Shown: in pieces, positions 1-64,000 of the stretch
Numbering within the stretch: position 1 is the stretch's first letter
Layout: each line of letters begins with the position of its first letter
Assembly (NCBI RefSeq): GCF_964355755.1
Contig: NC_092679.1
Location: forward strand, 3,874,201 to 3,938,200
Direction of reading: 5' to 3'
Source: Antedon mediterranea
Taxonomy: Eukaryota > Animalia > Echinodermata
DNA length: 64,000 nucleotides
Position numbers and translations under genes: made by a program
Notes under the pieces: model-generated
Seen by the model: the letters and a program-made list of their open reading frames with translations, nothing else
Databases searched by the model: none
Told to the model about the DNA's origin: nothing

Positions 1-38
1 GAATAATGTGCAATAAAAACATCAATAGAATTACTCAC

Positions 39-192
39 ACATGTTGACAATGATACCTTAACATGTTGACAATGATACCTTAACATGTTGACAATGATAC
101 CTTAACATGTTGACAATGATACCTTAACATGTTGACAATGATACCTTAACATGTTGACAATGATACCTTAACATGTTGACAATGATACCTTA
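39..192. repeat. Tandem minisatellite, 22-bp unit ACATGTTGACAATGATACCTTA x7
   Basis: Seven consecutive identical 22-bp units read directly from the sequence, with no spacers. Confidence 0.95.
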
Positions 193-1725
193 ATCATAAA
201 GACAAAATGTATTGTACTGAATATTTTGTTTGGTAAATAGTTTTATATTGTTAATTTTTGTTTAATATTGACGATGTAAATTAACTTCAAAAGACTGTAC
301 CGTATGTAACATCATAGAGATATGGTAACATTAAAGTCAGCAGGGGCCAGACTGCAATTTTTCTGGGTTCCTTTTGTATTTTGCTGTCATACTTGAATAA
401 AGTTAAACCAGGAAGTTGTTGCCAAATATAGACCTCTACTTCTTTTGTTTATTAATGTTATTGTTATATATCTGTTTATAAAATTGTAATTTACTGGATA
501 CGATTTTTTTCTTTCAATTTGTTTCTCTGGTGCAGGTGGTAGGAGAAGTGTAACAACTGTGTATTGTGTAAGAAACCTTCTTTCATACATGTTCCAATCC
601 GATGCTTTCAAATCAAATGTTAATGTTTTGTTTTCACTTGCCTACAGTACTGCATATCGATTGGCGCATAGCCACACGTCAAAACGAAACATACGTTCGA
701 TTTTATTTGTCGGCGGAAAACAGGTATGAAAGAAGACCCTTTAGGTTTTTTTAATTTTTGATTCAAAAATGCTCAGTGTCTACAAACAGAGAGATTGAAA
801 ATTTAACAAATGAGATGTGTTTCATATACAGAAGGTCAGACCCACATACAATATGTATATTCCTTCGCTATGTAGTATAAATTTCTCAATTTAACTATCA
901 TGTAGGCTGTACTGTACTCACACAGTGAAAAATAATTACCAATAATCAGGACTTTATCTGATTTAATGTTTGTAAAATGATATTCACCATTTATTTGTGT
1001 GTCTTGTTTCATATTCTTATCATAGTTAAACGTGTATTTCCTGCCAAACCTACTGGATTTCTAATTAATAATATTCAATCAATATTTATTACCTCAAAGT
1101 CTATAAAGTGTTTATTAAAGGCCAACATTTATTTGTTCAACAATGGCATTATATCATCATTTGGGGTCTTCTCTAGAAGAAATCAAGTTTCTTGTCTTGA
1201 GAAAGACCCCAGAAACAATACACATACATTTAAACTAATACAATTTACTACTTAAAATAATAAATAAAAACCAAAACGATGAAATAAAAATAGATACTTT
1301 CAGTGTACTACAATCTTAATAATATTAAAATTAGTATAAAGAAATAAGATATTTTTAAAAATCTTTACGAAAAGTATAAAGAGATTTAAAATGCTTTAGT
1401 TTGTCATCAAGATCATTCCAGAAATTTTCAGTCTAAAAGGAGGTACATCAAGATGCTGAAATTTATTGTCGATACGTAAATTGTACTTGTGTGATTTTGT
1501 ATGATGAATTAATAGATTAGACATTTGTCACAGGAAGTTTGGTATTAAAGAATTGAAAAATAAATTAAGCAATTTGTGTTGTAGACTAAGAATATTGAGT
1601 TGTATAAGTAAAGGTTGGGAACGGGCGAGATAGTGAGAAAGTAATAATAAGGCCAGAACTATACAAACATTTGTTTATTACTAGTACTAATGCTTTAATA
1701 TTCCAAATTTTTAATTTATTAATAA

Positions 1726-1999
1726 AGCTCTGTCTACACTATCAAACTAGTTTGGAAAAAAAAGTGTGATGTGCCCAAATATGGTACAGTAAAAATTGCA
1801 AAAACAGCACTGTGGTAATTCATGTTACAATAGATTATCTGATAAAAATCCTAGAAAGTAGGAAACCTTTTGCCATTTTTCCCCTGACTGGGTAGTGATG
1901 ACCAGGGACTCCCTGATAATATGACATCATCAAGTCTATATACTGTATGGGCACATAACATTTTTTTGTCACATAAAGTTTAATAGTGTAAACAGAGCT
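1726..1999. mobile_element. MITE family A (PIF/Harbinger-like), copy with an internal insertion
   Basis: TIR AGCTCTGTCTACACTATCAAAC...GTTTAATAGTGTAAACAGAGCT flanked by TAA/TAA. The internal GATGTGCCCAAATATGGTA motif is shared with more than 10 other copies in the window. Confidence 0.8.
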
Positions 2000-2693
2000 T
2001 AAGATTGCAATAAAGTCTTTTTGTGTAGTTCTATTTTTAATGTATATGTTTGTGGTTGATGGTATTATTGATTGGACAGTATTTATGAGAATTTACACCC
2101 TGAACTTTTACTAGTATGTCTATTTTTTTACCCTGTTGTATGTCTACATAGTAAACACATTGATAAACACACAGCCTGTGTTGGCATACACGCTTCTTTT
2201 AATAACCATATTATTCTATTTAAACAGAATAATATTCACTGTAGGTGATCCAATTGTACTCATACACGTATTACATTCTCATTGTGTTTTCCTTTCAGCT
2301 TTTGTTATACTTTTCATTATTAAATTATTTAGTAGCGTCGTTCAATATTCATTGTGGAGATTAAATTTTGAACATTAAGATGTGGCTGCACAGTTTAGTA
2401 GGTAGCCAGTCATGTGTGCTCAGTGAAGCGTGACATTAACAACACGATTCTCATTATTACTACCTTATCGATTCAAATAAAGCCAATAACTGCCTTTCTT
2501 CGGTAGATGATGCATAGTTAATGAAGAAGGTTTTTTGTTAATCTACTTTTCTTTAATAATGTATAAATAAATTAAGAAAACATATAAACAAACTAAATAA
2601 TACAAAGCATTGCCTAGAAATGCAGCTTACAAACAGCACGATATTTATATTCAACAGCAAATTGTTATGTTAAACTCATTTACTTATATAATG

Positions 2694-2895
2694 CAGGCCT
2701 GGTCTTTTAAGGCGAGCGAGTGCAATCACTCACCTAACACACTCCTAAACTGCCCTTTAGGAGTGCGATTTACAACACGCCTAAATTTGGTAAACTTCTA
2801 CACACCAAAATACAAACAGCACACCTACAGCACCCCTGAATGTATTGAGGATTGCAATTTGTAGCACACCTATCATTTTTAAAAGACAAGGTCTG
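2694..2895 (+). mobile_element. Non-autonomous DNA transposon family D (CAG termini, 6-bp TSD)
   Basis: Termini CAGGCCTGGTCTTTT...AAAAGACAAGGTCTG, flanked by ATAATG on both sides. Near-identical copies at 16250-16448 (inverted) and 48011-48226. Confidence 0.85.
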
Positions 2896-3899
2896 ATAAT
2901 GTATAACAAATTTTAAAACATTTTTGTTTTCCCATAACAAATATTCATAATAGGCTAACCAAAATTTAAATTTAGATTTGTGGACTGGGAAACAGTAAGT
3001 TGTTACACTCTTAAAGGGTTTTAAAACATTTAATCTTAAATAAAAAAGGGTCCTATCAATCATGATAGGAAACACCATACAGCATTACAAAACCATCCCA
3101 AAAAAATATATTAAAAAAAATAAAAAAAATAGATTTTAAAAAATAAAAAAAATATATTTAAAAAAATCAAAAAAATCTTATATTATAGTTATTTTGAATT
3201 TTATGGAACTTTAAATTTTATTGCAATTTTTATATCTTTTTATAGTAGTTTTTATAATTGAATTTTTATGAAACATTTTTCTGTATGTATTGTTGAGAGC
3301 CTCAATGACCAGCTTTGCTGGACGTGGGCTACCCTCATGAAACATGGTTCAATCAGAGAGGAGTTGTAATTACAACTCCCTGGTTCAATGGATAAATAAA
3401 TGTGCTTTGTAAAACTCACAACAGGTGAATACAACTAAGGTGTTAACAATGCGTTACCTTTACTTTTGTTAAACATTTTATAGAGAGAGATTAAATGTTA
3501 GGAATTCTTCCACATGATCTGATCTTTTATTAATTGTTATTGATTTTATTCTGACCACAGAGAGGAAGAAGCGAAAAACCCTGTGTAGAATTAACATTAC
3601 AACAAAATGGGACTGTTGTTATTAAATGTTTTGTTATGTAGTATTATTCCAACTCAGTAATAAACAGGAAGGAATAGAATACTACTGTATACCATAAACA
3701 AACCAAAAATAAGGAAAAGGGAATGTTATTCTGAATCCAAAACAACATTTATACAGTAGTTACTCCAATAACTGCAGTAGAGTAATTTTATCTTGGGACC
3801 ATTCTATAGTCACCACCAGGTAGGCTTACTTCATCGAGGCTTTTATTTGGATTACTCTGTTGTTCCTTTGTACATTTTTGATTTAATTAAGTTTAACTA

Positions 3900-4175
3900 A
3901 GACCAGCTTTCATTTAATTACGGGTGCCGACTTCCCTCCTCTTATGATCCCACCCGACTTTCCGTTCCACGATCTAATCGGAAAGCTGATGACAATGCTT
4001 TTTCTGTCACCACTCCGCGGATCTGGAACGCGCTACCTGTCGATTTGAGAGGAGCGATTTCGGCACCTTTATTTAAACGTCAACTTAAAATTTTTCTTTT
4101 TAATTAATTACCAAGTATTGTTAGGCGCTGTGTTTTTTGTAGGGCGCCATATAAAAACTTGTATAGAATAGACTG
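3900..4175 (+). mobile_element. 3' fragment of an L2/CR1-group LINE retrotransposon
   Basis: 3958-4107 translates to LSVPRSNRKADDNAFSVTTPRIWNALPVDLRGAISAPLFKRQLKIFLFN*, the typical L2 ORF2 C-terminus pattern (AFS..P..WN.LP..LR.....FK..LK..LF). It is followed by a GGCGC...GCGCC 3' stem-loop and an A-rich tail. Confidence 0.8.
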
Positions 4176-5920
4176 ACTAGCTGGGAGCAGGAATGCTAGT
4201 AGACAAAACCCAGTATCGTTTTGATTACGATAAGTCGGGAAATTACCTCACGATGATTAAATGGAAATGTTGTTATTAAATGTTTATTAATAATTATGTA
4301 GTATTATTATTAGTAACTTAATAATATAAACAGGAATACTATACCATAAACAAACAAAATATAAGGAAAAGGGAGTATTATTAAATGGTTGGAACCATGC
4401 CAACTGAAACAACAAAATGTACTTACTGCAATAACTGCAGTAGAAAAATTTTGACATTGATGAGATGAATTAAAACTGCAAATATTTGCTTTTGCCATAA
4501 AGAAAATTGACTGCTTTCGTCAATACAATGTATATATTGCAGTGTTTAATTGTATTTAACTTTGCATAATTGGTTCATAGTTAATGGGCCACTGCTAAAG
4601 AAATATCATTTTAGATCTGACGTGGCGTTCATTCCACAGCAATAGAACTGATCATTGATCGAGAACAGAAAGGGATCAATACTAATCAATAATCTTAACA
4701 ATAGGAGCATTATCAAGCAACTAACTGATGCCATTATTCTCAAACACTATCATGCTTTTAACGCAAACGATGAATTTATAATTTGTTTTCATTCTCATAT
4801 ATATACTGTGTAAGAGAACAGGTTAAAATGATTCTACTTATACTACACTTACTGCAGTAACTACATTGGTTACTGCAACATGATTTTAATGTAGTTTATA
4901 AGAACAACAAAAAAAACAGTGTGCATAATTACCAAAAAAGCTTGTTGAATAAACTGGTTATAAAGAGTAACCATTACGTAGTTACTGCAGTAACTGCAGT
5001 ATAATCGTTTCGACAGGGTTCCTTTAAATACAGATCATAATAATAAAAAAATACAATTCCAAGAAAAATTTCTGGGTTCTAAATAGTTTTAAAAAGTTAA
5101 AAATTATAATTGCAAAATAGTAAATACACAAAAACTAGTACAATAAAACTATTACTGTACACACAGTGGTTCTTAGGTATAATGTGAAAAAAAAATGTGC
5201 CGTATATAATAATAGACATGATGATGTCATATCACTTCCATATTTGGGCATATTACTATCATAATTAGGAAAATCACACTTTTTGTCACATAAAATCACA
5301 AACTTCAATACTAGCCTATCTCCACTCTGTACAGTACACAATATTTGTGTTTTTTGATTTTATATTACTAATGAATTGAATTAATATATAATATAATTTA
5401 AAGAAGATATGTTATGTGGAAAATGTATGATAGTAATCTAATGACCTTGCAATACTGTTACATTTTAATGTTTTTTTTATATGCCTTTCTGTATCATATG
5501 TTTAAATTTCATGTGTTGTTTTGCTGTGAATTTGTCTACTTTTGATCCGTCATTTTAATGTTTCAATCTTTTAATGTTTCAAATACAATATTTTCAGACT
5601 TTTGTATGCTTTTTGTAAATTTGTTATACCTGAATAAAAAATGTTTAAAAAACAATGGTAAGGGATCATCAGGTCAAAATTATTGTACTGCAGTTAATGC
5701 AGTAACTACACTTTTCTAACTTCTTAACCTGTTTATTCAATTATTTAGCAAGCTCTGTTGTAAATCATAAACATTATAGATTGCATTGAACTATCTTATA
5801 TAAACCTCTAAATTGAAACTAAAATCATATACATTATTGCAGTAAACAATGTTACTGCAGTAACTCTAGTAGAATTATTAATGAAATAAAATACAATGTT
5901 ATTTAGTAACTAATACTCAC

Positions 5921-7239
5921 CTAATCTCCTGTTAATGTCATCATCCTCTACTTGATTTGGAATCAAATTTCGTTCGATCATAATATTTGCATATTTCTAT
6001 TTTAAAGATAAAGCAACAGAAAGTTTTGACCAATATACTTAAATGCAGAAAGGAAATGTTCAATTCAATTTGATGAACAGTTATTTAGATACAGTACTAT
6101 TGATGACATATCATATTTAAAGAATACCTATGGAATCTGTGATGATAGTGTGAAGTTGTAAAGTGACAGACATTGACTAACCATTGTTCATTGATGTGAC
6201 GTACTATTTAGGTTTTTATAGCACACCCCTGCGTGAATAATCATTTGTAAATGACGCACCTCTTCCGGGGGTGGTATGTTGGGTCATGCAAATTTTACAA
6301 GTACATTACCTTCGCCCATGTCACTCACCTCTATCTCTGCATCATTTATGATAACTTGTAAGTCTCTCTCACTCCCCTCATCATCTATTGTTTCAGATTC
6401 TGAGTATACAACTTTCTTTATAGACTTGGAACAAAGGACTGGTATTTCATATTCGACATCTTCATCACGGCCTGTAAAAGGAAAGAAAAATTAAAATCAT
6501 GCGGACTGCCATTATAAACATCAATCAAAAACTACATTTTTAAGATAGCTGTTGAATCGAGTAGTAGTTATCTATTACTTTATTAGGCCTCCATATCCGT
6601 CCCATCTAGACATTGCCAAATACTATAACATAACATAGTTATACTAGGCCTAGACCCTGGCCTAGTAGTAGTAGTAGTAGAGTAGGTATTTCACTCAGTC
6701 AAGAAGGCACTAGCTAGGGCTTACTACTACTAGCCTACAACTTTAACTACATATCTCCAGTAGAGTACAGTAGTACTACTCTACCCTAGTTAACCCTACT
6801 AGCTAGGCCTAGCTAGGCTAAATATAATAAAAAACAACAAATACTTGCCACATTCTGGTACAATTTCACCTATTGATATCAGCCCATTATGATAATCAGG
6901 AGAAGATCCTGTTATATCACAATTATCACATCTTTTGTCGGAGTAGGCTACACCTAACAGGCCTAGGCCAAGACCTAAGCCTGGGGAGTTATCAATAAAC
7001 TGTTGGTAGGCGACACCATCTAAGGGTAGAAATGGTCTCTCTGCGGCGACGTTGACCGGTGTCGCTGCGTTTACTATCAGAGGTTCAATCGGAAAATGCA
7101 CAACTTTTTGCCCTGATTGCGAGCCACCACATCGTTCATCTGCGTTGACTTTCATATTACACTGTACATTTGGATCTGTATGATCAGAGTTGCAGCTAGA
7201 TAAAAGCGCAACAAACATAAATAAAACAAACGAAGCCAT
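5921..7239 (-). CDS. Uncharacterised, probably secreted protein (5' exons only; 3' end unresolved)
   Basis: Exon 7239-6849 encodes MASFVLFMFVALLSSCNS... (signal-peptide-like, Cys-rich) and ends at a G|GCAAGT donor. Exon 6471-6329 has a polypyrimidine TTTTACAG acceptor and a GAG|GTGAGT donor. Exon 5996-5921 has a TAG acceptor and a G|GTGAGT donor. Phases join into one open frame. An upstream in-frame ATG at 7260 is possible. No family recognised. Confidence 0.55.
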
Positions 7240-7553
7240 CTCAATCGATACACATTTCATATCTGCTTCTTCGCTATCATTCTTTCTTTTTTGCAATTAA
7301 ATTGCAAGTTAGCGCATGTTTACAAACACCAAACATAGACGGCGCTGTTTAGTTTTACGGTATTATCAAAGAATATAATATCACAAGAATGAGTATTCCG
7401 CGATTTTTGCATGAGAAATTTGTAACAGAGAGCTCCAGAGAGTGATGCCCGCCCTCATAAGGGCGGATGTATACATACTAAATAAGACTTGATTTAATAG
7501 ATATTATACATGTCACATTAAATAGAATTATGATAATATATTTTGCAATTTAA

Positions 7554-8074
7554 AGATGTATTGTCCCTTTGTCAAATTCCAAAAAAAAATAAAAATTAGA
7601 AGATTTCGAAAAAAAAGTGGGTCATTTTGAAGTATCATAATAGTTATTAACTTTCCCCAAAAATTAGTCGAAAAAAAATTTATTTAACTGAAATACAGAC
7701 GTTTTTTAGTTTAAACAAAAACTGTGACTCCCAGTCAAAGTTTTCGATCAAAACATATCTCATAATGCAACGCGCTTGTTTGGCTACTATGAATGCATAA
7801 TCATAAAACTTCCTCGCGATCTGTGTGAAAACACCTTCTCAACCGTGACGAGTTGTAAACAATCCTAAATTAGGATCATGCATAATGCATACTCTTGGTT
7901 TGAAATCTTTGTTTACTTTCGCTTGTGACGATTTTCCAGACAAAATGTAATAAAACTAATTTACCTGTTAATTTTTGACTTAAAGTGAATAACTTTAATA
8001 TTACTTGATATGGCCAATTTAAATTTAGATTAATTTGACTTTCATTTTTTTGTGTTTCAAGGGACAATACATCT
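7554..8074. mobile_element. Non-autonomous DNA transposon family C (TTAA TSD, Kolobok-like)
   Basis: TTAA|AGATGTATTGTCCC...GGGACAATACATCT|TTAA. An inverted homologous copy lies at 41524-42135, and related termini at ~9238 and 45082-45325. Confidence 0.85.
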
Positions 8075-9822
8075 TTAAACTATTTTATAATACATTTTAT
8101 TAACAAACTAGTGTACATTCACTTTTACAGACAATTATTTACTAATGCTAAGTTAGTTCACAAAAAAATCCTAACACAGCAACACCAAAAATCAACGAAT
8201 CGTTACTCAGCACGGCGGCCTATTCTTTACCATTGCCGTGTACTACTCTACGCCCGGTAAATTAAACATTGTTTTTATGATATAAATTAGTATAAAATAC
8301 ATGTTATTAATAGGACAAAATGTTAAATATCATTAACATTTATTTGTTTTACCAGAAACAAGTTAAATATAGGAATATATTAAACTATCGTTCGTGAAAA
8401 CGCGTAAACACCAACACGCCCGGTCACGCTATCGTAGCGCCCGGTTGATAAAGCAAACTATTTATACGGCAGTTTTTACTAAATAAATTGCATAAAACGA
8501 ACAATTAAATATCCAAATAGTATTTAACATGATGTTGGCATGTTGTTTATAACGTTTTTTATCATGAAAATACTACCGGTGGTCCAGCCTTTGATTAGTG
8601 AAACCGTCCGTCACAAAAAGTTGTATACATCCCAGATACATCCACACTTATGGCGGCGCCCTACCACATGGACAATATTACTGTTACAGGGAAAATCGCG
8701 GATTACTCATTCTTGTGATATATATTCTTTGGTATTATCAAAGAAAGATAATTGTTAATGTAATACTGAAATCTTTTTTTTTTTTCATTTTTATGCCACA
8801 TAAAATACTTTTCGACATAAAGAAGGAAAAGTTAAATACTCAAGTCCTCATGATAAGATATATTAAAGCATAGCAAATCATAGAAGGTAATTATGTAGCC
8901 CTTGCGATTAATTAGTAATAGGCCTTCACAAATTAATTGGTGTTAGATTAGAAAAGAAACGATAATATAAATCATGAATTGTGAATATACAGTATTACTA
9001 TAACATTAATATTTTCATCATTATAAAATACAATCGAAAAACACCCGGATTAATGTTTTTGCTGATACAAAGGATCGTAGGCCTACTATTAACCGATAAT
9101 CTTATACAGTTAAAAATTGATTTTCTAGTCTTTCTTTTTTGCATGGAAAATTTTGCAATTTTTATGTCACCAACACTTTATCTTTCGTTTGTTTTGCATT
9201 TTTTACAGTAAGCCTCTCTGATATCACCCTTACTTTAAAGATGTATTGTGCCCCAAAATCATGAAAAATAAAGATTTATAAAATCAGATTTTTAATATGC
9301 CAATTTGCACTGAGTTTTAATGAAGTTATTCGCTTCAATAGGAAAAAAACGAACAAAAATAATGATTTCACTTATAAAAGGACCAAATAAACGGTTATTA
9401 GCCAAAGCCTTTAAATTATATAATTTTGTTGGCGATCCAATTGTCAAAGTGAATAACTATTATGTAACATTAAAATGGTATATTAACATTTTTTCCCTAT
9501 AGGCCTATGTAGTATTACAAAAAAGAAACGTTGTTGGGCAAAGAAATGCTTATTTATATTCCCCTCCCTCTCTAGATATTCCTTCCCACGTTTTACTGTA
9601 TGGGTTGAGCTTTTTAAGTTGACCATAATTGTATTTACACAATAATAAATGTTTGTTTAAATGGGCCTATTTTTATCCATACTGTATTATTACGATAAAT
9701 TAAAACACGGGATCGGGAAAGAGTGAAACGGTACTCTTCTTCGATCCCTCTCGGTTTATCTTTCATTCAGGAATGTCGCCCTCTTTATTACAATTACTTT
9801 GGGAAGGGAAAAAGAGAAGCGA

Positions 9823-9832
9823 CGCCATCTTG
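9823..9832 (+). promoter_or_regulatory. YY1-type motif (CGCCATCTTG) near the presumed hnRNP L transcription start
   Basis: Exact GCCATCTTG match ~90 bp upstream of the hnRNP L ATG; the motif is common at housekeeping-gene TSSs. Motif match only. Confidence 0.4.
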
Positions 9833-9913
9833 ATCAACTACAGCTTTTTTCAACAACTTCTCTCTAGCCTAGGCCTATCTCTCTCAGTTTTTAACCTAAA
9901 TATTTCCGTCAAG

Positions 9914-12900
9914 ATGATGTCAGGTTATGATGGACATGCTGCTAAACGACAGAGGACTGATACAGGAGGTCGAGGAGTGCAGTCTGGTGTAAGTATACTA
10001 TGCAATTTAAGGGCAATCTTATATTAGGCCAGCCAGCCAGGCTTGCTTTTTTGTCGAAAAGGTATCATGGTGATGAATGGTTGTAAATGTAAATGTGCGT
10101 TAGTGAAATCCCGGTGAGTCGTTCTGAATCTACACCCGGTATCGCCCGGTAGGGTTTTATGATTTAAAATGTAGTGCATTTTATACAAGTACATGTTAAC
10201 ATTATATTGAGTGTTATTGTGATATTTAATTGTACGTTTTATTTATATATTTTTAATGTAAAAAAACTGTCAAAATTGGTTTATTCCAGAACTGAAGACC
10301 GCCCTCTCTTCTCTGATAAGTGAGTGATGTTTTGTGGAGCGCGTCGAAGCGATTGAGGCGTTTGATATTAAAGCCCCCTTCCCTACGTTTTTTAGATCTA
10401 ATTTAAGATCACAAACTATATTTAATGTAAAAATAATACTATATGGTCCTATTGCGATAACTTTTTTCGTCTTTAAACGGTTAAAAATGTGAAAAATAAG
10501 TCGATTCTAATAATTATAGCGGCCCGCTATAAATAGGGATACCGAGAGCTGACTCCATTTTCATTACCACGATTAAACAGCGCGCACGTTACTATGCGCG
10601 CAATGTCATTGACGCGGTATTTTTTTACTTTGGTAAACACTTTTTATTAGGTAATTATTCTGAAAATAAATTAATTATGAAAATATCCTTTTGAGTAAAT
10701 ATTCATTTACCTATTATTCTATAAGATCAAGTATTTTTTATTTCCATTTCATTCAACCAAAAATGTTAATATAGTGGTTAAAAGATCGTTATCGCCTAGC
10801 GCGTATAGCTTTTGTTTACTACGAAACCCTCGGACGGCTCAATGACCTACCATTTTCAACCTTATTTTTGTAGTTGAGCCTCTTATGACCTCAAAATGTA
10901 TTTTATTCCTACACCAAGATAATATAGTTCCACATACCATGTGCTTGTTACTAAGAAAAATATTAATTTTAAGTGCTAAAAAAACAGTTTTATCCCGATA
11001 TGAGGTCTATATAATTCGAATATTTCGTAGTAACAGCCCATATACCATGAAAAATAGCTGTTTTGTCCATTTTAAAAATAATTTCTTTAAAATTCCGAGA
11101 GGCTCAACTACAAAAACGCCATTTTATGGTATGATGTCATCGCAAGCCAATCAAACCTTCGCATTCGACCGCTCCGCATGTCTCACGGTTGACCGATTTT
11201 GGATTCTCGCCCTTTGATTGGTTGACGCGAATCAACACACAGCGGAATAATTTTCTCGCAAGTGCCGTGAAGTCACATGGTGTCAGGCCTGTCCAATTAC
11301 ACGGGAAAATAATGCATTGAAATTCTTCGAATGAGGTTAAATAAACACTCTTTTTTATATAATAAATAAGTACTATCATATTTGATTGAATTTTACAATG
11401 TTGATATACAAAATATATTACTTAAAACCGTGATTTTATATAATTATTTTGACGAAAAATGACTAGTTCATACAATTGTCGACTGGGGGCGCAATTTGTT
11501 TACATCGTTCGTGGCTAAAAACGATAATTTTCGGCGATGTTTTAAACCCTATATTTCGAAAACTACAAGTCATATTTTCATAATTCTTTCTTTATTATAA
11601 TATTGATACAAAATACTAACAGGCAATGTATAATTTGTTTGCAAAATATTAACTTTTAATTTTACATCGTTATCCCTACTATAAATCCCAAAATTGATTG
11701 ATTGATATTTTTGTTTTTCACCGGTAATTCGCCCACTTTTCGATCGATCGTGAGGCCAAAACAAATGGAAGACTCCTAACTTTTCAGCGAAAATACCGGG
11801 TTTTCCCCAATTTGTATCAACGGAGTCTGGCAAAAATAGAAAGACAATTAATGCAGCAACTATACAACGTCAGGCTAGGTATATAGCTAGCGTATGATGT
11901 TCGTACGTTACCGATGTTTACCAGCTAGGCCTACAAAACTAAGCCTAGCTAGGCTAGGCCTAAGACCGTCCACGAGAGGTCGATCGCCGCGAGCTACTTA
12001 GGTAGTGCATTGTTTCTCACTTTTTATCATAATTTACCATAAAACGTACATTTAAGACAAGGAATGACATGGTTTAATGTTTTTAAAGTGATATATATGT
12101 ATTATTTTCCAAAAAACGTCCAAAATTGCAGGGAAGGGGTCTTTAAAATAATAATTTATTTTAAGCTAAGCATAACTAAAAAACACATCTAATTTTGTAT
12201 TAAAAATAATTGCAAATATGACGTGTTTGTTTTGTATATTTCGTAATATTTAATTAGCCTAATAATAATAATAATCCTACATGTGCATATTATTACAATT
12301 ATTATACTGAATTTTTTTTTTTCTTTTTTGTGTCGTTGTTTTCAAACAAAAAAATTGCGTTTAGTTTATATCTTTTGTTTGTAAGTTGAATCAGGCTGAC
12401 TGCTCGTATCCTAAAAAAAGACAAAAAGATACATAATAATTAATATAGGCACATTGAAATATTATTATTGTTGTACTAATTATAGGACGACTGTCTAAAA
12501 CCAAAAAAATAAGTTAAAATACACTATATCACTTTATATCACACTTTTCTCTAATTTTCAATATTTTAAATCTACCCAGGCATTAATGACACAATGTATT
12601 GTTTATTCATTTGTAGGATCCATTTGAAGAGTCACATGGCAAGCCAGGACCGTCTAAAGTCATTCATGTCCGTGGACTTGCTGACAATGTAACAAAAGGT
12701 GATCTTGTGGAAGCCCTTCAACATTTTGGACAAATCAGGTAATTTAAGATAAATATACAGCAGTACTTAATCAATTACAAGTAACTCCCATTCTATTAAA
12801 CAAAAGAAAAGTAGCCCTTACATTTCCATTATCGCTTTCTTCATTTTTGATAACAAACCTAAAGCTCTGTTTACACTATCAAACTTTATGTGACAAAAAA

Positions 12901-15900
12901 ATGTGATGTGCCCACATACATGGACATGATGTCATATCACTACCGAATTTGGGTATATCACTACCATATTTGGACACATCAGACTTTTTATGTGAAATTA
13001 GTTTGATAGTGTAGGCAGAGCTTAATATATCTCAAATAATTGATAATTGTAAATCATTTTGCCATTTTCTCATCAGTTATGTTTACATGATGCCAAGACG
13101 AGGACAAGCTTTGGTAGAATTTGAAGAGTTTTCTGGTGCAAAGGCATGTGTAGATTTTGTGAATGTAAGTATTTGATTGATAATTTGAATCACTTTGAGC
13201 AATAAGCGCTACGTAAAATATTATTATTAAATTTATGTTAAAAGATCTTTATTTGTTTAATTAACTTTTTTTTACAAGGGTAGCTCTAACCGCTGTACTA
13301 CAGCAGTACAGCTGACTTGAAGATGCCCTAATGACAATAAAGGGTATACATAAGTAATAATTTTTGTTATTTACAGGAACATCCAGAAAATGTGGTAAAT
13401 GTTGCAGGTACCCCTGCATTCTTTAACTACTCAACCAGCTCAAAGATCAAAAGGCCAGGGTAAGATTCACTACATCTTCAAGATTCTTCATTTTGTTTTT
13501 TGTTTTTTAAATAAAGAATATTACTTTTGTACTTGGAAGTTTGTTTACAGTCTGATAATGATATACAAAAGAAATGCAAAATTCTTGAGCTAATAAAGAA
13601 TTTGATTTTAAATTCTAATTGTTCCAATTAGGGTCGTTTAACACAGAAACAATTTTAGTAACGTGTATTTTAAGTAAAAAATTTAGCTATATTTTAGATC
13701 TGTCAGTGGTTTACTGACATTAATAAACTTGTAGAACTGATTAATTATTAGTAGTAATAATTAATCAAAGTTGAATGAACTTGATAAATTTTGTATCATG
13801 ATTATTATTCATAAAATGCCTGGTATGAATTTCAAGAAAAGCCCCCCTATTATATCACTGATGAGACTTAATTAAATGGTTGATTAATGATTAACTACAC
13901 ATATGTTGCTGCTGCTCATACAGTACTTGCATTCTTCAGTTAGAGCTTGCTACGTTGTGCTTTACAAATATGTCTGATGCCTACGATAGTTAAGTATTGC
14001 AACTTACTAATACTGTTACTTTTATTTTAATGTAGCACATCTTAATCCTGTGTTTGGATAAGGGGATTAGACAATATTATAGTAGGCCATTTGGCAAAAT
14101 GTTAGGAATGAAGTTACTTAGTAGTTTACAGTATTAGGCATATTTATACTGTTTTTTGGATAATGGGGATTAGACAATATTATAGTAGGCCATTTGGCAA
14201 AATGTTAGGAATGAAGTTACGTAGTAGTTTACAGTATTAGGCATATTTATACTGTTTTTTGGATAAGGGGATTAGACAATATTGTAATAATTGGCCATTT
14301 TGCAAAATGTTAGGATGAAAGTACTTGCAGGATGGTAGTAGTAGTTGACAGTATTAGGAAGGTGTGTCACAGTATGTGCTATGCAAAATATACATAGGAT
14401 TTAAAATAACTAGAGACCTAAGCTCTCTCTACACTATCAAACCAGTTTGACAAAAAAGTGCGATGTGCCCAATTATGGTAGTGACACAGTATGCCCAAAT
14501 ATGGTAGTGATATGACATCATGTCCATATGGGCACATCACATTTGTTTGTAACATAAACTTTGATAGTGTAGACAGAGCTTTACTGGAAGAATCTTTGGT
14601 GAAATCACAGCTAGATGAAGTAAGGAGTGATATAGAACAGCAATGTCCTACCATTAATATTCAAAGCCTGTTTTTTTTTTTTTTAGTGATGGTCTTGATG
14701 AGAGTGGTGCCAATAATGTACTACTTTTTACCATTTTGAACCCTCGCTATCCTATTACCACAGTAAGTACAAGAAATTAAACATCATTTGAAATTAACCC
14801 CTCCCCCCCCCTCTTAAATACATAAATAATTTATTATTAAAATCTAGAGTTATCTTCAATATGGACCAAACTCTCTGAGACATGGCTCACTTTCTAATTA
14901 TTAATTGATGTGTTTATTTTCAGGACGTTCTTCATTCCATCTGCAAGGGATATGGTGAAGTTCTTCGTATTGTGGTTTTCAAGAAAAATGGAGTACAGGC
15001 TATGGTTGAATATCCTTTATATGATATTTTAATATCTACAGTATATAATATAAATCATTTCCTCAAATCATTTTAATCCATATAATGTGTGCTGAGTTAA
15101 TGAAAGCTTTTTATATGTTATATGCAGTTTGCGGTTCACCATGTATATACAGTTTAGAAAAGAACTGTTGATTTTCTCGATGTTTCTGGTTTTCCAGCAA
15201 ACTGTATATCACCATATTGATTTCGCCATGCAAACCTTCAAACAATATAAGCTTTTTATTGCCAAATATTGCCTAGTAATAGAGGTGTAAGACAATTTTT
15301 TTTATTTAAATGCAAAAATATTACAGGAGATTGTGGTATGGGCACAAATTAACTGCTAATATGAAATACTGATATCTATTTCTGACAACACTAATAATAT
15401 TATTTGTTAATGTTAGCACTCCGCCATTAAATAATCCTGTATCCGCCTTGCATTGTGAGATAAAAGGTGTAAAAATGCAACTGTTGCACTATGCCATTGT
15501 TAAATCCCAAGTATATCATTGTATTCGAGTTATTTTCCTTAACACTTTGTTTAAGTTTGACTCAATTACTAGCTCAACATCAGCACTTCAGAACTTAAAC
15601 GGCTGTGATGTGTACTCTGGTTGTTGTTCTCTTCGTATTGACTATGCTAGGGTATGTACATTGCAGAGTGATTCTATTGAAACTATGTACTAAGCACTTA
15701 GTTTCTAGCCATATGGTCATTTAAAGGTATAATTAGCCAGTCCACTGCTTGAGGAAAGCCATAGCATGTTGCTTCCAAAGATCTCAAACTGTAGAACCAG
15801 TTGGTTACTTTGTTAGTTACCCCTTATAGTCCTTGAGGAAATGATTGTATTGTGCTCAATTATTCAATGTTACTCTTTCTACTATTCTTGCAGCCCAAGA

Positions 15901-18900
15901 CACTAACTGTACACAAAAATGACTCTGAAACTTTTGATTACACCAACCCTACCCTCGGAGCCACTCCAAACAACCCGAGTAAGTCTCTTTTAAATAATAA
16001 CATTCTATTTAAAATGTACATAATGTGTTTTTCCTGTTAATAAAAATAAATAAATGACGAAAGGTTTTTAGAGGGAACAACAATTTAAAAAAAAAGGGAT
16101 TGTTTCAAAATTTGTTTTTTAAATTCATGGGGTTGGTCAATGGTAGCATATCAAAAACTTTGTTGTTGTTTTCCATCACATATTTCCAGGGTTCTTGCCA
16201 CGACGGTTACCAGTGGTAGAGGGTGTGGTCACCACTCTCTACAGTACATCAGGCCTTGTCTTTTTAAAATTGTAGGTGTGCTACAAATTCCACTCCTCAA
16301 TACATTCAGGGGTGCTGTAGGTGTGCCGTTTGTATTTTGGTGTGTAGAAGTTTACCAAATTTAAGTTTGTTGTAAATCCCACTCCTCGGCAGTTTAAGTG
16401 TATGTTGGGTGAGTGATCGCACACGCTCACCTCAAAAGAAAAGGCCTGATACATGCTGGCAAGCACCCTGTATTTCATAATGTACTGTAAATTACATGGT
16501 TACATTATATGGCTGTGTTTAACATTAACCACATTTCTTTTCAATTTCAGCACATTTTTTCTCAATCTCCTAGAGATAACCAACATTCCTTTATATTTAA
16601 CAGTAATATATTATCATGCATTTACTTCCTCAATAAGCATACAATGTTTTATCTTTCAATTGTAACATTGCAACCAGTCTTATCATATCACGATAAGACC
16701 ATTTTCAGAGTGACAACACATTTCAGCAAGTTACATAATCGACTCTCAGAACAAGATCAGGTAGAACGCAAGCTAACACGGAATACAAATGACGTTCAAA
16801 GCACAACAATATTCATGACATTCGTTACCTCTCACTAGCATTCAACGTAATAATATCAGAAGTTGAATCAACATAATAAGCATTGAAATAGTACACCAGA
16901 TATATGGTTGAAAGATGCCATGTGATATCACCATAATGTATATTACAAGACCATGATCTGCATAAGACATGAAGGCCTCACTGTTATCATAACCAGTCAA
17001 GAGATGCTGACAACAGTCATGTGACAACAGTCATGTGACAACCAACGTCTATTTGTCACCACATATCTTTCATACAGCCACTTCATACAGTGCCTACAGA
17101 AAATGACATGAATGAACACAACAAGGTGACAATGAACATGGCAAGGTGACAATGAACACAATAAGGTGACAATGAACATGACAAGGTGACAATGAACATG
17201 ACAAGGTGACACAACATGGTGACCGCAGGAAACATGAAATCATGATTATACACATCAGTTCATTTGAAGAGTTAACAACACCTTACATTGTGTGGATATG
17301 GTTCTTCGAACTTTAACCTTTACACAAAAGGGCATTCCTGTCTTTCAATTGGTTTTCTTTACGCATCAAGCCTGTCTACCCTTCCTTTGTGGTGTTTCTT
17401 AAAATGATTTCATGTACATATTTTTCACACAGAACAGTAGTTAATTTTCTCATACTAACATACGTTACCATTCTTAAGTTGTTACATATTTTTATACTAG
17501 ACATGTTATATGATGTTTCATTATGTTCTATTATCATTGTGGAGCATATAACACAAACATTGTATCATTAATAAAAATACAAAAACCTGAGTGTTAGTTT
17601 TTATTACATCATCGAGAAAAGGCAACTTACAGCAATATGACTCTCACCAACCTCAAAACAATGGAATATTCCAACTAACAATGCAATATTCCAACCCACA
17701 ATGCAATATTCCAACCAACAATGGAATATTCCCACCCACAATGCAATATTCCAACAAATGAAATAATTGAATAATGTATATTTACAATGATGAAGAAATG
17801 TACATGGAAGATTCTTAATATACAAACCAGCATTTGAACAAAAACAATATACCGTACAATAAATGTACATTATATTATCCTGCATTTAACTGAAATAACT
17901 TGCCATTTTATATATGAAATTTGTACAAATATATAGCTCACCCAATTTGCAACATTACAAAAAGAAATTACCATTCTGGTCAAAATATCTACAAAATTCA
18001 TTGAAAATTCAATCTCTTTTATTTTTAAATACCTTTTATTTGCTGGTTATGACCATACTTTCTTCTTCATCTTCCCAATATATTTGGAATCTTTTCCTGG
18101 TTTCCTCCTTTACCCCCTTACTGATACCCGGCAGAGGTTGCCGTCATGGTGGTATTTGAGAGATTGTTGCCGAAGTTGCTCTCTGGCTGTGCGTTGACAA
18201 GCCTGACGTGTTGACATCGTCAACCTGAGCACACTTGTGTGTAAGTCATAGTGAATGTTATTTTTTACTTAGGTAGTTGTAATTTATATAAGTGTATTTA
18301 AATAAATATAATAATTAATATACTGTGCAATAAATCCAATGTTAACATGTTGGTGTTTTAATATTTAACTATGTTCTGTTGAAAAAGAAAATGTTTGTCA
18401 TAATCTTTGGTTTCTTTTTTAAGTACAGGTTTTTATCCATACAGGTTAATTATGTTTTAAAAAGTTAAAATTGGTTGTCTTTTCATAATTTATTTTTCTT
18501 TCCACGTCATTCAGTCGGCATTGCCTACTTATTATTATGTTTTATAAATGTTAAAAAGCTATTTTGCATACAGCTAACGTGTTTAATTTTGCTTAATAGG
18601 TCGTGGTTCAGCGCTTCTAGATGACCCACCAGAGCCAGCTTACAATGGACCAAGTGTCCGAAGCAGAGGTGGAGTCCGTAATGACGGCATGGGCCCAGGA
18701 GGTGGTGGACGTTATGGTAATGTCCATTATTTGTGAACTCCAAAATGTGGAATTTGTTAGAAATCACAGCCGCTTTGGTTAGTGCCAACGTACTGATTTA
18801 TATCTAACTTTATTTCCATTATCTATTTAGGTATGGAGCCACCTATGCCTTCATATGGTAATGGTTCTCGTGCCGGTTACCAAGAGCGTGGCTTTCAAGG

Positions 18901-21900
18901 TCGCGGCGGTGGTGGATATCCTGTCGAACGAGGTGACTATGGCCAGTCTTACCAGGATCCATACGGTATGCAGTCTCCCTCTGCATTATCGTCGGCCATG
19001 ACTGGTGGCCCCGTGGTGATGGTTTACAACATGGACCCAGAGAAGATGAACTGCGAGAGGCTTTTCAACCTCCTCTGTCTGTATGGAAACGTTGTTAAGG
19101 TAACTCATTCATACACATTTATTCAGTTATTTAACTGGGGAAAACACTAGAAGCAAAAGCTTGTCTCATGAAGGCCCCTACAATACAAATATGTATTTAC
19201 TCTCATTCTCTTTTCAACTTCCTCTGTCTGTATGGAAACATTAAGGTAATTCATTCATTCAAATGCATTTATTCAGTTATAACAATAATAACTGGGGGCC
19301 ACACTAGAAAAAAAAGCTTGTCTCATGAAGGCCCCTACAATAAAAATATGTATTTACTCTCATTCCCTCATCCTTTGGATTGTATCTAAAGCTGTAGGTT
19401 CAAACAACCATACTAACTTTTTAGTGTGTTGTTATATTACAATTTCATTTGTGTTTCCAGGTCAAGTTTATGAAGACAAAGCCAGGGTGTGCTATGGCCG
19501 AGATGGCTGATGCCCTAGCAGTTGAAAGGGCCATTACTAACCTGAGCAACATTGAATTCTTTGGAAAGACTATCCAGCTTGGGTAAGAATCTTATGTAGA
19601 ATGTCAAATAGCATATATTCACCAGCATAAAATAGGGCTGACAATCCCTTCACACACTAAACTTTAAACAAATCTTGATTTCATGAGATGTTGAGGTTTC
19701 ATAAGAGATCATTTCAAATTATTTTCATCATCGAATACATTTTTACTTTAATAACCTATGATTTCAATTTGTTTGTTTCAATTAAGTAGAAGTTTATGAG
19801 GCAGTCCCTACATAAAGCAATGTGTATGATTACCAAAAAAAAAGCTTGCCTACAAAATTGCATTAACAGCTTAAAGAGCAAACAAAATGTAGTTACAGCA
19901 TTAGCTTAAGTAGTATAATTTGGCATGGTACCTTTTCTGCATTGCAATATTACAAAAGTAACTCATCTTTATGGTTATCTTATCTTACTATAGCTTCTCC
20001 AAACAAATGTACATTGCTCCACCACCAGTAGTTGGAGACTTATCTGATGGTACACCTGCGTTTAAAGATTTCTCAAGTAGCCGTAACAATCGCTTCTCAA
20101 CTGTAGAGTCTGCTGCCAAGAACCATATCCTTTTTATCATTATTGGAAATCTAACATTCCTGAAATTTCTATTCATGAATAAGACTTAAAATTTGCATAT
20201 ATGAAAAGGCCTTTAAAAACGTTGAAAAAATGATTGTTTTTTAAGTTTGTTACAATATGATATAGATATTTTATCAGTTTGACTTATGGATGAGCACTTA
20301 TCGTTTTAAACAAAAAGATAATTTTGTTATTATCTTAAAAACATTTAAATGTATTACAGCTGAGCTGGCATTACATTTAATAGGGAAAAATTGTTTAATG
20401 TTCGCATAGGAAATTGAATTTATAAAATGTTTTGGTTAAAATAAAACTTCAGTTTGACAAGAGCCATATGTTCTAGATACGGTACTAAGTAGGTGTAAAT
20501 CCCATGTAGTCAAAACCTGTTTAAATTTGTATTTTTTTAGATTTGATGGTGTATTTTGTTATATGTATTTATTTTCATTTGATGATTTCATTATATTGTT
20601 GTACCTTAATTATATGTTCACGTATTCAGCAACCGTCCAAGGTGCTTCACTTCTTCAACTCCCACCCAGAAAGTGATATTGAAAGGATAAGACAGGTAAA
20701 TATAGAAGAAGCCATCAAATATTAAAACACAAATTAAACCACATTGATCTCTCTTTCTAGTCCATTCAGCTTCACAAGTTTTACCTCTAAGGCCACAAGA
20801 CTTAAGCTTCACAGTATAGTTGATTGAATAAAACTGTTCTGTTCATAATAAAAGTATAAACGTAAGATGTACAAGGAACCAAAATCTGCTTACAATTAAA
20901 GTTCCAGTGGCTAAGACCAACCATTTCTAGAGCTCTTTTTTTCCTAATACAGTACAGTGAAAGACTGGAATACCATTCCATACTCCACACCATTATTAAT
21001 AAAACACCACTAAGCTGATCTCTAAATTTGACTCGCTAACCCCCCCTCTCCCCCCTCCTCCTTTCCTCCACCTCTATCTACACATAGAGTGATAATTTAG
21101 TTTTTCAATTACATAATAAAGATCAAAATGTTTAAAAAATAAAGGTACCTAAATAATTAACCTGTAAGACCTAGTCTTCACATGTCAACTTTGTATTGCT
21201 GTTAAGAATTTTTTTGGGGTTTTTTTTTCTCGAAAACCTAGTAAACAACCTTGATAATACTTGTAGTTCAGTCATGGCTATTAGTATTGGGCGTTTCTAA
21301 CTCAGATCCTAATCTAATCATCAACCATCCAATTGAATTAGATTTCTCTAATTTAATCGTTTTTATTTCAATCATTTTTAGGTATTTGTGACATGTGGTG
21401 CTGTAGAGCCGTTAAACATTAAAATGTTTGAAGGAAAAAGCAATGAGTATCAGAAAGGTTAGTATACTGAATAATACTAATTTATTATTTATTCTATTTA
21501 AAAAAACCTCCAGAAATGAAGAGATACGTTGAAATATCAAATCAATACAGAAAAATATACAAAACAATTCAAAGCTTAATCTCTGTCTACACTATCAAGC
21601 CAGTTTGACAAAAATGTGTGATGTACCCCAAATATGGTAGTGATATGCCCAAATATAGAAGTGATATGATGTCCATATATGGGCACATCACGTTTTTTGT
21701 CACATAAAGTTTGATAATGTAGACTGAGCTTTAGATTGCCCTCAGTAAGAGTTAAAGATAATTAATATGGTTTTTATTTACAAGTGTAATAATAATAATA
21801 AATGTTGATGTATTTCTGAATAAATTCAATTAGATAGTTTTACCTCGTAATTTGAAGAAAAAAAAGCTAATAAGTAATATATTTCAATTTATTCATAAAC

Positions 21901-23074
21901 ATGATAGCAGCTTTTACAAATTTATGAAATTTGTAATTTATTCCGGTTAATTGTACCGTAGATCGACTATTTACACAAAAAATGTTTACTTTACAATTGA
22001 CATTTGTAATACAATGTATTTGAAACATCTGTCGCCACCAGGTGACCTCACAAGTTGTATAATGTCTTTCCACAATATCTGGTTGTACAGAAATGTGCTG
22101 ATAAATTGCATTTAAGTTTAGACACTATTTATTATAAACCCAAAAGTCTACACAGGCAGTCGTGTCAAAATTACACTATTTACTTTAGTTTAGTGTACTG
22201 AGTCAGTCACTGCTATAATTATTAAGAATATAATATTTAATATATTCTTTATACTGAATGACATTTTCAGTGTTAAGGAATTGTTTTTCAAAGTGGTTCA
22301 GTAGAGAACATCAACAATATAAATTAAAACAATAATTTACAGTAAAAGCTTGCTAAATAATGTATAAACAGGTTATACAGTGAATAAATTATAGTTTCTG
22401 CAGTATAATTATTTATTTAATTACAGTAATTAAATTAATATAATGTTGATTTCCTCATTTATAGGTGAACGTAGCCGTACAGGCCTAGCTGAGTTCCCCG
22501 ACAAAGCCAAGGCAATTGAAGCCCTTATTCTCTGTAACCACACACCCATGCAAAACCCAAGTAAGCGTACTACTGTAGACAAATGTTTTTACCTGAGATT
22601 AAGTTAAATTTTTTTTTTTCATTATCAAATTTACTTTGAAATGGCCCTCGTTTTAAGCTGTCTACACTATCACTACACTATCTTCATATATGGACATGAT
22701 GATTACCATCACACTTTTTTCGCCAAACCAGTTTGATAGTGTAGACAGCGCTTTAGATATTTTAACTGTCTGTAATACAAAGTCACATTTATAACGTGTA
22801 TTATGTTAAGGTTAGGCATATGACCTAATTTACAGCATCACATGTTATGTGTATGTGACAGATTCAATTACAGATACAGTACCAAGAAGCAGCTATTATA
22901 GTATGTTGAGAATTATAACATGAATATTGTATGCATTATAAATGTTATTGGAAATACATTGTATTTATTTTCTGACAGAAAACAGAAATATTTAAACTTT
23001 TTTTTTTCTCTTCAGATGGCCGTTTCCCGTATACTTTCAAGCTGTGCTTCTCAAATTCAATGCACGCCCAGTGA
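9914..23074 (+). CDS. HNRNPL: Heterogeneous nuclear ribonucleoprotein L family protein (4 RRMs), 551 aa, 16 coding exons
   Basis: Exons: 9914-9988, 12617-12738, 13077-13164, 13377-13459, 14687-14762, 14924-15009, 15555-15651, 15894-15978, 18600-18716, 18831-19099, 19461-19582, 19994-20124, 20622-20695, 21382-21457, 22465-22560, 23016-23074 (1656 nt, open frame). Diagnostic peptides: KRQRT, PSKVIHVRGL, NNVLLFTILNPRYPIT, IVVFKKNGVQAMVEF, LNGCDVYSGCCSLRIDYA, MNCERLFNLLCLYGNVVKVKFMK, SRNNRFST, KNRIQQPSKVLHFFN, PYTFKLCFS. Confidence 0.95.
10372..12142. mobile_element. ~1.8-kb non-autonomous Kolobok-like DNA transposon in hnRNP L intron 1
   Basis: TTAA|AGCCCCCTTCCCTAC...GCAGGGAAGGGGTCT|TTAA: imperfect TIR, TTAA TSD and AG terminus. 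The interior is CpG-rich and has an internal inverted repeat (TTTTTGTAGTTGAGCCTC ~10865 / GAGGCTCAACTACAAAAA ~11098). No transposase ORF. Confidence 0.75.
12863..13022. mobile_element. MITE family A (PIF/Harbinger-like)
   Basis: TAA|AGCTCTGTTTACACTATCAAAC...GTTTGATAGTGTAGGCAGAGCT|TAA. Confidence 0.85.
14052..14320. repeat. Tandem duplication, ~108-bp unit x ~2.5
   Basis: The unit TTTGGATAA(T)GGGGATTAGACAATATTATAGTAGGCCATTTGGCAAAATGTTAGGAATGAAGTTAC... recurs at ~14053, ~14155 and ~14258. Confidence 0.85.
14421..14580. mobile_element. MITE family A (PIF/Harbinger-like)
   Basis: AGCTCTCTCTACACTATCAAAC...CTTTGATAGTGTAGACAGAGCT termini with the family's internal motifs. Confidence 0.85.
15010..15554 (+). 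other. U12-type (minor spliceosome) intron with AT-AA termini
   Basis: 5' site ATATCCTTT at 15010 and branch site TTTTCCTTAAC at 15533-15543. The frame (GA|G TTT GAC = E-F-D) is kept only if the intron ends at ...TTAA 15554. Confidence 0.85.
16187..16470. mobile_element. Small CAGGG-ended DNA element (6-bp TSD TATTTC) containing a nested family D element (16250-16448)
   Basis: Outer element: TATTTC|CAGGGTTCTTGCCA...TGGCAAGCACCCTG|TATTTC. Inner element: CAGGCCTTGTCTTTT...AAAAGAAAAGGCCTG, flanked by GTACAT/ATACAT. Confidence 0.8.
17111..17215. repeat. 20-bp minisatellite (ATGAACATGACAAGGTGACA) x ~5
   Basis: Repeated units read directly from the sequence. Confidence 0.9.
17657..17757. repeat. 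20-bp minisatellite (ACAATGCAATATTCCAACCC-like) x ~5
   Basis: Repeated units read directly from the sequence. Confidence 0.9.
18135..18240 (+). other. Candidate poison (PTC-containing) cassette exon of hnRNP L
   Basis: Polypyrimidine tract CTTTTCCTGGTTTCCTCCTTTACCCCCTTACTGATACCCGGCAG, then a GC-richer 106-nt segment, then a GTAAGT donor at 18241. When spliced after exon 15894-15978 it gives an in-frame TGA at 18212-18214. Confidence 0.65.
19060..19365 (+). repeat. Tandem duplication copying the 3' end and donor site of hnRNP L exon 10
   Basis: CTTTTCAAC(C/T)TCCTCTGTCTGTATGGAAAC...TTAAG|GTAA and the downstream intron sequence (AAAAGCTTGTCTCATGAAGGCCCCTACAATA...) occur twice, about 150 bp apart. 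Confidence 0.85.
20125..20621 (+). other. U12-type AT-AC intron
   Basis: 5' site ATATCCTTT at 20125, branch site TACCTTAAT at ~20602-20610, and 3' end TTCAC at 20621. Splicing gives AAC C|GT ATT CAG = N-R-I-Q of the conserved KNRIQ motif. Confidence 0.92.
21579..21730. mobile_element. MITE family A (PIF/Harbinger-like)
   Basis: CTCTGTCTACACTATCAAGC...TTTGATAATGTAGACTGAGCT termini. Confidence 0.8.
22656..22752. mobile_element. MITE family A, short copy
   Basis: AGCTGTCTACACTATC...GTTTGATAGTGTAGACAGCGCT. Confidence 0.7.
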
Positions 23075-24270
23075 ACCTTATTTCATAATCAATTATTACG
23101 CCTGTTAATAGCTTTTTTAGTAACAAGATGATTAGGCGCTATTAACCGTGTAATATTTAAAAAGAAATCACCTTAATTTTATTCTAAAACAAGAAAATTA
23201 AGAATTAAAACTGAATAGCTGCCACATTTTGTTTTTTGAATAAATTTGTAATCATGACCGATGTCTAGAAGCCATGTGTTTTTACAATTTGTATATAATG
23301 GGAGTAAGAGTAAAAATCAATTTGAAATGCATTAATTCAATGTGTACGTATTTGAAATAAAAATGCTACAGTATTAGAAAAACAATGAAGCTGCTAGTCA
23401 AAGAAAGCAGAGTTTTTAAATTTTTGTGGGTGGTTATTTTAAAACAATTTGTCAGCATTACGTTGATTGTTTATTTGTTGTGGTGGATTTAGGGGAATCC
23501 CCCTCTCCACCACTCCTATCATTTTTATCCTAATCGCATTTCAATCAACTATAATAAGTCGATACATTTTATTATTTTGAATGTTAAATGCTTTTAATGT
23601 TTATACATTATTTCGTTTTTTAATTTTAAAATATAAATTTAATTTTAACAGCAACTCACCCCTTTATTGATTTGCCACTGCAAGGGGTAGTCAAGTTGAT
23701 TTAGTTTGAAGATATTCACAAGCAGGGTAGAAATAAATGCATGGCTAATTTTGCACCATAACCAGCAGTCTTTTGGGAGCCTATCATATTTTATTTTTGT
23801 GATCTAGGCCTGGGGAAGTATTAGTATAAGCATATTCATTTATTATTGAGTAGATGCTGTACTGCACTGAATTAATGTGAACCAGACAAGTACTAATCTA
23901 TCTAAAGGTTCCTTTCTGACAATGCTTTCTTTGTGGTTACCGGCCTGTTAAGAATCTTTTCAAGAAACCATGCATGCTTTTCATTTATTTGTATCTACAA
24001 AATAGTTGTATAGTGTAGAATTGTTTTTCACTGGTATTGATTATGTTGTAAAAGTGCTGATTAAAAATGTCTTCAACAAAATCTGAATCTTGTGTTTGCA
24101 TTATTTTTGTTTATACCAGTTTCATATTCAGTAATTATGGTGGGCCCTTAGTGGCCTACATGTACCTATAATATTACAACAAACCTACCAGATAAAAGAC
24201 AAAACCAGGTGTACTAAACTCAAATCGATGTGTCGTCTGAACGCGTGTTTTTGCACAAGTTTACCAGTAA

Positions 24271-24519
24271 AGTTCCGTCTACACTATCAAACTAGTTTGA
24301 CAAAAAAGTGTGCCTAAATATGGTAGTGATATGACATCATCATGTCTATATAAAATTTAGCTTGAAATTGAGGTTAAAGCAAATTGCTTATTCGCCCCTC
24401 TGCAATTACACATCTCTTGCATACGGCTGAAACTCCTGGTGGTGGTTTTCCAGAGTTCTTTCAGGTTGGATGGTCAAGTCACATTTGTTTTCACATAAAG
24501 TTTGATAGTGTAGACAGCT
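24271..24519. mobile_element. MITE family A with an internal insertion
   Basis: AGTTCCGTCTACACTATCAAAC...GTTTGATAGTGTAGACAGCT with family motifs. Confidence 0.7.
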
Positions 24520-25829
24520 TAGCAAATGGCATTTTAGTGTGAACATGAATTGTATGGGAATAAATCCAGGTATGAGTGAAATTACAAGAATATCAAAGTT
24601 ATCCATGTGGAGGACATTCTGATTCAGTCGCGCGCCTATATGACGTCTTATTATGTATAAATAGTATGATATCCTTATAACATTGATTAAGTGGGACAAG
24701 GCCTACTATGTTTAAATGCATGATCCTTTATTAAAATGATTAAGTGTGACAAATACATTGCTATCACACGCGAAATATTTACACTATAATAATAACATGT
24801 ATATTTATATCTTCACTTTGGTGCATATTCTGCCAAGCCCAATTACAGGGTTGGTCATAGGCCAATTTGAAATACTTTTTTATAAATATCCCCAGGTACG
24901 TCTCTTCCGATTTACCAGTAGGATTACCAGCGCTAAGATTGCGGATTAAGTTCTTCTGTGGCTTACTGTGCATTTTTATACATTTGTAAGCCTAGATGAA
25001 TAATATTGTTATTGTTTATATTTGAAATAGGAGTGCCACCCCGTATGTATGATGCAACACCAAACATAATACAACGTACTGTTATAACCAATACATCCAG
25101 GGATTTCAAAGATAAGTCATTACTCCCAAGTTTGTCCATTAGGCTTATGTCCAATGTTTTTAGAATCGATTTCTACGCGTATGACAACAAGCAAAATAAA
25201 CTAGAATAAAAAATAGAAATTGTGCTTAAATTATGAAGTATATCCTATCAAGAAGAGCGCGCGCACTATGAATAGGTAGGTCCGGGTTATAATTAATGTT
25301 CGTGTTGGCAATTCGAAATTATCATTTAATTAATAACTTTATAAAGACTTTAATGATCAACACAGCGTATAGGCTACAGTGAAAATATTTTTAAGGCACA
25401 AAGGTAATTGTATTGCACTCTTACTTTACACATATTAACTCTAATTAACCTGTTCATATGTTTGGAAATATGTTTAAACTTTAGCCAATAATTTTGACTG
25501 TATTGGATCTTGTTTTCATATAGAGAGACAACCACAAATTAAAATGCTCTCAGAATTAAACCAAGCGCACATCCTAGTTATTAAGAAGTGAACCAGGGAG
25601 ATTTATGGGGGAAACGTACCCACATGATGGGGATAATATTTTTCTGCCATTATCCTTCAAGACGCCTTGATATTTTTGAAGCGCTATCAAAATGGACTGT
25701 ACCGTAGTGTCCTAATGATATAAAACATAAATAAGAGGAGGACGGAGTAAATCACAGGGAGCATTCGCCGATGAAAACCAATAAGTTAATATCGCCTTTT
25801 CTGTCCATTTTTTTGTTCCACTTGCAAAA

Positions 25830-26235
25830 ACGTAGGCCTACGCAAGGACGTAGGCCTAAGTCCAGCATGGTTTCCACTAGGACGTAACACAAGGACGTAA
25901 ACGCAACGCAAGCTAGTTGACTAATGACAAGTGACAGTTTGAATAATCCATCGCTTGTGACGTGATTGGTCAAATCACTTACGTTGCGTTACGTCCTTGC
26001 GTTACGTCGCTAGTGGGAACCAAGCTTACTAGAACTAGAGACGCAACACAAGGACATGAGCGCAACGTAAGGGATCTGTTATTCGAACTGTTGCTTGTCA
26101 TTGCGTTGTGTCTACGTGCTTGCGTTGCGTCCTAGTGGGAACCAAGCTTTAGTACTATTGACCAATCACGATCACTGTCGCTTGTGATTGGTCAACTTAC
26201 TTGCGTTGCGCTTACATTGTTGCATAGTGGGAATA
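25830..26235. mobile_element. Cluster of MITE family B copies (TIR AGCTTGGTTCCCACTAG)
   Basis: Repeated GGTT(T/C)CCACTAGGACG(T/C)AAC...CTAGTGGGAACCAAGCTT units with an internal TGACCAATCACAAGCGA-like core. Relatives at ~39028, ~42629, ~50243, ~57896 and ~60700. Confidence 0.75.
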
Positions 26236-26719
26236 AATCCATCTCATCACGTACTCCTCATTATAAATTGAACAGAAATAAATAAATATAACTAAACATT
26301 TAAAAACAACTGATGTGGTAATTTCTTTTGACATCGCGAGCAGCCCTCGTTTGAATCTCAATATTTGGCATGTTTTGCAAAACGAGAATTTATGCAAGAT
26401 ATCCAATCGATACACTGGAAATAGTTCACCTGCTGTTGTTATTTAAACAAATACTGACTTTCCACATCATGCATTTACCAGCGAAACAATCAATTAAAAA
26501 TAATAATAAATAAAAACACAACTGGCGACAATTACAATATAGGCATATGTTTATTAGGCCTATTATCAATTTTTTTTTTAAGGCTTAGAGGTCAACTTCA
26601 TTTCGTCGTAAATAATAGGCCATATAATGAAAATGGTTTAATAATAATAATCTTTAAATAACCGTGTATTGTTCATTTTTAAAATGAATTGTTTTTATTC
26701 GTTTCTATAGGCATACTTA

Positions 26720-26851
26720 AGCTCTGTCTACACTATCAAACTTTATGTGACAAAAAAGTGTGATGTGCCCATATATGGACATGATGATGTCATATGACTA
26801 CCATATTTGGGCATATCACACATTGTGGTCAAAGTAGTAGTCGACAGAGCT
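26720..26851. mobile_element. MITE family A (PIF/Harbinger-like)
   Basis: TTA|AGCTCTGTCTACACTATCAAAC...GACAGAGCT|TTA. Confidence 0.8.
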
Positions 26852-27340
26852 TTAGACTTTTAAAATATGTGATGCCGATGAAGAAGTTGTTATTAATATT
26901 ATTTCATGTATGGTGATGTTTATAATAGGACACATTTGTAATGTACTCAAATGACGTCCAGCAATGATAAATGAAAGTAAAATTAGATTTAAATTGGTCA
27001 CCAAGACTGATATGAGGATCCTTTGTTCGCGCTCCGCGCATCACCTAACTATACCGTCAATACAATTGATGCATTCTGTATATATAAATGAATAAATAAT
27101 ATTTATGAAATATATTAATGAAATTGAAATTAACTATAGGCCTAAACGTATGTGGTGACGTGGTAACAACAGATGGTTGGTACAGAATCAAGTTTGTTGC
27201 TTTCTATCTCTTGTATCTCGTTTCCCAGTATGCAATACAATTTCTTACCAACCATAATGTATGTGTAAACGCGTTTGCGAAACTAGAAGAAACGCGAAGC
27301 TGACGCGTGCATGCGTACACAAAGTGAATGATTCATTCAA

Positions 27341-27443
27341 TAGGGAGGTTTCGCAACGCTACGAATACGATAACGAAAACGGATACGTCACACACACGTA
27401 TCCGTTTTCGTTATAGTATTCGCCGCGTTGCGAAACCTCCCTA
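27341..27443. repeat. ~100-bp near-perfect palindrome (foldback MITE-like)
   Basis: TAGGGAGGTTTCGCAACGC...ACGAAAACGGATACGT-loop-ACGTATCCGTTTTCGT...GCGTTGCGAAACCTCCCTA. Confidence 0.85.
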
Positions 27444-28677
27444 ATATAAATCATCATATGGCCTCCACTTTAAATACACAGTTTCGTTAATGAATAATTT
27501 GTCGGGGACCAGATGAGATAGTTTTTAACCCATTTATCAAACGTAGGCCTATCTTCGTATTAAGTAAACTTTGACACAAAATCATTATTATATGGCCAAT
27601 TTACACAGACGGAACGAGCGGTAACGGTAATAATAATATAGAATCTATGTTATTCCTTATGACCATTTACATACAACACGGAGCGGACCGACGGTTTCCG
27701 TTCAGGATAGATGCAGATTCTTCGTAGGAAAAGCTACATATTTCTGCTTACCGCTAAGCCTGTTTTCCTGTCGACGTAACGTTACATCGATAACCAACCA
27801 TTCGTCTGTGTTTTACTATTCCACTTTTTTTCTTTAGTAAACAGCTTCAGGTATTAAAGTGTTTGTAGGTCAAATCAAGTATAGCTCAGACAAATTTTTT
27901 AGAAAATATTTTATAATATTTTCCCTATTATTATCTGCGGTAAACTATTAAAAAACTATTCGTTTTCTATACTGTGCGATTAAAACATCCGATTTCCGTC
28001 AATGGTTTTGGGGTTTCTTTTTTGGTAGATCTCGAAATTAAAAAAAGTCTAAAAACAAAATCTTCGACCAAATACCGAACCCGACAACGTCAGGGTATTA
28101 AAAATAGAATAATCTAAACGTCCAACTCAGTGATTGAAACTAATGAAAAGAAACTGAAGTGATCAGTAGGCCTACTAGGCGGTACCAATAATGTAGTCAA
28201 ACATGTAATGTTGTATTTTTTTCAGTTGGTGGTAACTATAATACTGTAATATAAATAACTTATTTTAATTCTGTTTAACTTGATATCGATTGGTGGTGCG
28301 TATGTAAAAAAGGACAAACTGCTAATAAATAAAAAAGTAGTAAAAAAAACAATAACATAAAAAACTATACTACATTGTTTATTCGTATTACAAATACAAT
28401 TAAAATGTAATTCTTTTATGAATGAATGATTCCCCAGAGTGCGTGGCCTATCCTCCTGAAAATTGACCAATCAGTGAAAAGAACGTTGAAGAATGCACCG
28501 CCCCGTTTTTTAACGATGCGCTGCTGCTCACTCAAGCGAGTCGTTAACAAATTATTAAAAAAGGCTCGGTCGGCACACTGAGGTCAGACAGAGATATACA
28601 ATACATTCTAAGAGATCAAACATCGGATATTCTTGATTTATTAAAACTATTTGACACAAATTTCAATAAAACAGATA

Positions 28678-31600
28678 ATGGATAACGATACAACTGATGC
28701 GGGAGATGAAATTGTCAACTATTTAGGTGTTCTTGACTATGTTATCTTAGCGTTTGTAGTTTTGATTGCCGCTGTGACAGGAATATATCATGGATTTGCA
28801 AAGGGTGGTCAAACTACAACAGAAGAGTAAGTATTTTTAAATTATTTATATCATAATGTATTCATATATTATGCTATTGTATGCCTAGGTCCTATACATA
28901 TTACATAAATGTTTAAAATGCTAGGCTAGAAGCCGCTAACTAGCCGACATTCGTTCCGGCCGGTGCTGTTGCTGTGTGGTAGACTAGAGCCCACCCCACC
29001 CACGTCTATAATTTTATCATGATGATGAAAATGATTATGAATATATTGTTTTGTTTGGAAAATAATGTCTACTATTCATCCTCTGGGCTATACAATTTAA
29101 TTGCAATAGAACACAGCTTTATTTACAATATAGGCCTAGGCTTGGATGGCCAGCCATCATGGGTGGAGTGATGGCACTGGATAGGCTAGACCTAGCTAGA
29201 GCCTAGGATATATATTATTATTAAGCCTAGCCTAGGCCTATACAAAATATAATAAATACAGTCACACTCTCCAATAAAATAAGATGTATTGTAATTGTTG
29301 TTAGCTAGGTATGCGTTTTTTATTTAAAAATGTATACTACATTTATAGCAGATATGATTGGGAATAGTTCACATAAACACACTTTGTTTGATTCTGTCTT
29401 GAATGTTTATATTTTAGAAGAGCGTCATAATCTGGAATAAACCTGTTTTTAATCAGACATTCCGGGTCACGTCGTGCGCTCTTTCAACCCATTGAGATGT
29501 TGTCAAATGTCCTTGACAACAACAACAGTTTGTAAAAAAGAATTCTGGAAAAATGCCAATTCTTTATTGTATCAAAACTATTCGCCCAGAATTGGAATTT
29601 CTGACAGTATTGTTAACACCATGTCAACTTGAAATTCTACTGTTAGTTTACACACAATATATACACAACACAACGTTGTTTCTCATGAGTTGAAATGAAA
29701 GCAATTTACGGTCACACCCACTGCCATACCTCCAGTTTTGTCCAATCACAGAGTCGTATTTACGTTATTTATTACGTAACATCTCGTTATTATGACAACG
29801 AACGTTTATTCTCGCATTAACAAAACATTGTACGACTATCACATGTCAGTGACGATTTAAATGGGTTGGATTAATGAAAAGCCAGTGTATGATCCCTTTA
29901 GGCTTTATTTATTCCTTTTTAAAATATTGTCTGTCTTTATATTTTGATTTTAAAGTTGTTTGTAGGCCTAAGTTTTTTAATGTCTTTTTCACATAAACAC
30001 ACTTTGTTTGACTCTGTCTTGAATGTTTATATTTTAGAGTGAATCTGGAATAAACTTGTTTTTTAATGTTATTGCTCTAAAAACCAGGATCATCATATGT
30101 AAAAGAGGTGCAATATCTATACCTTTTTCAATAAAATAAAAAATTCGTCCCCACGGGACGCCGACAAATTGGCTTTTGATGACAGTATGATGTACTTTGT
30201 GTATACTACTGTACTGTAGTTCCAGTGAATTAGGCTATATTTTGGAATTTTTATACTACTACAACCCAACCATTGAATGATCATCTCTGTCATTTTTGCT
30301 AAATAAAATAATATCGGTGCTGACGAATGTGATGAAGTAGACAAACGGTAAACAATGATACTTGTTTCGCAACAAATTATGGTTATTTCAATAATGTTGA
30401 AATAAGACATATTTCTCCATGGTTATCCTAAGTAATATTATACGTTTTTTCCTTCTGTTGCTCTGTTCTGTTGTATTGTACTGTACATAGTTGGTAGACA
30501 AAGCCTGACATTAAACGTTAAACCTACCCCACCAAAAACAACCGACAATTTGTTAGTCCTGAAGAATTCCAATAATTGTATTGTGTGACTTCTTCCTCTA
30601 ATTATACTACTACTCTTATACACAGCCAGGCTATACTCTCCTCTTTGGGTAGATATAGTCTAGTCCGGTTACTATATCATCGAGTAATGAATAATGTCAC
30701 AGTCGAACCCCTCCTTTGGGACACCCAATAGGGGGACAAGTGCCTACTGGGAAACAAAATGAAGGAAAAACAAGCTTTTTATATTACGGGGATATTTGTG
30801 AGGTCCCAGGCATGTAGGTATGTATATTAATATTTTCACACACATATTTGATGAATGACGAATTTCTTTCTGTTTTTTTCTAAAGGTTTCTGGTCGCAGA
30901 TCGTAGTATGTTTAGCTTGCCGATTGCTATGACGCTGCTAGCCTCGTTTATATCACCTATCACGATTTTAGGAAAACCTGCAGAAATATATACATACGGC
31001 GGGCAATATTTCGTCTTTATTATTTGTCATCTTCTATTATTTCCAGCAATCGCTTTTATATTTATTCCAGTCTTTCACGGACTGAGGATAACAAGCGCAT
31101 ACGAGGTAAATAATTAATTACATTATATTTAGTTTTCATTATTATTTACATACTGTATTAATATGTCAGACAAGAAATTGACCTTTGTAACTCATTACTG
31201 TATCTGTAATTTAATGTTGTAGTTAGTAGGCTTAATATTATATTTCAATTGCGCAGTTCCAATAATTAAAGCTCTGTCTGATGTGCCCAAATTTGGACAT
31301 GATGATATCACATCTTTATGTCAAACTAGTTTAGACAGAGGTTTAGAAACAGTGTTCCTCGTAACATTGTTAAAGCGTGGTTGTCTGGGAATGTAACAGT
31401 ACTGCAGCACTAACGCAACGCAACAACGTACGTATAGGCGCAACACAACTGAGTTGACCAATCAACGCGATGGAACAACCGATGAACGGTATTCCAACAA
31501 CATTTGGTTTCCAGTTAAACGTTACAGTTTGTGATAGTGCAATGACCCAATCGGCGTCCCATAGTATAAACTATAACACAATATATTGTGTACAATGTCG

Positions 31601-34600
31601 ATTATTTCTTTTATCGTAACTATTGTTACGCACGTTGCATGATTCTAAACATTTTAATGTGTAAATACAGCCTACGCCCTTATTTAGACATTGTTTTAGT
31701 TTATGTCGGTATACCATGTAATAATATCGCTTCCTGTATCTTTTATGTTAAAATAGAGGAGTAACCAGTTACTCCCTCTTTAGGATTTTCTTTACTCCTT
31801 CTATTCACGTCACCTACTCAGTCTGCAATTGTTCTGGGATAAAAAAAAAAAAATTTTTCTTTTGTAGGAAAAAAATAAAAAATACTAATAAAAAATAAAT
31901 AAATCAAATTCCCACCATACAGGTTCATAGGCCTACTACTGTACTACTCATTAATGGAACGTACATTTACCAACTCAAATTTCTAAACCTATATAAAATG
32001 CGTATGTTCATTCCGTTACGAAAACTAAATAACTAATTAATAGCTACTTTTGATTTATATTTCAGTACCTTAAACTACGATTTGGTCTACCGCTTCAAAT
32101 ATGTGGGGCAGGTATATTTATGTTGCAGACCTCATTTTATATGGCTATAGTCTTATACTCTCCCGCACTGGCCATAGAATTCGGTGAGTATACAAATGAC
32201 AAGATTAGTACACAATTGATGAGTATGATGTTAAATTATCACTTCCACCTAGGAGGTTATATATCTGATATATAAATATATATATATATATTTGTTGTCT
32301 GAGATATTTATGTACTGTACGTGTGTGTGTGGTTTGTTTGTTAGCAGAACAACGTAAAAACTAAAAGACGGTTCTTAACCAAATTTAAACGACAGATAGA
32401 TATGTGGTCACGGATCAGGATCCCAATTCTGGACTTTTTACTTAAGCTCTCGCTACACTATCAAACTAGTTTTATCAGAAAAGTGTGATGTGCCCAAATA
32501 TGATAGTGATATGCCCAAATATGGTAGTGATATGTCATCATCATGTCCATATATGGTCACAACACATTTTGTTGTCACATACAGTTTGATAGTGTAGACT
32601 GCAGAGCTGTAGGCCTACATCAAAACAACAAGACCCATAATGTAGTACGTTTTCGTAGTCGGTGAAGATCAAAGGTAGGCCTAAATCCACTGCCTGGTCC
32701 ACTCCTACTACCTTCTGGTGTTAATAAGAATGCTTATAGTATGTTATATCATAGAGATAATATCTCTATGGTTATATAGGCTTTCAAATACATTTGCCTT
32801 AATCCAGCGGAAACCCACAGGCCGGCTGTATGTTGGATGCCTTCTTTTACCGGAGTTGATTACTGAATTTATACGGGGCGCCGTTCGGGACAACGACTGG
32901 TTGCATAAATTAATAGTATAGTTATATTATATCTAGACCAAAATTCTAAGTTTTCACTAAAAGTTCACAGTACTATAAAATGACCCTGACCTTGTAATTG
33001 AATGAGAACTGAACAACCGCAGAGTGAATGTTTTGTGAAAATGACGTGAGAGAGGATGTCGAGATTGGAATATAGTTGTACAGTATATGCCTAATAATGG
33101 AGTAGTGGTATAATAAAAACCCACCACACAAGAAGCTTTTAAAGTAAAGTACTTCTATGGTTAGAAATATTACCATCTTGAAAATATAACATTATTTGCG
33201 ATGTGGGATAAACAATACGATATCGTTGCATTTGAAATTAGAAACAAGTGTTCGAAATAAAAATGAATAGGCCTACAGATTTTTATACCGATATGATTTT
33301 GATCGCAGGCAAAGTCATAAGATGAAACGTGAATGTGATAATGTGACGAGGCAAAAGTTAATCGATTTTCAATGTGTTTTTTTTTTTAGTAACAAGTTTC
33401 GGTTTATGGAAAACGGTGATGATTGGTGGGATCGTATGTACTTTTTATACGTCATTGGTAGGTATTTTACAATGTGTTGGAGTGATTTAAAAATGTTGAA
33501 TTATTCATTCTTAACTCCATGACTATTATTCCATAAAACTTGGTACTGTACCGTTCCAACTTGATACAACGCAACCACGTAGGCGCAACCTGAGTTGACC
33601 AATCACAAGCGACAATTGACGGTCCATCGCGTCATTATTGGTCAAATTATTCGCAGTGCACTTACGTAATTGCGTGCAAACGGTCCCAGTGAGATGTCGA
33701 CTTTTCGAACCCGGCCAACTGTTTTTTAACGGGGTATTTTTATACTTCCTCGGTACCGGTGGTGGGCGTTATCAAACAGCAGACTAGTGGAAGATTTAAT
33801 TTGAACCCATTTCCGTTCAACCTTCCATATGGTTAAACATTCACTATACTGTTAATGTTTAGAGTAAGGTCAAACCTCTGTAGCACCGACTGCTTATTAC
33901 ATGATTTCATTTCACTTACAAATTATTATTTAAAGCATGGTATAAAATAATATCTAAATAATATACACAAATATTGACGGTCGTAAAACTGAACTAAAAA
34001 ATGTAGCCTAATAGTTTACCAGCAATTTTTACCGAACAATAAGACTGTGATTCGATGTGAATTGCTTGAATACCGATGATTGACAATAATTGATCAACAA
34101 TATGTTCAGATGTACGAATAAATGTGATTAAATTGTAACATCGACCTGAGCGTTCTAATTTTGATAATAATGCAACTATTTTTTTACGCTCGCGTTGTTA
34201 TTGCGAACAATTTATAGACGCGCTGGTTATGTTATCTGGAAGTGTACGCACTCCATTTAATTAGGCTAGTGCTATAATCAAAGTCACTACTACTGACTGG
34301 CCATGGACTGGCACAAAATATACTCCTGTAGAAAATACTTCGTCATCGCATCTTTGTTTAATTTCAACCGTCAATGAGAGTTGTAGTTGACCTATATTGA
34401 AACGGCCGACTGACCGTTGAATGACCTTTAAAGTACAATACTTTTTTAAAAACAAAACAGGTTGAAATATCCAAAATAGTTTATGCTTCAGAGGCTTTCG
34501 TGCCCTCCTATAGTATTTTTGTTATTAGTTGTGCCAACCGTTATTTGATTTTTGATTAAGATTATTTGAATAATTAAGTAGGCTGATAACTTTATTGTCT

Positions 34601-37600
34601 CGTTACGTTGTATACATGTGTGGGTTATGTGGGATTTATATGACGCCCAACGGTTATTGTTTACTTGGTTCTGAGTTCTATAGTATTTACAAACTTTTAA
34701 ATTACGTCATTGACATCACCATAAGCGTTATTCTGGGCTTCGTTTAACATAGCGTTACATACAATCAATAAATACTTTTTGTCGTAATCTTTAGTAAACA
34801 CTTTCAATACATAATATGATGACATAACAGTTCCCTATCTGTTTATCTCGTCACACAATCGTGTATAAATGGAATCGTTGAGTAGGCCTACAGTAGACAG
34901 TCTGTGTGGTGATTGATGTAAATTTGAACATGTTTTTAATATCTCAGGCATATAACTAAATTGATTACATTTGTTTATATAGTGATAATTTTATAACTAT
35001 TTATATTTGTTGTAATGATTACTTTGTAACGAAATTGTGATAAACATCTTCACTTCCTCTACCATAGTGGTTAATCATGAAATAATTTCGTCTGTATCTG
35101 TTATAATTGATTAAGTGTAATTTAAAATCATTTTCTGATCAAAATAAACTTTCACCATGAATTGTATAAGAGTGACCCGGATTGGTTCATGCTGGTGACG
35201 TCGGAACGTATTGGACGTGCGCAATGCAAATGAGTTGACCAATCAAGCGACAGTTAGGATGATCTTTCAGTCAAATTACTTGCCGCGTGCTTAAGCCTGT
35301 TTTCCTGTCGACGCTATCGTTAACAATAATTGGCGATCTTGTACGTAAACATTTACAGGAAAAGGTACTCGCGATCGATCGTCGTTGAACTGTTAACGAT
35401 CAATGACGATAGCGTCGAATATAACGTCAACAGGAAAGCCTGTTTTCATGTCGACGTTATCGTCGTTGATCGTTAAAGCCTGTTTTCCTGTCGACGTTAT
35501 TCGACGCTATCGTAAACAATAATCGGCGATCTTCTACGTATACATTGAAACGTTATCTTTTCAACTTGATCGTTTTTAAACGATCGTCGTTGAACTAAGA
35601 ATTAGGCTCATCAACAAACCGCACCCAAAACTGAATTGTTTGTGTGTTCGTCAACAACTATAACATGCACTAAACTGCATACATTTCAAATTTAAATCAA
35701 CATTTTGTCAAATTTGTAGCATGTTCTTGTCACATCTGTTGCCGACCAGCGCGGTTTGTTTCGATCATCGATTAATCGATTATGCATATAGAATTACCAA
35801 ACATCAACACATGTACAATTTAGCTTGGCTGTGTTGAAACTCAATATGTAGTTTTTACCAACAGTGTACATACACAATATTATATCAATTGATCACTTCA
35901 ATATTTTCAAAGACAGATTCAGTCAGAATTCATCAATTTCACGATAGTTTATAGTTACTATTGAATCAACATTATCAATTCTTTGCCGTCACAAATGAAA
36001 CCACTAATTAAAGTATCGTCGGCATGGTTGTTCGTTTTAGGTACCATAGGCCCACGTCCCATTTCATTTTTTCGGCCAATTTTACGCAATCTACTTTCTA
36101 GCAATTTTTTGTTGCGGTAAAATGGAAGAAACAACATCGTAGTCGATAGACAAACAGAAATAATTTAATTAGATTACTACTACAACCCATATGTTTCGTT
36201 AGACACTACGAATCACATAGTTTACGCGCGCGTAAACATTACTATCAATTATTGAACACGCGCCGCGTCTACATTTATGTGACTGTTGTCACTGTCGATT
36301 ACTGGCCATCATTCTATCTATTCATTCATTTAATAGGGAGGCATGAAAGCTGTTATATGGACTGACGTCATCATGTTCGTTGTGATATTTGGAACCACCG
36401 TTATGGTTATAGTAACAGGTGTCGTGAAGGCAGGTGGTGTTGGTCACGTGTGGGAGACAAACAAGGAGGCTGGTCGCCTTGATTTAATACAGTAGGTGAT
36501 AAACACAATTAATAAATAAAAATAATGTTGGCACGGGCCAGCAATCATGGAGGCCGTTATCGACTTTTATATTATGAAGTAGAATGTCATGTATATAAAT
36601 ATATAAAGCTCTGCCTACACTATCAAACTAGTTTGACAAAAAAAGTGCCCAAATATGGAAGTGATATAACATCATTATGTCCATATATGGGCACATCACA
36701 TTTTTCTGTCACACAAAGTTTGATAGTGTAGACAGAGCATTAGATTCCTGACTGTATTTGTTATAATTAATGGAAGTCAAGATTAATTGTGAATGTATAC
36801 AAATGATCTCAGGGCACCACTTATACTTGTAAAAGCATTTTTTCTTGTTTTGTGGTTGTCCCTGTTTCATTTCTTCTCAGTTTTACATTGTTACAAATTT
36901 ACTTTATTTTGTCGTGCTTGAAATTACATAAATATCTCGTATCACTAAGTTCCCGACTTTTAAATATTTTAGATTTCCTTGGGATCCAACTCAGCGTATG
37001 ACATTTCTGAATTTGGTAATCGGTGGTTTTATGAACTCACTTCCGATGTGGGCTGTCAGCCAAACGGCCGTTCAACGATTTCTGGCTGCAAAGAGCATAA
37101 AGGATGCACAAGCGTAAGTGGCAATCCTTTTGATCGTTTATCATCATTGTCGTCTTCTTTTCTGCTGTTAATGATTAATTTTGTTGAAGTTTTATACAAG
37201 TTTAAAGCTCTGTCTACACTATCAAACTTTATGTGACAAAAATGCCTATTTATGGACATGATGATGTCATATCACTACCACATTTTGAGCATATCACTAC
37301 CATATTTGAGCACATCACACTTTTTTGTCAAACTAGTTTTTATAGTGTACAGACACAGAACTTTACTCTCTTGTTTTTCTAGTAGTAGTGTATTTCTTTT
37401 CCTTGTATATTGTTATTTAAATTGAATGAATGCATTGATTGAACCAAATCACATATTAGTGCCGGGTGAGTGAGAGATGAATACTATACAATTACTCGAT
37501 TAGAAAGTGACTTTGAACCTTACTATTGACTTTGCCACGTCTTACTCTGTTCACGTTTGAAAGACTCTCTTCTGTACGACCAAGTGCCGTGGACTAATCC

Positions 37601-40600
37601 ACAGCAAACAAAACCTTTACAACTCTTTACAGATCTATATCCTCATTGTTGGAACCTCATACATAAACCAGGGAGTTGTTTAAACTCCCTGCTTGAACAG
37701 TTATCTTGAATAGCTGCCATCGACGTTGTTAGCCTAGTAATCATTATGAATGAGAAACTATATAGTTTGTGTACTATACTGTATTATTATTACTATTGTG
37801 TGACATTTGTGCATTCCAACTTAACATAACCGCAGCGCATTGAGACGTTTGTGGAATGCGCTATATGAATGAATATTTTAATATGATGTCTATCATTTAA
37901 ATGTATGAGACATGTTGGTTCCACAACGCCCATTCTAAAAATCACTGAAGTGGTACACATTTAAAAATGATAATAAAGGCCTATTGTATCTGAATGGTTT
38001 TTGTTATTGTTACATTTCGGTTAATGGTCTGCAAGATTGTTATGAATATATTGAACAACAACACTATACTTGCCACAAAGTCTTCAGTTATTATTTAGCG
38101 CCACCAGTGGATGGGCGTTTTGATGATTTTTTTTTTCGAAACATCCAGATTAAGTATAGCTATGACACGCCATGTGTGTAAATATGTTTTTTATTTTTTA
38201 TGAAATATAGAACCTAGCAACATTGATATCAAAGTTTCTAAAGCGTTACCTACAAATGTTTTAGTTTCTGTTTTGATTCAGCTTTTTTTCATCGTGTTTC
38301 GATGGTTTTTGTTATTCAGATCAATATGGCTGAATCTTCCATTTGTCAGCTTGTTGTTATTCTTGATTGATTACGAAGGACTTGTTTTATACACTTTCTA
38401 TAATGGTAAGTTTTGTCATTTTTAAAAATTTCATACGCATACAACAGCGATCACAAACTCGCCAATTACAAGACGAATGAACCATTTCATGCTTATAAAC
38501 TAAGTCTCATTTGAGGCTTACGGAATCTAGTTTTTAGGCGCGCACGCATACGTAGATAATTCGATTTTAATTTGACGTTTTATTTCATTCTTCAGAGGCA
38601 CCAAATGTTCCACCAAATGTTACAAAAAGTGACCAAGTAAGTTTACCTTGAATGTTCCGTTTGTTGTAAATAATCTTAAGTTATATGGATTATTTCTCTA
38701 TTCACAATGTCTACGAGAGTAATTAAAAAGACTGTGTCCTAAAATAACCCCTCTGGTCCTACAGTCGCAGTAGGCCAAGTTCCCTGTAAATGGATGGGCC
38801 AATCGCAACTCGCAGTAGACCAAGTTAATTTTTGAGACTTTTGAGAATATTTGTATAAAATAAATATCTGATAATTATACAATCATTTTGATTTTATCTT
38901 TTAGATTATTATTCACTTTGTAAGTGAGCAATTTGGGCATGTACCCGGTTACCAAGGTCTGTTTATTGCGTGTCTCTGGGCTGGTACCCTGAGGTAAGTT
39001 ACAGAACTGTAAGCGACGCAATCATAAAGCTTGGTTCCCACTCAGGACGCAACGAAAGGACGTAAACGCAACGCAAGCGTGTTGACCAATGACTAGCGAC
39101 AGTTCTAATAATCCATCGCTTGTGATTGGTCAACTCACTTGCGTTGCGTAGTGAGAACCAAGATTTAGTATTTGTACGTCAACTGAAAGTTAACTTCATT
39201 CGTACTTTATTTACAATGAATAACATACGCCGATCCACCACTAGTGCTAGTACCACTAGTACTAGTACCACTAGTAATACATGTAATGAACAATTGGCAC
39301 ATAGTTTGCTACGTATGTATACCGTTATACATTACATTAATCACGGCACCACCAACCAACCATTTAGTTAATCCTTTGATATTATGTCTGGCTGCGACAA
39401 ATACCAACAGTACTGTACAATGCACTTATTCTCCGCGGCACGCGTTGTCTCTTAAGTGGCGTGGAACTGATTGTGTCGCAGCCACAGATAAACACTTTGA
39501 TCTCCTTGGTTGAACAGAGTTAAATGTTGCCTAAATGTGTACGACGAATCGGGGATCACTCGTGATTGCATTGGCGGTGAGGTAGCGATATTTAAACCAG
39601 GCTTTGTTTAATGAATGTACACAACTCTTTCTTTCTTTTTCAATCAGCACAATTTCATCTGGACTGAATGCTATGATTGCAGTGACACTGGAGGATATGG
39701 TAAAACCATTCCGCCGCTGGCAAGCCAACAGAAACAATACCGAAGTGGTAGAAGACGATAGAAGTGATACATTTAAATCTAAACTATTGAGTGAGTGACT
39801 ATTATAATACAAATACTCCACAAAACGATTGTAAAGCAACTTAAACGTTAAAATATTTTCAAATTACTTTTACCTGTTATACAATAGCTGGTATGTAATA
39901 GTTGTCTTTTCCATTTAAACCTTTACAAGTAGTCTTCATATTAAATTAGTAAATCGGTCATTACTATTTCATTTCGGAAATAATCCGTCCGTAGATAAGA
40001 CTGAATAAAATTCATGTGAGTTTTCCGAGAGGGCGACATTAATAAACTAGGCATGTTCAGGATATGATAGTTATGTTGAATACAGTATGTGCAATATGCT
40101 TAAACCAAGGAGTTGTAAAATATTAATTATATTAACTCTCTGCTTAAAAATAAATTTCTCCTAAGGCAAATTACTGTAAAAAATGACAATGATGTGGGTA
40201 TCAGTTGCTGTATCTATCTCAATAGAGATACAAATAAGATAAGCAGACAGCTAAATCAAAACGATAAAGTAAAACAGCCAGAAATGAATTTCAAAGCTTT
40301 CGGGCAATAAGCATCCTTCAGTGCATGTGTGATGCGCCCAAATATGGTAGTAATATGCTCAAATAATAGTAGTGATATGACATTATCATGTCCATATATG
40401 AGCATTTTTTGGCCACAAAGTTTGATATTGTAGACAGGTTATAAATCAGTCATGCTATATTTTCTAGATATGTAATTCATTCCATAACATACATTTACTA
40501 AATAACAATATTATCTCTTTTTTTTTTAAAGCGTGTGTTTATGGAGCCATCAGTATATTCCTGGCGTTCCTTGCAGCTGAAATGGGGACGCTAGTTTCTA

Positions 40601-43482
40601 TGGCTAATTCTGTTTTTGGGGCGGCTGGGGGGCCGTTACTTGCAGCATTTACACAAGGGATGATGTGGAAGAGAGCCAACTCTGCGTGAGTGTTTACACA
40701 TAATATTTGTTTATGTTTACCATTGTGTCAATAACCGGAGTGACGTAAGCAAGGTAAATGACTGATAAGAACAGGACAACAAACAACAATTGAAGACAAT
40801 TTGACGCGCACATAAAAGAAGGCTTAATAAATAATAAAAAGTAAAAGATAAATATTTTGCATACATGGTGTGTCATACGTATACTTTAAATCAAAGGAAA
40901 GCTTACAGCATGTTATAATACATGTCTACGTTCACCGTCAACTTCGTAATTTCTTTGTATTGTCACCGAAGTTATAATTTGACTGCTTATTTTTTGCATG
41001 TTGATCTGTACGATATATTTTTTAATTATCGGCAGTTAATAATGGTGGTAATAATGTTGCCCACGATGATTTAACGATCGACGTGCAAAGAATTCTAACT
41101 AGACGATGATAGTCCATATAGACCGACACAACTGGATCGTTTCTACCATGGACCTTAGGTCCATGCTTCTTTCTACCAGTAGGTCCATGCTTCTTTCTAC
41201 CAGTAATGCATCCATTCCCTGATACATCTATGTGATAGTTGCCCCGTAACAACTTCCTGTACTTCCTCGAATGTAGCCGGTCCTTCTACCGAGTAGTCTG
41301 TAAATTTACGTCATCTACTAGATTTATTCACTGAAGGAAGTACGACAATTCCGATAGTGTTTCAATTGATAATTTGTTTTTGCTATCTTACAGAGGGACA
41401 TTAGCTGGGGTTATAGTTGGGTTCATATTTGGTGTATGGATCACGTTTGGTGCAATGCTCAGTGGCGACGATCCAGATACATTTTGGTTATACAAAGTAA
41501 GTCGTCCCTTTTACATGTTTTAAAGATGTATTGTCCCTTGAAACACAAAAAATAAAAAAAAAATATTTAAATTGGCCATATCAAAGTAATATTAAAGTTA
41601 TTCACTTTAAGTCGAAAATTTGAGCCAAAAATAACAAGTTTACGTAATTAACATGTAAATTAATTTGATTACATTTCGTCTGGAAAAAAAAAGCGAAAGT
41701 AAACAAAGATTTCAAATCGCGAGTATTTCATTTCATTTCACATTTATTCAATTAATGAAAACTTAAAACAATGTAAACAATATAAACAAATAAAGGTTTC
41801 ATTAATTTGGATCAGACTTAGTATGCATTATGAATGATGCTAATTGTTTACAACTTGTCACGGTTGAGAAGGTGTTTTCACACAGATTGCGAGGAAGTTT
41901 TATGATTATAGGCCTACATAAAACAAGCATGTTGCATTATGAGATATGTTTGATCGAAAACTTTGATTGGAAGTCAAAGTTATTTTTTGAACAAAAAAAC
42001 GTCTGTATTTCAGTGAAATTTTTTTTTTCGACTAATTTTTGGTGAAAGTTAATAACTATTATGATAATTCAAAATAACCCACTTTTTTTCGAAATATTTT
42101 ATTTTTTTTTAATTCGTCAAAGGGACAATACATCTTTAAATGTTTTTATTTTACTTTTGCTGTAAAATATGAAATAATTGATTTATCGTCATCGTTTTAA
42201 CCAAGGCAATCTAACACTGAGCTCGTTCGGGACTAATTTTGTCGACATAATACAATTAAACGGCGCCAGCATTCTCCTTTCCTAATAAACCTGAACATTA
42301 GTTTCATTCGTTTTAGATATCTTTCATGTGGTACGCCACCATTACGTGGGCAATTTCAACTATCGTTAGCATCATTGGGAGTGAGGTGTATAGATATTTT
42401 AAACCTCAAGAGAAAGAAGAGCCAATCGACCCATCGCTCCTTGTCACATTCTTAAGGTAAGTCTTAGGGTAGCTCCATGGTTATAAATACCCTGTTTACA
42501 ATGCCAGCGAGCTCCAAAGAAACCGGTGTCGTGTCTGGACGTAGTTCCTTTTTATACCCGATTTATTAGTTCGAGGTTCATCCCCTTATGTTTGCGCTTG
42601 TTGTCGACAGAGCAAAGAGGGTACTAATGCGTGGTTCCCACTAGAGACGCAACACAACGACGAAACGCAACGTAAGGAATTTGATCAATCACAAGCGATG
42701 AACTGTCGCTTGTGATTGGTCAACTCGCTCGCTATAAAAGGCGGTTTGATGAAATAAAACTGTTTTGTTTTGTGAAGAAAGGGAAGATTGAGATGAGAAA
42801 GGAAAGATTGAGAGGAGAAGGGGAAGATTGAGATGAGAAAGGGATGATTTAAGGTTTCTAACAAAAAGCAAATTCAAAAAAGAAATGAAAACATATTATT
42901 TGTTTGTATAGTGATATTTATTTATTTTATAAGAGAATTATATTGTATATATTTGAGAGAAAGTGTATTTAAAAAAAAAAAAAAATGTTTATGTATATTA
43001 ATTTTATTTTAGACAAGTTGCCCTAATTTATTTATATAACTATTTATACTTCAATGTTTAGGGGCTGAACTTGATTAGTTTTAACTATTTTTTAGCCCTT
43101 CCCTTGATATAATTATTATTATTTGTATATTATTACAATGTTTATAATTTATATTTATGGGTAGGTAAAGAAAGAAAGAAAGAAAGATGAGAAAGGGAAG
43201 ATTGAGATGAGAAAGGGAAGATTGAGATGAGAAAGGGAAGATTGAGATGAGAAAGGGAAGATGGAGTAAAGTGACGTCGCTCTTTCAGATATTTATATAC
43301 ATATTTGTTTTTATTCCAGACCAAGAGACGTTTACGAGACGGTTGAGCTCGCTGTTGTTTCGAACAACAGGACTAATCAATCTGGCGGTGGTAACATGGA
43401 GTCAGAAGGCGAAGACGGGGATTTGAAAGAGTACACAGTACACAAAAGAAGCCTAGCGCAAACTGCTGAAAACCAGTGTTAA
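28678..43482 (+). CDS. SLC5 sodium:solute symporter, SLC5A5/6/8/12-like (sodium-coupled monocarboxylate/multivitamin transporter-like), 589 aa, 14 exons
   Basis: Exons: 28678-28826, 30886-31105, 32066-32183, 33390-33457, 36337-36491, 36973-37113, 38320-38405, 38596-38636, 38905-38993, 39648-39790, 40532-40685, 41394-41496, 42317-42456, 43320-43482 (1770 nt, all GT-AG, open frame). Motifs: EFLVADRSM..LPIAMTLLASFIS, PAEIYTYG, ITSAYEYLKLRF, VCTFYTSLGGMKAVIWTDV, DPTQR, SQTAVQRFL, GTLSTISSGLNAM, GGPLL, ISFMWY. Confidence 0.93.
32445..32608. mobile_element. MITE family A (PIF/Harbinger-like)
   Basis: AGCTCTCGCTACACTATCAAAC...GTTTGATAGTGTAGACTGCAGAGCT. Confidence 0.8.
35293..35600. repeat. Cluster of AAGCCTGTTTTCCTGTCGACG-type repeat termini (degenerate MITE)
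   Basis: The motif occurs at ~35293, ~35436 and ~35476, inverted at ~35425, and again at ~27756. Confidence 0.6.
36607..36739. mobile_element. MITE family A (PIF/Harbinger-like)
   Basis: AGCTCTGCCTACACTATCAAAC...GTTTGATAGTGTAGACAGAGC. Confidence 0.8.
37206..37362. mobile_element. MITE family A (PIF/Harbinger-like)
   Basis: AGCTCTGTCTACACTATCAAAC left end with a degenerate right end. Confidence 0.75.
39028..39164. mobile_element. MITE family B
   Basis: AGCTTGGTTCCCACTCAGGACGCAAC...GTTGCGTAGTGAGAACCAAGAT. Confidence 0.75.
41524..42135. mobile_element. Family C Kolobok-like element (inverted relative to 7554-8074) carrying a 93-bp insertion
   Basis: TTAA|AGATGTATTGTCCC...GGGACAATACATCT|TTAA; the interior is homologous to the reverse complement of 7554-8074. 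Confidence 0.85.
42779..43262. repeat. Two blocks of a 20-bp purine-rich repeat (GAAAGGGAAGATTGAGATGA)
   Basis: About 3 units at 42779-42845 and about 3.5 units at 43186-43262. Confidence 0.8.
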
Positions 43483-45081
43483 ACTTAGGCGTCACTAAAA
43501 ATAAAACTCCGACCAGCAGTTGGTTTTTTTTTTAGAAACTGCCTATTTTAGGTTGAATTCAATGATGAACAGACACGTGACGGCGCGCGCGATCATGTAT
43601 TACGTCATCAATAAATGATGTATATCCGATTTCGTAATATTTAGCGTAATGATTAATTAGCGCAGAACATTTCTTCCCATGGTATAGAAAACAATAATAT
43701 GTTAATACCAAATTTTATTCTATTATAAATAATTTTCCAAAACAAATTCCCTGTTCTTTTTGTTACAAAGTTAACATAACAAAATGAATGGTTACCAAAA
43801 GGGAAAATTTATGACATTTTATTTTATGAAACTGTCTTCCATTTTGAAGTACCAGTACTTTTCTTGTATTCCAATTGTTTCTTAATTATTATTTATCAAA
43901 ACGCGAAATTAAAGTAAATGTTGGGTGTGTGGGTGAATCAATCAATCAACTCCTTAATTATTTTAGTAAACCCGTGATGAATGTTGGGTGGGTGAGTAAA
44001 TCAATTTATTTGGTGGGTGCTACAGTGGTGCTCCTAGTTTAGTAAACCCATGGATGGTTTGTTGAGTGGTGTTCTATGAAGTCTAACCAGAAGGTTTGAC
44101 CGGTAGATCTGTCCACTCAACCCCGCAGTCAACCATTTTTTGGCATGGGATCCTTCTCTTACTGCTATAAAAATGTTTTCTCGACATCAAAAAAGAAATG
44201 ATAACATTTTTAATGCTTAATCTTTGGTGTTAAGTCAACATTTTTATTTTCGAGAATCGGAATAAATGCTTTTTTTTTCAACACTAGACAATGCAAGTGG
44301 CGTATCTCGGTACGAAGTTACATGTGAACACACGTTTAGTTATAGATAGATTATGTTGTTACGTGTGAACGCGTTCCGGATACGTCACAAACCTTTTTTT
44401 TCTATTGGCTTATTTTCACTATGTGAATGTTTATAAGTGTGACGTCATATTGAGATGTATCATCTCTGTTTAAAGTTCGGCATATTGACGAACTGTGATG
44501 ATGGACATTTTTTTTTTCCTCTCAACTCCCATACTATACAAAGACTAATATTTCAGGACCGATTTTTGTGGAGACCGTTTTTTCGAGATTAAGAGGATGA
44601 CTCATAATTTCATAACGCACATATTCAACTTTTAGAAAATATAAAAATATTATATGTTATTATTATTATTGTTATTAATGTTATTATTATTAGTTTAAAG
44701 CCACCAACAGAATTTTTATTTTAACAAGACTTATTTTATGATTTATGTCCGTATTTGTGTCTTTGTGAAATTCGATTTCGACTATATTTATTATGCTGCA
44801 AATCTAAATTAAATTGTACGAATAATATTGTCAGATAAAATATTAAATCCAGTTAGGCCTCAATTTACTGTATTTTATTGAAATGAATACAACGTTCTAT
44901 ATTTTAAGAATTGTGAAATTTTAATTACTGTACTTTGTATATCTGGTCATTAGAATGACGAAACAAACCAAATGTATCTTTTTTGTATCTCGTTTTTGCT
45001 TCGTTTTTTTTTTTAGACTACGTGCAATTTGAACTTGAACGCATTAAAATCTTGTAATATTTAATTATTATTATTTATTAA

Positions 45082-45325
45082 AGATGTATTGTCCCCAAAA
45101 CATAAAGTATAACATCAATCAAACATATGCCGTTTTGTAATTTTACTATAAAGTTATTCACTTTTGTAAGATTTTTCTTATTAAAAAAAAAAGAAAAAAA
45201 CAGACTGTTAACCAAAAACTAGGTAAATATTTTCAATGTTTAGTGAATAATTATTATCAAAAATTAAAATGGCTGAGAGGCAACAAAAGACAAATTAAAT
45301 TATTTTTTTAGGGGACAATATATCT
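45082..45325. mobile_element. Short family C-related TTAA-flanked element
   Basis: TTAA|AGATGTATTGTCCCC...GGGGACAATATATCT termini. Confidence 0.7.
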
Positions 45326-46647
45326 TTATAAAACATACAAACAATTGTACTTAGGCCTGTGTAATGACGTTGAAGCGGTATGGAAAGCAAGTGTTAAGAT
45401 TGTTGTTATAAACACATCAATATAAAAAACGTTTTCGTTTATTTATAATAATGGCCTAACTTAAAATACAGTTTGCTTGTTGAATTATAATAAACTACTA
45501 TTCTTAAAATATTGTTTTTTCTTTTGTTAAGTGATAATTATTTAATTAACTCTATGTATTCGCGAATTTAGTACGCACGCGCACGTAAATAAATAATAAA
45601 AAAATAAAAAATACGATTTAATGCAAAAGCACTCCTCCATAAACAAATCTCGTAGAGTAGTTTTGCTCCAGGGGATTACTGTAGTGTTTGGAGAGCTGAG
45701 AATTGTAGAATTCGTAATGCGCCCTCATGTGTTGATGTTTCCGTGATTATAAATTTATTAACAATAGTGTAGCTATTAATTATTAGCGAACATGAAACAC
45801 TAATTTCACGTAATTATTTCGTACTTTAGAATACGAAATATAAAAAGAGAGGAAAACAAGTATAATATTTAATAATTGTATTGAATGTTTATTAATAGGC
45901 CTATACTAATGTTGCCAATTCCCACTCAAATCAGAGGGATAATAACAACAAAATTAAAAAGGTGATAGGCATATAAAGTATGGATATAGTAGTAGGCCTA
46001 TATATTCTTCACAGGCTTCTTATTGTATGCTGGATAAAACTACAGTAGGTTACTGACACAACCAAATTATTCAAGCTAATGTTAATAGACTCAGTCCGAT
46101 ATTTAACAATAACTTTTATTTATCCTAATACTTTAGTATGGTCTTCTTGACAAGGGAGATTGTGAAACCATTGAGCTATACCATGGAACTATAGTTCCAT
46201 GTAGTTAATGGCCGGCTATACCAAATATATAGCTCCATGGTGAAACATAAAGTATAAGTATATTGTATCACTAATACTCAATAGGCCTAGCCTAGTTGTG
46301 CAGCTGCGTTTATAATAGACCTAATTAATAATAGTACTATCGCGCGCCAATAGCCCTTCTAATTAAAAACCTTGTTTTCTGCTTTAAAAATCAAGTCAAG
46401 TAGGCCATTTATTACCATTTATTTATTATTTATCACTGACTGCAGGAGGTGTGCAATTGTTTTTTACCCGATCCGATATAGCCTAAAAACTACTAGGTCT
46501 GTGTACTGTGTGTTAGGAAAAAATATTCCATACATTCCACCTGCGTTTAGTTTTAAAATAATGTTGTCTGTGGGTTTTACGATTTGTGGATATTAATTTG
46601 TAAATACATTAAAATACGGTAGTACTTATACAACGATAAACCTTTTT

Positions 46648-46752
46648 CGCGCCAATCACAAATTAATAATCATACTCTCGATATGAATGTTGGGATAACT
46701 CTGCAGCAACGGCCACCAATCGCAATGCGTCCTGATGACATCCAATCAACGT
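46648..46752 (+). promoter_or_regulatory. Cluster of three CCAAT boxes upstream of calmodulin
   Basis: GCCAATCA (~46650), CCAATCG (~46716) and CCAATCA (~46742) lie ~340-440 bp upstream of the ATG exon. Motif match only. Confidence 0.4.
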
Positions 46753-47087
46753 TTAACTGCCTAAATACTACTTTATTTATTCAAATAAAATAGATCCATT
46801 TGCTTTGGAAATATAGAAATTGTTATATATTTTGGATTTTTTTTTTTATCAAAGAATTATTTCTAAGCTATCTAGTAGCTATTGAGTTTGTAGGTTGCTA
46901 TTTTGGCGTTATTTTATTTACTAACTTATTACCGCCAAATTGCGGATTGATAATACAACATTATCAAAAGAGGAGAGTTGAACTTTTTGACTCCGCACCG
47001 CGGCACCAAGACAACCGCTGTAATCTCAGCTAAACAATTATAAAGAAAAAAGTCTTGTTCCACCTGAATTTTTTGTTTGTCGAAATA

Positions 47088-58601
<11,514 letters not shown>

Positions 58602-61600
58602 GAAAGTTCGTTGGACCAATCTGCTAGGATACTAGTACATGTTGTAACATGGAAGACATCCTTCATACTCTTTTTAAAAATGTAGTTCATGTTCATTAAC
58701 GTTTTCTCAGTTTTTATTTTATAAAAAGTGCCAAATTTTTTTTTTCTAGCATGTGGATTGTAAATAATAAGTTGTGGTACAGCTTGTATGTATTCAATTG
58801 TACAATGCATACCGTTTTATTTATTTAATCTTTTTGATACCTTTAATTGTTTCGAAATTCTTTGTCAGTTTCATACAGCCAACGATTTGCAGTAAAATTC
58901 ATTTGATATCTAAAATCTTAGTTTACAATGACAATTTTTTTCCAATTTTCTACCTTAATTTCTACATATGTACGTAGTACTTAGTTTTACAAGATTTGTC
59001 CATATATAACCACATTGATGTTGATTTAAGCCCACAATGGGATACAATCCAAGATTTGCAGTAATTTACATGCAAGAAAAAATATGACTTATACCACAAA
59101 TTTTAAAATTAAAGAATGATTTAGGTTATTTAGGTAACAGTTTTAAGGAGTTAAGAACATGGCCAACCATTCTCCATGTTTTTTAGTGCAGTGTGCAAAA
59201 ATGAAAAATTCCAAACGGAAAAAACGCACAAAAGATTGAGGCTGAAAAGAAGCAATTAAAACAGCGTGGTTATGCTGCCATGTTAGGCTGCTATGTCACC
59301 AAATATCAAGAATATATTACACTTTTTTTGCACCAGGAATTAGGAGACTCTAAACAGACAAACAATATTGGACAAATAGTTTTCAATGAGGACATTTTTA
59401 AATTTCTGAAATAAAAATTTTATTGTAAGTTATATAGTTATTGTTTAGCAGCTGAACTCAACTGAAATGAATGGTAATATTTATGTTGGATCAGTTTATG
59501 TATCTGTGTGTTTGTGTGTTTAAATTATATTACAGTACATAATTGGTTGTAAAATGAATACATATTATTGATGAAAATAATGATTTTAAAACAAAAAGTG
59601 CATTGTTCTTGTTTCCCCATCTACAATAGATATGCAATTTACTTTACTGGTAAATACTTACTTTAGCTTAGTTAAGGAGTTGGTGCTTTTTAATTAGGAA
59701 TTATAGGAAAGTTCTTTACCATGTTAAATCAGCAATTACAATGGTTCTAGTATTAGTATATATCCACCTTGTATGTCTATGTAGGCCTAATTCAAACTTT
59801 TTATCGTCAATAAACCAAATTGGTTCAATTTAGAGTACTTTTCTTTGTATTAATATTTTTAAATATAAGCTCAACATAAGTGGACAACTTGCCTCTACCA
59901 AGACTCCAGAGCTGAAGATTAGTACTACAGATTTACACACACACAACATTCATTGCAATACAGTAAACAACGATGGCGCCCTCACATGGTCAATAATGTT
60001 ATGATACTGTACACTGTATTAATAATTTGACCATACCTCTATGATTTGACAAAGGACGACTAAAATAGTAAAGTGTACTAAGTCGAAGCGGTTGAAGTCC
60101 CTAAAATGTCACATCACTTGTGCATGCACGCCAGCTTTGCATGTTTTCTTTCTAATATTATACAATGTATTGATTCTATTAGCCTTTTATTTTTTCATGC
60201 AATCAGTAAAAAGTCCTAGAAGAATATAAAAACGTCGATATTGAAATGTTGAAATCCATACAGATTGAAGATGAAAAGTACAGTATTGATTTGACATTTA
60301 AAAAATTGATTAATAATAATATTTTAATATTTAGGTCATCTATTTCCTGAAGACATAATGCATAGGGTTGGAAAATCATTTTTTATTTTGTAAACAATAG
60401 AATCGTCGTAAAATGTTTTATATATTAGTTTAAACGATAAGTAAAACTAGTTAAAATGAATACGGATCTGTGTAATACGGCATCAGCTCAGAGTAGTAAA
60501 AGTATCAGACCAATATATATCAGTATAAACGTAAATAAAACTAGTTAAAATGAATGTCTGGACATACTACTGTATCAGCTAGTTAAAAGTATAAGTCGAA
60601 TTTTAAAAATTGTTTACTGAGATGGTCTAATTTTGTAGAAAAGGTCATATTTTTCTTTCATACGTAGGCCTACATCGATGTATCATCCGCCCGTAATCGC
60701 GTCGTGATTGGTCAAATCACTTGCGTCGCGCTTTTATCGTCCTTTGCGTCCTATTTGGGGGAGGAACCAACCACACAACGTCTTGAGAAAAATAGTACCG
60801 GTACGTTATCGTGATCAATTATGTTGATATATATTCCACTTAATGTAATTATTGGTTAATTGCATGGAGCTAATATTGCGATCGATACTAGATCGCACAT
60901 TGAATTATGGGATGGCTTTGCGGTGTTATTGAATGCGGCATTTGAAACAAAAGAAGTTAACGAATGAATTGACTAATTAGGCCAAACACAATTATTAAAG
61001 ATCGTTGGTTAATACGTATTCAAATTGTTGGTTTTTACATACACTCTTTTAGCTACATGAGCATAGATTTAAACAGAGAAACCTAATTGCTGTGTGTGTA
61101 ATCGGCGGAATATTTCACAGTGTAACTACAGGCGTCACCACACACACACAAACCGTTCAAATCATGTTATTGGTTGAATGTTTTAGAATCATACCAGTTT
61201 TCAATTATATATTTTAAAAATAAATATTTACATTTATAAAAACTATAATTCAATCTAATATATATGTTATTGTTAATAAGGAAGGAACTTACGTTTTAAC
61301 ATTATAAAATAAAAGAGGCAACATGCAGACGTGATCATCTTTGCACACTTCTCATGTTTGCTAATGTTTAGGAATAATACTGTTAGTTGTGGCGGTAGGG
61401 GAGTAGTCTTCAATGTTCTAGACCGTATTTCGAAAGACAATAAGACTTTAGTAGGAGAGAAAGGGGGTGGTGTGTTGGCGGTTCTGACAGGACACCACAC
61501 CAAAAGTCATCTTGACTACTGTAGCAGTCAGGTCACTTACTACGGTACGGTACTGTATTTACATGCATGAAAAACACAAACACTGATGCGTGATGTAACG

Positions 61601-63530
61601 TAGGCGCGCGTCGTCAGCAGATCGATATATTATTTACTCTGTGTATTAAACAATGAACGTATAATAATGTTATTCAATTCAATTCAATTTAATTCAACTT
61701 TTATTTCAGACAATTGTCCATATGGTATAATACATTAAAAAAAACTTTAAAAAAAATGTATATTAATTCCTCGCACTAACAAATCTGGGTTGTCCCAACA
61801 ACCTCCGGAAAGCATCATTATAACAAACTTTAAGTCGGTTGATATCTTTTTTTTAAATGATTAGACCATAAAGGAGAACAGTATGTAGGCATACGAAGAA
61901 ATTATTACATTAATTAATCAAATCTATCCAGTTTAAAAGAAAATCCGTGTGTTCGGAAATCAATATAATAAAAAATTGATTTGGAAACTTTTCACAATTT
62001 TAATATTTCTAATCATGTGTTTGTTCCGTTATTGTAACCGTTTATTTCATTTGGTTCATCATCGCAATAGTGGTTCTTAGCAATTTATTCCATCATACGA
62101 ATCCTGAACTGAGCTTTTTATACACATAGTATAGCTACTACTGTATACTACATTATGAATATTATAAGTATACCATATTTTTGTAAAGTCTAACTTAATG
62201 CAACCTTACGCAAAACATAATATTGAGTAATGCGCAGCGAACTGGCACGAATGTATAAATGTTGTAAAACCTCCCATGGGTAAAGCTAAAATTGATGATT
62301 CACCAGCAGCCAAACTGAAGTGTTTATTAGATAATCAATGGCGGAACATACTATCAGTCTAATATTCTTTTAAACGTCTCGCATATACAAAAAGTTGATA
62401 CACAGCTTAATTTAATTTAACAATATAGGCCTATTGCCTGTTCTAGCAGAAGTAACTTTAGCGATGTGATTGGTTAAAGTATCACCCTTTTGATTGGCCA
62501 TTGAGATTTGCTGTCGTTGTGCGCGTTCAATGGTCGTTCGTGATTGGCTGTTGTAACAGTTCGTTGTTTGAGTGTTGGTGCACTAATGGCAAATGACATT
62601 CAGTGTAATACTATTTCCATGAGGGTTAAAAATTATTATTGATTTTGACAGGAATCGATCCAATACCGGTAGTGTAATATCATTCAAAAAAAGGAATGTT
62701 TAAACGAGACAAAAATGTCGAAATGAACTTAGATATAGTATTAATTACCATTACATTAAGAGTTTCTATTGGATTGTCTATAGTAATATCAAACTCATCC
62801 ATAATTTTGTACTATCTATACCCTCTTACTCTTTTCTGTTTGAAAGCTTGTACCAATTTTATATGTAAATCTCTCGCAATTCAGTTTTATTTTATATATA
62901 CTGCAAAGAGAAATATTGAATAAAAGCAGAATGAATGAACTTATGTATAAGCAATCGTATTATATAGTACGGTACGTCCCAATATTTTGTAACGGCGATG
63001 CGATGTCGGTTGGCGAAAATATAACTTATTCTTTATACAATTGTCATTAACGAATGCCACGCGTATGATTGATGTATTAAATGCGTCCACATGATTGCGC
63101 GCTAACATTTGACTCGCATAATCATACTGCGCCGTGTAAACACACGTTTGGTCTAGTCAGGCTGTGCCTTTTCACTTTTGATAATACATTAATAATATTG
63201 ACGAAAGGTAGACAAACGCTAACGAAGGCCAGTGTTTTGCGATGTGTGAAAATGTCGAAGCGACGTACGAACGTATGGATTTTTCCAAACGTGAACGTGA
63301 AAAAGCTTTCACGCGTACATATTGTTGATTATTAGTCAGGTATTAAACAAACTATTAATTAATCCAAATTATCGATCAGGTTGCAGTGAGAGAAATGTGT
63401 AAACTGAATGCATCTGTGCTAAGCGGGTTACCAGTTGTCAAAACAAGACCAAAGTGAAAACCACACTTTCGTTTCGCTTCGCAACTCACTTATTTTTATC
63501 TTCTTTCCGAATACACATTCGCAAATAAAC

Positions 63531-63533
63531 ATG
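63531..63533 (+). CDS. ATG-only first coding exon of a downstream gene, possibly a second calmodulin
   Basis: AAATAAACATG|GTAAGT: a good initiation context directly followed by a consensus donor. It has the same architecture as the calmodulin exon at 47088 (AAATAATG|GTAAGA) and lies in a CpG-rich, promoter-like region. The rest of the gene would be outside the window. Confidence 0.45.
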
Positions 63534-64000
63534 GTAAGTGTTATCTATTTACATTATTACCGGTATGAATTGCTTATTAATAGTATTATCTATAGTTTTG
63601 CTAAGTGTCACTTATATAATATTAATACGTTTAATGTTCAGTTACTTGTGGTGATTCCTGTAAATAGAGGATATCAGTAGTGACCACAAAAAGCATGACA
63701 TATTTATCCGTTCGACTCGACCAGACCGCAAATATTATTACGATATATTTTTCACTATAATTACGGCATATCATAAAACATAATATAATTTCCGTCAATA
63801 AGTTTAAATTGCAAGTTTTTCATATCTTTCAAAACTTTTAATTATCAAATCGCAGAACTTCAGAACAGAGGATGACTTTTCATTGATAACACCGCGCGTT
63901 GTTGGCGTACAAAAGGTCGAGCAATGGTTATTATTTGTACGCGTAAACCTGCGTATATTAATTGATGGAATTTGCTTTTACAGACAGCAGCTATTGAACA

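What the first reader, a model, noticed from the sequence alone, without database searches (positions are those of the whole stretch)
15010..15556. Minor-spliceosome intron with non-canonical AT-AA termini and a competing AG 1 nt downstream
Seen: a perfect U12 5' site (ATATCCTTT) and branch site (TTTTCCTTAAC). The conserved AMVEFD frame requires cleavage after AA (15554). Use of the adjacent AG (15554-15555) would delete one nucleotide and frameshift. Established: U12 introns tolerate non-AC/AG ends, but these are rare. Inference: the AA-versus-AG choice could be a further productive/NMD switch, and automated gene models will probably mis-annotate this junction.
Basis: partly seen in the sequence, partly recalled or inferred. 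Interest (0 to 1): 0.7.

Follow-up and report, generated by a model that had tools for sequence, protein, structure and literature searches.

The report
Real AT-AA minor intron, hnRNP L
A feather-star gene for the splicing regulator hnRNP L has a rare minor-class intron that an assembled transcript shows is cut at an unusual AA end, and the AG one base further on is likely a by-product of the protein code rather than a gene-control switch.

Summary
Observation confirmed. Intron 6 (15010-15554) of an hnRNP L gene has a U12 donor, a U12 branch motif and AT-AA ends. My 16-exon model equals RefSeq XP_071961968.1 (Antedon mediterranea) letter for letter. One spliced contig joins 15009 to 15555; three DNA runs of one sample show no change at 15553-15555. 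It is the known minor intron of human HNRNPL (AT-AC) and HNRNPLL (AT-AT) at the same codon; this scan also noted it before in another genome (e1-9925954). Of 31 distinct orthologous introns from metagenome contigs, 13 end AT-AA, 12 AT-AC, 5 GT-AG, 1 AT-AT. The switch idea has no support: the next base is the Glu wobble base, must be A or G, and varies like other wobble sites. Use of the AG could not be measured, because contigs drop rare forms. The gene has a second, AT-AC, minor intron (20125-20621).

The parts
9914..23074 (+). hnRNP L-like gene, 16 coding exons, 551 aa, RRM domains
   Evidence: Model identical to P0001 = XP_071961968.1; Pfam RRM_1, RRM_8, RRM_5, RRM_10
14924..15009 (+). Exon 6 (86 nt), ends with the first two bases of the Glu codon in RRM2
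   Evidence: Spliced contig; phase 2
15010..15554 (+). Intron 6, U12-type, AT-AA, 545 nt
15010..15018 (+). U12 5' splice site ATATCCTTT
   Evidence: same context as human HNRNPLL donor
15533..15543 (+). U12 branch motif; presumed branch A at 15542, 12 nt from the 3' end
   Evidence: identity of the branch A is from consensus, not mapped
15553..15554 (+). Used acceptor AA; first A-N pair 9 or more nt after the branch
15554..15555 (+). Adjacent AG (13 nt from branch), formed with the Glu wobble base; use not seen
15555..15651 (+). Exon 7 (97 nt)
20125..20621 (+). Intron 12, second U12-type intron, AT-AC, 497 nt, phase 1, weaker branch motif at 20601-20610
   Evidence: junction fixed by identity with P0001, no RNA laid
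18135..18240 (+). Candidate poison exon in intron 8 (106 nt, in-frame stop)
   Evidence: Sequence only; skipped in contig 1 of X1 (loose end)

Best explanation
This is the old minor-class intron in the second RNA-binding domain of hnRNP L, spliced at AA in the assembled transcript; its last base likely changed from C to A, and the minor spliceosome likely finds the end by taking the first A-N pair about 12 bases after the branch point, so the adjacent AG is likely a by-product of the glutamate codon that at most leaks a little error product predicted to be removed by NMD. Steps: (1) U11/U12 read the donor and branch motifs (inferred from sequence and from the human orthologues, which are retained when minor-spliceosome parts fail). 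(2) The end is set by distance from the branch, with a fixed penultimate A and a tolerant last base (published rule; fits the orthologues). (3) Exon 6 joins 15555 and restores V-E-F-D (shown). (4) If the intron regulates anything, it is likely by slow splicing and retention, which would stop translation at 198 aa (inferred).
For: Spliced contig and DNA runs. Model equals RefSeq protein. Human HNRNPL intron AT-AC and HNRNPLL intron AT-AT sit at the same GA|R codon; retention rises 0.053 to 0.264 and 0.094 to 0.618 after CENATAC depletion (PMC8280824 supplement); both are retained in U4atac-mutant cells (PMC6800510 supplement). Four kinds of termini at this one intron in 31 distinct orthologues. 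In the 14-member clade the base after the intron is G 12 times and A twice; other Glu/Lys/Gln wobble sites show 1, 3, 5 and 6 minority bases. The used site is the first A-N ending 9 or more nt after the branch in 13 of 14 AT-AA introns (window included), with 1 A in 53 upstream positions against about 30% A in intron bodies; for AT-AC introns 7 of 12 and 10 of 52. Published: optimum distance 11-13 nt, AT-AG disfavoured, 3' choice error-prone (PMC3584512); AT-AA is the commonest non-canonical type (PMC10639083).
Against: Only one spliced contig from one run; contigs drop rare forms and NMD would hide an AT-AG product, so its rate is unknown. AG at 13 nt is inside the published optimum. The terminal A is kept in 13 of 14 clade members while four-fold sites have a median of 5 minority bases in 14, which is more constancy than free drift would give. 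Orthologue ends are inferred from reading frame, not RNA. 13 of the 14 AT-AA rows are one clade, so they are not independent, and the 9-nt cut-off was chosen after seeing the data. No minor-spliceosome snRNA was looked for in this genome (none held).
Confidence: 0.83

Rival explanations
1. One reading: the minor spliceosome chooses in a regulated way between AA (full protein) and AG (frameshift, NMD).
For: AT-AG gives a stop at residue 190 in exon 7 of 16. Both sites lie 12-13 nt from the branch. AA followed by G in 12 of 14 distinct AT-AA introns. hnRNP L is known to autoregulate through NMD, by a poison exon (PMC6885243 passages).
Against: The next base must be A or G (Glu), so a competitor is unavoidable; it is A in L008 and L058, on separate branches. 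No adjacent AG exists in AT-AC or AT-AT orthologues, human included. A review doubts that alternative U12 3' sites are regulated rather than errors. No known way for a regulator to move the site by one base (my knowledge).
Confidence: 0.07
2. The AG serves the major spliceosome as a bypass when minor splicing is slow: the exon 5 donor (14763) or a GT at 15005 joins 15556, giving in-frame proteins of 522 or 549 aa with a damaged RRM2.
For: Both joins are in frame. Pyrimidine content before the AG (0.75) is within that of the gene's major acceptors (0.60-0.85). Activation of major sites near minor introns is published (PMC8280824; PMC6717393).
Against: All 13 major acceptors of the gene are CAG or TAG; this one is AAG. 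The frame match is automatic for an AG one base after a phase-2 intron. No such joint in X1 and no such protein among the 149 then held; both are weak blanks.
Confidence: 0.07
3. Assembly error or private variant: the true end is AC or AG.
For: The three DNA runs are one sample and may be the source of the assembly.
Against: Three runs agree with the window at 15553-15555; the transcript contig of another sample has G at 15555; AT-AA stands at this intron in 21 of 47 other loci.
Confidence: 0.03

Closest known systems
Minor intron of human HNRNPL (chr19:38844105-38845649, AT-AC) and HNRNPLL (chr2:38582169-38583840, AT-AT); PMC8280824 supplement
   Same: Same split Glu codon in RRM2, same ATATCCTTT donor, TTCCTTAAC/T branch motif near the end; HNRNPLL also has a non-canonical end followed by G.
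   Different: Ends AA here, so the following G forms an AG; 545 nt against 1545 and 1672 nt. The human list has one U12 intron for HNRNPL; this gene has two.
AT-AA U12 introns (human RASGRP4, FLJ21106, MSH3; PMC1557818 Tables 2-3; PMC10639083 section 30)
   Same: A-type donor, U12 branch, AA end; ends switch between AA, AC and AT among orthologues; often mis-mapped by automated tools.
   Different: Different host gene. No paper in the library held HNRNPL + AT-AA + minor intron or Antedon + U12 + intron.
Regulated minor-intron switches (SRSF10, CENATAC, NCBP2, PRMT1 AT-AA/NMD twintron; PMC8329584, PMC3564746)
   Same: Splicing-factor host; alternative outcome is a premature stop.
   Different: Those use competing major and minor sites, some highly conserved; here the competitor is one base away, set by codon choice, and not conserved.

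Membership tests
U12-type (minor) intron, A-type | 5' site RTATCCTTT at the true donor | tested here: met
   15010-15018; junction from spliced contig
U12-type (minor) intron, A-type | Branch motif TCCTTRAC about 11-13 nt from the 3' end | tested here: met
   15533-15543, 12 nt
U12-type (minor) intron, A-type | Position conserved with known minor introns | tested here: met
   Human HNRNPL/HNRNPLL; 47 loci
U12-type (minor) intron, A-type | Removal depends on U11/U12/U4atac/U6atac in this animal | not testable with these tools
   Shown only for the human orthologues
Non-canonical AT-AA subclass | Spliced product ends the intron at AA | tested here: met
   one-base register ambiguity resolved by the U12 motifs
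AS-NMD switch | Alternative product carries a premature stop upstream of later junctions | tested here: met
   190 aa, stop in exon 7 of 16
AS-NMD switch | Alternative product exists at a measurable level | tested here: inconclusive
   Not listed in X1, but contigs drop rare forms
AS-NMD switch | Competing site is conserved beyond coding need | tested here: not met
   G 12, A 2 of 14, like other wobble sites; absent in non-AA orthologues
AS-NMD switch | Ratio responds to a regulator or condition | not testable with these tools
   No raw reads offered
hnRNP L family | Four-RRM layout and orthology to named hnRNP L proteins | tested here: met

The most novel reading that the evidence does not exclude
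The AA end is kept on purpose as a weak, A-type minor-spliceosome valve in hnRNP L, and the neighbouring AG is its overflow: when minor splicing is limiting, transcripts go either to a one-base frameshift and decay or, through the major spliceosome, to an in-frame hnRNP L lacking the core of RRM2. With a second minor intron in the same gene, a major splicing regulator would be tied twice to minor-spliceosome activity.
Probability: 0.1. Interest if true: 0.62.

Novelty: new member of a known kind. Interest (0 to 1): 0.27.

Why it matters
It is a clean natural case of a minor intron spliced in register at AA with an AG one base away, both at the optimal distance from the branch. The orthologue series (AT-AC, AT-AA, AT-AT, GT-AG at one codon) is a ready set of natural variants for asking how the minor spliceosome picks its 3' end. 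It also marks a junction at which gene models go wrong (the EYP read-through). If the AG were a regulated exit it would be a new kind of one-base switch, but nothing found here points to that.

Tried and rejected
No whole genome is held, so minor snRNA genes and other AT-AA introns of this animal were not surveyed. No run was listed as RNA on record and none as raw reads; the missing AT-AG and exon-skip joints in X1 are a blank, not evidence. RNA support for intron 12 and intron 8 was not obtained. The shifted reading TA-AG (same protein) is rejected by the contig. Independent origin of AT-AA in the crinoid and in the 14-member clade was tested and not shown: the AU test does not reject one clade (p 0.36, 177 columns, long window branch), and the clade could not be named (nearest named proteins 40-47 of 59 identical; two unnamed hits; Atlas unavailable). 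The second-intron site lay in none of the 75 loci. Rfam found nothing in 9000-25000. CA density does not single out intron 8 (9.3 per 100 nt against 8.9 in intron 2). 28 of 75 loci were dropped because the downstream exon was not in the DNA held; two of them (L048, L069) do not look like hnRNP L. Dietrich 2001 and 2005 and Levine and Durbin 2001 are not held and are used only second-hand.

Full report
The gene. The finding lies in a plus-strand gene of 16 coding exons from 9914 to 23074. With intron 6 cut at 15010-15554 the model gives 551 residues, identical letter for letter to P0001, which NCBI names hnRNP L-like of Antedon mediterranea, XP_071961968.1. Pfam finds RRM families along it; the intron falls in the RRM_8 match at residues 129-209, the second RRM. 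Thirteen introns are GT-AG; intron 6 is AT-AA and intron 12 is AT-AC.

The observation. ATATCCTTT stands at 15010-15018 and TTTTCCTTAAC at 15533-15543. The intron is 545 nt and phase 2, splitting a Glu codon. In 40 simulated strands of the same composition the donor 9-mer came 1.3 times and the branch 9-mer 0.5 times per 64 kb, never paired within 3 kb. Of 17 acceptors tried, 15555 alone gives the database protein; 15556 gives 190 residues with the stop in exon 7; retention gives 198 residues.

RNA and DNA. Five runs hold the stretch, none on record as RNA and none as raw reads; four were laid on 14600-16100. One contig of X1 (depth 286.5) skips introns 5, 6 and 7. At intron 6 it joins 15008 to 15554 with one letter that fits both sides, which is the same message as 15009|15555. 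The exon pieces on either side have no other letters. So the assembled message is the AT-AA form, not the AT-AG form and not the shifted TA-AG form. It is one contig of one run, and contigs drop rare forms, so nothing can be said about a low level of AG use. X2, X3 and X5 (one sample, perhaps the assembly's own) show no change at 15553-15555.

The intron is old and known. HNRPL and HNRPLL are listed as U12-intron genes (PMC1874599, passages). Supplement rows of PMC8280824 (file 13 not searched) give the human introns with flanks: HNRNPL AT-AC and HNRNPLL AT-AT, both splitting the same Glu codon, with retention rising from 0.053 to 0.264 and from 0.094 to 0.618 after 48 h of CENATAC depletion. 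Both are also retained in U4atac-mutant patient cells (PMC6800510, supplement rows; file 4 not searched).

Orthologues. A pattern for Q-A-M-V-E plus the U12 donor found 75 metagenome loci; 47 held the next exon, 28 did not. Ends were inferred from the reading frame: 21 AT-AA, 18 AT-AC, 7 GT-AG, 1 AT-AT; after collapsing at 97% exon identity, 13, 12, 5 and 1 of 31. The pattern cannot see copies that lost the intron or turned major. All 13 AT-AA introns fall in one 14-member clade (100/100), with one AT-AC member and lengths from 307 to 1377 nt. L052 matches vertebrate hnRNP L at 59 of 59 residues and is AT-AC. The window's branch is long and its place unsure; a single clade with the 14 is not rejected (p 0.36), and the clade could not be named. 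Repeated origin of AT-AA is therefore plausible but not shown.

The adjacent AG. The first exon base is the third base of Glu, so any AA end here is followed by A or G: a site one base downstream is unavoidable. In the clade it is G 12 times and A twice, on separate branches; other Glu, Lys and Gln wobble sites show 1, 3, 5 and 6 minority bases in 14. That is no sign of selection for AG. Against pure drift, the terminal A is kept in 13 of 14 while four-fold sites have a median of 5 minority bases.

How the end is likely chosen. A review gives an optimum branch distance of 11-13 nt, says AT-AG is disfavoured and that U12 3' choice is error-prone, with doubt whether alternative sites are regulated (PMC3584512, passages). 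AT-AN pairs can splice (PMC1557818, section 23). AT-AA is the commonest non-canonical type among conserved minor introns, all non-canonical types being about 3.8% in animals (PMC10639083, section 30; its Table S1 not read); PMC1557818 counted 3 AT-AA and 11 AT-AG in human. Here AA is 12 nt and AG 13 nt from the presumed branch A. In 13 of 14 AT-AA introns the used site is the first A-N ending 9 or more nt after the branch, with 1 A in 53 upstream positions against about 30% in intron bodies; AT-AC introns show 7 of 12 and 10 of 52. This fits a weak end that survives only where no earlier A competes, but the rows are related, the cut-off was set after looking, and three branch calls (L002, L055, L065) are doubtful.

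Another fate for the AG. It is a phase-0 acceptor. Joined to the exon 5 donor it gives 522 residues, joined to the GT at 15005 it gives 549, both in frame and both damaging RRM2. It is AAG, whereas all 13 major acceptors of the gene are CAG or TAG. No such joint or protein was seen.

Mis-annotation. Among 125 held proteins that cover the site (top hits only: 120 of 1148 listed), 7 read E-Y-P, the translation of the U12 donor. The GenBank model of Holothuria leucospilota differs from a transcript-derived protein of the same length only there. RefSeq has the Antedon protein right; its intron coordinates were not seen. In PMC6717393 (supplement rows and passages) human HNRNPL scores 100% alternative 5' and 3' site use in all eight tissues, which I infer is a one-base mapping shift.

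Novelty. No paper in the library held HNRNPL, AT-AA and minor intron together or Antedon, U12 and intron; databases of minor introns and unseen supplements (PMC3564746 .doc files, PMC10639083 Table S1) may list it. PMC3564746 (first third and passages) and PMC8329584 (passages) describe a major/minor twintron in HNRNPLL with no known role. PMC4176328 (passages and supplement rows) adds that non-canonical sites are often alternative and mis-mapped. Verdict: a real, correctly spotted AT-AA member of a known class at a known conserved position. The switch is possible but unsupported. Interest 0.27.

Noticed in passing
window 20125-20621: Second U12-type intron in the same gene, AT-AC, phase 1, branch-like GTACCTTAAT at 20601-20610 (12 nt from the end). 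The human list shows one U12 intron for HNRNPL, so this one was gained here or lost or converted in vertebrates.
   Followed up: partly
window 18135-18240: Candidate 106-nt poison exon in intron 8: long pyrimidine tract, CAG acceptor, GTAAGTC donor, stop after residue 263. It resembles in effect the human hnRNP L autoregulatory exon and is a better NMD-switch candidate than the AG; positional homology not tested.
   Followed up: partly
window 15951-16100 and beyond: A second X1 contig (332 nt, depth 19.4) runs from exon 8 into intron 8: retention, pre-mRNA or DNA in the run.
   Followed up: no
L001, L006, L008, L013, L016, L017, L022, L027, L029, L031, L038, L051, L058, L067: An unnamed animal clade keeps AT-AA at this intron in 13 of 14 lineages, mostly with a TTTCTTGAC branch and a GCAA end; contigs with the same assembly prefix also hold a second hnRNP L-like gene with an AT-AC or other A-type intron (e.g. 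L024/L014, L068/L059, L008/L034).
   Followed up: partly
L002, L005, L010, L012, L070: The same intron is G-type (GT-AG with U12 motifs) in five lineages, so it has switched between A and G subtype.
   Followed up: no
window 15197-15251: Short high-copy repeat inside intron 6 (depth in the thousands, joints on opposite strands), likely a small inverted-repeat element.
   Followed up: no
window 12870-13020, 14420-14580, 21580-21730, 22655-22750, 24275-24520, 26720-26855: Recurring interspersed element with inverted ends containing CTACACTATCAAAC, seen by eye in several introns and downstream; MITE-like.
   Followed up: no
window 21382-21457: Exon 14 ends with a short insert (S-N-E-Y-Q-K-G region) absent from the Anneissia protein; sea urchin isoforms vary at the same place.
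   Followed up: no
window 6300-7240, minus strand: A divergently oriented neighbouring gene with a signal-peptide-like start near 7240, seen by eye.
   Followed up: no

Follow-up and report, generated by a model that had tools for sequence, protein, structure and literature searches.

A textbook example of a splicing factor that sets its own level is the HNRNPL loop. In humans, the loop reportedly depends on a CA-rich enhancer in HNRNPL intron 6, where the poison exon 6A also lies, a description attributed to Rossbach et al. in 2009. The available parts of published accounts place the binding of human hnRNP L in intron 6, 5′ of exon 6A, at a long conserved CA-rich enhancer (PMC7547044, PMC6884704, PMC7764535, PMC6885243), and describe a poison exon that is promoted by hnRNP L and cross-regulated in the family member HNRNPLL (PMC7764535). 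ARGLU1 is reported to contain a detained intron with an alternative NMD exon, retention being due to complexes at that alternative exon (PMC5389617), and detained introns of SRSF3, SRSF5 and SRSF7 lie beside poison exons (PMC5602073). A CA-rich motif has also been assigned to fly Smooth (PMC5694756). A literature search that covered mainly titles and the openings of abstracts, with subscription papers largely outside it, returned no report of the HNRNPL loop beyond vertebrates, and the reports concerned mammals only. In the main text of a fly NMD survey, no mention of smooth was found (PMC2689934).

We analyzed a window of 64,000 nucleotides from the crinoid Antedon mediterranea (NC_092679.1, positions 3,874,201 to 3,938,200), in which the original prediction had placed an hnRNP L gene with an autoregulatory module in the intron after RRM2. 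Coordinates refer to this window, and features lie on the + strand unless stated otherwise. Our gene model (coding span, 9914..23074) comprises 16 exons and encodes a protein of 551 aa with four RRMs. This protein matched, residue for residue, the RefSeq hnRNP L-like protein of Antedon mediterranea (P0001), the single protein that RefSeq lists for the gene. Solved hnRNP L domains were the best matches in a PDB search with the crinoid protein, and the closest relatives of P0001 among the best 120 of 1166 matches were hnRNP L proteins of echinoderms, hemichordates, spiralians and vertebrates. FastTree placed the crinoid protein inside the deuterostome hnRNP L clade with a support of 1.0. Judged by its sequence, the host gene is an hnRNP L orthologue, and the predicted gene identity was confirmed.

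Exon 8 (15894..15978) contains the DYTNP sequence, ends RRM2 and is the counterpart of the exon that precedes vertebrate exon 6A. It is followed in the gene model by intron 8 (15979..18599; phase 1, 2621 nt) and by exon 9 (18600..18716), which begins the RRM2-RRM3 linker and is also represented in an RNA contig. The vertebrate exon was placed by means of protein tails and a published primer and not by vertebrate DNA. Among the best 120 of 169 short homologs, vertebrate read-through tails part ways one base into the codon that follows the DYTNP exon. Three of these proteins (P0159, P0144, and P0147) have a common short tail right after this exon, and the tail of P0159 and P0144 includes the peptide specified by the primer published for human exon 7 (6A), the stop-bearing autoregulated exon. 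Phase, DYTNP position, tails and primer peptide agree, and by these sequence comparisons crinoid intron 8 corresponds to the phase-1 intron in which vertebrate poison exon 6A lies, as had been claimed. Short proteins ending after the DYTNP exon were rejected as a sign of retention, since many end at the preceding intron too.

Several further features of the gene were recorded. Intron 15010-15554 is of the U12 type with rare AT-AA ends, and its acceptor was the sole one among four tried that yielded the full protein identical to P0001. Its counterpart is a U12 intron in eight loci of the comparison described below, with an apparent AA end in L070, L074, and L075 and an AC end in L076 and L080. 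A second U12 intron (20125-20621, AT-AC) is partly covered by a contig of sequencing run X1, and a U12 donor occurs at the equivalent position in L059 and L060. The end of exon 10 is copied together with its donor by a tandem duplication at 19061-19365 (period 157, 84%), and the duplicated donor at 19246 is the top-scoring intronic GT of the gene. Six codons at the end of exon 14 (21440-21457) are absent from the Anneissia protein, and GT/GC sites at 21440 and 21447 make an alternative donor possible. A high-copy family of small inverted repeats occurs in several introns and 3′ of the gene (~12860-13000, 14420-14585, 21600-21730, 22650-22750, and 24270-24520), and a 103-nt tandem array is located at 14053-14319.

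The best-scoring CA segment, a CA/ACA-rich tract and predicted hnRNP L landing pad within intron 8, spans 16420..18011 and scores 54.8, compared to 11.3 for the opposite strand. Between 16480 and 18000, we counted 181 CA dinucleotides (119/kb), while the window mean is 62.5/kb, and none of 5000 base shuffles reached this count (mean 111, sd 7). The tract ranked first of 42 non-overlapping 1.5-kb windows (180 CA; runner-up, 114), and the best 1.5-kb window for TG, representing CA on the other strand, contained 121. These counts bear out the ~1.5-kb sense-strand CA/ACA tract that had been described in the intron after the DYTNP exon. The excess is confined to the sense strand and stops just 5′ of the pyrimidine tract; in the pyrimidine tract and downstream of the cassette, CA density drops to 37-42/kb. 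Intron 8 overall has 92.7 CA/kb, the highest value of 15 introns (three short ones reach 85-89), and the other 14 introns pooled have 61 CA/kb.

The tract consists of dispersed CA/ACA and not of (CA)n, the longest run being three CA. Enriched words are ACA, CAA, and CAT, the top 4-mers are ACAA, AACA, CAAC, and ACAT, and CACA and ACAC are raised weakly. CA pairs spaced 1-3 nt apart numbered 62, compared to 18.7 expected from the window, which is not above the level set by the tract's own CA content; a 7-mer motif was not enriched in the tract (3 observed, 4.9 expected). The pooled word count covered four loci with fixed ranges. hnRNP L is described as recognizing repeated CA with loose spacing (PMC3823766), and the loose CA spacing of the tract suits this protein. 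By analogy, the tract likely binds hnRNP L itself. Three small tandem arrays (17008-17042, 17111-17211, and 17657-17755; span, 17008..17755) lie inside the tract, and 110 CA/kb remain when they are removed. A transposon origin of the tract was rejected in view of its single-copy depth in DNA run X2 and the lack of a match elsewhere in the window. A small MITE-like inverted-repeat element outside the tract (16248..16448, no strand assigned) has two further copies in the window (84-88%) and a high summed X2 depth. An Rfam search of intron 8 gave no match, a weak chance match being found only at 12871-13012. The tract had fewer differences than three other X1 intron contigs (12 in 1789 positions versus 17 in 1016; p 0.018); the comparison reflects one haplotype and was discounted as evidence.

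The predicted poison cassette (18135..18240) is 106 nt long. Its AG ends at 18134, its GTAAGT donor starts at 18241, and an in-frame TGA occupies 18212-18214. Use of a second AG (18135-18136) would produce an exon of 104 nt (18137-18240) with a TGA at 18157-18159. Coordinates, donor, stop and the early TGA behind the alternative AG at 18136 were thus all found as originally predicted. Eight junctions follow these stops, which lie 911-966 nt 5′ of the last junction. The weak tandem acceptor is preceded by an AG-free zone of 168 nt (17965..18132), the third longest of 3080 and far longer than the 18-54 nt of true acceptors, and within it the pyrimidine tract at 18030-18129 is the top 100-nt window of the + strand (74% pyrimidines). 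The predicted "strong polypyrimidine tract" therefore holds for the length of the tract but not for the strength of the acceptor, the last 20 bases of which scored -10 on a small matrix built from 13 U2 acceptors of this gene, where true sites score 0.6 to 13.5. The donor scored 8.1, third of 613 intronic GT, and one more intronic GTAAGT exists elsewhere in the gene. The cassette combines a strong donor with a weak acceptor. All 92 AG that could serve as acceptors between exon 8 and 18240 yield a premature stop, and retention of the 5′ part of intron 8 leads to an in-frame stop at 16038..16040 (codon 258), in agreement with the unproductive outcome that had been proposed.

Other functions of this region were examined. 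Recursive splicing at the AG-GT of 18135-18138 was rejected, as the reformed donor scores -2 and stepwise removal via 18240 cannot restore normal mRNA. RNA folding of 17950-18300 gave a z of 0.01, and a structured RNA or snoRNA in intron 8 was discarded in view of the missing Rfam match there and of none in six other loci. The intron is overlapped by 33 stop-to-stop frames of 40-115 aa, none of which stands out as a hidden protein gene. Three apparently unused AG sites (16551, 18429, and 18445) score like true acceptors (10.4-12.3). The first is near the start of the CA tract, and the other two are AG-GT sites that enclose 16 nt within the last 359 nt; no junction at any of the three was found among X1 contigs, and they are possible decoys.

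Two of five sequencing runs (X1 and X2) were aligned to the gene, one of them in detail on 16452-19099. None of the five is recorded as RNA or as NMD-blocked material; X1 was taken to represent spliced RNA because its contigs join exons at GT..AG. Depth is given as a single value for each contig and does not measure expression, and rare forms are lost from contigs. Three X1 contigs covered 16452-19099. One joined exon 8 to 18600 (skip junction; depth, 238.9), one contained exons 9-10 (416.7), and one ran unbroken from 16419 to 18240 and was then joined to 18600 (28.9; one contig, one run). The third contig lacks a 359-nt GT-AG intron with a GTAAGT donor (18241..18599), and these 359 nt are present in a continuous X2 DNA contig. 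The X1 contig graph kept the 18240-18600 path, and an unspliced path was absent. Donor 18240 is used in RNA whose upstream intron part persists, and what can be seen is a half-spliced RNA that retains intron sequence, not a finished poison exon. The two junctions predicted for the cassette thus fared differently: 18240 to 18600 was seen in one X1 contig, whereas 15978 to 18135 (or 18137) was absent among X1 contigs, in which rare forms are lost, and the upstream intron was retained instead. X1 contigs were also found on introns 4, 12, and 15 at a depth of 10-20, so the retained part of intron 8 (19-29) may be ordinary pre-mRNA.

The mechanism that we propose is modeled on the human HNRNPL loop. 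Abundant hnRNP L would coat the CA tract upstream of 18240 and promote definition of the cassette, and its binding would raise the use of donor 18240, damping its own synthesis. The strong donor would pair with exon 9 first, and the downstream intron would be removed. Once 18240 is joined to 18600, the exon 8 donor is left with a weak acceptor behind the 168-nt AG-free zone, and RNA that still carries this upstream part exists; the weak acceptor would make removal of the upstream intron slow. The half-spliced RNA might either be kept in the nucleus and turned over there or be finished at 18135/18137, in which case the resulting 106/104-nt poison exon would be removed by NMD too fast to appear in assemblies; both ends would yield no four-RRM protein. 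The module would have been inherited from an early bilaterian in the intron of exon 6A, with position and base composition kept and not alignable sequence. We assign a probability of about 0.62 to this explanation as a whole, in which an hnRNP L-bound CA tract at an ancient position drives unproductive, self-limiting splicing at 18240. By analogy, crinoid hnRNP L likely limits its own production as the human protein does. The predicted feedback circuit at the equivalent intron agrees with intron position, CA excess, donor use and unproductive outcome, while the junction from 15978 to 18135/18137 is missing from its support. Use of donor 18240 is documented by a single contig of a single run, which weighs against this reading, as do the missing junction, the low acceptor score, the lack of (CA)n runs and of motif enrichment, the modest CA excess in other loci and the absence of similarity between lineages; at other targets hnRNP L bound upstream of an exon is described as mostly repressing.

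The same intron was compared in other loci taken from the best 80 of 192 metagenome matches, with taxa placed by FastTree only. Thirteen loci contained a complete homologous intron. Excluded were L055 (a duplicate of L054), L031 (no intron there), L062, L063, L069, L075, and L079 (locus cut by the contig end), as well as transcripts and loci that are intron-poor or end short of the intron. All 11 loci checked by translation have the intron in phase 1. In 10 of the 12 loci with a background value, its CA density exceeded the non-coding background of the locus (sign test, p 0.019), and the intragenic background was exceeded in 7 of 9 (p 0.09), the loci not being independent in either test. The CA/TG ratio was raised in 5 of 9 loci, and the CA excess is modest outside the crinoid. 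Four long introns have 91-105 CA/kb upstream of the predicted cassette versus 42-64 downstream; the share of other windows of the locus that reach these introns was 0.147, 0.089, 0.062, and 0.000, with L061 alone beating all. The predicted cassettes, picked by eye from DNA alone, have ordinary acceptors and in-frame stops in four other loci.

Two pairs of loci allowed a closer comparison. L059 and L060 group with spiralian proteins with moderate FastTree support and share a non-coding block of 137 nt (86%, ~155 CA/kb) in the homologous intron only; nine other matches between them reach 73-80%, below the value of this block. The common donor word alone was not significant (14 of 100 shuffles). 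The first GT in L060 leads to no stop, and the GT five bases on, chosen post hoc, leads to a stop inside the cassette in both loci. The CA-rich block (L059:7694-7825 and L060:1081-1216) ends in acceptor-like and donor-like words 8-9 nt apart that are kept in both, which may be a decoy micro-exon. The second pair, L054 and L061, is a divergent non-deuterostome clade. It has a common 12-nt word (1 of 100 shuffles) centered on a donor that lies 172-189 nt ahead of the next exon, and predicted cassettes of 72 and 87 nt, each with an in-frame stop. The elements follow one order in the crinoid and in the two non-deuterostome pairs, from CA tract through pyrimidine tract and cassette to a short last intron. 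The original prediction had allowed for an ancient or a convergent circuit, and this matching layout favors an ancient one.

Not every locus could house the module. The homologous intron is absent in L031, and the introns of L065 (89 nt) and L066 (62 nt) are too short to leave room for it; that of L066 (1239-1300) is a GC-AG intron. L022, L028, and L033, on long contigs, have no visible introns over RRM2-RRM4 and hence cannot carry the loop. No poison-exon insert was evident in the transcript-like loci L001-L049; in the six entries that were flagged, no stop follows the DYTNP exon immediately. In L057 (~9700-9900) and L051 (~8800-9100), a CA peak of 170-190/kb lies one intron upstream, before the DYTNP exon, and the module may have moved there.

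A different origin of a real loop would be separate gain in vertebrates, echinoderms and protostomes, the linker intron being an easy site in which a CA-rich stretch was selected. The homologous intron has no sequence similarity between lineages, cassette lengths (106/104 nt in the crinoid, 72, 87, and 41-68 nt) and frames differ, and the CA peak of L057 and L051 is displaced, all of which fit separate gains. We nevertheless consider convergence a minority possibility, because one and the same intron out of ~15 is involved and the elements stand in the same order in the crinoid and both non-deuterostome pairs. The comparison across loci suggests that the feedback circuit is likely older than vertebrates.

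Feedback could also operate by retention only, as in ARGLU1. hnRNP L on the tract would keep the 5′ part of intron 8 from being removed, with 18240 serving as an alternative donor and 18135/18137 as a decoy that is almost never ligated. Such a mode matches the RNA that was seen, the weak acceptor and the long AG-free zone, and it has precedents in which complexes at an alternative exon are reported to cause retention (PMC5389617, PMC5602073). However, low-depth NMD targets are lost from assemblies, so the junction is expected to be missing either way, and the cassettes predicted in four other loci have ordinary acceptors and in-frame stops. We regard retention without a poison exon as unlikely.

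The unproductive splice might instead be controlled by another regulator, either an IMP/IGF2BP-type protein on the CA tract or PTB on the long pyrimidine tract, or hnRNP L might repress the cassette and not promote it. The top words of the tract are not CACA or ACAC, IMP3 too is reported to bind CA-rich arrays, and elsewhere hnRNP L is described as repressing at upstream CA elements and cryptic exons. Both variants must, however, accommodate that the gene encoding the main CA-binding protein houses the top CA tract of 64 kb, and that this tract shares with the human enhancer both its intron and its side of the exon; furthermore, SRSF3 is reported to add to the human HNRNPL loop and not to replace it. 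We rate these variants together as decidedly unlikely. A complete lack of regulation, with 18240 as a cryptic donor producing noise in slow pre-mRNA and the tract as a decayed tandem repeat that is CA-rich by chance, could draw on the three arrays, the second intronic GTAAGT, the RNA contigs on other introns and the single contig, but is very improbable given that the CA excess survives array removal, that the contig graph has no unspliced path, that the 18240-18600 junction leaves no AG ahead of exon 9 and hence no route toward normal mRNA, and that a like layout and a conserved block occur in unrelated animals.

Under the preferred reading, an hnRNP L-driven loop with a poison exon, the crinoid module is a further case of the known HNRNPL feedback type and is probably ancient. 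More tentatively, and with somewhat less than even odds, we suggest that a self-brake present in the bilaterian ancestor has persisted for more than half a billion years as an intron position and a CA density, with no sequence that can be aligned, and that its main state is a half-spliced RNA whose CA-loaded upstream intron is held after the downstream intron has gone. If true, the loop would date to early animals, with a splice seen in RNA in the crinoid and its outline in protostome-type genes. The cis-element would be kept as composition and not as sequence, invisible to alignment-based scans. Removal of the downstream intron ahead of a CA-loaded upstream intron that is held back is an order of events that may also hold for the human gene.

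The closest known system is HNRNPL intron 6 with exon 6A, which shares with the crinoid locus an orthologous gene, a phase-1 intron after the DYTNP exon and a long CA-rich region 5′ of a short stop-bearing cassette that is rarely seen in mature RNA. Alignable similarity between the two is not expected, and the crinoid differs in its ~1.5 kb of dispersed CA/ACA, its 106/104-nt cassette, its tandem weak acceptor and its 168-nt AG-free zone. Unlike in human, its visible product retains the upstream intron, and binding and NMD, demonstrated in human, are putative in the crinoid. HNRNPLL is a vertebrate paralog, whereas the crinoid gene clusters with hnRNP L of deuterostomes. With ARGLU1 and the SRSF genes, the proposed module shares three outcomes of one intron (full splicing, retention or a poison exon) and a retention tied to an internal cassette. 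The feature typical of ARGLU1, an RNA with a retained intron part beside the alternative exon, is present in the crinoid (16419-18240 joined to 18600). The ARGLU1 and SRSF cases rest on an ultraconserved element, while in the crinoid only the upstream part is retained, next to a downstream part that has been spliced out, and nuclear detention is putative.
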